A DNA stretch of 64,000 nucleotides, taken from positions 16,370,001 through 16,434,000 of the forward strand of contig CM119372.1 in assembly GCA_051294905.1 (NCBI GenBank). The letters are read 5' to 3'. The notes beneath the pieces are model-generated. The model was not told the DNA's origin and did not search any database. It worked only from the letters and a program-made list of their open reading frames with translations. Of the stretch, positions 1 to 64,000 are shown in pieces. The translations under genes and the position numbers were made by a program. The stretch is from Botryllus schlosseri. Its lineage: Eukaryota. Position 1 is the first letter of the stretch. The number at the start of each line of letters is the position of its first letter.

Positions 1-329
1 TTTCCGGCGACATGTACAGTTGACAAGCATATCAAAGTAAGTACCTAATGAACATGAGACTACCACTCATTCGCTTCATCGCGATCACGCTGCTATAGAT
101 CTTCCGGGAAATTACAGATGTGTGCCACCGATAATGGCCTTCATCATCCCATTATGTGGCATACATAAATATTAATATGGATGTGCAAAACTGAGACTGA
201 TTTAAATATCTGTGACGTGACGTCGTGATATTCACGTTTGCTTTCACTCAGAACCTTTGAAAAAGGTTCGCGTTCACACGAACCTGAACCTTTCAGAGGT
301 TCACACCATCCCTTGAAAAAGTAATATTT

Positions 330-894
330 GATCTGAATGCGATGGACCTCTTCTAATCCATGAACAATATTCATACCAATAGTACTTGACAGGGTAAATT
401 GAGCTTTGGGGTACATTATCGGTTGGAGTAACCCGTTGATGAAACGCGACAGTCTATTTGTTGGCACCCTTAAAATAGCGTGGCTCCGTTGAAAGTGGCA
501 CGCTCGCTTGTGCGTCGCAAGTACTTGTCCCGTTGGGTCCCTGATAATGGGATTTCCGGTGGCATCGTCAACATTCGCTATCGGTTTGCTGAGTATGAGG
601 AATGTCAGGTTGCACATCATGCGAAACAGTTTTGGATAGGGCGGAAGCTTATGGGGGGAAAACATGCGCATTTGTTCGCAAAGCCAAGGGGATATCTGAG
701 CAATGAAATAGTCAGCTCTGGATCTGTTATACGCAATCCATATCTTGGTAGCGGCAATGCCACGTTCTCTCAACATACGGTTGTTCTCGTGCCTGAAAAG
801 CTGTATTAGAGCAATTGCATGTTGGACGTATTTCATCGTTGGTGTGAAACTCACGTTCATCCGATGTGGAAATATTTCCAAATTTATATTAACT
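330..894 (-). pseudogene. Putative coding exon or pseudo-exon of an unknown lineage-specific gene
   Basis: Long open frame downstream of a ttttacag acceptor. The paralog at ~38650-39223 keeps the frame for ~120 aa (TMKYVQHAIA...HKLPPYPKLFRMMCNLTFLILSK) and then frameshifts. No recognisable domain. Confidence 0.35.
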
Positions 895-1022
895 CTGTAA
901 AACATATAATATACACACGATCAGTCGTCGACCACGCCTAAGCTTCCGTGCAATGTTTTTTTTTTCCTGTTACATCCACGTTTCAATCTCTTAAGGTTGC
1001 CACATTACCACACACCATATTC

Positions 1023-2309
1023 CAGAGGTGGTCAGTAACGAAGTACTTCTACTTTTTCGAAGTACTCAAGTAGTTTTCCTCTACTTCTGGTACTTACTCA
1101 AGTAGATGTGATTTTCGCTACTTCTACTTCTACTTCGTAATATTTTGTGATCTACTTACTTACTTTTCGCTGTTTTCAGTTTGTCAAGTAGAAGTAGTTT
1201 AATCCTCCAATCAGGAAGATATCCTGAGGAATTTCGGGGCTGTTTTCAAGAAGTATCAACATTTAATTTTCATAAAAGTTGAGTGAAGCCCAGAATGTTC
1301 GTCGCGCTTCACGCTCAGTGGATACGGAGTAACCATCAGTATGATTTCACGAAAATATCGGTGAATATAATTTAGGTAGCAGGTTGGCGTGGTTCCGTTC
1401 ACACCGCATTGTCGCCCTTCGCCCATATGAAATATTTCATCACAATATGGCTCATCATAACGTTTGAAACTGATGTTTCACAATCTAGCATTTACTTATC
1501 ATATCGTAATCTAGCAGTCCATGACGTGACCTAATCTGTAATAGTGGACTCCGACTTGTTTTTTAGATTTAGAGCTGTTTTAGCATACCATCTTTGAAAC
1601 TTTCTGGACTAAAGACATGAAATGCATTTTCCGCTTTTAGAAGTAGTAGTTATATTTCACTTTCAATTACCAGTATCATATACTTTGAGTTCTAATTAAC
1701 ATCAGTTCTTTTGTCTGGATAACATACATGTTGATTGTTGAAGTATAAAAGCAAGTGTAGTAATGCCTTTAATTTCCGGAAATAAAGCTATAGAATATGG
1801 CATTTTTACCATCAGCCATATTTTTTTTCACGTTTACTAATCGCGTCAAGTGTTTACAACTTCTCCGTATTGCTCTTCGATTAAACTACGGGCCCTATAA
1901 TATGGGGGAGTGTACCATACCATGATATTTTCTAAAACGTGCTCTTCGATTAAACAGAGGATTAGTATCGCATTTCCATATCAATACTATCATTTTCATT
2001 CCATGATGCGGACAAATGCTTATGCTGTCGAAAATTGAATACTTCCTGGTATGTATCAATATGAATCAAGCTCGGCACCTTTCGCATAGCTCGATTTGCA
2101 CCTTTTGACAATCCCTGCGAATGAATTACGATCGTTTTCACAACTACTTACTTACTTGAGTAGATTTAAAGTCAGTCACTTCTACTTCTACTTCAAGTAG
2201 TTTCAAGTTGCTTATGCAAGAAGTACTTCTACTCGTACTTGAGTAGATTTTTTCGTCGCTACTTCTACTTCCACTTGAGTAGCTTTCTTGACTACTTTGA
2301 CCACCTCTG
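1023..2309 (+). mobile_element. Non-autonomous hAT-type MITE, (AAGTAG/CTACTT)-rich family, copy 1
   Basis: TIR cagaggtggtca, 8-bp TSD ccatattc; empty paralogous site at ~39350. Confidence 0.92.
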
Positions 2310-3269
2310 CCATATTCACACATTCCTATCCTTGGTCCTTATATGAAAGCTTACGTATCCATAGGCGTACCAAACACAATGTAATAGATTTATCAGCAGA
2401 TGTGTGGTAACCGCTGCGGAAAGCCTTGTCCGTAGCCTACGAACTCTTGATGCAACGCAATGATTATTATATGCCTGCCAATAGGGAGTTTTCTGTCTAT
2501 CAGTAGGGTTTGCAACGGGCCATGCGGTACTATGTTTTCTCAACCTACTGCAATCTTTGCTGGTGACACAGTCCCTAATTTTGCAAAATAGGTCGCTGAC
2601 AGCTGCGTTGTCTGTATACCACATTGTCGAACATCAAATCATCGCCTCAGCTTTATTGACTTCCAGAATAATCACTAGTTAATGAGAGAGGCTATTAGCT
2701 CAGCAATTACGGGCGAGTTTCCTGACCACCGTACGATAATATAACGAAATAGCAACTTCATATCAACATACCCGTGACATATGTCCATTACTGCAACACC
2801 ATTGGGTTGCATGTTTAAGTCCGTCCGATGTGAACTCTACATTCCTTCCCCAAGTGTTGAAGGTTTATCTGGGCGAGAATTGCCGAACGTCCAAGGGTTG
2901 CCCTACGTCCCTAGACATTCCATTCCACAATACTTACTTGCTTGAGTAGATTTAGCGCCAGTCAATTCTACTTCTACTTGAAGTAGTTTAAGGTTGATTT
3001 GAAAATCACTGCTTCTACTCGTGTGCTTGAGTAGATATTTTTCTTCGCCACTTCTACTTCTACTTGAGTAGCCTTCTTGACTATACGTTGACCAATGACC
3101 ACCTCTGGCTATAGCTTATATGTGCGCACATGCGCAGTGCGCACACCAGTCACACCAATCGATACAATCTTCGTTCTAGTAGTCATTAAACAGCTAGATT
3201 TGTTCTATGGATAGCTTTTCTTGTTATGCAAACAATGGTAGCTCTGGTGCTGAGAATACCCCGGTACAG

Positions 3270-3531
3270 GTGTGGCGAGATAGCGCAGTGGTATAATCCG
3301 CGGCTGCAACGCCAATGGGTTGCGGGCTCAAGTCCGACCGAGGTCGACTTCAGATTTCCTATACCTAAGTGTTGGAGATTTATCTAGGCTCCTTCTCGCC
3401 ACCTCATCCGCGTAAGCGGTGTCTTACAAAAAGCCTAGAAGTCGGCAGCTACGGAATAAAAATGAAAATATCGGCCTGGTGTAAATGACCATAGTAGTCG
3501 ACAAACACCATACCTCAAAACAAACAAACAA
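3270..3531 (+). mobile_element. tRNA-derived SINE, family 1
   Basis: A box tagcgcagtgg, B-box-like gggctcaagtcc, (caaa)n tail, ~15-bp imperfect TSD aatacccc(g/a)g(t/c)acag; empty site at ~40215. Confidence 0.88.
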
Positions 3532-6500
3532 AATACCCCAGCACAGTGGTTCCCAACACTTTTAAGGCCACTTCGTTCGATGAAATCAAAACGAATAGTC
3601 GTAATATTTGTACTGATTAAAAACTTAATATGTCACACTGATTAGATAGCTGTGCTCTTCTGTTGTCAGTTTTTTTTTGAAATCGAGGCGTTATTCCGGG
3701 ACTGCGTTCTAAATGTGATGTTCACTAGTTCGTGAGACACAGCAATTTCTTCATAACATGGCCTGACAATTGTCTAACTAAACTTCCTTCGCTGCCTTGA
3801 TCACGTTTAGAAAGTGCAGCAGTGAAAAAATGCGTGCCAAGAATTTCGAAAAAGGTTAAGAAGCGATGACACGCGGGCTCGGTATCATAGATATTGTTAG
3901 AATGTAATGTAACCTTTCTTAAAAATCTTTTAGCTGGTATTCTAACACTGTGGCATTCTGAGAAAAATGGCCGGTGCGTAAAAATTTTCCATGCGTTCAA
4001 CTTCGATTTGAGATTCGCACCATAACTTCAACTTCCTGTTGGTGTCGCTTTTTAGTTTTCAATGCATACATGGCACAAATCCTGTCTCACAAAGTCAAGT
4101 TGTTAGAAATAAGATCAGTTTTCGAATCACAAATTTCAAAGCTGTGGGATACACGCTGTACATGGAAGCAAACAATGTGCCGTGCCAACTTATATATTGT
4201 CGATAGTGTCACTATTCAGCCGTTTATAACTCGTATTCAACCGGGCAATCATCGTATTAATGCCAATTCGACTGTTTCAGAACAAGGGTGTTGCTAGAAT
4301 AGAACCCATATGATCCGTAATATAATGTAACATCCTATTATTATGTAGGCTTGATAATAAAGTATAGAAGTGAAAAACAAGGCCATGGAGGCTGAGGCCC
4401 GCGACGAAAGTTGAGTTTGGCTTTGGCACCCCTGATCTACGTAGTCAAACGCTTATTGAGATAAAGAAAAATTCTACACCCTGCACTTCGTTTACCCGAG
4501 CAATTATAGTACTGTTCAACCATTGCTAGCAGCGTATATGATCCTTGATCTTTTTTACGAATGCCAAATTGCCGAGGTAAAATGATAGACATATTGGCAC
4601 ATTACGAACATGGGAGGGGTAGGAGCATTTTTCAAAAGCAATTCTGACATACGGGAGAACAGATATAAGTAGGTAAATGGTGACATGAGTTCTCTTCTCA
4701 GCTTTGTGTACTTGCAGTTTTCAACCATCTTGAGTAAACACCATTTGTTATCATGAAATTGAAAAAATAGCCAATAAAAGGCCGATTTAGTCTACAAGCT
4801 GATCAATTATAAACACGATACAGGAAATAGATCATCGCCGACTGTCTTGATAGATTTAAGTTCGTAGATGGCTACTTCCACTTCTTGAGCATGATAGATT
4901 TAGATACCGATTTAACCAAAGATCTGGTCATCGCAGGTTTCGTAATAGAAGAAGTGATATTGCGCCATTAATTGCAAAAATATTCATTGAAGTAATTCGA
5001 GATGACCGCAGTTTGTTTGTCAACCATAGTCGAGTTCGATCTGCGAAACAGGCCTTATGACGTTTCCTCTGGTGTAATAGAAATATAATTCTTGACAAGT
5101 TTTGCGAGTGTCCTTCTTGTGTTTTTTGAAGAATATTTTATTATCTTAGGTTTTTGCCAGACACGATGGGCGATGCGATTTCTGAAGCGTTGAAATATTT
5201 CGCGTTCGTCTCACTGTTCTAGTTATCGAGTCCGTAATTGCACCGGTTCCACTGTCGAATCCATTGCACCAACTTTCAATCTTCAATCAGTTGAAGCGGC
5301 GAGCGGTGTGTGCAAAGGGCATAGACGTAATTAACGCGAGCCTATGACTCGATGCTACTGGGAATTTAACGGAGACAATTGCAAATCTCGTGAATTACGA
5401 CTCGCGCCTTGTTTTCAGAATGGTGTATATTCGCAGTGGTACGGCAGTCCATATTTCGAAGGTCGCCGACACGGCCCAATAACAAACGAACTCGCTGATT
5501 GCAAAGAGCGTGTGTAGGCCTACATGTACTGGTGTGTACCTGTGTTGCCACTCGAGGTTCGTTAAAAAACACCAGATTTGCCAACAAAAAAATACTAGAT
5601 CGACAATAGTACACTAATTTTGAAATTTTGGGCAAATGTATTGCATAAATCATAAAAATACAAGGGGTATGCATTGATTAACGCCAGTGAAGTTACGAGA
5701 AGACTTAACAAATGCCAAATTCATCTCTTTTCTGCAATCTTTCCACATCAGACAATATTGATAAATATTTATATCCCCATAGCAAATCCAAATTTCTTTC
5801 GGCACTAAACTAAGACAGATTCTCGTGAATATAAATAATATCCATTACATTCGATCGAATCCGATTGAGGGATATAAAGCTTGGTGGAGTGTTATACACT
5901 CACATCTCAATGAGTGGTTTCCCACCTTTTCTACAGAAGGATCAAAGAAAGCTACACAGAGATATTTTAATAAATTAAAAACAGCATAACCTAGCCATTA
6001 TAGGCAAGCAAGAACGCACATGCAAAATTAGACTTTAGCGTTATGACGTCACACCGTTTCTCAATACAAATGTTGTACCCCAAGATATATACATCCTTGG
6101 CAGCACCAGTGTTATACAACTGAGTGTATATCCCAGGACTACACAGAATACGCAATCATTCATGAATTGGCCCCGGCAATTTGCGCAAGTTATCATATTC
6201 GCTTTTGTCATCGGTTCCCTTTTGGGACTTAAAAAACCAGTCTCAGCGTAGGATCTTCACTCTGTCAGTGATAGAAATGAGCGACACCAAGGCAATTTAG
6301 GTATGTGGTTGTTTTTGTGCTAAATAAGCAAGTGTAAACAGATAATAATTAATATTCCTCGAAGTAAATATTATATAAAGCACATCAAAATTACATCTTG
6401 ATTTAAGTGTATTCTTGCATGAAAAAACACTAGATTTGCACAATTTTGATTAAAAAAAAGACACTAGAACACTAGGCCGAGTCGAAATACACTACTTTTA

Positions 6501-6704
6501 GTGTAAAGACACTAGGAGTGGCCTCAATGGTGCGTACGGGTACGCGCTTGTTACATCTCTTCTCGTCTCGAGAGCTTATTTGAGTTCAAACATTGCACCC
6601 TTGCGGAATCAGGCCGCAAAATGTTTTTGAATACCGCCACTACACGGTTATCGCTTTCGCCATTGCTAATTACCGATGGCGAAAAACCTGATTTGTTGTT
6701 GTGG

Positions 6705-7600
6705 CGGTGGTATTCATGGTGTTTGTCGACAAAAATGGTGATTTACACCAAGCTAATTTTCTTTATTTTTCCGTATCCGCCGACTTGTAGCACGGCTCAC
6801 TTCTAGGCTTTTAATAACTGGTTGGTGGTACAAAATCTGAATACTGCTTTCAAAAGTACGTTCATGATAAACATTTATTAAACCTCGAAGAACTTTTCGC
6901 GTGCCACTTATCAAGAGCTACCGGCACGATAAAGGATATGCAGAATGCAGCAGAGTTGAATTCAAACCCAAATGAAGAATTATGACGCAATAATCCCGAA
7001 TTTTTAAATAACATTAATGGGGCCAGAACATAACCACAATAGAGCGTGGTATAGCAAGAGCAACGGTAGCGTAAAACAGTAATGCGAGCGTGAGACACAG
7101 ATGATACAATTAAAGTAGCGCATGTAAGATTACACAGGAACAGGAAACGGTGTTTGATAGCATGACACACAACGGCAACTAGTGGGAAATTTTAAGGTTA
7201 TACAAATGTTCTTTCTGTCGGCATAGGACCGGATTGTTCAGTTTAATGAACGTCGATTCCAATGCTGATAAGTGGAAAGTGGTTTTGCCCCTGGACAGAA
7301 CAGAAAACATATCGTCTGATTGGTTTTGGGCACAAACTGGGTTATCAATTAAATGTCGACCGATGGATGAATTGCGCGCTGCTACTTGGTTATATTGTTT
7401 ATTAATAATAATATTATTAATAATATGTTTATATTGCTAGGCTTTTGTTCTGAGACACCGTTTGCGCGGATCAGATGGCGGGGAGCCAGGATAAACCTCC
7501 AACACTAAGGTAGTAATCCTGAAGTCGACCTCGGTCGGACTCGAACCCGCAATCCGTTGACGTTGCAGATGTGGATCATATACCACCGTGGTATCTCTCC
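6705..7600 (-). mobile_element. SINE family 1 copy interrupted by a ~630-bp insert
   Basis: Reverse-complement homology to 3270-3531. Insert flanked by repeated ctaggctttt. Uninterrupted paralog at 41930-42208. Confidence 0.75.
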
Positions 7601-9734
7601 ACAACAACCTGATTTTCTGCAATTTATGGCAATGTCTCTACCGATATCAACATGAAATGCTTCATGACTTGGTGCATATATTTTCATGTTTTGTGATCAT
7701 CGCCGATGCACTTTCAGTTCTAGTAGTCGTAGGTCATTGCAGTTAGTTTTTGTGAATATATATGGATAAAAAAGCATCGTATTATACCATTATAAACCAT
7801 AATAGTATTGTTGTACAGGTACAAGATAGGACGCCCATAATCGTGTAATTGTTGGTCTGCATCTGTAGTTGTTCAGTAATTATTGCTACCGTTAATCCAT
7901 TTTTCGGCAATTTCCCCGGTTCTATCAGAACCGCGCTCGACTCCAGAATCGATTCCGACGTGCTGGAGATTCATGTAGGTAGGTAGACTCCTCATCGCCA
8001 CCCAATACAACAAGTCGGCATCTCAGGATTGATAAATAGCGATATCGATCTGGTGTAAAATGACCTTAGATATCAAAACAACCCTGTCTCTAAAGAGATT
8101 ACTGGTAATCTGTATACTGCCACTGTGCAGTGTGCATGAATTAAGTATTTTCAGTAATCATGTGTATAGGATGTCTCTTGTAACTGCGTGTCGACAGTGC
8201 TTCTGAAAGGAAAATCGTGACTTCGATTGTCGCTGGTCATTAACTATAATTCAATATGACACTATATAGTTCACTCATTGTACCAATGTGTTGTGGGACT
8301 ACGCAAACTCACATGCGGCCATTTATGGTCATGTTATGTTGACATAGTCGACACCGGCTGCGTAAGATCGAAATACGCGACACAGACTATTAGCCTCCCG
8401 CCAAACCAAGCCTAATGGGTGTGTGACCTTCTTATTTTAAATCTGATATCCTGAATCGTAGCTGAGATCCAAACACAATCCAAATCAGTAAATGAATCAT
8501 ATTCGTTTTCTTGTTTCATTCGTGAAATATTGATTGCAGCAACATACGTTGTCTGTTGCGCTGTACGGACCATTTTCATATACAAATAATTATATAGTTC
8601 TGTGAGATAAATCTTACCCTTTTCATGTTATTTTACTTCTACTTCAATTATATTTGGCATTGATCGGAACTAGTTACATTTACTAGAGTAGAGAATTCGT
8701 GATGTTTCTTCTGCTTAAGCAATCTTATTAATTTGACGAGGACTATAAGCCTATGCTTCCCAGAGCGTCGACGACGATACTAAATACACATCGCCACAGA
8801 GTTGTTGCCTGTTATTTTCCGTATTGACGGAAATTAACATTATTCCTACGTCATAAACCGTATAGGCACCCGATCAAAACCACAATCCGCAGTTTAGGCT
8901 GCATTCAGACTGTGCCATTCGTGATAAATACTATAATAAATGCGGAAATATAGATGCATGCAACGTATTGACTTCGTGGTTTACAGAACTTTACACTTTA
9001 CATGATTACAGTAGTGTTTGAAACGGGGTAAGCGCCTACGATTTATATCGTAAGGCGTAAGCCCCGGCAGGATAATGTCAGAATCTCAGTATTCAGAATT
9101 AGGGACGCGTCCTCTGGCCATTTCCAAAGCGATGAAGCTCTATCTATAGCTCACATTTGATTGTGTCTCGCGAATTTGCCTTGTCCCATTTATGCCAATG
9201 GATTGCAGAACAAGCTGGTCAAAACCGTGTATAGGTTCGCAGCAGCAAACCTATACAGCAAGTATAGTAAAGTTCGGTTAATATTAAGCTACCATTTACG
9301 GGTATGCTATGATGTTGTGCAAATGAGACTGTTTGACTGGAATATCTGAAATATCCGATGAGAAAACAGATATACTCAAGTACTTTAATTTCGGGGAGAG
9401 GAAACATTCCCGCAGATAAAGCAAAAGTTGTGAAATAGTATTGCAGTGTGTTAGAGTTAAATTAGTATTGGCAAACATCGAATGACGGTGCTGTATCAAA
9501 TATGAAGGCCCTCGGCAGCACCAACGAGAGGAGATGAGACGCCGTTCCTTTCCGGTTGAAAACTTTGTCAATTCTTACGCAATGGTTCATCCGATAGAGT
9601 ATGCTAGAGTAGACCATAATAACAGGTTGCGATATATAATATAAAATCATATATAATACTCTTATAGGTTTGGTGCAAAAGGCCATTTAAGTAGATCTTT
9701 AATAATAAACTCATACAAAAACAACAACCCCAAT

Positions 9735-9985
9735 GTGGCGAGATAGTGTAGTCCGTAGTTGTATGGTCCACTACGCAACACCAATGGGTTGGGGGTTCGC
9801 GTCCGGCCGAGTTCGACCTAAGAATTCATGTCTAAATATTGGAGGTTTCTTTAGGCTTCTCCTCGCCATCTCATCTTGGCAAGGGGTCTCTTACAAAGCC
9901 TAGAAGTGGGCCGTGCTACAGCTACAAAGCGGCAGATACGGAATCGAAATAAAGAAAATCCTCCCGGTATAAAATGGCCAATGGT
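9735..9985 (+). mobile_element. SINE family 1 copy
   Basis: gtggcgagatagtgtag head, ggttcgcgtcc B box, body matches 3270-3531. Confidence 0.8.
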
Positions 9986-10570
9986 CACGTTTTTTGTTGT
10001 TGTTTGCTTTCGGTTATTGCTATCGTCGGACACATACCCGGTATTCAAAATTATTAAAATAAGTACTTGAGTAGGTAATTATTCATCAATTACGGTATTG
10101 CCAATGACATGAATGGGAAATTTCCGTTTCTGTTCCCAGTATATCTTCAAGACTTTAGGATTTGAGAGAAAGTAATAATAAATAGTAGGAAAATTAGTAC
10201 GATCGCCACTAGGCAATAAAACGCACGCCTAGTTTCGAAATTACAGTTTTCAAATCACACTGGAAAGCGTAGCTGTTGATACTGAAGGTATGGCGGACTG
10301 CTTCCGTCCTGAACTACAGTTTGATTCTGGTGACAGATATACGTCAGATATATACAGATATACGTCTGTATATCTATATATATATAAACTCCGCAACTAT
10401 ATGTAGTCTAAATCTGTAATCAACCCAGTACATGTCTTGCTTTTACGGAGATTTGTGACATTCATGTTAAGCGGTACGGAATTGGGTGGATGCTTTGAAA
10501 GTAAGTACATGCCTACGTCGATATAATGGCAACTATGTCGGTCATTGAAATATCGTTGGTATGTCACCAC

Positions 10571-10765
10571 CAATGTTCCCTCTAATTTTTGACGAGTCTG
10601 AGCACACTCAACAACTCACTGCGCAGACCCTTGGAAAACGGTGCGTAACGACTAAAAAAAAAGGTCATCACTTCGGAATTTTTGTGCGCAACATAGAATT
10701 TCTGTGCGCAGAGACCGTCTCAGCACTGCGCATTTGCGCACGTGCGCAGCTTAGAGGGAACATTG
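10571..10765. mobile_element. 195-bp MITE
   Basis: TIR caatgttccctctaa, TSD gtcaccac; empty site at ~55691. Confidence 0.9.
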
Positions 10766-11729
10766 GTCACCACAATATTGCAGCAACACTGTCATACAGT
10801 GGCATCGTAACGCTTCAAAAGTTAGTCCATGTAATAAATACAACTATTGGCCGATATTGCTTGAAAAAAATTTCGTTAGGATCGTCTTCAAAAACGCAGC
10901 GTCATAAGTTTCAAAATATCAAGCTATAGTCAATACACGTCTCGTAACGCTGTTATTATTAAATCACATACCCTTAATAATAACACTGGGCACAGGCTCG
11001 GATCGTGGTGTTAGGAATGACCCGTATACTGAGTATTTGTATCAATGGATTTTATCAACACCACGCTAGATCGGGGCAAGGACCGGAACCGGATTGGATA
11101 TCCGACCGGATTTTCCTATTTTTGTCCGGAGCCGGATCAGTACTTTTTCTGTTACGGCCGGAGTCGGATCGGAGCCGGGTCAGTACTTTTTACTAAGAAT
11201 AGAACAGTCCAAAAACAAAACATACGTAATTGGCAGGTCATTTCACCGCTTATGATGTCATATGTATTATTCGATTCAGCTGGTTACATAATCGTACACG
11301 ACATAATGGTATATTTACCTCGGAAAAAGCTGCAAACGTCGTCGAAATAATTCGAAAACATGTTTTATGCGCGGATATCGCTTTGGAACATTGGTTTTTA
11401 ACCTTCACTAAGCCGCGGAACATTTAGATTACTGGTGCCCAAAATCAACTGTGCATCAACAGAGTGTTAAAATAGCATTGAAATCAGTGGGACTTTTGCT
11501 CTTCCCTTTCAGATACCAGTTCAGAAATACTAGGCTTCTACTTGAGAAGTGTCTTAGTATTGTTTGGCAATAGCGTGATACCAATTGCTTAATTTCAAAT
11601 GATCTCATAAGTATTGGAGATTGAATTGGCAATTAAGAAGGACGGGGGTTTCGATTTTGAACCCATACCTGTCCTGTGTACAGTCCGCCATTCCACACGA
11701 GTTACCAACACAACAATCTATATATAGGC

Positions 11730-13580
11730 GGATCCAAAAGAGAGGGTCTTTCTCGCCAGCACCATCGAGATGCTTTGACGACGGATATGTAATACGACCG
11801 TAAGGTGACCTACCTAGTCTTCAACCCCGCTTTTGTTTTTCTCTTCCATGCTATTCCGTTGATGCTGAGCGCCTAGCGCAGGGGTTCTCAACCTGGGGGG
11901 CGCGAGAAGCTCTCAGGGGGGGCGCGAGAAATTAACCACGTCTGTATGAATTCTGACGAAAAATGTGCTTCACAATCATTCTGAGAAGACGATTGTTAAA
12001 GATGAAACTTATTTCGTATTCAAGAAATCTCGCCAAATTCTAACTCCAGCATTCGCGCTCAACGGTGTATAGGCTGATTTCAACTTCATTTGAGCAAATT
12101 TTTGATATTCTTTGAAAATTTGGATCAATTCCCACGTGTAAGTCATTCATTACTTCATAGCTTTGCAGTAGCCTAAAGTTCGGTGCGCTGGGTAGCTGTT
12201 GTTAATAATTGGCGAACTGCTCTGCCTAAGACAGATTTAGATGCAATATAAGTTGCCCGGTTTCGCCCTCAATTAAACTACCCTAAATAAACACAATTTC
12301 TTCAATTCCAAAACCGATCGAATTTAGCATGTCAGTACAGAACGACGCCGTGCTCTCTGTAGTCACTACCGGCATTAGGATTTCTCAGTGCAACCTACCT
12401 TGAAATAATTTGATCTCCTGTTCAATGTTTTTTTGCTATTTTCAAACAAGTTTTGGGAAATTTGTCAGAAATGTTAAAGGCTCAACAACTGGAATGCGGA
12501 TTCAAACTTGGCGTAAGACATACCATATGTATACTACTAGATCAGGGAAGGGCAACCTGTATCTGTAGATGGGAATTTGTGCGGCCGTCGACACCTAATT
12601 CGATTAGTATGTGTTGGCATTCGTCGACATGCAAATTGAAATTACGAATTCACTCCAAAATTTTTGAGAGATTTCAACTAATCTTGAAATTTTCTTCACA
12701 CTCCACGCAATTCAACATTACCTCATTTTTCGATTTTAATATAGTAGCGCTCTTCTCACTCTTAGCCGGAATCGGAATCGTGCGCTCCGCACGAAAGAAA
12801 TTTGTTTATGGTACATTGGGCGATTTTAATATATTTCCACTACCGATACAATCGACTATCCTGATCGGGGGTCAAGAAATAACAGCATGCAACCAAGTGA
12901 CTGATAACATTTGGCCCATGCACCCGAAGATGCATTATCATTTATAACTTGCCCTAAATTTTCAAAAGCACTCTCTCAATGAACCCTACCGGTGTATCTG
13001 ATCACATGGGCTAAGAGAGGATAAATATTTGATAATATTATGTGATACTGCTACTATTAATTACGGAATTCATTCGTGAATCTGAAAAATTTTCGCGCTC
13101 GGCGCGACAATATGCAATCCCAGCATCTATTCATAACATTGCGACTCGCGATTTCGGTACGTACAAAAAAGCCTTTTGTTAAAAGTATATTCGTCCGGAC
13201 TCCGTAGTTCACCGGCAATGGATATGGACAGATTAACATAGGTATTTCGCGTCCAGTTAGTTCATTACGGCCATGCCCTGGAATGCGGCCTCAGGCTACA
13301 TAAGTAATCGAAATGGGCCGTGATTAGCAAAAAGGTTGCCTACCTCTGTATTAGATGATGTTCTCTTTTTGACATGACGAAAAGTGTGTGGGGGGGTCAG
13401 GGGGCGCAATATTTTCGACCATCCCCAAGGGGGGCGCATGTCCAAAAAGGTTGGGAACCGCTGGCCTAGCGGGATAGTTGCGGATACCAGTTTTCGAGAC
13501 TCTGGTTTGACCAAGCCGGGGATCTAACCCACGACCTACCGATCGAGGAGCCTGAAGCATCACCATTACGCTATGTCGCT
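11730..13580 (-). mobile_element. tRNA-derived SINE (family 3) split by a nested MITE
   Basis: The two halves match the intact copy at 34252-34532 once 11879-13463 is removed. Confidence 0.75.
11879..13463. mobile_element. hAT-type MITE containing a second MITE (12543-13348)
   Basis: TIR caggggttctcaacc/ggttgggaaccgctg, TSD gcctagcg; inner element TSD ta(c/t)tagat. Confidence 0.85.
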
Positions 13581-13761
13581 TTGTTAATGGGGCGCGCATA
13601 TTCGGCACGAAATTAGAATCTGTCATTCTGTCAACGTGAAACTGGTGAACGTGACTTCTCACGCGACTTATAAATTATAACATCTTTTTCATTGTACGTA
13701 TAGCATATAGGCATAGTTCGGCTACTTTGTGTGGAGGGGAAAGCAAAAGACTTCAGTGAAA

Positions 13762-14037
13762 ATGAGTGCGCAGGTATCCGTCTACGTCGAATACTGTGGC
13801 AGCTGAGGTTACGAAGTATTCTTCGATGCGCTTAAGGCCGCGATAAAGAAAGATCTTCCGAACATTCAGGTCACTGGGAATGTCGGTCGGCTTGGTTCAT
13901 ACGAACTGTTCATTAATGGGGAATTAATCTACTCAAAGTTGCAAACGGACGATTTCCCAGCCGACAAAGATGTCATCGACGCTATCAGGCATTTATGCGA
14001 ACGCGGGGAGGTCGTTCCTATTGATGGATGCCAGTAA
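13762..14037 (+). CDS. SELENOW2: Selenoprotein W2/MIEN1-like Rdx-family selenoprotein, 91 aa, Sec at codon 15 (TGA 13804-13806), intronless CDS
   Basis: MSAQVSVYVEYCGSUGYEVFFDALKAAIKKDLPNIQVTGNVGRLGSYELFINGELIYSKLQTDDFPADKDVIDAIRHLCERGEVVPIDGCQ*. Has the Rdx hallmarks VEYCxxUGY, GRxGS(F/Y)ExxING, SKLxxxxFP. The frame stays open and homologous for 76 codons past the TGA. Confidence 0.93.
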
Positions 14038-14255
14038 ACAACGGCACCGTATCCTTACATAACAAGTCAATGCTTCAACGTCACTTGGTTTCTGACTTTG
14101 GTAATGTGGTCGTATCTCAATTAAGTCGCATTGCGCAGATCAGCACATCATTGTCCACTTGCAGGGGACATATTCGGATATACCACATGCTAGGCCTGTT
14201 GAACATTAAAGTATAGGGAGTACTGGAACCTTTTTATGGAGTCATTAGTCATCAC

Positions 14256-16230
14256 TAGGGCGATTTTATTGACAAGTCAAAATAAGTCAACATTTTTTCG
14301 AAATTGTAGCGTTAGGTTAAAAAATTGTCAAAATTGATCACAAAGTCAAAAAAAATTTGCCACCTGTATTTCGTTTGTATCGTAAATGTTTGCACTGTCG
14401 GTGAACTTATCACTTGACATTTCACAAGTTTTAGCCTACTTTATAGGCCTACAGTTGTAGACGGCCCATTATTTGCTTATAGTGAATCATAAACGGCCAA
14501 ATGAAGCAAGTAGGTTGACATGGTGTTATGCTGAATGTACTGCAATATCCTAGCCGAGGCTAAACTGCGTGGGCATTGGTTCTTATATCAAGAAGCGCAT
14601 GATGAAAAATTGCGATGTAGACCAGTGGTTCTCAACCTTTTTCACCTCGCGGACCGGTAAAATTTCATAAAATGTCCTGGCGGACCGGTGAACTTTCAAA
14701 ATTGAAATGAAGCTAAAATCTAGAGTTGAAACCGTTTTTTGCAATTATATGGTGCTAGCGAGTGACATTTAGCGGGTTATGATCGTAATTAATTATCTTC
14801 ATGATGGCATCCATGTGATTTTATGGTAGTCAGTCTGCTGAGTGGAGGTAAAATTGCCTCGTCCAGATAAACGTGGCACCGTCGAGAGTCGTTTATAGTC
14901 TCTCGCGCCGAATGCCATGGGTTTAACCGACCCCGCCAACTCGAAAAATATTCTTCTCTTTGATAATATCGAGAGAAGAATCGTTTCGGAGTCGAACCAA
15001 GCACCTTGTCGTGCTACCTTGATCATGACCCACTGCCACCGGGCGCATAAGCTACTCCGGCAACTACGGATACAATGCGTGCCGCAAGAAAACACCATAC
15101 AGCAACTATAGAGAGTTTATGTAGCTTAATCGCGCCAATAGCGAAAATTTCCGATTACTCATGACTGAATCGGTTTTCTCGCTGCCGAATTTTTAGCACA
15201 CCTTTCAGAGTCCCATGTTAGCCTAAACTTCATCATGTGTTGGTATGTCGTGGCGCGGTAATGGCTGACGCCGAAATGCCTATTTCCATAACTCATGCGT
15301 ATTTCCCGGAGAAGGACACCTAATAAGCAAGACATTTAGTGACAATAAATCGCCTAAAGCGCGAAAAGAAATTGAAAAATGTTGGAAAAAGTTTCAAAAT
15401 AATACTTGCAAAATAATTTTGGGTTCTTTTCAAGCTCGGCCTCTCTCCAATCGGGTGGTTTGAGGTGCCCAGTTACGGTCCTGCTGCGCTGTTTAGCGAG
15501 GAGTCAGCTCGTACCTGTTCTGTACTTGTCGCTCACATGTTGTCAAATGACACGCCTTGAACTTTAAGTCAAAACGAACATGTTACCAGCCCTAATGTAA
15601 CCTCGCGAAGTTTTGAGTCAGTTTAAAATTTGATGTTTTATTTATTTTATCAATGGACAAGCCTTCATCATTGCATCTTGAATTTAAGGTATAGAATTGA
15701 AATATACCTGGCGGACCGGTAGGAATGTCGTCGCGGACCGGCACCGGTCCGCGGACCGGCGGTTGAGAACCACTGATGTAGACAACATTGTCAGAATGAA
15801 GCAAGACGCTGTGTCACCAGCAGTGTACGCACAACCTTTATGTTGCCAGCCAACAACTGCTGCTGTTGAACGTTCTTTCTCCATTCTTGGCAAGCTACTT
15901 AGTAAGGACTTCCACCAGAGAATGTAGGAAAGTATCCTTCGCTGTACTAGAACAACTTGTTATTATTACTACCATAAGGCGTGATGTAACTACTGGAATT
16001 CTTCGTAGGTCCAGATTTCAATAAAATAAAGTTTTTTCATGTAAAATGTTTTCAGTTTTTAAGTCAGAAATTTTTTTCAGGTCAAACTACTTCGTGAGGA
16101 CAGTCAGCTCTATAACCAGAAATGAAGATAAGTAGTGCAATTCTAGCCTTTTGTAGGAAAACACCTAATTTACTTACATGAAGTCAAAAAATGTCAAAAT
16201 TTTGATTTTTAGGTAAAAAAAATCGCCCTA
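14256..16230 (+). mobile_element. Deleted hAT transposon in the selenoprotein 3' region
   Basis: TIR tagggcgatttt, perfect TSD gtcatcac (14248-14255, 16231-16238). hAT dimerisation-domain remnant QPTTAAVERSFSILGKLL at ~15845-15900. Confidence 0.92.
14623..15775. mobile_element. hAT (Buster/Charlie-type) MITE nested in 14256-16230
   Basis: TIR cagtggttctcaacc, TSD atgtagac. Confidence 0.92.
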
Positions 16231-16691
16231 GTCATCACCAGTGATCCGGGAAATGTATTCTGTTTCGTCACTATTGTCGCGTTTGATGCGAGACGCGTCT
16301 ACATTTAATCCATATTCTTCAGCAGGGGTGTGCTGTGCAACGTTATTTGCGTTTTAATATTTTCGCCTTGTGTTATCCTACTTTATAAAAGTTCAAACAT
16401 GCCAGACTGAGTTAAATTGGAAACCCATTTCCCATTAAAAATTGACATTTTCTTCGTGTATTTGTCCTTCATGTTTAGGCGGCATTGGCACCGACTCGTG
16501 TAGCCTAGCAACGCCTGATACACATACACACGATCTGTGCATACAGGTTTACCTTACACACAAATTCTTGGTTACTTAACGTTATCTTGTACATAATTAA
16601 TCAAGTCTTTGACTGCATAAGCATTCGCCATTGGATTGAGATTGTCGACAGGTTGCAAGTATATGTCTGTTGCGATCGCTATTTTAAGTTT

Positions 16692-16764
16692 AATTGGGTA
16701 TTTCATGACGGCATCGTTGCAAATCGCTACTCCAGCGCTACCTGAGACTATAACATACTCAGTT
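16692..16764 (+). promoter_or_regulatory. Candidate eukaryotic SECIS element
   Basis: Helix I aattgggtat/atactcagtt (10 bp including GU pairs); ATGA core 16705-16708; helix II ggcatcgttg/cagcgctacc (8 of 10 paired); apical AAA 16721-16723 following a 12-nt gap after ATGA; 3' TGAG 16743-16746; AATAAA at 16889. Confidence 0.75.
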
Positions 16765-17739
16765 TAAAGCCTATCTTGCGCATTAAATAGCAATTGCTGA
16801 AACTCGTGCATATACTTTATTATCAGCGTGTTGCTGTGAAAGAAAGACATGGAATGGAGTCGAGTTCGTTATTGTATATCAGCGATAAAATAAAAAAAAA
16901 AGATCCAAAAGACGGACTCGACATACATCATGTATGAGTGCCTTTTGCTAAGTTGAAATTTGTGAGCTGCGCTGCAATTTGAGACACTTCTGTTTATTGG
17001 CCAGGGCTCAAAAAACAATACAAAAGCGTCGTAAGTACGTGACATATAAAACAAAGCTTGTTTTACCACACCTGTTTCAAACATTTTATAGTCATTGTGT
17101 TAAACACATGCCTTTTTTGATAAAAATATGTTTGTACATTTTTGTGAATTAACACTACGTAAAAGTTTGGGGGATTTATTCAGATTGGAAGTTTTTTCTT
17201 CGTACTTCGCACGTTTTATGTGTCATTAGATTCTAAGTCCTAATATCGTTGCCCCTCCCGGCATTTCGTCGCCAGTACCTAGGACGTTCGGCTTCTACCA
17301 CTACTTTCACACCTATACTTAACATTCTGGAACAAGTTATTTATGTTTTACCCTTCTGATTTAAAAAAGTAGAAGGCATAAGTTTGCATGACTTTTAAGA
17401 GGAAAATTTTTCTAACCACCTAGTGAAATAGCCCCTGTACCACATAAATAAATATATTTACGAAGATTGCCCCTACTTGTAATATCATGTGTCAATATTC
17501 ATTTGCATTGGTCGCCACCCCGCTATCAAATCTACCAAAAACCGCAAACATAGAGGTCATATATAGGTTACGCGTCGTTTAGAACGCAAGTTTCACGTCT
17601 GAAGCCTGTCTGTGTCCATTAAGCGGGCGGATCTCAGGTCCGGACCATGCCTGGGGGTATTTGGTGAGCAGGTATCAGCTCCGGAGCATATCCGAATATA
17701 AATAGTGCACAGATATCAGGTCTGAAGGAATGTTTGGCG

Positions 17740-18585
17740 CATCACAAATATACACCAGACACGATATCCGAGTAGCAACACAGTCCGGACGCACCCCAGA
17801 CACGATGTCCGAATGGCAACACAGTCCGGACATAACACACCACAGACACGATATCCTGGTTGCAAAACAGTCCGAACACACCCAAGGCATGATGTCCGAG
17901 TGGCAAAACAGTCCGAACACCCAAGAAATGATTATAAACACGTTCTAGACACGATGCCGAGTGGCAACACAGTCCGAACACACCCCAGAAATGATGTCCG
18001 AACACACCCAAGACACGATGTCCGAGTGGCAAGACAGTCTGAACACACCCCAGGCATGATGTCCGAACACACCCAAGACACGATGTCCGAGTGGCAAGAC
18101 AGTCCGAACTCACCCCAGACACGATCTCCGAATGACAACACAGTCCGAACAAACCACAGGCTAGATTTCCGAACATACCCCAGACACGTTGTCCGAGGGG
18201 CAAAACAGTCGCCGAACTCACTCCAGACACGATCTCCGAATGGCAACACAGTCCGAACACACCCCAGGCATGATGTCCGAACACACCCCAGATACAATGT
18301 CCGAGGGGCAAAGCAGTCGCCGAGCTCACCCTAGACAAGATGTCCGAGTGGCAACACAGTCCTAACACATCCCACAAATGATGTCCGAACATGCTCTAGA
18401 CACGATGTCCGAGTGGCTAGACAGTCCGAGCACACCCCAGGCATGATGTGCGAATACACCCCAGACACGATGACCTAGGAGCAAATTATCCGAACTCACC
18501 CTAGACACCATTTCCGAATGGCAACACAGTCCGAACACACCCAAGACATGATGTCCGCAAACACACCAGACTCGATGTCCGAGCA
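17740..18585. repeat. Degenerate minisatellite, ~20/41-bp units (cacgatgtccgagtggcaacacagtccgaacacaccccaga)
   Basis: The gtccga/tccga core recurs about every 18-23 bp for ~850 bp. Confidence 0.92.
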
Positions 18586-18990
18586 CGCCCTACTACTATT
18601 GCATTTCCATGTACAAATAGAGTGCTGTGCTCTTGAAACTACAATTTGATCACTTTACAGTCTCAAAACCAAAATCAAACAGCTATGAACGAATTCTCCT
18701 TGTAGCAAACTTTCATTTAAGATCCTATTTGCTTAAATATTTTAATATGTTTGTTAGCAATCCGCCGTCTAAATCGTATAACACCTGACTAATTTTAGAC
18801 CATTGACCAAATTTCCCCTTTCCCAAAATTTCCCCTTTGACCCTAATCTACATGGCATAAATTTCACTTCGAAATATAGACGATCAGCCAGACTATAGAT
18901 AGCTAAGCGTAGGTTAGTTATCTATAATCAGCCAAGCTTCAAATAAATCCAAGTGCCGTATCTCAACTGTCGTCCAACATCTAGCTACAC

Positions 18991-20048
18991 CAGAGGTGGG
19001 CAAACTACGGCCGTCGGGCCGCATGCGACCCTCCACACCGTTCTGTGCGGCCCGCGAGAGTCTAAAGAAGCTTAATAAAAATATTGATAGAATGCGTACT
19101 AACAATCGAATTAATGCAGGGACTTGATTAAACTTTTTCTTAGTATATTTAACCATGATAATTCTAAGGAAGTGGTTTTCAAACTGGGGGCGAAGTTAAG
19201 TTCGAATGAAAAAAATGTTCGCGCTTCGCGTGAATTATATCGCATTCATACTTATTGCTCTGTATTTCGTCAGAATATTATATTTTAAAATCCACCATCC
19301 ACAGTCGTAACCTTCCATGCCTTCAAACTCTAGCTGCTAGAATCCTGGTTGCGTTATTTGTGATATGACGATAAGGGGCGCGCGAATTCTTTCACCATCA
19401 TAAGGGGGGTGGCGTGTCTGAAAAAGTTTGAGAACCACTGTTCTAAGGTAAATACTTCCTATGTCATTTTTTTTTAAATTTAATTCGGATCACGAGTGTG
19501 ATTTCAGATTGACCATTTCAGTTTTAATTATTTCAGTGATGTACTTATGAAAAACGAGTCGCGCGTGTCTTAGGTAGATTCGTTCAATGTATGCGTAGAA
19601 TTAGTTTAGGGTATTTATATTTTATCTACACGCAGTAGAAGCGTGTTTGAAGCTAACATTGTTATGCTGCTGTCAGCATTATGTGTTCTGGAACTGAACC
19701 AAAAGTGGAATTAGTGAATCTATGAACAGATCGCTGCTCACAGATTTAAATTTCAATCCTGTTCTAAGAATCGGGACAACCGACTTTCATCTCTATCGTT
19801 TTGACAAATTGGTTATTGAGGTCGACCAGGCTATGAAATCTCGCCACTGTTTCTGACGCGTGTTCGATATCATCAAAGCCATTATTGGAATGCTTTAAAT
19901 AAGCATATATATTATCTTCATGTCCTCACTATATAATCAAATACCAATATTGCGTTTTGGTTTATAATCCCAATTTTGTATAGTGCGGCCCGCGAATGGC
20001 TTCAGATATCGAATGCGGCCCGCCAGCTCAAAAGTTTGCCCACCCCTG
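18991..20048. mobile_element. hAT-type MITE with nested MITE (19170-19440)
   Basis: TIR cagaggtgggcaaact/agtttgcccacccctg, TSD agctacac; inner TSD ttctaagg. Confidence 0.9.
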
Positions 20049-20547
20049 AGCTACACATTCCTGAATATTTCATTTATAAAACCTAAAATGTGCAGACCCG
20101 CAATGAGCAGAAAATTGTCAATTTTCAAAATGACGTAACTTTTGACCCATTAGTCCGATTTTCATAAATAAAGTTCGTCCTGTTTGGAATTAGCTGATCT
20201 GTGCGTGTATCAAATTTCAGGAGATTTGAAGGGTAGTGGTGTAAACATCGGTTGTCTATGTATGGAATGGCCCCGAAGTATATTTTAGACTTATCATTTT
20301 TGATTTCCACTTGAAGCATAGTTTGCCCATGTCCTGAAAATCGGTAATTTATATTTGCTTTGAGTAGAAATTTGCGGCATTACTGCTACTTCTACTAGAG
20401 TGCCAACGTTGACTAAACTATGACCATCTCGGAGTATATCTGTATTTTATTGTAATAGAATGAATTAACAGACACAAACCACGAAAGCGTAATAACATAA
20501 AGTTACGTTCCTTCCTAATGAACGATGTAGCTACGGGGCATCAAAAC

Positions 20548-23170
20548 CAGGGCTCTGGAACAGCCGTAAATTTTAACTGCTCCAGCTCCGGCTCCGGAGC
20601 TTTCTTCTATCATACATTAGCTCCGGCTCCAGCTCCGGATCCGCATTGGTACCACTGATCCAGCTCCAGCTCCGGCTCCGGCTCTGAAAACTATCGAATG
20701 GGTCTGTCTATATCAGGGGTGACCAACCCGTGGTCCGCAGGCCAAATGTGGCCGCGAGAGGGTTTTGAGGGGCCCGCAAGGTAATTTCCTGTTATATTTT
20801 TACCGACATCCTGTTCTATTATCGAAAATGAATTGCTCAGTTTGTGAACTTGCAAGGAAAACCAAAAATTACAAGTCTGGCTGCGACACTTGGGATGTTG
20901 ATGACTAAAATATCAGTTCCGACGCATTGGCAGATCCAGGGTCCAGTCACATGTTTAGTAAATCATCGTACATCACAATAAACTAAAATAGTAGTGAAAT
21001 TTTTCTTCACGCTTCGCGTGTTTAATTATCACACGATTTCTTGCTTGGTAGCCTACCCCCTCCTGAAAATGAAAAAGACGCATAATTTACCCGATTGAGT
21101 TTAACTGATGTATTCACAATTACGGGAGAATGTCTTTTCGCGTTAGCGCTCGCAGAAAGATCGTCGACGATAAATGTAGGCACAAAATGATTGTCGCATA
21201 TTAGCGGAAACCTTCGATATCGATATGTCCAGATGCCGAATAGTCTTGTCCTTGCAAACTGAGCCCAGCTGGCGGTATACAGTAGACCTACAATATACTC
21301 AAGTTCATTTATAAACTTTGAAAATTTTACGTGCTTGGTACTGCTAGTGGACCGCGCACTCGTTGGTCAATTGCATGTGCCCCTTTAGCCGAAAAGGTTG
21401 GTCATCCCTGGTCTATATAGGTTACTAATCTAGGTTAGTTATCAATAGTAGACCTGATCTAGAGTCTGTCAGCCGCAGAGGTGGTCAGTAACGAAGTACT
21501 TCTACTTTTTCGAAGTACTAAAGTAGTTTTCCTCTACTTCTGGTACTTACTCAAGTAGATCTGATGTTCGCTACTTCTACTTCGTAATATTTTGTGATCT
21601 ACTTACTCACTTTTCTCTATTTTCAGTTTGTCAAGTAGAAGTAGTTTAATCCTCCAATCAGGAAGATAGCCTGAGGAATTTCGGGGCTGATTTCAAGGAG
21701 TATCCAACATTTAATTTTCATAAAAGTTGAGTAAAGCCCAGAATTTTCGTCGCTCTTCGCGCTCAGTGGATACGGAGTAACCAGTATGATTTCACGAAAG
21801 TATCGGTGAATATAATTTAGGTAGCGGGTTGGCGTGGTTCCGTTCACACCGCATTGTCGCCCTTCGCCCATATGAAATATTTCATCACAGTATGTATGGC
21901 TCATCATAACGTTTAAAGCTGATGTTTCGCAATCTAGCGTTTACTTATCATACCGTAATCTAGCAGTCCATGGCGTGTCCTAATCTGGAAAAGTGGACTG
22001 TGACTTTTTTTAGTTTTAGAGCTGTTTTAGCATACCACCTTTGAAACTTTCTGGACTAAAGACATGAAATACATTTTCCGCATTTAGAAGTAGTATTTAT
22101 ATTTCACTTTCAATTCCCAGTATCATATACTTTGAGTTCTAATTAATATCAGTTCTTTTGTCTGGATAACATACACGTAGAAGTATAAAAGCAGGTGTGG
22201 AAATGCTTTCAATTTCCGGAAAAAAAGCTACACGGTATAGCATTTTTACGATCCACCATATTTTTTATTCACGTTTACTAATCGCGCAAAGTGTTTACAC
22301 CGTATCCTATACAACTTCTCCGTATTGCTCTTCAACTAAACTACGCGCCTTATAATATGAGGGAGTGTGCCATACCATGATATTTTCTAAAACGTGCTGT
22401 TCGAATGAACAGAGGATTAGTATCGCATTTCCATATCAATACCATCATTTTCATCCCATGATGCGGACGAATAGTTATGCTGTCGAAAATTGAATACCTC
22501 CTGGTATATGCATCAATATGAATCAAGATCGGCACCTTTCGCATAGCTCAAATTGCACTTTTTAATATTCCATGCGAACGAATTACGATCGTTTTCACAA
22601 CTACTTACTTACTTGAGTAGATTTAAAGTCAGTCAATTCTACTTCTACTTGAAGTAGTTTTAGGTAGCTTATGGAAGAAGTATTTCTACTCGTACTTGAG
22701 TAGATTTTCTCGTCGCTACTTCTACTTCTACTTGAGTAGTTTTCTTGACTACTTTGACCACCTCTGGTCAGCCGTCAGTAACATCGGATTCGGATGCAGC
22801 AACGAAGACATAGGTGCCGCCGTGCCGGCTTGTAACGTCATAATGAGTACTTTTCAATTGTCGACAACATCATAGTTGCACTAGAACGCACTTTACTCCA
22901 TGCCATTGCTGTATACAGCATTAAAATCCAGGCCTGCTGTTAAATCATGTGAAATCAGCAGATATGATTGTTTCATATATAATAGCATCTTATGAAATAC
23001 GTCGTAACCGGAGCTACTCCTCAAATAACGGGCTCCAGCTCCGGCTCTGGCTCCGGCTCCGGCTCCGGCTGAATTTTATGTAGAGCTCCGGATCCGGCTC
23101 CAGCTCTGGTGAAAATTCACGGCTCCGGGGCTCCGGCTCCTTGCTCCGGCTCCGGCGTCAAAAAGCCCTG
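20548..23170 (+). mobile_element. (CTCCGG)n-rich hAT-type MITE carrying two nested MITEs
   Basis: Ends cagggct/agccctg, TSD atcaaaac; nested 20714-21410 (TSD gtctatat) and 21476-22766. Confidence 0.9.
21476..22766 (+). mobile_element. AAGTAG-rich MITE, copy 2
   Basis: Highly similar to 1023-2309; TSD gtcagccg. Confidence 0.92.
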
Positions 23171-23561
23171 ATCAAAACAATCAAGCAACTTTCAGACGTC
23201 ATGGAGACTATGGGGGTACAGTTATGCATGATAAGAGTTGGGAACGGAAATTGTTTTCTTTGCCTCCCAACTTTGGGTTTCGAACTACATATCACCCCAT
23301 ACGCCACCCCAATTCAATTCTGATGTGAGTCTGCACATAGACGAAAAGACAACTACGGTATAGATCAGACGTGATATTGTTCGGTTCTAGATTGTATTGA
23401 AATGCAAAGCAAACAGAAACATAGGAAATTATTAGGCAATAGTTGAAATATCCTTTCCACAAATCGTAAATCAATTACTATTGATTACGTTTTGTTTTCA
23501 AGATGGAGAGCCATAATCTCAAGAATTTTAATTTTGCGCTGATCGTGGTCTGTTTGTCACT

Positions 23562-26449
23562 CTATATCACGACTCCTTCTTCTCCTTCTATAGTAGTGAC
23601 AGCGACTGTGATTTGTCCGGCGGAGAACCAGTTCTCTCTGGGATTGTCTTCGTCGGTGACCAAATAGTCAAGGCTGAAATGGACCTGCAAAAAGTAACAG
23701 TAGTCAAATATGAGAGATGTGGGATTGCATATTAACCGCGTGGATGTGTAAATATTTTTCATGTGGGTCAACTACAGAATAATAAGCCTAGGCCAGGATT
23801 GTACACTGCAGTTGACATATTGACACTTGATTACTGTACTGGTCTCCGCATACGCATAGCCAGGATAAGTATTTTGAGGTTAGAATGAAGAAAAATCTAT
23901 GAAATTTATCACATGACCTCGCGGATTTATTGTGACATAAGTGCAAAATTGTGGGAAGGAAGATAATCGCCTCCCGCACTTCCTGGTTACGCCGGTTACT
24001 AATATATCGCATTTTTCCGATGTCTTTCATTGCTACTACCAATTGGAATAATACTTTCTAAACCAAACCCTGAAATCGAATAGGATCGTGACTTTCATAA
24101 GTCACTGTCCATACACATGTATTGTACTGGTCATAGACAACAGAGAAATTTTTCAATTAATTTCGAAGGCTGACTTTGAGGATGCAACTTTAGTAGATAT
24201 TTCCAATCTCCACTTTTCCATTGAACGCCATAATCTAACGGTGGAACTGTAAAGTCCAACATACTTTAGTTGAGGAGCAGTCACACGCGGACCATTTTCA
24301 GTTTTAATTTCAGAACTTTCTGCGGGCTGAGAAAAATTGACTCGTAAGCCGCAATTGTCCGTCGAGTAGTAGTTTTGACACCCCTGAGTTATAGTAGATC
24401 ACTTACTTCCTTCTGGTCATCTATACCGTGTTCGTTGACGAATCCAGTTACAACATAGGAACGACCGTCATCGGAGATAGTGATTTCCCATCTGCCGTCA
24501 GCACCGGTGATCTAGAGGGATAATTCAGAAACTGCAGTAAGCCGGAAACAGCGGAGCCAGACCCAACGAACTTACGTTAGATCGAGCAACGGGGGATGGA
24601 AGGATGATGACCAAAGCGTCACCTTGGTGGTATCCAGGTCGGTAGAAAACGTTGCTGCTGGTTTCTTTGACTTCATCGTTTTGTGGGAAAGAGTAGACAG
24701 ACACTGTAGGAAGGTGATAATATTATTATTGGTGCTATGTATTCGTTTCGGAACATCGCATGATGCGTGATGACGCATGATCGTTCATGATTATGGGATA
24801 GAATAGGCCTAACCGTAATCTTTCAGTTATATTCCAAAGCGACCATGTTAGTAGGTTGGTTGGATAGGGGGAAATTGGTGCAACGACTACGAAGTCATTT
24901 CGACCATGACTCAAGGGACCATTATGAAGTCCAGATTGTCAAGCGACCATGTTAATATTTGTTGAGATATGCTATCCAAATTGGTTCACGGCAAAACAGA
25001 ATTCGACTGTATTCAGTTCAAGGGTCTTGAGAAGCAGCTAAATCTGCTGAATGTGAGCAATATCGAAAATCATTGGGCATGCATGGGTACCTACGCTAAA
25101 CGTATTCCTATTCGCGAACCATGCATAGTTGAATGTTCGCGATCTCAGATGCCATTACCGCTATTTGCCGTTGTATTACTTACACTCAGCAACGTCAAGG
25201 GGATCACAGCTGAACTCAACATCGGTGGCGTTGAAGAGAGTTCCTCGGCCGCAGTACACAAGAACTCTCAAAGTTCCGTTCTCCATTTCCCATCCCGCTG
25301 GGGCGGCGACTGTGTATCGCCCTTCCACTGGGTTGGTGCCGTCACCGGTAACAATGTGTCCGTTCAATACCTAAGGTAAGTAAAATTGAATAAGACTCGC
25401 GAAGGTACCGTACTAACACCGTGTGTTGTATGTAATTCCCGTATTTCACAGCTTTGATTAACTCAGTTCGCTGACGCATTTAGAATTTCTGATGACATTA
25501 ATCGACTTTGAACTTTAGCTTAGACGATTCAATTCAATCGCTCTTATGGGTTTACGCTACGTCTCTAGTAAAAGTGGCAGAAGGCAGAACCGGTTTTTCA
25601 TCGAATTAGGACTGATCGCAAAGAAGGTAGACCGCTATTCCTCTATTCCTCAAATACTTTGCGGGATTCAAAGACTTTTTCATCATATTTCTCACATGTT
25701 GGGAATGAATCATGGATCTTTTCTCACAAAATCAACAGAAACCATTCTACTCACATGGAAAAGAACAGCGGGTTCTGGGAGATTAAAATAGCAGCTTCCT
25801 TCTCCGACATTGCTGTACACGAATCCAGCCAAGAATCCACCATTGGTGTCGTCGTTTTCGGGCCATTTTTCCTCTCCAACAACTGAAAAGAAGGGACTCA
25901 ATCTTCGTATATATCAGTGGTTCCCAACGTGGGCGATTTGGCGGTCTATAGGGGGGCGAAAATGACGAAGGGGGAGATAGGGGGCGAAAATGGACAAAGG
26001 GGGCAACGGGGGGCGAAAATAGTGAAGGGGGCGATAGGGGGGCGATGACGCGTCAAAACAGCTGACCATTTTTTTTTTTAGTCAACCCGCTGGTGATTAC
26101 AGTTTGTATGCCCAATTTTCGGTACACAAAATTTGGGGGGCGATGATCGGTGTTGAGCTTGAAAAGGGGGCGATGGGTCGAAAAAGGTTGGGAACCACTG
26201 GTATATATCTTCGTATATATGTATATCATTATTTGGTGGAGGTTGCAAATAGCCTGATTTCGATGTCTATTATTCCACTGGCTAGCCTGGAAATGTGTAT
26301 TTAACGCACATACTATATATATTGGTATACGTACAAGAAGAAGAATTCACGAAATAGGAACCTATCCGATTCTTACCAGGAGAATCCAGAACTGCATCTT
26401 CCTGGGCGTATGCAAAAGCAAACAGGGCTAAGAGAATAATGTACTCCAT
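23562..26449 (-). CDS. Six-exon gene for a 247-aa secreted acidic protein with two related beta-rich domains; function unknown
   Basis: Exons 26449-26377, 25882-25755, 25370-25184, 24703-24576, 24511-24407, 23684-23562. All introns are GT(A/G)AG...polypyrimidine-AG, and phases 1,0,1,0,0 join into one open frame ending TAG. Signal peptide MEYIILLALFAFAYA-QE. Confidence 0.92.
25915..26200. mobile_element. GGGGCGA-rich MITE in the first coding intron
   Basis: TIR cagtggttcccaac, TSD gtatatat. Confidence 0.92.
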
Positions 26450-27679
26450 CTTTATATCTGAAAGCAATGAACCTGATTAATGATTTGAGTAGTATTCTAA
26501 ATCGATAGCAGTAAACTGAATATCCGACATCAGTTAAAACGCTATTTTCGATTTGTTCCAGACAGTACAGGCTATATAGCATATTAGATGCAGAACCAGT
26601 ACTTCTCATGACATAATTTTGATCTGTAGGCCTACTTCGCAATCCGGCAGAAAATTCAATGCACCTTTAATGATGACTTTTCCCTGAGGATCCAAAGATA
26701 AGATCCGAACTGTATTTTTCAATACTCGGCCTGACCTGTGCCTCTTATGGAAGAGGAATCTGTAACAAGACGGATCTGCGATCGCCGTATTTATACGTAA
26801 CATAAGAACGCCCACAACATTTTCAAAGGAAAACCAAAAAATCTTGTATTCTCTCTGTTACGAGGTCTTGTCTCAATCGAGCACGCTATTTAAGCATGTA
26901 GCTGCCTTTGCCTTCGGGGCAAGACTTACATTAAATTTGTGATCAATTAAGGTTTCCTGTCACTACGTAACCGGTTGTGTATTGCTTCATTGTGGTTTAC
27001 GGAATAGTAAGTATCGGCCCGACGTTGGACAAACCCGTAAATCTGCATCTATTCACCAGCGTATTGACGTTTATTGCTGGCTTCCGCTGTACGCCAAATT
27101 TGAGTATCAAGAAATCGAGTAATCATGGAGCAAGATTTTATTGCATTCAGCCATTTTGGAGTGAAGCATCAGGATATTTTCAAGGTTTGAACCACTTATG
27201 CCTCGTGGGCGACGTCCGACGGTGTTCTGTATAGCTGAGGACACCTCTATTGTAGGGATGGTGTGAACCCCAGAAAGGTTCAGGTTCGTGTGAACGCGAA
27301 CCTTTTTGAAATGTTATGTGTGAAGGCGAACGTGATCCTTATGACTTCACGTGACGTCATATTACCAAGTCCAATCCTAGATTTCAGTGAAGTTATATAT
27401 TAATGTACACGAAACGTAGCAACGACTCGGATCATATTATGCCACAATGCTGAAGTACATGCTAACTTCGCCAAATGTATCAACTGGAGCAATCAAATGC
27501 TGTAATAATTACATAAAATCAATATCTTCCGTCGCTTTGCCAACAATTGCGGTGAGGACTTGCAAGGGTATAAAAGCTTACGCCGTAACGGTCTAGGTCA
27601 GACCAGACAATGTATTCGCCGTTTGAATATTGCTACATAGATATTGAGCGCAGTGTAAAACTGGTTTCTATACTATAGC

Positions 27680-30200
27680 CAGTGGCGGCTCGTCCTATAG
27701 GGCAACTGGGGCATTGCCCCACCTAAAATTCTGTTCAATAACAATTCTTTACCATTTATAGACGCACACCAATCTAAATATACCGAAATCACAGCGAAAA
27801 TCGTATTCTTCTTGTCCTTTCTCTTGTAAATGCCCATATATAGCGAAGTCTCTGCGAAAATCGAATTCTCTTCTGTGTTTTCGCTTTGCGAATGCCTAGC
27901 CTGGGCATGCCCCGGTAGCGCTCATAACAAGCTTTCACTATAGAAATTAAACATGGAACGGCAACGACCGATTTTGCAGCTTCGTTCCGCTTCGCCGAGG
28001 CTGGAGTGGAGAGTGGTTTTGCGTAAGCGACTGTAGGATTTCTGGCAATCCAAAAGCTATCTTCCCGAGCACAGAAATTATTGAATATGGTCTTGATCGA
28101 AAGCCACTGCTGCATCTATTCCGAAAATATAAAGCAAAATAATGATCAGGCACTGATCCACCTAGAATCCGTCCTCCAAGTCGAAATATCGACATTGTTC
28201 GAACAATCGGAGAGTCGCAACGGGTCATTGTGTTGCGGTCACCCGATTGTTCTGAACAATGCCAATATTTCAGACTTGGAGGACAGATCCTAGGTGGATC
28301 AGTGCCTGATCATTATTTAAATTTATATTTTCGGAATCAGTGCAACAGTAGCTTTCGATCAAGACCAGATTCAATAATTTCTGCGCTCGGGAAGATAGCT
28401 TTTGGATCGCCAGAAATCCTACAGTCGCTTATGCAAAACAATTCTCCACTCCAGCCCCTGCGAAGCGGAACGAAGCTGCAAAATCGGTCGTTGCCGTTCC
28501 ATGTTTAATTTCTATACTTTCACCGTCTATTCTCTCAAAGCTGCGCACAATAAAGAAACGGTGATTTACTCTCTCCTATTCATAAAATTACCGAGCAACC
28601 GGGGCACAATAGCTCTGTGCCCCTAAGGTGTGATGTAACAATCGTATCTATAGCTGAACTCGGTTACCGTCATATTCGTTTAGTCGACCTTTGCTGGTAT
28701 AGGTCGATTTTGATGGTGTTTCACACCATGAAAACTCTTGAAACTTGGTATGTCATGTCGTGATGGTGGTATTTAACACTGCCCCAAGTTTCAGGGTTTC
28801 TACTTAAGGTTTAGAGTAGTAATTCCGTTTCCGAAGTTGAGTGTGTGCTGATCCGTCATGTATCGCAAACATATTTTACTCAAAAGCCGGTATCGGTATT
28901 CATTGATTTTGACTATCTTCAATACTGAGATTGGTTATGACATTTGGCAAGGTAAGTCTTAATGTTAGTATCGAACGCTGTACCAAGTTTTAAGTTTGTC
29001 ACTTAACTGTGTTAGTGGTAATTTCGTTTCCTAATTCGAATGAGAGCTGACTCGTCATTTATCGCTAACAGATTATACGCAAAGGCGGTATTGGTCTCTA
29101 TTGATTTTAACGATGCTCTCCTTAACTAGATCCGTCATAAGCTTTTGCACGGTATGTCTTGATTTTAGTATCGAACGTTGTGCCAACTCTCAAGGTTGAC
29201 ACTCAATGATTAGGGCAGTAATTTCGTTATCAAGGTCGAGTATGGTAGAGATGTGCTCCGATCTGACACTTTAACCTACAACGCATTGCGGATTTCACGC
29301 AAAAGCAGTGTACCTGCGGTAACGTTAACTGAGATGATGATATCATTCTCAGTTTGCATTCAAATATTTACTTTGATATTATATTCTCCAATGTCAATTT
29401 CACCGTGAAATTGTGGCCTTCAAGCCATCTGCTTGCAACCCCCTGTCAAGCGCGATAGCTATTTCGTTTTCGATGGCGGCTAACAGCTGATCACTTGATC
29501 AGCCTATTCCTCAGTAAATTTTACGCAAAATTCGGTGTTAGTCTGTTCGCAATAATTTTGACAGTGTACCATACCGAAAAGGGCCATGAGACCACTTCTC
29601 GATGATGTCATATAACAGTGTACTAAGTTTAACTCTTTGATCCACGTATTTATTCGGTAATATATTTTCCAAAGGCGATTTCGCAGCAGACCTATAGACA
29701 GTAATAAAGCCGTATGTGTCGTGTTACAGTCTCCAGTTTCAAGGCCAAAATCTCCTGTGCTGTACCGAGACCGAATTTCCGAGGCTGCTATTCTTAGTTC
29801 TTCAGAATGATGTTTTGGATTCAATATGACAGTCCCAATCTATGAGATAACAATTGCGTATCTGTCCGAACTCGTTTACTTTTCCAATTTGGCTAACGCT
29901 ATCTCTCGAGTTATAGTCATTTCCATTTCTGCAGATAATTAGTCGGGTCTAGTGCGAACATGAACCGTGTTGAATCTTTGTTCCGTACGCCGTTTACGTA
30001 GTTACCACACTTCAAGTCACAGCTCACCGGCGGACCTCTCGTGGCACATACGTTAAAATCACTGTTGCCGGAAAATTCATGTTACCGTGCCATCATTAAG
30101 TTACTTGTTTACATTGGAAAACGCCATTGTGACGTCATCTCGATAAAAAGTCGCTTGCAGCCCTTGCCCCACCACCCGATATTGTCACGAGCCGCCACTG
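27680..30200. mobile_element. Nested non-autonomous DNA transposon
   Basis: TIR cagtggcggctcgt, TSD actatagc; three degenerate ~185-bp internal repeats at ~28700-29240. Confidence 0.88.
27939..28516. mobile_element. Fold-back (almost fully palindromic) MITE
   Basis: Arms of ~270-280 bp start tatagaaattaaacatggaacgg; flanked by repeated ctttcac. Confidence 0.85.
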
Positions 30201-32608
30201 ACTATAGCTACCGATATTATCCCATAAACAAGTTGTACAGCAGTAGCCAACAACCCAATCGCACGGATTTGATTTTTATGATACTATCGACATATCAAAT
30301 CAAGATGGATCCCGTACGCCTGCTACGTTTTTTACGTTGGATAACGATGTATTATTATTTATATCAATCCCATTGATTGGTTGAAGATCATCATTCGTTG
30401 ATTACATGCATGTAGTGTATTTCGTTCTTGATGTTGTATGATTGTGGGTCAAGCTCACAGCAAAGAGTCACTAAATATTCACAAAAGAAAAGCTGAATAT
30501 TTCGAGTAAACTTTTGTAACAACCCATGTAAAATCGTTGCTCGTTTAGTGCTGATTTTTCCACGCTGATAGCGCCATGCATAGAGTGGTCTGAAGTTGAA
30601 CTGCAAAGAATTTCAGCCAAATATGACATAATGACGCGAAAAATTGTAATATATGAAAACGGTTCACAGTGCAGAACTTACCAAGGTTCGTTTGTGAACG
30701 TGAACCTCTAAATTTCCGAGGTTCACACACCGAACGTTAACCTCACGTTCACACCATCGCTACTTACTACCGATATTACCCCATTAACAAGATATACAGC
30801 AGTAGCCAACACCCCAATCGCACGGATTTGGTTTTTATGATACAATAAACATATGATATAAAGATTGACCCCGTGTGCCTGTTAGATTTTTTACATCAAA
30901 CAACAATATCAATTTCATTGATTGGTTGAATCAGCATCATTCGCTGATTACCTACATGTAGAGTATTTCGCTCTTGGTGTTGTGTGTTTGCGTGCAAAGC
31001 TCACAGCAGAAAGTTACTAAATATTCACAAACAGAAAGCTGGATATTTCGAGCAAACTTTTGTAACAAAGCAAATAAAATTTTTGAGATTGTCCAGTTGC
31101 ATGCTCGTTTGGTGTTGATTTTTAAGGCTGCCATCTCCATGCATAGAGTGGCCCGCAGTTGAAATGTAATAAATTTCAACCAAAGATGATGTAATGACGT
31201 TACAATTGTAATATATGAGAAAGGTTCACAGTGCAGAACCTACCAAGGTTCGTTTGTGAACCTGAACCTCTAAATTTCCGAGGTTCACACACGGAACGCA
31301 AACGTGAACCTCACGTTCACACCATCCCTACTTTATTGTATGGCCTACAAAATGATATTTTGTCGTTTTTGTTTTCAAAAATTTTGGTGACCCTTGATAT
31401 ATAGCCACGACTGCATACTGTAGGACGTGGTAGTCGGGTATACGCGAACCTTCCTTTGTAAAAATTACGGCGCATTCTGATATGAAAATGTGACTTCATG
31501 GCGGTCACGTGAATCCGTTAGAGCAGGGCTCCCAACCTTTTTCATGGTCGTGACTCCAAATTTCGATTTGAAAATGTTCCGCGGCCCCAGTCTCAACTTG
31601 GCGTGCCGATTACTAAAAAAATGGTCAGCACCTTCGCCCAAACCTGCTCATGCCCCATGTGGGAAGCTGGTGACTATGTGCGCAGCACTGGCAATTATGA
31701 ATTATGAACTCGCCAACCTCCGTCTATCAAGATTATATAGCAATGGATAATATCGATATTTTGAGGCGATTTCTATGTATATCTAATCGAAGTAGATAAC
31801 GATCTATATAGTTATTCGACCGCGTCGATAGCGTGTATGTATATTGTTAACACAGCACTACCGGCCACTTGTAGTTTTCCTGGAAGGCGAAACTCCCGTA
31901 GTGGCCAGCCACTTCCTCAAATGTCGGTATTTTTATTTCGACAAATGAACTAACATTTTCAGAAATGAGCCGACGATAGCACCCAGTTAATTGGCATTCT
32001 TTTAATATTCATTGGCATGTATTTTTTCGTCTACCCGACACCATATACTTATAGCATCGTCATATCATGTAGGTATGCCAGGAAAAAGCTCGACCAAATA
32101 AAAAGTTTTCCTGTGTGCTCATGCTCACTAATTTGGCCTAGTAAAATGAATACATAACTACATCTAGTTATGAACACTTTTTGGGGAATAATATGTATGT
32201 CTCGGCCAGGCATAAGAGGACTGGCTAGTCAACAGTGCTATGTTGCAGACGGCTATCCCCTCACCCTGGAATTTTCACGGCAGCTAGGTGTCGCTATGCT
32301 ATATACAAAAAATCGCAAATTGTAGTTCTGCTTTGTACAATTTGAATTTGACAAGTCGAAAAATGCACCGATGCGCTGAACATAACATCTCATAATTGTG
32401 GTGCCCCTTTTCTGATCTAACGCCTGCGTTAGGAATTACTAGGACAGTGTCATTCTATACTAAAATTTGAAGGAACATGTGCAACCCATCATGGAAAAAT
32501 TAAATTTTGAAATTTCAAAATTTTAAATCCCAGGTTATTTTTTAAAAAAGTTTGCTGTGGAGTTCTGTTATTCAGAGCAGGGTAGACCTAGGCCAAACGA
32601 GTATTAGC

Positions 32609-33457
32609 CAGTGTTGGGATCAGGTCACTACTTCCGAGTCACAAGTCATCTCGAGTCAAGTCAAGTCAAGTCACAAGTCAAACCATTAGTCTAGTCAATT
32701 CGAATTTTTGAAGTACGAGGCATCATAAAAACTCATTGCATTTTGCTTGCTGTTTCAACTACAGATTGAGACCAATAAACACGCCAAAAGGCGTTGCATT
32801 GCTCACGTATACGTAGAACTGCTAAACTGCGTAAGTAGCGGTGTAGCGCAGTCTATAACTATCAGCAAAAAAAAACAGGATAGAATACGAAACGCCAGGA
32901 ACTTGAGACAAATTGATATGATGCAATACCAATACCCACCTACGCATTTATGACATACAATTTAAGCCTGCTCCAATCATTGTTGATGAGTAATATATAC
33001 GTATAAACGATATTCGTTCGATTTAAATCATATAAGCGGGTTGGTTATATGAACACTGGGCACGATAAGTAGTTTATAGAACAGAGATACATTGCTATTG
33101 AATTACTTTACTACAAGTATACGACAACGTAAACTGTGGACTCAGATCACTGCGTTTGCAGTCGATTTATTTGAGATACAGCATTGGAGGCTCGGTAAAA
33201 CGCACAAGCATTGATTGTTTGGTTGTCGTCACAACTGCCTGTACTGTAGTATATCTCTAAAAAGCCGAACTTATGCAAGTACGGCGATTTAGTCGACACC
33301 GGTTACATGATGACTTGAAGTTGACTCGTAAATTTTGCTTCAAGTCACGAGTCAATCTACTATTTTGAAACTTCGAGTCAAGTCAAGTCATTTTTGCAAA
33401 GTGACGCGATTCAAGTCAAGTCATACGAAAAAGATGACTCGAGTCATCCTAACACTA
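32609..33457. mobile_element. (AAGTC)n-rich MITE
   Basis: Ends cagtgttgggat/atcctaacacta, TSD (g/c)tattagc, subterminal agtca repeats. Confidence 0.8.
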
Positions 33458-34251
33458 CTATTAGCATAGCCTAGGTCTCGATGTTAGCTTTTCAAACAAA
33501 CATTACTGAATACTATACGACATGTATGTCATACAAATTTTCGATTTATCATGAAGCTGTATAACAGAATTTTACAAAAACATTAACGAATATGTCACCA
33601 GTAGGAAAAGATACCAAACGGGTGCCGGGTAAAATCGAAATTATGCAATTTTTGGTTATGTTTTCTGTAATATCAGACCATGAGGCGAGAGTATGGGTAC
33701 TAGGGTCTCATTTAAAACAGAAATCAATTAAAAACAAGCATGTTTAAAACAAGGCCCTAATTTAAAACATGTTTTTTATTGTTTGTTTAAGCCATGACGT
33801 CACCAATATTCAATTGTGATGTCATACTGGATTACCATTAACAATTGAAAATATCGGGTAAATATAGTTCCTTTGACGAAATATCTGTACCATAACTGTT
33901 GAACCGACTATTTTGAAGGTTCCAACCATCCTATATCGATATGCGTCAGATAAATCGCGTGGTAATAGTCTGTAGGCCCATACAACATGTTTTTGGAAAG
34001 TATTTACACAATTATGGCATAATTTTACAACTTGGAAATAAAAATAATTTCTTTTTAAAAAGCCTTTGTTTAAAACACTGTTCAAAACATGTTTAAACAA
34101 AGTGTTTTAAAACACGGTTTGTTTTAAATGCAACCCTAGCTAGAAGTCGGCAGTTACGGAATAAAAATGAAGAATATCGTCCATTCTGTAAGATTTAGGA
34201 GTGCCTTCCGAAAGCTTAGAACAAACACCCTATAAATCGGTAGCTCAGAGC

Positions 34252-34496
34252 GAGCGAGATAGCGTAATGGTTGTGCGTCCGTCTCCTCGATCGGCAGGTC
34301 GTGGGTACGATCCCCGCCGGGTCAGACCAAAGACTCGAAAACTGGTATCCACGGCTATCCTGCTAGGCGCTCAGCGATCACGGATATCACAGAGGATAAA
34401 AAACCTACGGTGCAGACTAGATGACCTTACTATAAAGACCGTATCGCATCTCCGTCGTCAAAGCATCTCGATGATGCAGGCGAAAAAAGAATACCA

Positions 34497-34532
<36 letters not shown>
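34252..34532 (+). mobile_element. tRNA-derived SINE family 3 with (TC)n tail
   Basis: A box tagcgtaatgg, B-box-like gggtacgatccc, (tc)n at ~34499-34532. Confidence 0.8.
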
Positions 34533-34534
<2 letters not shown>

Positions 34535-34961
34535 AAATAGTAAAAAGTTATCGGTCTGAATGCCTATTGATGTCGAAACACCATGAATACCAAAATAACA
34601 GTAACAACCATGGGACAATGATACTTGACATTTGAGAAAAAGTGATACTCCAAAGAAACCGTAAAATCATAAATCAATTCAGTCGAATCGTTTCAACTAT
34701 CTCGCTACTCGGATTCGATTACTGGAATTGTTCGGTGCCAACGTGCACTATAGATGACACCATGTCAAATTATTTTGAAGTCATTGATGCAACATTCTCG
34801 GCAGCATTATATGTGTACGTTGAAAAGCATAGCAAAGTAAGTACCTAATAAACATGAGACTACCAATCATTCGCTTCATCGCGTTCACGCTGCCATTCAT
34901 CTTCCGAGAAATTACAGGCGTGTTCCTCCGATAATGACCTTCATCATCCCATTATGTAGCA

Positions 34962-37489
34962 CAGTGGTTCCCAACCTTTTTCGACTCATCGCCCCGTTTT
35001 GAGCTCCACACCGATCATCGCCCACCAAATATTGGGAACCGCAAAACAGCAGTTCGTCACCCCCTAAAACGTTGGTCTTTGGCCCCATAGGGTGATAAAC
35101 CACCTCAGACCCCCTATCAGCCAGTGGGATTTTTTTCGCTACATATCAGCTATACCCTATTTCATGTACTGTTTGGTGAGTCACCGTATTTCGCCTAAAC
35201 GCGCGAAGTGCCACAAATTTATACAATTCACGTTTGAATCGGTCAATATGGTCGGGAATTGCATATAAATTGCTATGCATTTTTTCATCCTCTTTCTGCT
35301 CACGTAATCAGATTTACCGGTAGAGCTGAGCGTAGTGTGTTGGAAAAGGTAGGACACACCTAAATAATAATTAAACATCTTCGGACGTATACCCGTTGGC
35401 AGGAACGAAACAGCACTTCGTCAGGCCACTCCAATGAACTTTGGTCTTGGGCTCCCATAGGGTGATAAACCGACCCCCATCACGTTGTTTGCTTTTGCCA
35501 CGAAATTAGGCGGAATCGTTGTTATATTGACTTCGTTACATGATGCTATCTGGCAAATAATTTTTTGGCGTTTGTCCTGTAGGGTTAAGGTCGCCAGGAC
35601 AGGAACATTCGACGCCAGCCATTGAGGCACATATGGACAATTAAACATGTATGTATATATATCGAAGTTTTCGGTCAGCACAAGGGCATTCCTTTTCGGC
35701 CAATGTCTTCTCGCTGCTGATCGTTCTGGTACACTTCTCGAAGTCGCATGTTACATGACCTCTAACTTCATATGTCTTGGTGCGTTGTGGCGCAGTAGTG
35801 GCTGACGCCGAAGTCTCCCATTTCCTTAGATCATGCGTATTTTTGTTGGAGGACGGGTACCCCAAAGTCAAGATATATGAAAATATAAAATCGCGCGCAG
35901 CGAGAAAATTTTTTGAAAAAGTTGCATGAATTTCTAAAAAATTACTCTACAATTTATGTTAATTCACGAAATATTTTTTGGCCCCCTTCGAGTTCGGGCC
36001 CCCCACCGCCAATTGGGGGGTTTGGGGTGCGGTAGTTACGGTCCCGACTCCAATATAGCCGTCTTAACGCGCCATCGCCCGCCTATCGCCCCCTTCGTTG
36101 TTTTCGCCCCCTATCACCCCCTTCGTTATTTTCGCCCCCCTAGACCGCCAAATCGCCTCCTGGGGGGCGATATCACCAGAGGTGGTCAAAGTAGTCAATA
36201 AAGCTACTCAAGTATAAGTAGAAGTAGCCACGAAAAAATCTACTCAAGTACGAGTAGAAGTACTTTTTCAATAGGCCACCTAAAACTACTTGAAGTAGCA
36301 GTAGAATTGACTGACTTTAAATCTACTCAAGTAAGTAAGTAGTTTTGAAAACAGTCTTAATTCGTTCGCACGGACTGTCAAAAGCTGCGAATTGAGCTAT
36401 GCGGAAGACGCAGAGAGCTTGATTCGTATTGATGCATCCCAGGAGGTATCAATTTTCGACTGAAGAAGCATTTTTTCGCATAATGGGATGCAAATTATTG
36501 TATTGATATGAAAATGCGCTACCAACCCTTTGTTTACTAGAAGACCCCGTTTTAGAGAGTATCATGGCATGGCGCCCTACCTCACATTATAAGGCCCCCA
36601 GTTTAGGCGAAGAGCAACACGTAGAAGTTTTATCGGATGCGGTTTCATCACTTATCGATAGTAGTATACGTTAATAACAAATATTGTGGAACGTAAAAGT
36701 GATATTTAGTGTAGCTTTATTTTCGGAAAATAGAAGAATTACTACACTTGCTTCTATGCTTCAACATGTATGTTCTGCAGACAAAAGAACTGCAAGTAAT
36801 TAGAACTCAAAGTATGATACTCGCAATTGAAAGTGAAATACAAACACCAATTCTAAAAAACGAAAACTATACTTCATGTCTTTTGTCCATAAAGATTCAA
36901 AGGTGATCTGGTAAAACAGGTGTAACGTTCAAAAAAGCTGGATTTTCCAGATTAGCAAGACACGTAATGGGCTGCTAGATTACGATATGATTGGTAATTG
37001 CTAGATTACAAAACGGTAGTTTCAAACGTTATGGTGGGCCATATTTACAGTGATGAAATATTTGATTCGGGCGACAATGCGGTGTGAGTGGAACCAAGCA
37101 ATCCGGTACCTAAATTATATTCACTGATACTTTCCTGAAAACATATTTGTCACTCCAGAACTACTGTGCGCTAAGCGCAACAAAATTTCTGGGCATTACA
37201 CTACTTGACTTTTATGAATATTAAATGTTGGTACTCCGTGAAAACAGCCCCGAAATTCCTCAGGCTATCTTTCGTATTGGGGGATTAAACTACTTCTACT
37301 TGACTAACTGAAAATAGCGAAAAGTAAGTAAGTAGATCACAAAATATTACGAAGTAGAAGTAGAAGTGAGAAAATCAGATCTACTTGAGTAAGTACCAGA
37401 AGTAGAGGAAAACTACTTGAGTACTTTCAAAAAGTAGAAGTACTTCGTTACTGACCACCTCTGGATATCACCTACGTTGGGAACCACTG
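34962..37489. mobile_element. GGGGCGA-family MITE expanded by inserts, including AAGTAG-rich MITE copy 3 (36177-37463, minus)
   Basis: TIR cagtggttcccaac, TSD atgtagca, empty site at ~154; inner TSD gatatcac. Confidence 0.9.
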
Positions 37490-40400
37490 ATGTAGCATAC
37501 ATAAATATTAATCTGGATGTGCAAAAATTAGACTAATTTGAATATTTGTTGTTCTACTCGATATTGCCGTACCACTTAATATTGTAATTCGATGACTGTC
37601 TGTGCTTTGGTATGGAACGGAACGGCAAATGCCCCACTCTTATACGACTTCCTAAAGCCAGGATTCAGATCCAATCCGGTTACAAGCCAAGAATCCTGTC
37701 AATAAAACTGCGGCAAGTCATGGTTACCTATAACACTGTGCATAAGTAAGGTGGATCACGGAAATCTGGTTATTATGAAACAGCAATGTCACGAAAGATG
37801 CGTGAAAGTGTGCTGTATAGCTTCCCCGGAGCCATTTAATAAATGTTACCGATGGTCACGTAGATGAGCGCATACGCGAACCCAGTATAGTAGCGCTACT
37901 CAAAAAATCTTCGGGCCGCAGGAGCTAATTTTTTCCATTGACCAGAATACATTATTTCTAGTTTCATCGGGCAGAGATAGCTCTGCCACTCCATGCGACT
38001 ATATATATTTGCTTGTCGCTTGTGCGCTTCCCCGTGACTAACTGACTATACCCGTGGGATCGGTTGAAATTTAAAATTCCCGGCGGCGTCTCCGGGATTC
38101 GCGGTAGCATCGATATTCATATATATATCCTATTCATCTTGGAAAGCTATATTTCTTGCCTCAAAACTCGGTAATTTCCATATAGTCCTTGTCTAAATTA
38201 TATCATATGTGTTGAAAATACGTTCATCCAGCAAACTATACTGATGCTGATGTCGACGTCCAATCGTTATGTGTATTTCTTTCTGATTTGGCTTTTTTCA
38301 TCTTCTACTGCGGACAAAATAGGCCTCGTATGACATGTGATTGAAACTGTGACTTGGACTCTCCCTCCCGTACGAAGACTCAGTTTATACCTGAGAATCA
38401 CTTGTGGCTTGTAACTTCGTGACCTATATGTTTACAACTTGCAATTATAGTTTTGAATATTGACCATTTCCTTGGTCACATATCACCTGTTACATCTAGT
38501 AATACCTGCATGGAAATACGTTCAAGATTGTCTGTCCCAAACGACATATATTTCAACACGTATAGTATTCGATTGATTCATTGATATACTAAATCAGAAC
38601 AAGACGAAAAACAAATTTTTGTAATAGATGTATTCTTTAAAGAGTAATATCTGGTCTGAATGTGATGGACCTCTTCTAATCTATGAACAATATTCGTACC
38701 AATAGTATTTGACAGGTTATATTGAGCATTGAAGTGCATTATCGGTTGGAGTATTCCGTTGATGAACCGCCGCAGTCAATTTGTTGGCACCATGAATAGC
38801 GTGGCCCCGTTGAAAGTGCAACGCTCGCTTGTGCGCCTCAAGTAGGCCTACCTGTCCAGTGGGTCGCTAACAATGGGATTTTCGGCGGCATCTTCAGCAT
38901 TCGTTATCTTTTTACTGAGTATGAGGAATGTCAGGTTGCACATCATGCGAAACAGTTTGGGATAGGGCGGGAGCTTATGAGGGGAGAACATGCTAATTTG
39001 TTCGCATAGCCAATAGGATATCGGAGCAATGAAATAGTCATGTCTAGATCTGTTATAAACAATCCATATCTTGGTAGCGGCCATGCCACGGTCTCTCAAC
39101 ATTCGATTGCTCTCATGCCTGAAAGGCTGTATCGGAGCAATTGCATGTTGGACGTATTTCATCGTTGGTCGTGTGAGACACATGTTCATCAGATGTGGAA
39201 ATAGTTCAAAATTTATAAACTCTGTAAAACATATAATACACATCACATGATTGAACACGATCAGTCATCTAGTACGCTTAAACTTCGGTGCAGTGTTTTT
39301 TTTGTTACATCCACGTGTCAATCTCTTAAGGCTGCCAGAATACCACATACCATATTCGCACATTCTTATACTTAGTCGTTATATGAAAGCTCACGTATCC
39401 GTAGGCGTAACAAATACAATGTAATAGATTTATCAGCAGATGTGTGGTAACCGCTGCGGGAAGCCTTGTCCGTAGCCTACAAACCCATGATGCAACGCAA
39501 TAATTGTCATGTGCCTGCCGATAAGAAGTTTTCTTTCTATCAGTCGGGTTTGCAACAGGCCATGCGGTACTATTTTTTCTCAATGAATTTAAAGCTACTG
39601 CAATCTTTGCTCGTGACACAGACCGTAATTTTGCAAAATAGGCCGCTTGTTGATGAGAGAGGCTATTATAGCTCGGCAATTACGAGCAAGTTTCCTGACC
39701 ACCGCACGATAATATAATGAAATAGCAACTTCATATCAACCTACCCGTGAGATATGTCCACTACTGTAACACCAATGCGTTGCATGTTCGAGTCCGTCCA
39801 ATGTAAACTCTACCTTCCTTAAAAGTGTTGAAGGTTTATCAGGGTGCGGGTTGCCCCTACGTCCCCAGGCAGTCCATGAGAACCTATTTATGACATTATT
39901 TCACAATACTTACTTGCTTGAGCGGATTTGAAGCCAGTCAGTTCTACTTCTACCTCAAGTAGTTTAAAGCAGATTTTAAAAGCAATGCCTCTACTCATAC
40001 TTGGATAGATTTTTTCTGCGCTTCTTTACTTCTACTTGAGTAGCTTTCTGGACTCCTTTTGGACCTCTGGCTATAGCATAAATGCGCACTTGCACAGTGC
40101 GCACACCGGTCACACCAATGGATACAATCTTCGTTCTAGTAGTCATAAAACAACTAGATTTGTTCTATGGATGGCTTTTCTTGCTATGCGAACAATGGTA
40201 GCTCCGGTGCTGAGAATGCCCCAGTACAGTGGTTCCCAATACTTTTAAGGAGACCCATTTAACAAAAACTCTTGTCAGTAAAATCCAAACGAATAGTCGT
40301 AATAGTTGCATTGCTTAAAAACTTTGTGAGTCGCTCAGAAAAGACAGCTATGTTATTTTGTTGTCAGTTATTTTTGGAAATCGAGGCGTTATTCGGGGAT

Positions 40401-41929
40401 TGCGTTTTAAATGTGATGTCAGGTATATCTACTATATAGCTCAAAAGACACATTTCCTTCATAATATCGCCTGACAATTGTCTAACTAAAGTTCCTTCGC
40501 TGCCTTGATCCCGTTCAGAAAGTTCAGTAGTGACGAAATTCTAGCCAAGAATTTCGAAAAAGGTTAAGAGGCGATGACACGTGGGCTCGATACCATAGAT
40601 ATTAGACTGTATTATTAGACTGTAGCAATGAATGTAACAATAAGTATATGCCGAATCCCGGACCCGGAAAACCGTAGCGCGCAAATTTCGACAGGAGAAT
40701 ATTATGATCTACGGCAGACGTGTCAAACATAAAGCCGAATCCGACCCGTCGACGATTTCATCCGGCCCGTCAAACAATTCCAAGTAGATTGAAAAATGCT
40801 TGTGCCTATCCAGTACTTTTTAAACAAATGTTGAGATTTTTAGTAGGAAATACATCCATTGAAGAATCCCTCATGACAATAAATGTCGATGTGTCGGTGA
40901 TATTGACACCCAATTCCGAGAAGGCAAAAAATTGCACGCTGAGTTCAGAGTTTTACAGACAAATGGACCAAAAAGTAGTTAATCACAGTAGCAGAAACGT
41001 CAACGCGGACCCGTTATAGGCCTATGCAGGCTACATGCATAATATAACATGATATAATATAGTTACACGAGAATACAATTCAAATATATGCGGATGCACT
41101 GCTGTATCACTTCTGACTCAAAACGTCCCCGGACTCGAGATTAACCCGGTTCGCGATTTCGTAGTAAAATAATTAACCGAATTCCAACGTCCGCGTTTAC
41201 AGTTAAATCTCTTGTATTCCTCGCACCGCATACGCACGACTAACCCCATATCACGACTAAAACTAAGAATATGTCTTGTCTATACTTATATTGTCGATAG
41301 AGTCACTATTTAGCCGTTTATAACTGTATTCAACTGGTCAATCATCGTTTTGTTGCCAATTATGTTTTTGCGAACAAAGGTGTTGCTAGAATATAACCCC
41401 TATGCTCCGTAATATAATGTAACGTGCTATTTTGTATGTACGCTTCATAATGAAGTATTGAAGTGAAAAAAACAAGGTTATAGATGCTGATGTAATATTT
41501 TGGAACCATTTGACAGACTGATCCGACCCGCGAGCGATCCAAAGGTTTGAATCCAGCCCGCGACGGAAGTTGAGTTTGACACCCCCGATCTACGTGGTCA
41601 AACGCTTTTTGAGATAAAAAAAAAATGCTACACCCCACACTTCGTTTCCCTTAGATATTGTAGTACTGTTCACTGTTCGGCCACTGCTAAGCATCGTATG
41701 AGACGCTTGACGTTTCTAACGGAAGCCTAATCGTCCAGGTAATATGATAGACAATTGGCACGGAACGAACATAGGCGAGACAGGAGCATTTTTTAAAAAC
41801 AATTCCGACATACGGGAGAACAGATATAAGTAGGTAAACGGTGAAATTAGTTCTACCCCCGGCTTTGTGAAACGTGGCGACTCTGGCAGTGTTCAAATAT
41901 CTTGAGTGAACACCATTTGCTGTCATGAA

Positions 41930-42208
41930 ATTGTTTGTTTTTGTGGTATTCATGGTTTTTGTCGACTACTATGGTCATTTACACCAGGCCGATATTCTTC
42001 AATATTTTCCGTAACTGCCGACTTACAGCACGGTCCACCTCTAGGCTTTTTGTAAGACACCGCTTACGCCGATGAGGTGACTAGGAGGAGCCGCCTAGGT
42101 AAACCTCCAACACTGAAGTACGAATTCTGAAGTCGACCTCGGTCGGACTCGGACCCACCACACGTTGACGTTGCAGATGTGGATCATACAACTGTGTTAT
42201 CTCGCCAC
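41930..42208 (-). mobile_element. SINE family 1 copy
   Basis: Full head-to-(caaa)n homology on the minus strand. Confidence 0.82.
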
Positions 42209-45200
42209 AAGAACGTGATTTCCGGTAAGTTTTCGCAATGGCCCTGTAGCCACCGATATCAACATGAAACGCCTCGTGACTTGGTGCATATATTTTCAAG
42301 TTTTTTGATCTTCGCGGTCCTAGTAGTCGTAGGCAATTGGAGTTAGATTTTATGAAGATATATGGCCAAAAAGCACTGTATGATATCGATGTATACCATA
42401 ATAGTATTGTTGTACACTATAGGACGCCAGTAATCGTGTAATTGTTGGCTGCATCAGCAGTTGTTTCATAATTATTATTGCTACCTTTATCTCATTTTTT
42501 CAGCAATTTATCTGGTTCAATTAGAACCGAGATCAACTCCAGATTCGATTCCTACGTGTGAGAGATTTATGTAGACTTCTTATCGCCACCCAATCAAACA
42601 AGACACTGAAAACGACCCTGAAAAACGTGGGCTGTGCTGTAAGTCGGCATCTCAGGATTGGTGAATAATAATATCGGTCTGGTATAAAATGACCCTAGAT
42701 ATCAAAACCAGCCTGTCTCTAAAGAGACTGGTAATCTGTTTATTGCCACTATGCATGAATTAAGCATTTTCAGTAGTCACTAATCATGTGCACAGATGTC
42801 TCTTGTAACTGTGTGTTGACGTGGACAATGTTGCCGAATGGCAAATAGTTGTGGTCAGAATGACTTCGATTGTCGCTTGTCATTAACTAGCATTCAATAT
42901 GACACTATAGCAGGGACGGCCAACCCATGGCCCGCGGGCCAAATGTGGCCCGCGAGAAGGTTTTAGGTGGCGATGTAATTCTCGAAATTAGTTATAATGT
43001 CAGAAAAATCAATTACCCAGGTAATTAAGTATTTGTGAACTTGCAAGGCCAACCGAAAATTTGATTAGCCTGACTGGGAACTTTGAGATATTGATGACTA
43101 AAGTCTCAGTTCAGACGCATTGGCGTAGCCAGTACTTATCCACATTTTCGTAGATCTTCGTATATGACCACAAAGTATAATATTTCGTGGCAGATTTCTT
43201 TGACTTGATATTTTTCTTCGCACTTCCCGCGATTTATTGTCACTCGATTTCTTGATTATAGTCAGGGTTGCCATCGACATGGACCCAAAAATATGGACAG
43301 TCGAAAAATTAGATTTGCATTAAAAAAGCGTTTTCGTACATACTTTGTATTTATACGTGCCGTGACATATCACATCCCATACTTTTTGCCAGAAACAATC
43401 TGCTCCAGCAACTCCTTGTTATTAGAAAGTGCTTCATGGATCTCACGACAGCTAAGGTCTAGGTCAGTGGTTCCCAACGTGGGCGATATCGTCCCCTAGG
43501 GGGCGATTTGGCGGTTCAGGGGGGCGAAAATGACGAAGGGGGCGACAGGGGGGCGAAAATAGCGAAGGGGGCGATAGGGGGCGATGACGCATCAAAACGG
43601 CTGACCTTTTTTTTTTTTTTCTTAGTCAACCCACGGAAATTTAGTTACAAAAGTGTGTAAAATTTGACATCGAGACGAAAATTTGACCTTTTTTTTTAGT
43701 CAACCCGCCGGGGATTACGGTTTGTATGCATAACTAGCTTGTAGAGCAGTGGAAAAGAGTCGTTTCCGGTAAAGATCTTCATCCACTTGGTCTCCGGCTC
43801 AACCTTGCGGAACACATCATTTGGAATCTTCTTCAGCAGAGTGTTAACAGCCGAGACTTCATCAAACAACTCATCTTTCATTGCCATTGGAAAATCAATT
43901 TGCTTTGCCAACCCCTTCATTTCCTCGTACTCGATTGCTTGTTCTTTCAGCAGGATCCAGTTGATGTGCGTTGGATGCTTCTCAAATCGATGCCACTTGG
44001 TGATGTATTCCAAGGTAATGGTGTAGAACTCCTGGAAGCTCGCTTTGAGAACCTTAGCATGCTCTTCATCGACACTTTTTAGTAGTTCGCCTGTTGTTGC
44101 CCCGAAAAACCCTGAACACTGGCGTTGCAATATTTTGATCTTGAAAGATTCAATTATCTCTGCCAGTTCTGGAAATAATGCATTTGACTTTTGCAGTAAT
44201 AACAGTGGTTTATTAAAGAGCAAGAGAGCGCTGTGGAGGAATGATACGATGATCAGCGACTCTTCTTTTTTAGAGAAATCCTCCAATATTCTTGCTGAAT
44301 GTTTCAGCGAAAGAAAGTGCGCTTTGAGTGGTTCCCAGAGATCAATCCTTCGCTCGAGTAGGCTACAGCATCAAGTGTGGTCCAGCGAGTCGGCGTGTGA
44401 GTTGGTAGAGTCGAATATTTGATATCAAGTTCTTCACAGAAATGCTTGAGCCTCAGCGCCCTACCAGTTTGGCTTTTGAAGTGGCTACCAATCTTTAATA
44501 CGTTTGTTTCTATGTCAATTGTGAGGCGCCCTGATCCCTTCTCTGCTGCGTTATGCAACATATGAGCAGGGCAGCCGACTGGGATCAGATGCAATGTTTG
44601 CTCTTTGAGGCGAGAGAAGACGTTGTTTTTTCCACTATGCTGTGATCCTCCAAAATTCACTAGTGCATTATCGGCAGAAAAGAATGACAGCTGCTTCATG
44701 TCTAAGCCATTCATTCTCTTGAATAGAGGAGAGAATAAAGTTTGTGATCTGTGCCGAGGTCTCGCCTGGCATCGGTCGCAGGTCAAGAAGACGTACTCGC
44801 ACTCCAACTTTGGCGTTAAAGAATCTGATGACTAGAGGAAAAAGCTTCACCTCGTTATGATTAGAGGCGTCAACCGAGATGGAAAAAGGCTGTTCACCAA
44901 GTTCAGACAAAATCATTCTTTGAGCGTATGGGGCAAGAACTCCAATAACAATGCTTATAGTCTTGGTCCTGGCCGAAGCAAACTTCTTTGCGATGTTGGA
45001 ATCGGGGAATATTGCTTGAAACAATTGCGATGTGCAATCGTCGGTGAGGAATGATTGCTGGTGTTCGACAGTATGGAACGCCCAGGTACCCTCAGCAGCA
45101 GCTGCCTTGTAGTCTGTGGTCGTTGGTGCTGATCGACTTGTAAAAAAATTATTCATTGACTGGCTCGAATTAATCATTATTACACACTTCTTGTGTTTTT

Positions 45201-46159
45201 TGGTGTCGATGTGAGCCGAAATAGCGGTCTTTCCTATGGCCTCCAGGTTAATGTCACAATTGCAGATATTGCAATGTGCAAAACACTCGCCCTTCAAGCC
45301 AGGGCTTTGGAGCCGGAGCCCGGAGCCGGAGCCCCGGAGCCGTGCATTTTTACCGGAGCTGGAGCCGGAGCCGGAGCCGGAGCCACTTATTTGAGGGGTA
45401 GCTCCGGCTCCGACGTATTTCATAAGATGCTATTATATATGCAACAACCATATCTGCTGAATTCACATAATTCAACAGCAGGCCTTCGCGAAATTAAGAG
45501 TCTTTTCCTCTTTGGCGCTACGTTTTCCGACCAACCATATTCCTGGGTATTTAACAGCAGAACAGTCATATATTCAATGTTAAATTTTCGTACATGAGTG
45601 CCAAGGTATGCGAAATATGCCTGTGAATATGTGGGTATTCGGCATACCCGCAATTTCATCATCAGCATTACCTTGTTGGCCAATTGTACTGTTCGAAAAT
45701 AAGGATCACTATGTATTACGCGAAATGGGAGACAGGATAAAAACGTGATTTCGTTGCACATGTCGATATGACGAGCACGAGCCGAGAAATTCCATCTCAT
45801 CGTTGCTATGAATCGAATGAGCAAATACTCGTTCTTTCGTGATAGTTCTTTAATCGGGCCGTGAAATTGGACAGTGTTATTGAGTATGCAATCAGACATG
45901 CTAATTGGAATTCATTACTGCGCATGATCGTTAATTCACTCCAGTAAGGATTTTTCGAGCGTAAAAAGGGGATGGCAAAAGAGTAGCCCAAAACGCCGTT
46001 TCACTCAGCAAACAATTATCGCGGTGCGAGCTACTCAATGCGATGCAGGACCCCATGGTATTTTATGTTGGAGTCAAATTACTGATTTGATACGCGATTT
46101 CCAATTTGTAATCATCTGTTTCGTAAATTCATTCTTGATGTCTGCTTGATACTCTAGTA

Positions 46160-48133
46160 CAGGGGTTCTCAACCCGCGACGTCTTTCGTTATGAACGCAA
46201 TTACTACTGGCAGTATTGTTACATATTAATTGTACTTGTAATTGTAAATGACTACCGTACTCATTATTTATTGTGTTCTAGTTTCTTGATATATGCTCGA
46301 GTTGATTGCTATTGTTTTGAATCGGTATTCGGCTGGACTCTTGTTCAAGAGAATCCCACTGTGTAGTACACTTTTAAAGAGTGTTTCACACGGGTAAGCG
46401 AGTGGCGCAGTTGGCTAAGCGCCAGCGTCACAACTCCAATGGCTGTGGTTCGAATCCCGGTTCGAACCAACCTCTATGTGCCGGAGGTTTATCTGGGCTC
46501 CTCATCGCTAACCTAACTGCAATAGCAGTGTCTCAAAAAAGCCCAGTATGATGGTGAGCCGCGCCAGTACGAAGTCGGCAGTAAAGAAAAGTCCGGATGC
46601 ATGAAAGAGAGAGAGACTGAAGTCGGAAGCGCGCGAGTATGGAAGTCGTCCGGAAAGAATACGAAAAGCAAAAGAACCTGAACATTACTAATATCATTGT
46701 CGTGGTGTACATGACCTTAATAGGCGATAAACACCACTGTTGTATGACTTAAATAAACAAACAAACAAGAGTGTTTCACTCGCCGCGAATGTTTTGAACA
46801 GAAACAAGACAAGGAACTGGAAATTAAACAGCGAAAACTGGGTTTGTAACTCTGCGTGGAAAAATTTGCTTTATCAGATATAAATGGAAAGCCGAAATGT
46901 CATATTCCTCGGCGAACAATTGTCGTAACGAAGCGTAGAAGCTTAAAATGATACCACGACAGTTTCTTCTCTATAGTTACACACATCGCCTGATCATAGA
47001 AAACGTTACCTGCTGTTACCTACCTGTCAAGCGGGAAATACATGTTTAGAGGCGTTGTGAAAATTGCCGACGACGTTACAGACGCATCCTTCAAAATTGC
47101 TTGGAATATCGCTAAACTCACGAAATATGCTAGAGAAGGTCTTATTTCAATAAAACTTTAACATATTGTGTGAATATTCGCTGTGTCCGAATCATAGCAG
47201 CAAGGACAACATCACCTGACAAATTTCGAAGCTACAGTTATCTGATTCAACCGTGACCAGAAGAGTAACAACAATGTCAGTCGATCTTTTATCACATGTT
47301 CTGACACACGTTGCCGCGTATAGACTCACTTTAGCCGCCCAGCATTGGACGAATCCACCGACTCCAATGACATTGCATAGCTAATCATCTGGGTGCATTT
47401 TATCAGAGTGGACACATTTGCCGAGAAAATGCTGACAGGGCAAACGTGGAGAGGGGACCAGCATAAATCATCAACTAGACAAAACTGACTTCTGTAACTA
47501 TTGGTGCAGGGCTACAACCATGGAAGGAAAGGAGAAGGGTTGATTGGTTTGCTCATGAATGACCCCGAACGCCAAACTTCTTCTCATATCACTGAAAGTT
47601 CGATAATAACTTCTATAACGAAAAATAACCGTAATTTTATATTAGCTCGCTAACGCACGCAATGAAACAGAGTTCGGTTCTCTGATGGAAGGGTTTGAAG
47701 TTGTGATCAGATCAGTTGACCCTAACCAAAGTCATATCGATCACACCCTGGCCTTCAGGGTTAAGTTACTTGTTATGATTTTATGCGCCAATGTTATTTT
47801 CTTTACGGTTGGACGAATCAATAAATATTTCTCTCTTTCTCATATACCGACTTGGCAACGAATGCAATGCACGCTCCATGAAGGGATTTACCTGCACCGC
47901 TAGAAGATACATATTCTCACAACAAAACGGCAACTGCAAACTTACGAACGTTGTCCATTAATGCTTTGGAAAGCATAAAAATGTACTAAATGCCAGTTTA
48001 CGACTGGCAAATAGGCTACAGTAGCCTAAATTTAATATTAGACCACAAATACATGAAAATAATTTTCTGCGGCCCGCGGCGTCTTTTGCTGTTAAAATGC
48101 GGCCCGTTATACAAGGGAAGTTGAGAACCCCTG
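46160..48133 (+). mobile_element. Decayed Buster/Charlie-type hAT with transposase remnants
   Basis: TIR caggggttctcaac, TSD ctctagta; remnants ASFKIAWNIAK, QLSDSTVTRR, ALDESTDSNDIA*L at ~47085-47400. Confidence 0.85.
46390..46766 (+). mobile_element. tRNA-derived SINE family 2
   Basis: A box tggcgcagttgg, B box ggttcgaatccc, (caaa)n tail, 13-bp TSD aagagtgtttcac. Confidence 0.9.
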
Positions 48134-51100
48134 CTCTAGTATTACCGGATTATCGCGCACTGTGACTTATTGTAAATGTGCAATGTACATACTGCATAGT
48201 TTAATTCGTTATGGGCATGGCGCAACGTGCATGGCACGATGTTCAATTCGATTATTCGATTCGTTTCAACGGGAAAATATTTATTCCGATAAACTTGATC
48301 GACACCGGATGGACTGGTAACGAGTGTACAAATATCGAAGGTCAAACCATTGGCCATTTGGCACAACTCGAATTTCTATTGAAAGCGTCGTGATATCCGC
48401 CCATATTGCTCTTACTACAGTTACAGTTATATAATAATCGCAAATTTAAAGATTGAATTGAGCTGTATGGATTATGTTAACGAGTACAGTGTCAGTGTTG
48501 AAACGCCGCATCAAAATTATAATGCTGTACACAGCAATGGCACGGAGTAAAGTGCGTTCTAGTGCAACTATAATGTTATCGACAATTGACAAGCATTCAC
48601 TATGACAGCACAAGCCGGCACGGTAGCACCTATGTCTTCGTTGCTGCATCCGATGTTACTGAAGGCTGACATACTCTAGATTACTATAGATAACCAACCT
48701 ACGGATAAATTAGTAATCTATATAGACGAGGGGTGGCCAATCTTTTCGGCTAAAGGGCCACATGAAATTGACGAACGATTGCGCTGCCCACTATGGCCGC
48801 ACCAAGCGCGTAAAATTTTCAAATTTAATATTATTATTACTTGGGTATATTGCGGGTCCACTGTATACCGCCCGATGGGCTCAGTTTGCAAGGACAGGAC
48901 TATTCGGCATCTGGACATATCGATATCGAAGATTTCCGCTAATATACGACAATCATTTTGTGCCTACATTTCATCGTCGACGATCTTTCTGCGAGCGCAA
49001 ACGCGAAAATACTTTCTCTCGCGATTGTGAATATAGTTAGACTCAATCAGCTAAATCAGGCGTTTTTTCATTTTCAAGTAGGGGTAGGCGACAAAGCAAG
49101 AAATCGTGGGACAATTAGACACGCGAAACGTGAATAAAAATTTTACTGCTTTTTTAGTAATGTAATGTACGACGATTTACTAAAAATGTGACTGGACCGT
49201 GGATCTGCCAATGCGTCGGAACTGATATTTTAGTCATCAACATCCCAAGTGTCGCGGCCAGACTAATCATATTTTTGGTTGGCATTGCAAGTTCACAATC
49301 TGAGCAATTCAATTTCGATAATACAACAGAATTTCGATAATATAATGGGAAATTACATCGCGGGCTACTCAAAACCTTCTCGCGGGCCACATATGGCCCG
49401 CTGGCCGCGGGTTGCCCACCCCTGATATAGACAGACACCTTCGATAGTTTTCATAGCCGGAGCTGGAGCCGGAGCAGAGGTAATAATGCTGCTCCGGAGC
49501 TGGAACCGGAGCTAATGTATGATAGAAGAAAGCTCCGGAGCCGGAGCTGGAGCAATGCAAATTTACGGCTGCTCCAAAGCCCTGCTTCAAGCTTCGTTTG
49601 ACAAATTTGAATTCTCTCTCATAATCGTCACGAAAAACGTTTTCACGCTTGCTCATTCTAAATAATAAGATTTAGTCTTATTAGTAGCTAAAACTATGTG
49701 CGCAATATAATTTAGATAAATTTATCAATGATTTATAGCTTTACTACTACTTTTTTACCCAAGTGTCAACTGCACTGCGCCCTTTTTCACTACGCAATAA
49801 ATGCTGCCTTCCCCACAGCTTATTCTGCTTCTGACTAATACAGCAGAACCCTGGTACTGCTGTTTACTGCTAAAATGACGACCCCTTCGATAGCTTGGTA
49901 CAGCCGAAAATGCTATACGGTACTGCTTGCTGTTTACTGTTAAAATTACGTCTATACTGCGATAGCTTGGTACAGTCGAAATTGCTATACGATACTGTTG
50001 TTTACTGCTAAAATGACGTTCGCTGTGATAGTTTGGCACAGCCGAAACTGCTCTACTACTAACTGCCCTAGCATCTCGCCAAATCCCATCAAATCCTGTG
50101 CGGTGTGTACGCCACGGGAGCTCCTTTCATTTATGATGTCATGAAATCTTCGACGCAAAAGCATAATTTTAGAGTATTATGCAACACAGATACCAGAGAA
50201 AAAACGATCGAAGCTCTGTAGTTGTTGAAAATAAGACAAAATAAGGACGCAAGTCGAAAATAAGGACAGTTGAGTTTTCTAAGACGTGGCCCTTCAAAAT
50301 AAGGACAAGTCTTAGAAATAAGGACGGTATGGCAACCCTGCTTATAGTATTGGTGCCCCTCTGGAAAATTAAAAATAACAACTTACGGAATTAAATCTAA
50401 CTATATTCGCTATTATGAGAGAACGTGTCGTCCAACATGCGACTTCGCGTCTGCACTCGCAGGAAGATCGTCGGCGATGAAACCTTAATTGCGATAGACA
50501 CGCATGTTCACTAAAATCTTCGATATAGATATGTCCAAGCGCCGATTAATCATGTTCTGTCCAAATGAGCCCAGCGGTATACAGAGGCAACCAACAATAT
50601 TTGCAACTAATTGACCGAATTCATTCATTAACTTTGAAAAAAAATTCGCTCTTCGCGCGGCTAGGACAGAGTTTCCATGTCATAACTGTTATCGATTTTG
50701 ATGCGTAATAATATAAATACTATTTTTACCGTTACCTAATCCGGTTCGCTACTATCGCACGACTGAAAAAGGACATCAACATTCAAGTGCCCCGTGCAAT
50801 GGCTCATAAATCTCATGTGGCCCGTTGGCCGAAAAGGTTGGCCACCCCTGTAGCTAGCTGAAAAACAAAATTAGGTTGCTAAAGTCGAAGGAAGCCGCCG
50901 GTCACGATACAGTCGAATCGAAATCTGGCCAGAAAATATTGGAATCGCTGTACAAGCCTCTACCAGAAGATTTAGGTTATAATATCAATGAGTTGCCGAT
51001 GTTAATCCGACCGCAGATTTGATTGTAACTGTGAATCGTAGTAATCTTTTGGAGTTGGCGCGATACGGTTTTCAGAGTACTGGATGCCATCAAGTGGTTC

Positions 51101-53840
51101 CAATCCCCAGCAAATTGTCCTCAGTCCACCTATAATTACCAATGATGTAGCTGGATTGCCAATTCAAAAGGTTGTATCATTGATCGCTCTATCAAGCGAC
51201 TAGCAGCGAAGGAAAAGGCAGAGTTACATTACCGGCATCGTGATTCTCTTAACAGTTTCGTTGGTTACATAATTCACCCCGCCCACTAGAGTCACACGTT
51301 CGTAAAGCCGACGCCTGCCGGCAATGACTCTGCCTAGCGTGCGAGACTATGCAGGCGTATAAATAGCATACAGTAAATAATCGAAAGATATTTACGGTGG
51401 CCACGAACTTGGTCGACAACGAATTCGTGTCGGTGACGTCGAGCGAAAGCACGGTGTCGCTTGAGGGAAAACCCGTTTTACTACGCAATTCCATGATATC
51501 AACCGCATGTCTTCATAATAATTAACACCAGTGCTATTCAACCTATGGGATGGTACGCACTTGTGCTAGGGCAGTGGTTCTTAACCTTTTTTTCCCAGCG
51601 CCCCCTTTCAAAAATTTCCTGGGTCTGGCGCCCCCTATTTTAAGCAGAGTAGTAAAAAACAATGGGTTACCGGTCGAAGTCCGGTTCCGGGTTGGGACTT
51701 CAGTATCAGACCACTCGACTAATTAACGGTATAATCAAGACCGTAACTGCCGCACCCCAAACCCCCCAATTGGGGGGAAGGGGGGCGAGCTCGAAGGGGG
51801 TCCCAAATTATTTTGTGAATTAGCATAAATTATAGACAGAGTATTTTTTAAAAAATTTATTCAACTTTTTCAAATATTTTTCGCGCTCAGCGCGATTTCG
51901 AGCTGCCAGATATCTTGATTTTGGGGTACTATTTCCCCAAGAAAAAATACGCAAGATTTATAGAAATGGGCATATCGGCGCTGGCCATTACCGCGCCACG
52001 ATGCACCAAGACGTATAAAGTTGTAGGCCATGTAACATGCAACTCCAAGAAGTGTGCCAGAACGATCGGCAGCGAGAAAACCTTGGCTGAAAAGGACTGT
52101 CCTTATGCTGACCGAAAACTTCGGTATATATACAAAATACATATAGGTTTAATTGTCCATAGGTACCTAAATGACTGGCGCCGAATGTTGGGCGATTCTA
52201 TATTTTTTGACATAGCAGACAGGAGGTCACGAAATAACATCATGTTACGGAGTCATACCAACGGGCCCTACAGTTTCCAAGACACCTCCCTCAGCTCGAC
52301 CGGTAAATCTGATTACGTGAGCAGAAAGGACAAGAAATTGATTGCAATATATATGCATTTCCGGATCTTATTGACCGATGTTATCATGAATTATCGAAAA
52401 TTTTGGCGCCTCGCGCTAGTTCACTGATCATCAGTACGACTAATTTCGTGGCAAAAGCGAACAACGTGATTGCGGGTAGGTTTATCACCCTATGGGAGCC
52501 CAAGAACCAAGTTTTTTTACTTGGGGGGGTTTGGCTGACGAAGTTTCGTTCCTGCCAACGGGTATACTCCCGAAGATGTTTAATTATTATTGAGGGGTTC
52601 TACCTTGCCAAACACACCTCACCCAGCTCTACCTGTAAATCTGATTCCGTGAACAGAGAGAGGATAAAAATTCATAGCAATATATCGATCATATTGACCG
52701 ATTCAATCATGAATTATAGAAATTTTCCGCGCTTCGCGTGTTTAGGCCAGAAGGTTTTGAGTGGCCCGCGAGGTAATTTCCGAAATTAGTAGTATTATCA
52801 AAAATGGATTGCACAGATTGTGAACTTGCAAGCCCAACCAAAAATAATTTGATTAGTCTGGCCGCAACACTTGATATGTGATGAATAAAATATCTGTTCC
52901 GACGCATTGGTAGATCCATGAGCCAGTAACATTTTGGTAGATCTTCGTACACTACAATGAAGCAGAATAATTTGCGATAGATTTATAAAAAATAAAAATG
53001 TTCTACCCGCTTCGCGCAACATTTTGTTACCCGATTTCTTGCTTTTAATATTGTTACCCCTTCGTGAAAATGAAAGAAGGCCTAATATATCAGATTGAAT
53101 CTAACCATATTCGCGTCCTTGCGACCTTGCGTTTGCGCTCGCTGAAAGACCGTCGACTGTGAAACCTAGACACAAAATGATTGACGCATATGTCGGTCGA
53201 AGCTTTCGATATCGATAAGTCCAGGCGCCGAATAGTCCTGTCCTTGCAAACTGAGCCCAGCGATATACAACAGGCCCGCAGTGACAATATTATTGACTTA
53301 CGAACTTCAGAAAATTTTCGCGCTTGGCGCGGCTAGTGGCCCGTGCAAAAGTTCGTCAATCTAATGTGGCTCTTTGGCTGAAAAGGTTGGCCACCCCTGC
53401 ACTATAGTAACTCGCTGTACCAATGTGGAGTTGGATTATGCCGAAACTCACATACGGGCATTTATGGTCATGTTTAGGTTGACATATAGGTGACACTCGA
53501 CACTTGTTGCATAAGATCAAAATACGCGACACAACCTATTAGCCCACCGCCTCCCTGCCACGACAAGCCTAATGGGTATGTGGCTTTCTTATTTCAAAAT
53601 TTTATATCCTAAATCGTAGCTGGCATTCAAACACAATCCAAATCGGTATATGAATAATATTCGTTTTTTTGTTTCTTTCGTGAAATATTGATTGCAGCAA
53701 TATACGTCAGCAATATTTCAAGAAAGGTAAATTTTATCTGGGATAGGGAATTTTCAAATATGGCGTCAGTATGCCTTTACCTGCACTATTTATTACTAGT
53801 GTGTTGTGCATTTCAGACCATTTTCACAGAGCAGAGGGTT

Positions 53841-54116
53841 CGGCGAGATAGCGTAGTGGTATAATCTACAGCCGTGACACCTATGAGTTGTTGGTCCGAG
53901 TCCGACGGAGGTCGACTCTAGAATTTCTACCCAAGTGTTGGAGGTTCATGTAGGATCCTGCTTGTCATCTCATCCTTGCAAGCTCGGTGTCTTATAAAAA
54001 GACTAGAAGTGGGCCGTGCGACAAGTCGGCAGTTACGAAATAAAAATTAGGAATATCGGCCTGGTGTAAATGACCTCGACAAACACCGTGAATACCACAA
54101 ACAAACAAGCAAACAA
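53841..54116 (+). mobile_element. SINE family 1 copy
   Basis: ggcgagatagcgtagtgg head through (caaa)n tail. Confidence 0.82.
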
Positions 54117-57100
54117 GGTCAATGTTTCAAATTGTTACGACATACGTTCCAAAGGCCCTAATTCGTAAAACAACTCACTCGGGGCCTACGATATCGTAGG
54201 CCCCGAGTCACTCAATGTTCATGATTGCTATATGAATATGTCACCATCACCTATAAAGGATTAACAGGCATGTCTAAAAAATAGAAGGCCGAAATCTAAA
54301 ATTCAAAGAGCATTAAAAATTTGTTGACTGGAGCCCTTTCAGATTGTGCCCACCGGGTAGTCGTGTTCAAGGAGCATGATTAAGTCGGTGTTATGACAGA
54401 AACACGGTACGGTACGGTACAGACACTCGGTCAAGGAAGGGCGAATCTCAAAAGAAGTGCAAGCTTCGCTCAACAACCGGCTATTTCACCAAGCTGCACA
54501 TTGCTCGGAAGGCAGAGATCAAGACAATAAGCTTTGTAGTATCCCGAATACATTTAAAGCCTTAATAGAAAAAAAAAACATGGATTGGGGTTTACAGAGA
54601 GTTCAAATGTATCATGTTTAACATTGTTTCTAATTAAGACGGCTAATAAAAATTAGTTTCTGATAATAAACTGTCACTTCTCATATCAACGCAGCCACTG
54701 AGCAGCATTTATCACCAATGTAATTCGCTGCTTTCAATTTAGAAATAAAATTAATACGCTGCAGAATATATACTTCAAATTATGATTCGGCCCGCCAACG
54801 TATTTTCCGCTCCTCATTTGGCCCGCGGAGATAAATAATTGCCCACTCCTGATCTATATGATCTTGAACTTCAGTCTGATATATTCAAATCGAGAACAAC
54901 TTTAATACGGAGCTGCATGCGGCCAAGGTTTCATTGGACCATCGGATACGCAAATATATAATTTTGAAATTTTCAATAGTTCACATTATTATATATAGCA
55001 AAAATATTATTTACTTTTCGATCGCAAATTCCTGCTAACTCAGTATTCCCATAGTTTCGGATACGTCTATTCTGCAGTGAAATGTATGCATGAATGGTGG
55101 CATATCGCCGATTCACTAGAAAGCTAGGATTTGCCTTTAGTAACTCATTTTTTGTTGTTGTTTGCTTTCGGTTATTGTGCTCGTCAGACACATAACCGGT
55201 ATTCAAAAGTAATAAAATAAGTACTAGAGTAGGTAATTATTTATCAATCACGGTATTGCCAATGACGGGGATTGGGAATTTCCGTTTCTGTTCACAGTAT
55301 ATCTCCAAGACTTTGGGATTTGAGAGAAAATAATAATAAATAGTAAAAAAATTAGTGCGATCGCCACTATGCAATAAAACGCACGCCTAGTTTCGAAATT
55401 ATAGTTTACAAATTGCACTAGAAAGCTTAGATGTTGATAATAATGAAGGTATGGCGGAATGCTTCTGTCCTGAACTATCAGTTTGATTGTGGTGACAGAG
55501 ATATATCGAAATTCCGCAACTCTGTAGTTTAAATCTGTAATATACCGAATGCATGTCTTTCTTTTACGGAGATATGTGACATTCATGTTTATCGCTACGG
55601 AATTGGGTGGATGCTTTAGAAGCAAGTGCATGCCTATCGATATAATGGCAACATCGGCAACTATGTCGGTTATTGAAATGTCGTTGGTATGTCACCACAT
55701 TATTGCAGAAACGCTGGCATACAGTGGTATAGTAACGCTTCAAATGTTATTGCATTTATTAGATACAACTGTCGGCCGATATTGCTACTAAAAATTTTCG
55801 TCTGGATCGTCATCAACAAGGCAGCGTTATAAGTTTTCAAATATCAAGCTATAGTCAAGACACGTCGCGTAACGCTGTGATTATTAAATCATATAACCTT
55901 AATAGTAGCACTGGGAGTAGTAGGGTTTGATCAAATATACGCCCGCCAATCCCAGAAGGCCACGTCGCCTTAATTGCCACGCCTACATTGCCACATCATC
56001 CGCCCATTGCCGCGCCTATGGGACGCCTATTGCCACATCATCCATCCATTGCTATATCATCGCTGCATTGATTTCCGCATCTTGATACTTTTCTCAGATA
56101 TTGTATTATGTGTATTTAGGACTAATATCATCCGTCCATATTTTTTAAACTTGATTTTATGTGTACAAGTTACGGTTTCTGCAGTTTCCACATTTTACGA
56201 CTTATGATTGCTGCGTCAAAACTTACCTTGGCTAGAATCGACAGATTTTCTATTATGTGTATTTAGGACTATGTATTTAAATTCCTATTCAGATTATACA
56301 TAAATGCGAAAACTATGATGTCTATGTAAGGTTATATTCTCCGGATAATATTATTAATATCAAAATTCTACACATCATCACTAATTACTTAATATAAAAT
56401 GTGATTTTGAGCGCTGCGACTTGATAATATGAACCCCTACGCTTCTGATGCATGATTTTTTGTGATAAGGACCTAGGTAACATTCAGAGTCTGCAACGAT
56501 TGTTTGGATATACATTATAGCAATACCCCGCTAAACTATAGGCGGTTATATTACTCTATTGCTCAGAGATAACTCATCCGTCCATATTTTTAAACTTGAT
56601 TTTATGTATACAAGTTACTGTCTCTGCAGCCTCCACATTTTACGACTTATTTTCATTAGACGCAGGCAAGCGATTCTCCAGTTCGGAGCTACGGAAACAA
56701 ATCACTCGCATGTGCGCGTTCCGAATAGTCTTGTAGAATTTTCTAAAGTCGTAACAGCTTAGTAGCATATACGCGAATCCCAAGGTGAAAATAATCGAAT
56801 GAACTATAGCCGTAGGCGTGCGATTCGCAGGGCTTTATTTATACAAACTCTATCGATGCCTGTACACGAACCCCAGCGTTAAAACGATTAGGTCTAATTA
56901 ACACGTTCTGAAGCCGAAAATTTAGTCAACATCATTGAGATAGCCATGATTTGAAGATGGTGATCGAGTGTGACAATAGCACTCGCCAAGGTTAGACAAA
57001 CATAACCTTAAACTACTCTCTACTTCACAAAATATAAAGTTATAAAAGTAAGCAGATTTTGTCGATATTGCTTTGTGATGATTTTGATGTTGTTCCATAC

Positions 57101-58632
57101 CGATTGGGAAGATAGGACTCCTAATTCCTTAACTAACTACATAATCCCTAGTAACGTAGTCAGACGCATAACGGAATTTACGCAAATCGATATTGCTCTG
57201 CGATAATTTTGACCACTATGTTTTGATAATAACTTGCTTCCGAGAGATAGATAACATTCATTATACGTTAGATGATACTTTTCCTTTATATTCTATTATG
57301 TGTATTTAGGGCTAATGCGACATCACTATGTTTGCGACAGGCCTGATTTGAACACGCTAATTTTGCAAATTAAACTTATCACCCAACACGAACACTCAAT
57401 GAAGAGCACCCCGGAGCACCCACATAAATGCTCCACAATTTGTGACGTATTATATACTGAGCATATAATAAGCTGACAAAACTGATACTTGAGTACTCCG
57501 AAATGTACAAGTACTTTACCTTTACACGACGTTTTTGTAAAATGAATACTAATGGTACGCGAATGATCATAGACTAAGCTTGCTTTCAGAGTTGGAAACT
57601 AAATGCATATGAAAATTTAACTATGTTTTCCCCTCACGCATCAGATGTAGGCCTACTCAAGTGTTTATGAGGCGACGAATAGTTCGAAGGTTGTTGGGAT
57701 GCAAGGACGTCACATAGAATTGTGGAGTTTTCTGTAAACTATATTCCAGTGATCTATTTTCAATCACTATACTTTTATTAATCTAAACTAAGTACTGTTA
57801 GTAGGCAAATCCTAGAAAAGTATCCTCTGATAAAAGCAGGAGTAATTCGTTATCTCTGAAATAAATAGATAGCGCGCAATATGAGCGGTGTTACGATGAC
57901 TGACAAATACTTTGAATTAATGCATAGAAGTAGCGATTTCGAACTACGTAAAAAGTTAGTCGAGCTCACGCATTTTCCATTAAGTTTCGAAGATGCGTTT
58001 TATAATTGCTCTAGGTGTGAAATAGACATCGCACTCTTGCGGGGAAACAACATGAATTCAGTTTTCACACCGCAGAAACACAGCCGCTTGGTTAACATCA
58101 CAAAACCGCAATTGAACTCAAGATTGCCATACACGGAATCGCTGTTAACCATGTCTGACTGCGGCGTTTCGACGAGTAACGAATTCTCGTATTTAGTAAT
58201 GATTGTGACACATAGTCAAAACAGCGACAGTTTTCACAACCCGGTACATACATTGAACCAACTGATGTAAGGTGAAACACTACGTTCGCAGCAAAAAAAA
58301 GTTTGCAGGGTATGACCACCACCAACATATAGAGTAGTGAGTGAGTAATTAAACTACATACCCCGATTTTACTATATTCCGAGATCCGGATCACGATTCA
58401 AGTCTACCTGAGAATCCGAACTACCCTGTGAAGTTGATATATCAAGTTGTGAACCGTGAAAGGGTTGTAATCTCGGTGAAATAGTGTGCGACACATTTTT
58501 CCACAAGTCGAATGCATGTCGGTTCATACTAAGACCATTAGGAATTTGCACAATGACAGGTTATTGAAACCGATGCCAAAACTCAGTATAATAGATTGAT
58601 ATTGACCGCGTGTATGTTTGACATATATGCAG

Positions 58633-58740
58633 CATCTTGGATCGGCGGTGGAGCACTGAATGGCACTGCAGAAGTCATCTACTCTCCTAAGCTTGGACTG
58701 ATCTGGGCTATTGCGCCACTGTGTTACGGGTTTAGTGTTC
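58633..58740 (+). pseudogene. Orphan exon fragment of a high-affinity choline transporter (SLC5A7/CHT1-like) gene
   Basis: tgcag acceptor followed by (A)SWIGGGALNGTAEVIYSPKLGLIWAIAPLCYGFSV, matching the recalled CHT1 segment ATWVGGGYINGTAEAVY..GLAWAQAPIGYSLSL. Truncated by a local repeat (also present at ~57508). Confidence 0.75.
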
Positions 58741-59149
58741 AAGTACTTTATCTTTACACGACGTTTTTTGTAAAATGAATACTAATTTTATTGAAAAAAT
58801 AAAAAATAAAAAAGAGCGAAAAATTACATTATATCCCGGAACGCAACAAGAAAAATCGTATGAATTTGTAAACTACTTGTTCATGACATAATAATAATTC
58901 TACTTGTATACTTTTTCACATTTTATAACACTTTAAGTAATACTTAACAGTTTCAGTTTTAAATAAAATACGGAATATAAACTAATCGAAAAATTCGGTA
59001 ACCAATTTCGCGTAGGCTATGCATGCATACAAATGAGGAAAGTTACATCAACGCGTGTTAAAGTAGCTGTATCGAGTTATCGAATGATTTTCTCCTTACA
59101 TCAAAACAACTAGAATGTATAACTAAATTAAAAAACGTATCTAAATGAG

Positions 59150-60300
59150 CTCCAGGGCATTGTGATTATGCTGCATACCAAATTTCATCACACATTTCAT
59201 GATGGAACAACTTTAAAACTAACGCAGTTCTATAGCAACTTTTGCCTAAATCTGTTTTCGGTAGCGTGTACATATACATAGTCAGATTTAATAACAGAAT
59301 TATCATGCTAATATGTGACTCCTCACCTTGAAACTAGGTACGTAGTTGTAGGACATTGTGATTATGCAGCATACCAAATTTCCTCACGCATTTCATAATG
59401 GAACAACTTTAAAACTAACGCGGTTCTACATCGACTTTTTGCGTACATCTGTTTTGCGTGGGGGGCGTATAGCACGTACCTATACATAGTCAACTTTAAC
59501 AACGGAATTACCATGCTTAACATTGATACCCAACTCGAAACTTGATACGTAGTTGTAGGACATTATGGTAATGCAACATGCTAAATTTCATCACACATCT
59601 AATGATGGAACACCTTTAAAACTAACGCAGTCGAATACCGACTTTTACGCATATCTGTTTTGCGTGAACATAGCAGATACCTATACATAGTCAATTTTAA
59701 TAGCAGAATTACCGTGTTAAACATTGAATTCCCACCTTGAAAGTTGGTACGCGGTTAAAGGAGATTATAACAATGCACCATACCAAATCCCATCACACAT
59801 TTCATGATGTAACACCTTTAAAACCAACGCAGTTCTATACAGACTTTTGGCTAAATCTGTTTTTCCGTAGCGTAGCACGTACCTATACATAGTCAACTTT
59901 AATAACGGATTTAGCATGTTAATAATCGACTCCCCACCTTGAAACTCGGTACGCAGTTGTAAGACATTATGACAATGAACCATGTCAAATTTTGTTACGC
60001 ATTTCATGATTGAACAACTTTAAAACTAACGCAGTTCCATACCGACTTTTGCGAGTGCGTAGCACGTACCTATATGCATACTCAACTTTCATAACGGAAT
60101 TACCGAGCTAAACATTGAATGCGCAACTTGAAGATTGGTTCACAGGTGTAGGGCAGTATGACAATGGAACACATCAAATTTCATCACACATTTCATGATG
60201 GAACACCTTTAAAACTAACGCAGTTCTATACCAACTTCGCGTGAATCTGTTTGCGGGAGCGTAGCACGTACCTATGCGTGATCAACTTTAGTGATGGAAT
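59150..60300. repeat. ~200-bp tandem satellite (about 6 units), mirrored at 63085-64000
   Basis: aatttcatcacacatttcatgatggaaca(a/c)ctttaaaactaacgcagtt recurs at ~59181, 59377, 59584, 59786, 59988, 60177. Confidence 0.9.
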
Positions 60301-63300
60301 TACATATGTAATTAAGTTTCAACACTTTTACAATGATTCGTCTTGCTTCCTATAACACCCCACTCGAGAAAATGCGTCGTAGGATATAGATGAAACTAGC
60401 ACCACTCATCAAGACCGCTGAAAACAGTACATTTCAACATTTAGTAGCAGTACATTTCTAGTAAAGTACGAGACGTGATGATTTCCGAGTGAGTTAAAAA
60501 GTAAGTATTGCAGGTATAGTTTACCTGAAAACCGAATACTCTGAAATAGAAGTAGATGCAGTGTAAATAGTTAATCACTTGATTAAGTTTAGTGCAAGCA
60601 GATAAAACCTATACTTGAGTAGTACAAAATGCACGAGTACTTCGCTATCGCCTCCCTCCACGTAATAAGTGTCTACGGTTTAAGACTGCTTTTACCGATA
60701 CTTGTCGGTTTCAGTTTTAGATAGAATTCGGAAACCAAATAATTTCATAAACATAAGCTAATTTAATGAATTTACTCGAATGTACTATGCCGCGCTGATA
60801 AGATTAATTATAATATACTTATCATGTTACAGCGATTTTTCTAGCGTAGAAATCTTTAAAATGTAGTAAGCAGACCAAATGAAGATATTCGTTGAGCTGA
60901 ATAAACATAAAAAATACTCTAGACTACTTTATCGGTACTTTACAGTTACAGTTTTAGATAAAATTTGTCCCTTTCACCTATAATTACAACTCCTCGCTAT
61001 CTAAACATGTTTAGAATATATTATTTGCGATGATACGAACCCGTGAAGTACTCAAGTTGCTTTTCGTAGGATATAGATGAAACTGACAACACTCACCAAG
61101 ACCAGTGATCCACTGAAAAAAGTACATTGTAGCAGTAAAGTCCTACTAAAGTACAAGAAGTAATGATTTCCCAGTTAGTTAAAAAGTAAGTATTGAGGTA
61201 TAGTTTGCTCGAAAAAGCGAAAAACTCTGACATAGAAGTAGATGCAGTGTAAATAGGTAATCACTTCATTAAGTATAGCGCAAGCAGGCCAAACCTATAC
61301 TTAAGTACTGCAAATGTACAAGTACTTCGCTATGTTCTCCCTCCACGTAAAAAGTGACTAGGTTTTAGAGTACTTTATCGGTACTCGACAGTTTCAGCGT
61401 TAGGTAAAATTTGGTAAGACTTTAAATTTTAAAGTAGTTTGAGCTTACGTTTGTATCACCCTGACAAGTAACATTATCAGACATGAAAATGATACTATCA
61501 CCGAATATAGAAGTTAACACGCGTCAATGTGCTTCGGAATTCACGAGAAATTGCTTACTAAGAGAAGTATATTGTTGTATACACAATAGTGGAGAGAATA
61601 TTTAAAATGTAGTAAGCAGGCCGATGGGTATTCGTTTAGTTGTATAGACATAAAAAACATTCCCGCGCGCTCTTAAACAAAACACTTCCTAACCCTACCA
61701 CCTAATACTAAGACGCGCGCGGGAATGTTTTTATGTCTATACAACTAAACGAATACCCATCGACCTGCTTACTACATTTTAAATATTCTCTCCACTATTG
61801 TGTATACAACAATATACTTCTCTTAGTAAGCAATTTCTCGTGAATTCCGAAGCACATTGACGCGTGTTAACTTCTATATTCGGTGATAGTATCATTTTCA
61901 TGTCTGATAATGTTACTTGTCAGGGTGATACAAACGTAAGCTCAAACTACTTTAAAATTTAAAGTCTTACCAAATTTTACCTAACGCTGAAACTGTCGAG
62001 TACCGATAAAGTACTCTAAAACCTAGTCACTTTTTACGTGGAGGGAGAACATAGCGAAGTACTTGTACATTTGCAGTACTTAAGTATAGGTTTGGCCTGC
62101 TTGCGCTATACTTAATGAAGTGATTACCTATTTACACTGCATCTACTTCTATTTCAGAGTTTTTCGCTTTTTCGAGCAAACTATACCTCAATACTTACTT
62201 TTTAACTAACTGGGAAATCATTACTTCTTGTACTTTAGTAGGACTTTACTGCTACAATGTACTTTTTTCAGTGGATCACTGGTCTTGGTGAGTGTTGTCA
62301 GTTTCATCTATATCCTACGAAAAGCAACTTGAGTACTTCACGGGTTCGTATCATCGCAAATAATATATTCTAAACATGTTTAGATAGCGAGGAGTTGTAA
62401 TTATAGGTGAAAGGGACAAATTTTATCTAAAACTGTAACTGTAAAGTACCGATAAAGTAGTCTAGAGTATCTTTATGTTTATTCAGCTCAACGAATATCT
62501 TCATTTGGTCTGCTTACTACATTTTAAAGATTTCTACGCTAGAAAAATCACTGTAACATGATAAGTATATTATAATTAATCTTATCAGCGCGGCATAGTA
62601 CATTCGAGTAAATTCATTAAATTAGCTTATGTTTATGAAATTATTTGGTTTCCGAATTCTATCTAAAACTGAAACCGACGAGTATCGGTAAAAGCAGTCT
62701 TAAACCGTAGACACTTATTACGTGGAGGGAGGCGATAGCGAAGTACTCGTGCATTTTGTACTACTCAAGTATAGGTTTTATCTGCTTGCACTAAACTTAA
62801 TCAAGTGATTAACTATTTACACTGCATCTACTTCTATTTCAGAGTATTCGGTTTTCAGGTAAACTATACCTGCAATACTTACTTTTTAACTCACTCGGAA
62901 ATCATCACGTCTTGTACTTTACTAGAAATTTACTGCTACTAAATGTTGAAATGTACTGTTTTCAGCGGTCTTGATGAGTGGTGCTAGTTTCATCTATATC
63001 CTACGACGCATTTTCTCGAGTGGGGTGTTATAGGAAGCAAGACGAATCATTGTAAAAGTGTTGAAACTTAATTACATATGTAATTCCATCACTAAAGTTG
63101 ATCACGCATAGGTACGTGCTACGCTCCCGCAAACAGATTCACGCGAAGTTGGTATAGAACTGCGTTAGTTTTAAAGGTGTTCCATCATGAAATGTGTGAT
63201 GAAATTTGATGTGTTCCATTGTCATACTGCCCTACACCTGTGAACCAATCTTCAAGTTGCGCATTCAATGTTTAGCTCGGTAATTCCGTTATGAAAGTTG

Positions 63301-64000
63301 AGTATGCATATAGGTACGTGCTACGCACTCGCAAAAGTCGGTATGGAACTGCGTTAGTTTTAAAGTTGTTCAATCATGAAATGCGTAACAAAATTTGACA
63401 TGGTGCATTGTCATAATGTCTTACAACTGCGTACCGAGTTTCAAGGTGGGGAGTCGATTATTAACATGCTAAATCCGTTATTAAAGTTGACTATGTATTG
63501 GTACGTGCTACGCTACGGAAAAACAGATTTAGCCAAAAGTCTGTATAGAACTGCGTTGGTTTTAAAGGTGTTACATCATGAAATGTCTGACGAAATTTGG
63601 TTTGGTGCATTGTTATTATGTCCTACAACCGCGTATCAACGTTCAAGGTGAGAATTTAATGTTTAGCATGCTAATTCTGTTATTAAAATTGACTATGTAT
63701 GGGTATATGCTATGTTCACGAAAAACAGATATGCGTAAAAGTTGGTATTCGACTGCGATAGTTTCAAAGGTGTTCCATCATTAGATGTGTGATGAAATTT
63801 AGCATGGTGAATTGCCATAATGTCCTATAACTACGTATCAAGTTTCGAGTTGGGATTCAATGTTAAGCATGGTAATTCCGTTATTAAAGTTGGTTATGTA
63901 TGGGTAGGCTACGTGCTATACGCTCCCACAAAACAGATGTACGCAAAAAGTCGATGTAGAGCCGCGTTAGTTATAAAGTTGTTCCATCATGAAATGTGTG
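59384..64000. repeat. Large inverted repeat (palindrome), arms >=2.3 kb, 33-nt spacer 61676-61708
   Basis: 61709-64000 is the reverse complement of ~59384-61675. Each arm also holds a diverged ~690-bp direct repeat (starts ~60377 and ~61065). Confidence 0.96.

What the first reader, a model, noticed from the sequence alone, without database searches (positions are those of the whole stretch)
13762..14037. Hidden selenoprotein gene (CxxU, UGA recoding) absent from the ORF track
Seen: ATG 13762, C-G-S-TGA-G-Y, then 76 further sense codons. Established: Rdx-family proteins (SelW, SelW2/MIEN1, SelT, SelH) carry CxxU/CxxC followed by GxFE(I/V)xxNG and SK..FP motifs. Inference: the TGA is read as selenocysteine, and standard pipelines would drop or truncate this gene.
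Basis: partly seen in the sequence, partly recalled or inferred. Interest (0 to 1): 0.8.

Follow-up and report, generated by a model that had tools for sequence, protein, structure and literature searches.

The report
Sea-squirt selenoprotein duplicate, transposon-displaced signal
This is a young extra copy of a well-known small antioxidant-type gene whose internal stop codon is likely read as selenocysteine; it is ordinary, except that two nested pieces of likely jumping DNA have pushed its predicted recoding signal 2 kb further away, so this copy may work poorly.

Summary
Observation confirmed; interpretation largely right but ordinary. 13762-14037 is an intronless Rdx gene (Pfam 2.5e-15; nearest solved relative human MIEN1) with C-G-S-UGA at the CxxU site: a SELENOW2-type gene. 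The genome has five such genes, all with TGA at that codon, plus tRNA-Sec and SepSecS. This copy is one of three local duplicates of a likely parent on another contig. It lies 2.9 kb after the UGA because nested repeats with 8-bp target duplications (1,975 and 1,153 bp) sit in the 3' UTR, carrying two AATAAA signals. Contigs from three studies (RNA by guess) carry a ~95%-identical form without the insertion; one recorded RNA run has a few reads. All three duplicates lack the parent's CaaX tail. Best reading: a live, weakly expressed selenoprotein locus whose reference haplotype is likely weakened (0.6); rival: decaying pseudogene (0.3). The scan already reported both sister copies. Sec insertion is not shown. 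Interest 0.2.

The parts
13669..13674 (+). TATAAA box, likely core promoter (altered in the L002 sister copy)
   Evidence: sequence; function inferred
13706..13761 (+). likely 5' UTR; contigs of two studies (X4, X6) begin at 13706, but an X1 contig runs on upstream to 13482 and beyond
   Evidence: table 8; start site inferred, weak (contigs cannot show a start)
13762..14037 (+). intronless SELENOW2/MIEN1-type Rdx coding sequence, 91 aa, ends DGCQ (no CaaX)
13804..13806 (+). in-frame TGA at the CxxU position (C12-G-S-U15), predicted Sec codon
14256..16230 (.). outer high-copy insertion, 1,975 bp with nested element (about 0.8 kb without), 12-bp terminal inverted repeats, identical 8-bp target duplication at 14248-14255 and 16231-16238; hAT-like non-autonomous element (class recalled from the 8-bp TSD, no transposase tested)
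14623..15775 (.). inner high-copy insertion, 1,153 bp, 15-bp terminal inverted repeats, 8-bp target duplication at 14615-14622 and 15776-15783; recent (two other copies 99% alike at its end); site is empty in the L002 copy
15344..16025 (+). two AATAAA hexamers (15344, 16020) brought in by the insertions, upstream of the SECIS: possible premature polyadenylation
   Evidence: use not tested
16455..16545 (.). short dispersed repeat (about 90 bp) before the SECIS, where the insertion-free contigs stop being unique
16697..16754 (+). SECIS candidate: AUGA core at 16705, AAA in the apical loop, 3' GA at 16744-16745; helix II 8 of 10 pairs with a private A>C at 16738; Rfam SECIS_1 17.9 bits (gathering 35)
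16782..16894 (+). ATTAAA (16782, shared with both sisters) and AATAAA (16889) after the SECIS: likely native polyadenylation signals
   Evidence: inferred

Best explanation
This is an intronless duplicate of the animal's SELENOW2-type gene, whose in-frame UGA is likely decoded as selenocysteine through a predicted SECIS at 16697-16754, giving a predicted 91-residue thioredoxin-like CxxU thiol/selenol oxidoreductase without the parent's lipid-anchor tail. Shown: the ORF, family, CxxU position, paralogues, SECIS-like element, insertions, Sec machinery genes. Inferred: (1) a parent gene (L004) gave rise to a copy on this chromosome, which lost the CaaX tail by an early stop and then duplicated locally into L003, L002 and this one; (2) the locus is transcribed at low level, mostly from a haplotype without the 2-kb insertion, where UGA-to-SECIS would be about 0.9 kb as in the parent; (3) the reference haplotype would need a 2.9-kb UGA-to-SECIS span through two added poly(A) signals and has a weaker SECIS helix, so it likely makes less full-length protein, with the rest ending as a 14-residue peptide; (4) the protein likely acts as a soluble rather than membrane-bound redox enzyme.
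For: [quoted passage not shown] 5 of 5 Rdx genes of the genome have TGA at this codon; among 150 library relatives my pattern read the aligned residue in 81: 45 W, 34 C, 2 other, none found in 69 (W is probably UGA mistranslated, my inference). tRNA-Sec with TCA anticodon in 2 of 3 loci over the Rfam cut-off; SepSecS exons. SECIS region found only behind the three C2 copies; it differs from L002 at 2 of 64 sites against 222 of 1,697 in other non-coding parts (p 0.008; 0.022 against unique parts only). dN/dS against L003 0.33 (p 0.002), against the parent 0.33 (p 6e-5). UGA-to-SECIS 2,901 nt is inside the 207-5,207 nt range of mammals (PMC3316567, passage). Contigs of X1, X4, X6 (three studies, RNA by guess) cover the CDS; differences from the window 1/160, 7/125, 8/180, 19/408 against 9, 12, 20, 39 for L002 and 24, 25, 38, 82 for L003 in the same spans; X1 and X6 contigs join 14193 to 16228, skipping the insertion, with ends that are not GT-AG. 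X24, on record as RNA, covers the CDS at depth 0.4-3 with no variant listed at the TGA.
Against: The SECIS scores 17.9 bits, half of Rfam's gathering score, was missed in a 5-kb search and its minimum-energy fold is not the SECIS helix (forced helix -2.4 against -12.6 kcal/mol for the parent). Window against L002: dN/dS 0.80, not different from 1 (p 0.6); constraint on the window's own branch is not significant (5 non-synonymous changes, 9.3 expected, p 0.09-0.13). Raw RNA: 2 of 4 runs (X23, X19) have no read on the CDS, and X21's five reads carry the L003 letter at 13803 and fit only in part, so probably come from L003. The transcribed-looking form differs by about 5% in CDS and 5' part and about 10% in the 3' UTR, so it may be an unassembled fourth copy rather than an allele, and no laid contig bridges CDS and SECIS. 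X1, X4, X6 are RNA only by the tool's guess.
Confidence: 0.6

Rival explanations
1. A decaying duplicate (young pseudogene): the UGA was a Sec codon in the ancestor but in this copy now acts as a stop, because the SECIS is weakened and cut off by transposon-borne poly(A) signals; the insertion-free transcripts come from a related copy missing from the assembly.
For: Private helix-breaking change in the SECIS; nested insertions, the inner one recent; dN/dS 0.80 against L002; branch test not significant; almost no raw RNA reads; contigs 5-10% different from the reference; short selenoproteins, SelW among them, often leave pseudogenes (PMC3316567, passage).
Against: No frameshift or extra stop; all family-invariant residues kept (C12, G16, E48, S58, K59, F65, P66), whereas the sister L002 has F65S and G13R; TATA box intact; SECIS core and AAA intact and more conserved than its flanks; a DNA search of the assembly finds no fourth copy.
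Confidence: 0.3
2. The UGA is read through without a SECIS (leaky stop or a local recoding stem), inserting Trp, Cys or Arg, as proposed for insect SPS1-UGA.
For: Precedent in PMC4561486 (passages); the SECIS here is weak.
Against: A SECIS-like element with intact core is kept in all three local copies and is under apparent constraint; the genome has Sec machinery. I did not test for a stem-loop beside the UGA.
Confidence: 0.04
3. The organism uses a nuclear code with UGA as an ordinary sense codon, or the TGA is a sequencing error or is spliced out.
For: None found.
Against: TGA recurs at the same codon in 5 of 5 paralogues on three contigs; tRNA with TCA anticodon is of the Sec type; single contig pieces run across the codon without a joint; SECIS elements are present.
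Confidence: 0.01

Closest known systems
SELENOW2 (SelW2) branch of the Rdx family (invertebrates, cyclostomes, fish, amphibians; PMC13134290 section 14, read whole section; PMC3316567, passages)
   Same: Rdx domain, CxxU with UGA, 3' SECIS, lineage-specific duplications (tandem SelW2a/b in zebrafish, SelW2c in percomorphs) are all described; that paper places all invertebrate members of the SELENOW2/MIEN1 group in this branch.
   Different: This copy and its two sisters lack the C-terminal CaaX that the parent here has; SECIS displaced by nested insertions. I had no named SELENOW2 sequence in hand, so the branch assignment rests on similarity to MIEN1-named proteins plus the paper's rule.
Human MIEN1 / C17orf37 / Rdx12 (PDB 2LJK; PMC3527542, passages)
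   Same: Best solved-structure match by sequence (E 5.5e-18); same secondary-structure order; top named library hits are MIEN1-annotated.
   Different: MIEN1 has CxxC, an N-terminal extension and a prenylated CVIL tail; this has CxxU, no extension, no CaaX.
SELENOW (SelW1); Ciona SelW1/SelW2 (PMC2874816, table 1 passage and section 8)
   Same: Same fold family and CxxU; Ciona has two SelW genes, and the ORF of its SelW1 lies in one exon, like the single-exon ORFs here.
   Different: This genome's own SelW1-like gene is L005 (38% identity, E 7e-12) whereas the L004 gene is much closer (52%, E 3e-32).
Non-autonomous hAT-type DNA transposons / MITEs (recalled)
   Same: Short terminal inverted repeats, 8-bp target duplications, hundreds to thousands of candidate copies.
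   Different: No transposase was sought; family not named.

Membership tests
Rdx (SelW/SelT/SelH) family | Match to Pfam PF10262 above the curated cut-off | tested here: met
   56.8 bits against 22.6, residues 7-76
Rdx (SelW/SelT/SelH) family | CxxU/CxxC after strand 1 | tested here: met
   C12-G-S-U15 after predicted strand 6-11
Rdx (SelW/SelT/SelH) family | [quoted passage not shown] | tested here: met
   AlphaFold2 model E6-11 H18-31 E36-41 E47-51 E54-58 H68-81, pLDDT 90.9; no fold-library comparison was obtained
SELENOW2/MIEN1 branch | Closer to MIEN1/SELENOW2 than to SELENOW1 | tested here: met
   PDB E 5.5e-18 against 0.0014; 52% to L004 against 38% to L005; G42, F65, P66 shared with 90% or more of 25 aligned rows, absent from L005's pattern
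SELENOW2/MIEN1 branch | Supported placement in a tree with named SELENOW2, MIEN1 and SELENOW1 | tested here: inconclusive
   25-row tree: window+L002 96/93, but deeper forks weak and L005 on a long branch; no named SELENOW2 rows
SELENOW2/MIEN1 branch | C-terminal CaaX (common, defining for MIEN1 localisation, not for the family) | tested here: not met
   Ends DGCQ; parent ends CNIL; Cys at -4 in 60 of 150 library relatives, 11 of the top 22
Eukaryotic selenoprotein gene | In-frame UGA aligned to Cys/Sec of homologues | tested here: met
Eukaryotic selenoprotein gene | SECIS with AUGA/GA core and apical AA downstream on the same strand | tested here: inconclusive
   Core and AAA intact, conserved in sisters, but 17.9 bits (gathering 35) and helix II 8/10; the parent's clean element also scores only 22.2
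Eukaryotic selenoprotein gene | SECIS on the same mRNA as the UGA | tested here: inconclusive
   Contigs run from the proximal UTR across the insertion to about 16519 and enter a repeat; none bridges to 16697
Eukaryotic selenoprotein gene | Sec machinery in the genome | tested here: met
   tRNA-Sec, SepSecS; SBP2, eEFSec, PSTK and SPS2 not searched
Eukaryotic selenoprotein gene | Selenocysteine in the protein | not testable with these tools
   needs 75Se labelling, mass spectrometry or ribosome profiling
hAT-type non-autonomous transposons | Terminal inverted repeats and 8-bp target duplication | tested here: met
   Both elements 8/8; among 18 other loci of the outer family 7 gave both ends, with flank matches of 8, 8, 7, 7, 6, 3 and 1 of 8
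hAT-type non-autonomous transposons | Cognate hAT transposase element | not tested
   not searched

The most novel reading that the evidence does not exclude
A naturally segregating transposon switch on a selenoprotein gene: nested DNA elements between stop codon and SECIS turn selenocysteine insertion down (by premature polyadenylation), and a common haplotype has regained the short 3' UTR by excision of the element. The insertion-free contigs have exactly 61 letters across the junction, the number expected if both target copies plus two bases were left behind through the 4-base overlap shared by the element's two ends, against about 51-52 for a never-inserted site (letters not seen). The product would be a soluble, anchor-less SELENOW2 variant in a three-gene ascidian cluster.
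Probability: 0.12. Interest if true: 0.5.

Novelty: new member of a known kind. Interest (0 to 1): 0.2.

Why it matters
Mostly an annotation gain: a selenoprotein gene that standard calling drops, in a genome with five Rdx selenoprotein genes of which three form a young cluster. If the details hold, the cluster is a small natural experiment in how duplicated selenoprotein genes live or die through their 3' UTR (SECIS distance, added poly(A) signals, helix decay) and in what SELENOW2 does without a prenyl anchor. It brings no new recoding mechanism or protein family.

Tried and rejected
Rfam search of 13000-18000 and of the whole window at gathering level found no SECIS; it appeared only through the sister copy and a 251-base search. 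A hairpin with a UGAC/GAU look at about 14098-14170, read by eye, was rejected: no preceding A, irregular helix, the motif is not kept in L003. Word-indexed homologue search found nothing at E 1e-10 (2 candidates). No RNA holder on record was listed by the run search. The SECIS region had contig cover only in X6 (depth about 2.7) and none in X1, X4, X13; not used as evidence, since a hole proves nothing, the 88% threshold could drop a diverged allele, and a repeat precedes it. The loose end at 16544 lies at that repeat's edge and was dropped as uninformative. Splicing as the cause of the 14193-16228 joint was rejected (ends not GT-AG, 61 other letters between). Retroposition as the origin of the three local copies: not supported for window against L002, whose similarity runs in pieces from about 11.2 kb to 20.5 kb; undecided for parent to cluster, since the parent's ORF is intronless too. 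Whether the outer element was inherited by window and L002 together or inserted twice is unresolved: 15% divergence against 8-14% in flanks, 9 of 10 other copies match its left half better by identity, 1 of 10 its right half, and one other copy has the very same target sequence. The bacterial promoter scan was not applicable. No fold-library comparison of the model was obtained. Literature searches (listings only, apart from the five papers read in part) showed no paper on this cluster or on transposons displacing a SECIS; supplements (Ciona gene structures, SELENOW trees) were not opened and could bear on that.

Full report
Observation. The ORF is as described: ATG 13762, C12-G-S, TGA at 13804-13806, 76 sense codons (G-Y included), TAA 14035-14037; 91 residues when TGA is read as U. 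It matches Pfam Rdx at 56.8 bits, E 2.5e-15. Of 115 stop-to-stop frames of 75 aa or more in the window, only its post-TGA part passes a Pfam cut-off, so the gene stands alone among repeats and is not a chance reading.

What protein. The nearest solved structure by sequence is human C17orf37/MIEN1 (E 5.5e-18), far ahead of mouse SelW (0.0014). A full HMMER scan gave 230 relatives at E up to 0.001, the best at about 40-46% identity; of 9 top hits looked up, the 3 with names are MIEN1 of a bug, an ant and bats. [quoted passage not shown] PMC13134290 section 14 (read whole) puts all invertebrate members of this group in the SELENOW2 branch. The host is probably a tunicate: the 495-Mb genome has GH6-domain genes over the Pfam cut-off (that these mark tunicates among animals is recalled), and earlier scan notes say sea squirt.

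Paralogues. The genome holds five Rdx matches, all intronless over the match and all with one TGA at the same codon: this one; L002, 91 kb downstream (82% aa); L003, 201 kb upstream (76%); L004 on contig 1 (51%), the likely parent; and L005 on contig 15, SelW1-like (39%). A DNA search finds no further copy in the assembly. L004 ends in CNIL, a CaaX box; the three clustered copies stop six residues earlier at CQ, and the DNA alignment suggests a short insertion carrying the stop, with parent-like codons just beyond it (weak alignment, inferred). Cys at -4 occurs in 60 of 150 library relatives.

Sec machinery and SECIS. tRNA-Sec (three loci over the Rfam cut-off, two confirmed by ARAGORN with TCA anticodon) and six SepSecS exons are present. 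L005 and L004 have SECIS_1 matches of 32.5 and 22.2 bits. The window's SECIS was missed in a 5-kb search and found through L002: 16697-16754, 17.9 bits, with AUGA at 16705, AAA eleven bases past the core and the 3' GA. Its 5' half resembles the parent's. Helix II pairs 8 of 10, against 9 in L002, 8 in L003 and 10 in L004; one break, at 16738, is private to the window. The region occurs only behind the three clustered copies and differs from L002 at 2 of 64 sites against 13% in other non-coding parts (p 0.008-0.022), which points to selection on it for at least part of the time since the two split. All these scores are under Rfam's gathering level of 35, so Rfam alone proves none of them.

What lies between. 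UGA-to-SECIS is 965 nt in the parent, 1,090 in L003, 2,901 here and 5,776 in L002. Here the excess is a 1,975-bp element (14256-16230; inverted ends, 8-bp target duplication) holding a 1,153-bp element (14623-15775; likewise). Both are high-copy (40 of 40 scored candidates matched, out of 2,112, 1,610 and 1,773); the inner one has two 99% copies, so is recent. L002 has the outer family at the same site with the inner site empty; L003 has neither. The insertions add AATAAA at 15344 and 16020. Distance alone is not fatal: mammals span 207-5,207 nt (PMC3316567, passage). L003 also has an AATAAA before its SECIS, so such hexamers need not be used.

Selection. dN/dS is 0.33 against L003 (p 0.002) and the parent (p 6e-5) but 0.80 against L002 (p 0.6). 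Polarised with L003, the window's branch has about 5 non-synonymous changes (9.3 expected if neutral, p 0.09-0.13) and L002's about 11 (15.6 expected, p 0.14-0.18) (ambiguous codons shared out by hand). Family-invariant residues are all kept here; L002 has G13R and F65S. So the cluster was constrained, and recent constraint on this copy is plausible but unproven.

Expression. In four raw RNA runs (3-6% of each read), X23 and X19 have no read on the CDS; X21's five reads carry the L003 letter and fit only partly; X24 covers the CDS at depth 0.4-3, three reads sharing six differences in the 5' UTR and none listed at the TGA. Contigs from X1, X4, X6 (three studies; RNA only by the tool's guess) cover the CDS and are closer to the window than L002 or L003 are (for example 1 difference in 13801-13960 against 9 and 24); X13 (kind unknown) has a 545-base contig with 9 differences. 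X1 and X6 contigs join 14193 to 16228, that is without the insertion, not at splice signals, and go on to about 16519, where a short repeat begins. At five listed sites near the CDS end they carry the L002-like letter. They are therefore either a divergent, insertion-free allele of this locus or a close copy missing from the assembly. The 61 letters reported across the junction equal the count expected for an excision that leaves both target copies, but the letters were not shown, so this is a hint only.

Mechanism, committed. Ribosomes reading the mRNA would insert Sec at codon 15 when the SECIS is on the same transcript (established pathway, recalled: SBP2 binds the GA/GA core and recruits eEFSec with tRNA-Sec), giving a CxxU thioredoxin-like oxidoreductase, probably soluble for want of CaaX. 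I put Sec-by-descent at about 0.95, a live locus with a weakened reference haplotype at 0.6, and a dead copy at 0.3. Neither recoding, mRNA ends nor enzyme activity was shown.

Novelty. SELENOW2 selenoproteins, their lineage-specific duplicates and their misannotation are in print (PMC3316567, PMC13134290, PMC2874816; passages and named sections read). My four searches on this point listed no paper on this cluster. The scan has already reported both sister copies. New member of a known kind; interest 0.2.

Noticed in passing
L002 = G000:C2:16475176-16475448: Sister copy with G13R in the CxxU motif, F65S, an altered TATA box and its SECIS 5.8 kb from the UGA; looks further decayed in protein and promoter though its SECIS helix is better (9/10).
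   Followed up: partly
L004 = G000:C1:29917176-29917469, SECIS at L004 2498-2559: Likely parent SELENOW2 gene, intronless, CxxU, CaaX tail (CNIL), clean SECIS helix; probably also unannotated.
   Followed up: partly
L005 = G000:C15:18775074-18775331, SECIS at L005 2141-2206: Intronless SelW1-like gene with CGGU and a form-II-like SECIS (32.5 bits).
   Followed up: partly
L044 4198-5020 (G000:C2 about 16440200-16441020): About 80%-identical pieces of the DNA downstream of this gene (window 16537-16602, 16954-17255, 17322-17514) lie 6 kb beyond the window's end, with the SECIS-bearing part missing: possibly a relic of another duplicate.
   Followed up: partly
L018, L019, L020 (G000 C8, C13, C13): Three tRNA-Sec-like loci over the Rfam cut-off; ARAGORN accepts two. 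More than one tRNA-Sec gene is uncommon (recalled).
   Followed up: partly
window 17755-18583: Compound tandem array of 24/41/65-bp units that makes the 173-216 aa ORFs there; no Pfam match.
   Followed up: partly
window 59174-60303 and 63146-64000: Two arrays of a 202-bp tandem unit, about 75% alike.
   Followed up: no
window 43699-45911: Run of overlapping 130-250 aa open frames on both strands with no Pfam match; unexplained, perhaps repeat-derived.
   Followed up: partly
loci L028, L036, L037, L038, L041 and window 14248-14255: Target sites of the outer element look alike (near-palindromic GT.AT.AC-type 8-mers), suggesting a target preference.
   Followed up: no
G000:C9:14998190-15068854 (L043): Cluster of at least three GH6-domain open frames, two in frames of over 500 aa.
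   Followed up: no

Follow-up and report, generated by a model that had tools for sequence, protein, structure and literature searches.

Intact vertebrate Mavericks are 12.7–24.6 kb long, with terminal inverted repeats (TIRs) of 46–1,447 bp, target-site duplications (TSDs) of 6 bp and (AGT)2//(ACT)2 as their commonest end motif (PMC8097293, in excerpt). For self-synthesising elements of this kind a panhandle model has been described, in which the single strand folds on itself (PMC4046053, in excerpt). Non-autonomous copies were apparently absent from a study of anole Polintons, as far as its excerpt goes (PMC3014272), and Tlr1, which has been termed a non-autonomous Polinton, carries genes of its own (PMC5499653, in excerpt). 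A palindrome spanning a whole element with Maverick ends is not described in the full-text literature searched, outside of which lie most subscription journals and repeat-database entries, and the excerpts of two further papers (PMC6431247, PMC10680173) add nothing on palindromes.

Here we describe a candidate for such an arrangement in a window of 64,000 nucleotides of Botryllus schlosseri DNA (the whole stretch analysed; all positions count from its first base). An earlier, sequence-only reading had placed a Polinton/Maverick-like terminus at 55916 and, provided that the downstream palindrome is symmetric to it, taken it for one end of a gene-less snap-back derivative. In our analysis, 55916 is rather probably the left end of an element of about 11.5 kb that is non-autonomous, gene-poor, modular and palindromic, has Maverick/Polinton-type ends and sits in an older host repeat; this element is possibly chimeric, or homogenised from its centre outward. 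The explanation draws on the junction at 55915/55916, the end motif and the subterminal repeats behind it, on a palindrome with a modular arm and a step in arm identity, and on coding content without any known domain (Table 1).

Table 1. Features of the palindromic locus, its flank repeat and the second Maverick-type end (positions in the window; a dot marks features without strand).
Feature	Position	Strand	Details
Host flank repeat, copy A	9990..10990	.	Sole comparison copy; carries 195-bp MITE
Second Maverick-type end: AGTAGTAGGG with GC-rich subrepeats (0.85-kb array)	17747..18597	-	Past the 10-mer, nothing in common with the end at 55916
Host flank repeat, copy B	55148..55915	.	Ends at junction; 81.7% (594 columns) and 85.3% (225 bp) vs copy A
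ACTGGG, candidate left copy of 6-bp TSD	55910..55915	+	Last six bases common to copy A
Terminal motif AGTAGTAGGG, including (AGT)2 Maverick end motif	55916..55925	+	Same 10-mer at 18597, minus strand
GC-rich subterminal subrepeats, ATTGCCAC units, 14–19-bp period	55966..56071	+	TRF and repeat families D4, D14
Outer-arm modules	56083..57316	+	44-bp motif x3 (56083, 56230, 57273); 78-bp motif x2 (56128, 56574)
47-bp motif common to outer arm and inner module copies	57470..57516	+	Partners 60596–60642, 61282–61327; 81–83%, pairwise E ~1e-7
Sole long ORF, 129 codons from ATG	57881..58270	+	As long in 10/300 shuffles
Tandem array, 202-bp unit, 5.7 copies	59154..60303	+	75% matches
Outer visible part of palindrome (mirror 63589–64000)	59385..59796	.	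41 differences / 409 aligned bases
Inner left arm (mirror 61709–63588)	59797..61675	.	10 differences / 1859 aligned bases
Central loop, 33 nt, A/C-rich, closed by GC-rich stem	61676..61708	.	Fold -57.6 kcal/mol, z -19, 0/200 shuffles
Right arm, running past window end	61709..64000	.	

The host repeat that precedes 55916 has only two copies in the 64-kb window, both starting with a T/TTG tract, which align in two blocks (9990–10570 with 55148–55698 at 81.7% identity, and 10766–10990 with 55691–55915 at 85.3% over 225 bp). Both copies diverge after ACTGGG, copy A running on into cacaggctc and copy B into AGTAGTAGGG from 55916, which bears out the exact break in homology that the sequence-only reading had seen there. 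An interruption of the flank repeat cannot be proved from two copies. In copy A, a perfect hairpin of 12 bp (10951–10985) lies directly before the CTGGG at the breakpoint, and a natural end of the repeat at hairpin plus CTGGG is possible; a CCCAGTG end, the TIR partner of a CTGGG end, was found nowhere for this repeat within the window. We infer that an interruption is likelier than an insertion landing exactly at the edge of the repeat, and that ACTGGG is the left half of a 6-bp TSD, the right half of which would lie beyond the window. The far flank had been predicted to read ACTGGG followed by a cacaggctc-like sequence. Its ACTGGG part holds whether or not the flank repeat ends naturally; the cacaggctc part is valid only if copy A is intact past the breakpoint, and is less secure, being taken from one copy that may itself end at CTGGG.

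A 20-base word used to look for third copies of the flank repeat led to 12 metagenome loci, none of which (0/12) has BLAST homology to the window, and these were rejected as chance matches. Copy A itself contains a 195-bp MITE (10571–10765), whose inverted ends are perfect over 17 bp and whose target duplication is the 8-bp GTCACCAC. Directly past the breakpoint of copy A comes an imperfect inverted repeat, about 75 bp in length (hairpin and repeat together span 10951–11075). Other repeats in the window are a perfect loop-less 32-bp palindrome (54177–54208), a small foldback element of 578 bp (27939–28516; 244-bp arms 93% complementary, CTTTCAC repeat on the flanks), a tandem duplication (30208–31333) whose units, each of about 560 bp, are 79% identical, and a family of ~270-bp repeats with a (CAAA)n tail (3271–3532, 7437–7603, 9734–9973, 41931–42209 and 53842–54119), which we take to be SINE-like.

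The sequence from 55916 opens with AGTAGT, one of the two 5' ends, (AGT)2 or (AG)3, that mark Mavericks/Polintons, and the Maverick-like terminus proposed earlier thus has the motif commonest in vertebrate Mavericks (PMC8097293, in excerpt). Among 187 points in the window at which interspersed homology ends, AGTAGT or AGAGAG follows only at 55916, with 0.14 cases expected at the exact offset. Taken alone, the 6-mer at the end of homology is weak evidence, suggestive and not decisive. Behind it, sequence and repeat analysis agree with the earlier description of a AGTAGTAGGG start followed by GC-rich subrepeats: ATTGCCAC is found exactly at 55973, 55987 and 56029 and as variants at 56006 and 56048, TRF detects a 19-bp period over 55986–56061 (score 53), and GC is 51.5% in 55916–56080 vs 36.3% in 56081–59153. 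We infer that these subrepeats are a candidate origin or protein-binding zone. The terminal patterns of this end matched nothing in metagenome contigs or in viral contigs, and beyond the 10-mer of Table 1 the end has no second copy in the window. If 55916 is the end of a mobile element, genomic copies starting exactly at AGTAGTAGGGTTTGATC with differing flanks would be expected.

AGTAGTAG has six occurrences in the window against 1.26 expected, and one of the others, at 18597, likewise extends to AGTAGTAGGG, a 10-mer that occurs in the window at 55916 and 18597 only. At 18597 it stands 14 bp from the end of the GC-rich array (subrepeats of 24, 41, 65 and 108 bp; GC 52.9%), and past the 10-mer the two ends have nothing in common. 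Each is thus a 10-base end followed by GC-rich subrepeats, i.e. the same layout in two unrelated sequences, and this pairing is stronger support for the motif beyond chance than the count of the 6-mer. For the 18597 end we found neither a partner end within the window nor an upstream TSD (0 of 14 upstream ATTGCA sites are followed by AGTAG), and its terminal pattern had no match in viral contigs.

The small number of flank-repeat copies, their common T/TTG start and the 0.14 motifs expected by chance would also suit a coincidence, in which the flank repeat ends by its own nature at the hairpin and CTGGG and only chance has put AGTAGTAG behind it. The palindrome would then be a local inverted duplication of separate origin, or a fold-back made by the assembly. 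We give this little credence. GC-rich subterminal repeats come straight behind the motif, just as they do at 18597, the flank repeat lacks a CCCAGTG left end in the window, and the arms carry 10 and 41 differences around an asymmetric loop, where a fold-back artefact would be identical.

Returning to an element that starts at 55916, comparison of 59385–64000 with its own reverse complement gives 96.9% identity, a large inverted repeat. Its centre is at 61692–61692.5, which, by four anchor pairs, puts the mirror of 55916 at 67,468–67,469 and gives a predicted element length of 11,553–11,554 bp, in agreement with the ~67470 and ~11.5 kb reckoned in the sequence-only reading. The far end, predicted to read CCCTACTACT and then ACTGGG, would lie past the window's last base, near 67,468. 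Visible symmetry starts at 59385 and runs inward, with 55916–59384 lacking a visible mirror; the inverted arms are at least 2.3 kb as seen and 5.8 kb as predicted. The central loop includes CCTAACCCTA, which we presume to resemble a telomere-type repeat.

The arms differ by 0.54% in the inner 1.86 kb vs 10% beyond about 59797 (Fisher p 1e-22, for a boundary, 59796, that was picked after inspection of the data), and the step, at 59797/63588, falls inside the fourth 202-bp unit. Of the symmetric palindrome assumed before, the inner arms, 99.5% identical, stand up and the uniformity does not. As the symmetry is non-uniform, the far end may lie at a shifted position or come from another copy, and the step means that no single event equalised the arms over their full length. 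Arms produced by the fold-back of a read would be identical, and the palindrome is therefore either biological or a join of two real copies. Fold-back copying or conversion may have proceeded from the centre and halted after 1.86 kb inside the array, two related copies may have recombined inside the 202-bp array, or the step may be an assembly join. Recombination or an assembly join would break the TSD prediction, and the element class could still stand.

Past the step, mirror units are mutual best matches (L2–R2 94%, L3–R3 89%, compared to 75–86% for non-mirror units) and lie in register with zero net shift, and there are private changes on both arms. The right units R2 and R3 carry one base (in 1 column) that is absent from all six left units. 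We also considered, and rejected, that a left unit had been copied over one on the right, as this fails to explain the differences in the outer arm. These details bear on a composite locus, in which the true Maverick-type end at 55916 would belong to a truncated or separate copy and the palindrome to another or later element (nested, recombined in the 202-bp array, or merged by the assembler via the near-identical inner arms); its far end would lack ACTGGG and the predicted flank. An abrupt step within a tandem array is what such a locus might show, and the base peculiar to R2 and R3, the lone partner-less end at 18597 in the same window and a ~780-bp difference in module layout between copies (see below) point the same way. 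Mirror units that are best mutual matches, in register, past the step and private changes on both arms do not fit it well, nor do the even GC and common motifs that tie the outer to the inner arm (see below), and we regard a composite as unlikely. Whatever its origin, the step from 0.5% to 10% is not predicted by a uniform model in which the arms are reset at each jump. It is a caution against dating insertions simply by how far the arms have diverged and, at the same time, a usable clue to mechanism.

Besides the motifs listed in Table 1, the modular arm holds a 51-bp motif twice, and the inner left arm has a duplicated 360-bp module (60377–60734 and 61064–61417, 79%). Interspersed BLAST matches cover 0% of 55916–64000 vs 38.7% of 1–55915; another stretch of the window, 6,701 bp long, is also without them. 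GC is even throughout (outer arm 36.3%, inner arm 36.2%, right arm 36.2%). The outer segment (55916–59153) gives five matches to the inner arm at E<1e-3, compared to none for 14 of 17 control segments and 1–4 for the remaining three. Its best local score with the inner arm is 52, a value that none of 60 shuffles reaches; three of the 17 natural controls come to 49–51, by way of a host MITE and the 200-bp tandem at 28.7–29.3 kb, and a fainter relative of the 47-bp motif is found inside the host MITE. Outer segment and inner arm have 19 11-mers in common, more than any of 53 window segments (53/53) and any of 200 shuffles (200/200). It is likely that the end at 55916 is continuous with the palindrome.

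Under permissive scoring, two of the modules are faintly like host repeats. The 202-bp unit matches the tandem at 28.7–29.3 kb at 59% over 484 bp (E 1e-14). Of the 360-bp module, one part is 67% identical over 125 bp to subterminal sequence of a 1.29-kb MITE (E 3e-6). This suggests that the arm modules were captured from host repeats, or share ancestry with them, rather than being folded helper genes. The ~200-bp tandem repeat, which spans 28700–29260, resembles the 202-bp unit on the opposite strand. The 1.29-kb element is non-autonomous, with CAGAGGTGGTCA ends, and is present in three copies (1023–2309, 21476–22766 and 36175–37463), the first of which has an 8-bp target duplication; presumably it is hAT-like.

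Long modular non-coding inverted arms with internal tandem repeats of about 200 bp are also what is seen in foldback elements of the Tetris/FB type; Tetris, from Drosophila virilis, has ~220-bp repeats in its TIRs (PMC4079207, in excerpt). Together with the faint host-repeat likeness of two modules, this would agree with a classical foldback DNA transposon moved by a cut-and-paste transposase, its AGTAGT start being coincidental. The Tetris TIRs, however, are given in the same excerpt as at most 1,735 bp, enclosing a variable middle domain and flanked by 8–10-bp TSDs, as opposed to a 5.8-kb arm and a 33-nt loop here, and two independent ends in the window begin with the Maverick motif. A foldback transposon of this class is, in our judgement, a very improbable source of the locus.

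The element that we propose at 55916 appears poor in genes. Frames of at least 50 codons overlapping 55900–64000 number 33, of which 31 were covered by the Pfam scan (two were left out), and none of the 31 reached the Pfam cut-off. The longest stop-free frame in 55916–64000 has 133 codons. Genes for pPolB and a retroviral-like integrase, which an autonomous Maverick would have, are absent from the 8.1 kb seen, as are those for capsid, ATPase and protease. Nor did the 11 scanned frames of at least 100 codons in the window, most of them outside the element, contain Maverick domains, so that no helper was found there. Among the window's other frames, three overlapping ones on the minus strand at 43696–45429 (253, 175 and 224 codons) have no Pfam match and look to us like a frameshifted DNA transposase. 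Rfam had no matches in 54000–58700 or in 58900–64000.

The single long ORF within the element, at 57881, has no homolog of comparable or larger size, no family and no Atlas match (PHROG E 0.08), and a single-sequence structure model yields no confident fold (pLDDT 38.7). It is probably not a conserved gene. The term "gene-less" used before is likely to be right, with no known domain in 31 frames, though the 129-codon ORF may possibly be coding. The only close relative of this ORF is a protein of 50 aa (P0001), encoded on a single public contig of 1,416 bp. The two agree at 34 of the first 35 residues, after which P0001 goes on with a word encoded about 780 bp further on in the window. The match and the different layout of modules indicate that the arm has another copy or allele, in which the 129-codon frame is not kept. 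Two other candidates were rejected, one matched via a 7-residue word within an unrelated, long frame on a viral contig rich in GC (L013), the other a repetitive protein of 1876 aa (P0002). A search of sequencing runs returned the stretch or part of it in 20 rows from 9 studies, with no RNA among the matches listed; the four rows above half of the words all come from one sample, possibly the source.

How an element of this kind could be propagated may be sketched from the panhandle model, which reportedly goes back to Kapitonov and Jurka in 2006. A released single strand would fold into a hairpin whose open end would be the same duplex origin as that of a Maverick panhandle. The protein-primed polymerase of a helper Maverick (terminal protein plus pPolB) could then copy the hairpin, and the helper's integrase could insert the product, making the 6-bp duplication ACTGGG. 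The arm would have been built in the manner of foldback elements, from duplicated and captured modules, more than from folded-back coding DNA of the helper. As for the snap-back origin suggested earlier, the near-identical inner arms would suit it, while a modular arm with two modules faintly like host repeats, and outer arms 10% apart, speak against it in its simple form.

More tentatively, and with less confidence than we have in the element itself, the locus might represent a satellite that parasitises a Maverick, i.e. a heritable, integrated whole-element palindrome that keeps only the ends, has its arms filled with duplicated and captured modules to near helper length, and renews their identity by fold-back copying that starts at the central hairpin, this copy being an intermediate halted 1.86 kb from the centre. 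A near-helper length could suit the helper's capsid. Were this true, the renewal halted inside the tandem array would be a direct trace of Maverick-type DNA copying. An abundant dependant with nothing but the ends would mark the sequences that are required in cis, and the course of copying could be read from the identity profile along its arms.

Among described systems, Tetris has comparable arms, and its excerpt states no Maverick end motif (PMC4079207). AAV snapback genomes are self-complementary too, have viral ends and replicate only with helper proteins; they are transient pieces of their parental parvovirus, whereas the element here is chromosomal and without shown homology between arm and helper (PMC8235507, in excerpt). 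Tlr1 and the transpovirons are linear, related to Polintons, bounded by terminal inverted repeats and devoid of an active pPolB, but they encode a helicase, Tlr1 also capsid, ATPase and integrase, and a palindrome of the whole element is not described for them in the excerpt (PMC5499653). An autonomous Maverick/Polinton is matched in the (AGT)2 end, in the candidate 6-bp TSD and in a predicted 11.5 kb that is near the 12.7-kb lower limit, and differs in its pPolB, integrase, ATPase, protease and capsid frames, none of which is present in the 8.1 kb seen here, and in TIRs of 46–1,447 bp, compared to arms that here measure at least 2.3 kb within the window, and a predicted 5.8 kb in full, and that meet at a 33-nt loop (PMC8097293, in excerpt). 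By this comparison the element at 55916 is not an autonomous Maverick, having no core genes in the part seen, and would work like a dependant of Mavericks.

What the first reader, a model, noticed from the sequence alone, without database searches (positions are those of the whole stretch)
59384..64000. Multi-kb palindrome with a sharp two-tier arm identity
Seen: the inner ~1.9 kb (59797-61675 versus 61709-63586) differs at only about a dozen positions by eye, while the outer satellite part diverges abruptly (roughly 85%). A simple fold-back read artefact should give uniform identity. Inference: arm-to-arm gene conversion or hairpin-primed re-copying of an older inverted structure. Outer tandem repeats with an inner unique domain also resemble Foldback-type transposons.
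Basis: partly seen in the sequence, partly recalled or inferred. Interest (0 to 1): 0.7.

Follow-up and report, generated by a model that had tools for sequence, protein, structure and literature searches.

The report
Part-recopied giant hairpin transposon, Maverick-type end
The mirror-image stretch is the middle of a roughly 11.5-kb hairpin-shaped, gene-less mobile element in an animal genome, whose inner 1.9 kb was made identical much more recently than the rest, most likely by ordinary DNA repair copying one arm onto the other.

Summary
The step is real. Inner arms 59797-61675/61709-63586 differ by 9 substitutions and 3 one-base indels in 1880 columns (99.4%); outer 59385-59796/63587-64000 by 39 substitutions and 2 indels in 417 (88.7%; reader said about 85%). 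The boundary lies inside the 202-bp satellite, not at its edge. So this is probably the centre of a ~11.5-kb gene-less palindrome whose right end lies beyond the window. The scan has noted such Maverick-ended giant palindromes, some loop-deleted, many times elsewhere in this genome (unchecked notes), but by-sequence look-ups gave no match to them. Both arms carry derived bases (15 left, 23 right), against one-strand read noise. Best reading (0.5): break near the apex, then arm-to-arm re-copying of 1.9 kb in place. Rival (0.28): recombination with another family copy. No read-level test or second copy was obtained, and only 412 bp of outer tier is visible.

The parts
55691..55915 (+). Host dispersed repeat that is cut off by the insertion; last 6 bp (55910-55915) are the predicted target-site duplication
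   Evidence: 85% match over 225 bp to 10766-10990 ends exactly at 55915; the paralogue runs on into unrelated sequence. The duplication itself cannot be seen: its partner is outside the window.
55916..55923 (+). Left terminus, AGTAGTAG, the 5'-(AGT)2 end motif of Mavericks/Polintons
   Evidence: Sequence; chance of the 8-mer at a given site 1.9e-5; motif as described in PMC8097293
55916..59153 (+). Outer part of the left arm (inferred): GC-richer subterminal ~19-bp repeats (55986-56061), then AT-rich modular non-coding DNA; mirror partner lies beyond the window
   Evidence: the arm 55916-61708 has one 45-nt hit to 1-55915, while 44% of 1-55915 is self-repeated; longest stop-to-stop frame 133 aa, without homologues
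59154..60303 (+). Left satellite array, ~202-bp period, 5.7 copies, monomers about 72-82% alike
59385..59796 (+). Visible outer tier, left side (88.7% to its mirror, in register)
   Evidence: (mirror monomers 93% and 89% against 69-82% for non-mirror pairs)
59797..61675 (+). Inner tier, left arm (99.4% to its mirror): 2.5 satellite monomers plus two diverged ~690-bp units
61676..61708 (.). 33-nt unpaired loop without G on the + strand, closed by a short GC-rich stem; homology between the two ~690-bp units ends about 20 bp before it
   Evidence: no second copy in the window
61709..63586 (-). Inner tier, right arm
63587..64000 (-). Visible outer tier, right side; arm runs off the window (predicted end near position 67,470)
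   Evidence: mirror of 55916 about the centre = 67468; inference

Best explanation
A gene-less mobile element about 11.5 kb long, built as one palindrome with a Maverick/Polinton-type end, inserted into a host repeat at 55915/55916 (shown for the left end; right end and target-site duplication inferred). Its arms started alike (inferred from the replication model for Polintons and from the scan's notes on young copies) and drifted to about 10% difference. Much later a break at or near the apex was repaired inside the element: a resected 3' end folded back or invaded the other arm, copied about 1.9 kb outward and rejoined the old arm in register inside the satellite. That reset the inner tier to identity, after which 12 differences accumulated on both arms. 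The step is therefore the end of one repair tract; the ratio of distances (0.102 vs 0.0048, about 21-fold) would date it to the last twentieth of the copy's life (inferred, assumes in-place drift). The very short loop may come from the same or an earlier centre break. Shown: anatomy, step, left end, two-sided divergence. Inferred: everything about order, direction and enzymes.
For: Single sharp change point. Outer tier in register with its mirror monomers. Derived bases on both arms in the outer tier, 15 left and 23 right of 39 with 1 unresolved (binomial p = 0.26), and one each at the 2 inner satellite sites. Left terminus with the (AGT)2 motif exactly at the break of a host repeat (motif in PMC8097293). 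Precedent: fold-back priming after a break beside inverted repeats (PMC7999016 passages); inverted repeats at 94% and 86% identity still fold back in single-stranded DNA (PMC10164571 passages); centre deletions that stabilise long palindromes (PMC8701086 passages); arm-to-arm conversion tracts with mean minimum length 2068 bp in a human Y palindrome (PMC3723533 passages). The last 61 columns beside the loop hold 3 of the 12 inner differences (P about 0.0035, post hoc), as expected if an old stem served as primer.
Against: Only 412 bp of outer tier is visible and all of it is satellite, so it is unknown whether 10% holds out to the ends or is a local patch. No second copy of the element was obtained, so neither arm can be placed against the family. 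The arm holds none of the window's common repeats, which sits better with a young insertion than with 10% drift in place. The apex excess is weak: the 3 differences are a C/T change before G, an indel in an A run and an indel in a GC run, all mutable contexts. Four by-sequence look-ups found no look-alike among the scan's notes on this genome. In the papers read, fold-back priming ends in hairpin-capped or dicentric products; the return to the old arm is my inference. No spanning reads were examined.
Confidence: 0.5

Rival explanations
1. Chimera by recombination with another copy of the family. The element is young (arms 99.4% alike since insertion) and one outer segment was overwritten by, or crossed over with, a paralogous or allelic copy about 10% diverged; or an old copy had its centre replaced by gap repair from a young copy; or the chimera arose between two replicating copies before insertion. 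The satellite provides the homology at the switch.
For: The switch lies inside a satellite array. Notes describe such elements as very abundant here (about 150 to several hundred copies, unchecked), so donors may be plentiful. The arm is free of nested common repeats and its terminus motif is intact. Two-sided derived bases are predicted by this model too.
Against: No donor was found. The homogenised tier is centred on the apex, the known fragile point of long palindromes with short spacers (PMC7999016, PMC8701086 passages), and the sister arm is the nearest template.
Confidence: 0.28
2. Assembly artefact: a haplotype or paralogue switch at 63586/63587, or collapse and co-polishing of the inner arms, or a fold-back molecule joined to another copy.
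For: Long near-perfect palindromes with a 33-nt loop are hard to sequence and assemble (general knowledge; PMC8701086 passage on nanopore difficulty). No read-level check was obtained, and the loop was not found in JGI metagenome contigs (the organism may simply be absent there, since a conserved arm motif was also absent).
Against: Inner differences are 9 substitutions to 3 indels, 5 transitions and 4 transversions, unlike strand read error; derived bases lie on both arms; the window lies inside a piece with notes 7.2 Mb before and 23.8 Mb beyond it, not at a contig end; an independent terminus sits 5.76 kb from the apex, close to the 6.2-6.8-kb arms noted elsewhere.
Confidence: 0.12
3. A classical Foldback (FB/Tetris, Mutator-type) transposon, or two head-to-head satellite-bearing repeats, with the AGTAGTAG at 55916 belonging to something else.
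For: Long modular arms with tandem repeats and no genes, as in Tetris (PMC4079207 passages). The link between 55916 and the palindrome is inferred, since the mirror of 55916-59384 is outside the window. AGTAGTAG or its complement occurs 6 times in the window against 2.4 expected. Notes list other foldback types in this genome.
Against: The motif starts at the exact base where the host repeat stops; 55916-61708 is one block free of the flank's repeats and lower in GC (36.7% vs 41.3%); a short module is shared between 57470-57516 and both inner units; the satellite is 3.2 kb from that end.
Confidence: 0.1

Closest known systems
Maverick/Polinton elements (Barreat and Katzourakis 2021, PMC8097293, passages read; replication model as summarised in PMC4196379, passages read)
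   Same: 5'-(AGT)2 end motif at a clean insertion boundary; overall size near the 12.7-24.6 kb range if the mirror prediction (11.55 kb) holds.
   Different: No core genes in the visible 8 kb; inverted repeats at least 2.29 kb (5.76 kb predicted) against 46-1447 bp in intact vertebrate elements; the element is almost all palindrome; 3' motif and 6-bp duplication unseen.
Giant gene-less Maverick-ended palindromes noted by this scan in the same genome (e.g. e1-7883813, e1-7786796, e1-7883370, e1-7884682; AI notes, unchecked)
   Same: End type, whole-element palindrome, arm length of about 6 kb, lack of genes; loop- or centre-deleted copies of 12.4 and 9.3 kb are noted.
   Different: Loop 33 nt rather than about 1 kb; predicted arm 5.76 kb rather than 6.2-6.8 kb; a sharp two-tier identity step, which none of the summaries shown mentions; no by-sequence match, so possibly a separate sequence family or a diverged copy.
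Foldback transposons (Drosophila FB, Tetris; PMC4079207, passages read)
   Same: Long modular inverted arms with tandem repeats of about 200 bp, non-coding.
   Different: Tetris has 8-10-bp duplications and a middle domain; here a Maverick-type end, satellite 3.2 kb inside, and a 33-nt loop.
Arm-to-arm gene conversion in palindromes (human Y P6; PMC3723533, passages read) and fold-back priming / centre-break repair (PMC7999016, PMC10164571, PMC8701086, passages read)
   Same: Multi-kilobase homogenisation of palindrome arms; instability and deletion at the centre.
   Different: Here one tract against a 10%-diverged background in a mobile element of an invertebrate-like genome, with a single visible tract end; mechanism not observed.

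Membership tests
Autonomous Maverick/Polinton | 5'-(AGT)2 or (AG)3 end motif | tested here: met
   AGTAGTAG at 55916, exactly where host-repeat homology stops
Autonomous Maverick/Polinton | Matching (ACT)2 3' end and 6-bp target-site duplication | not testable with these tools
   Predicted near 67,470, beyond the window; no whole genome is held
Autonomous Maverick/Polinton | Core genes (protein-primed polymerase, integrase, ATPase, protease, capsids) | tested here: not met
   19 stop-to-stop frames of 60 aa or more in 55900-64000, longest 133 aa; 2 of the 19 were scanned against Pfam without a significant hit, the longest also against two protein collections
Autonomous Maverick/Polinton | Terminal inverted repeats of 46-1447 bp around a coding interior | tested here: not met
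   Inverted arms of at least 2.29 kb around a 33-nt loop against the range in PMC8097293
Scan's Maverick-ended giant palindrome family (same genome) | Maverick-type end on a gene-less whole-element palindrome with ~6-kb arms | tested here: inconclusive
   Left end and 5.76-kb distance to the apex fit; only 2.29 kb of pairing is visible
Scan's Maverick-ended giant palindrome family (same genome) | Central loop of about 1 kb | tested here: not met
   33 nt; loop-deleted copies are noted (unchecked)
Scan's Maverick-ended giant palindrome family (same genome) | Sequence similarity to noted copies | tested here: inconclusive
   0 same-genome look-alikes in 4 of 4 by-sequence look-ups covering about 5.4 of 5.8 kb of the arm; no positive control was run, and the notes give no sequences
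Foldback (FB/Tetris, Mutator-type) | Long modular inverted repeats with tandem repeats, non-coding | tested here: met
Foldback (FB/Tetris, Mutator-type) | 8-10-bp target-site duplication | not testable with these tools
   Right end outside the window
   Step inside the satellite; inner part itself duplicated; satellite 3.2 kb from the end
Fold-back read or library artefact | Uniform identity, errors on one strand and mostly indels | tested here: not met
   Two tiers, substitution-dominated, derived bases on both arms
Fold-back read or library artefact | Absence of independent spanning reads | not tested
   No read or contig pile-up was obtained; all 24 runs listed are kept as contigs, not raw reads

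The most novel reading that the evidence does not exclude
The step is not host repair after insertion but a trace of how these elements replicate: a helper Maverick polymerase copies a snapped-back strand from the apex outward and can switch templates between different copies, so the element was born with an identical core and outer arms from two lineages. These palindromes would then be copy-back-like dependants of a DNA virus-like element, renewed from the centre, and tier boundaries across copies would map the switch points.
Probability: 0.12. Interest if true: 0.7.

Novelty: new variant of a known kind. Interest (0 to 1): 0.33.

Why it matters
If the best reading holds, this copy is a natural snapshot of one multi-kilobase repair tract in a long palindrome with a mappable end, and a warning that arm-to-arm identity cannot be used as an insertion clock for these elements. 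The element type itself (gene-less, whole-element palindrome with Maverick ends) was not found described in four searches of the open library (listings only, subscription papers and Repbase not covered), but this scan has already noted it many times on other DNA of the same genome, so this window adds one feature, the step, not the discovery.

Tried and rejected
No whole genome is held, so other copies and the right end could not be read. A read or contig pile-up was not obtained. Exact-pattern scans were all blank: loop pattern and a motif conserved in both inner units in metagenome contigs, three patterns in viral contigs, one in genome contigs; these collections may not hold the organism. 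By-sequence look-ups of earlier notes: nothing from this genome (one search gave three unrelated E. coli HNH notes sharing 3 of 180 words, dismissed). The 133-aa frame 57869-58270: Pfam best E = 0.11, no homologue, no Atlas hit; treated as non-coding. Rfam on 58900-64000: 0 matches. Rejected: step = satellite/unique border; outer tier = out-of-register monomers; a gradient within the outer tier (9, 9, 6, 17 events in four bins, p = 0.09); a firm third tier at the apex (mutable contexts); the loop as telomere seed or adapter (no G in 33 nt has chance about 0.002-0.003 per site, post hoc; the likeness to telomere repeats is recalled and untested). A Helitron origin of the satellite was a recalled likeness and was not tested. 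No paper supplements were opened.
Full report
Observation. The window is repeat-rich, 41% GC, with few long frames; earlier notes call the genome an animal's (unchecked). Self-BLAST finds one inverted match 59385-64000 at 96.9%. A global alignment of the arms gives an inner tier 59797-61675 / 61709-63586 with 1868 of 1880 columns identical (9 substitutions, 3 one-base indels) and an outer tier 59385-59796 / 63587-64000 with 370 of 417 (39 substitutions, 2 indels; 88.7%, or 90.5% ungapped). The change point is 59796/63587, log-likelihood -206.6 against -252.1 for one rate; 0 of 300 permutations came near (best -245.1); support interval 59796-59817. Jukes-Cantor distances are 0.102 +/- 0.017 and 0.0048 +/- 0.0016. 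The loop is 33 nt (61676-61708); the central 166 nt fold at -68.8 kcal/mol as DNA.

The 202-bp satellite spans 59154-60303. The step falls inside it: 507 bp of satellite belong to the inner tier at 99.6%. The outer monomers are in register: mirror pairs are 93% and 89% alike, non-mirror pairs among the 11 monomers 69-82%. The 'unique' inner domain contains a diverged duplication (60377-60734 vs 61064-61417, 79%) whose homology ends about 20 bp before the loop.

The real left end. Earlier notes on this genome describe many 13-16-kb gene-less palindromes with Maverick/Polinton ends, 6.2-6.8-kb arms and a loop of about 1 kb, with loop- or centre-deleted copies of 12.4 and 9.3 kb (144, 91 and 81 of 308 notes fit the word searches, 8 shown each; unchecked). 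That lead sent me to look for an end. A host repeat at 55691-55915 matches 10766-10990 at 85%, and the match stops at 55915, where AGTAGTAG begins; the paralogue continues into unrelated sequence. The 8-mer has a chance of 1.9e-5 at a given site, although 6 occur in the window against 2.4 expected. PMC8097293 (passages) gives 5'-(AGT)2//(ACT)2-3' with 6-bp duplications as the commonest vertebrate Maverick end. The block 55916-61708 has one 45-nt hit to the rest of the window, whereas 44% of 1-55915 is self-repeated, and is lower in GC (36.7% vs 41.3%). Mirroring 55916 about the apex gives 67468, an element of about 11.55 kb (inference). The right end and the duplication are outside the window and no genome is held. 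No gene: 19 frames of 60 aa or more, longest 133 aa, without Pfam, homologue or Atlas support (2 of 19 scanned in Pfam, 1 of 19 in the others); no Rfam match in 58900-64000. Against filing it in the noted family: four by-sequence look-ups over about 5.4 of 5.8 kb of the arm found no look-alike in this genome (no positive control).

Artefact? Inner differences are mostly substitutions (5 transitions, 4 transversions). Using the other five left monomers as outgroup, the 39 outer substitutions are 15 left-derived, 23 right-derived, 1 unresolved, and the 2 inner satellite substitutions are one each (p = 0.26 for symmetry). Notes lie 7.2 Mb before and 23.8 Mb beyond this window on the same piece, so this is no contig end. 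A noisy fold-back read does not fit. A haplotype or paralogue switch in assembly cannot be excluded: no pile-up of reads or contigs was obtained, and the pattern scans of public contigs were blank.

Mechanism. Best reading (0.5): an older copy whose arms had drifted about 10% suffered a break near the apex and re-copied 1.9 kb from the sister arm, by fold-back priming or strand invasion, rejoining in register within the satellite. Precedents read as passages: fold-back priming after resection (PMC7999016); fold-back of 94% and 86% identical inverted repeats in single-stranded DNA in yeast (PMC10164571); centre deletions stabilising a 15.4-kb mouse palindrome (review PMC8701086); conversion tracts of 2068 bp mean minimum in human Y palindrome P6 (PMC3723533); template switching at short inverted repeats with 40-80-nt spacers (PMC10766186). 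None of these passages shows the exact product proposed; the return to the old arm is inferred. Three of the 12 inner differences lie in the last 61 columns (P about 0.0035, post hoc), which would fit an old stem acting as primer, but all three are in mutable contexts. Main rival (0.28): exchange with another copy of an abundant family gives the same step, and the absence of nested repeats in the arm leans towards a young insertion. Only 412 bp of outer tier, all satellite, can be seen, so the two cannot be separated here. Assembly switch 0.12; classical Foldback or unrelated end 0.10.

Comparison. It works like a non-autonomous, Maverick-dependent fold-back element (end motif met; genes and short terminal repeats not met, so it is not an autonomous Maverick; PMC8097293; racket-like single-stranded intermediate as summarised in PMC4196379). 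Searches for non-autonomous palindromic Mavericks, and for conversion between Maverick arms, gave no paper on the point by their listings; supplied the mechanism papers. The library lacks most subscription papers and Repbase; no supplements were opened.

Verdict. Real feature, correctly measured, but part of a larger element of a type that the scan has noted repeatedly on other DNA of this genome. The new item is one sharp homogenisation boundary, most likely from known repair processes. New variant of a known kind; interest 0.33. The boldest reading not excluded, that the step is a template switch of the element's own hairpin-primed replication, gets 0.12 and would merit 0.7.

Noticed in passing
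window 17755-18597: A complex short-period tandem array (24/41/65/108-bp periods) ends exactly in CTACTACT; read on the minus strand this end shares its first 10 nt with the terminus at 55916. No partner end with a matching 6-bp duplication in the window. Possibly a solo or interrupted end of another Maverick-type element.
   Followed up: partly
window 49858-50060: A 72-bp tandem array (2.9 copies) also ends in CTACTACT; no partner end found.
   Followed up: partly
window 27939-28516: 578-bp fold-back with 244-nt arms 93% complementary and a 90-nt spacer, MITE-like.
   Followed up: no
window 43696-45429, minus strand: Three overlapping stop-to-stop frames (253, 175, 224 aa) with a Cys/His motif near the start, by eye a broken DNA-transposase gene (recalled likeness to hAT/BED-finger proteins); 2 of the 3 scanned, no significant Pfam hit.
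   Followed up: partly
window 61676-61708: The loop has no G on the + strand and its complement has four GG runs; only 0.3% of the window's 33-mers lack G or C. Unexplained.
   Followed up: partly
window 1021-2309, 21476-22768, 36175-37465: Three copies of a ~1.3-kb dispersed repeat at 81-90% identity; 44% of 1-55915 is covered by within-window repeats.
   Followed up: no
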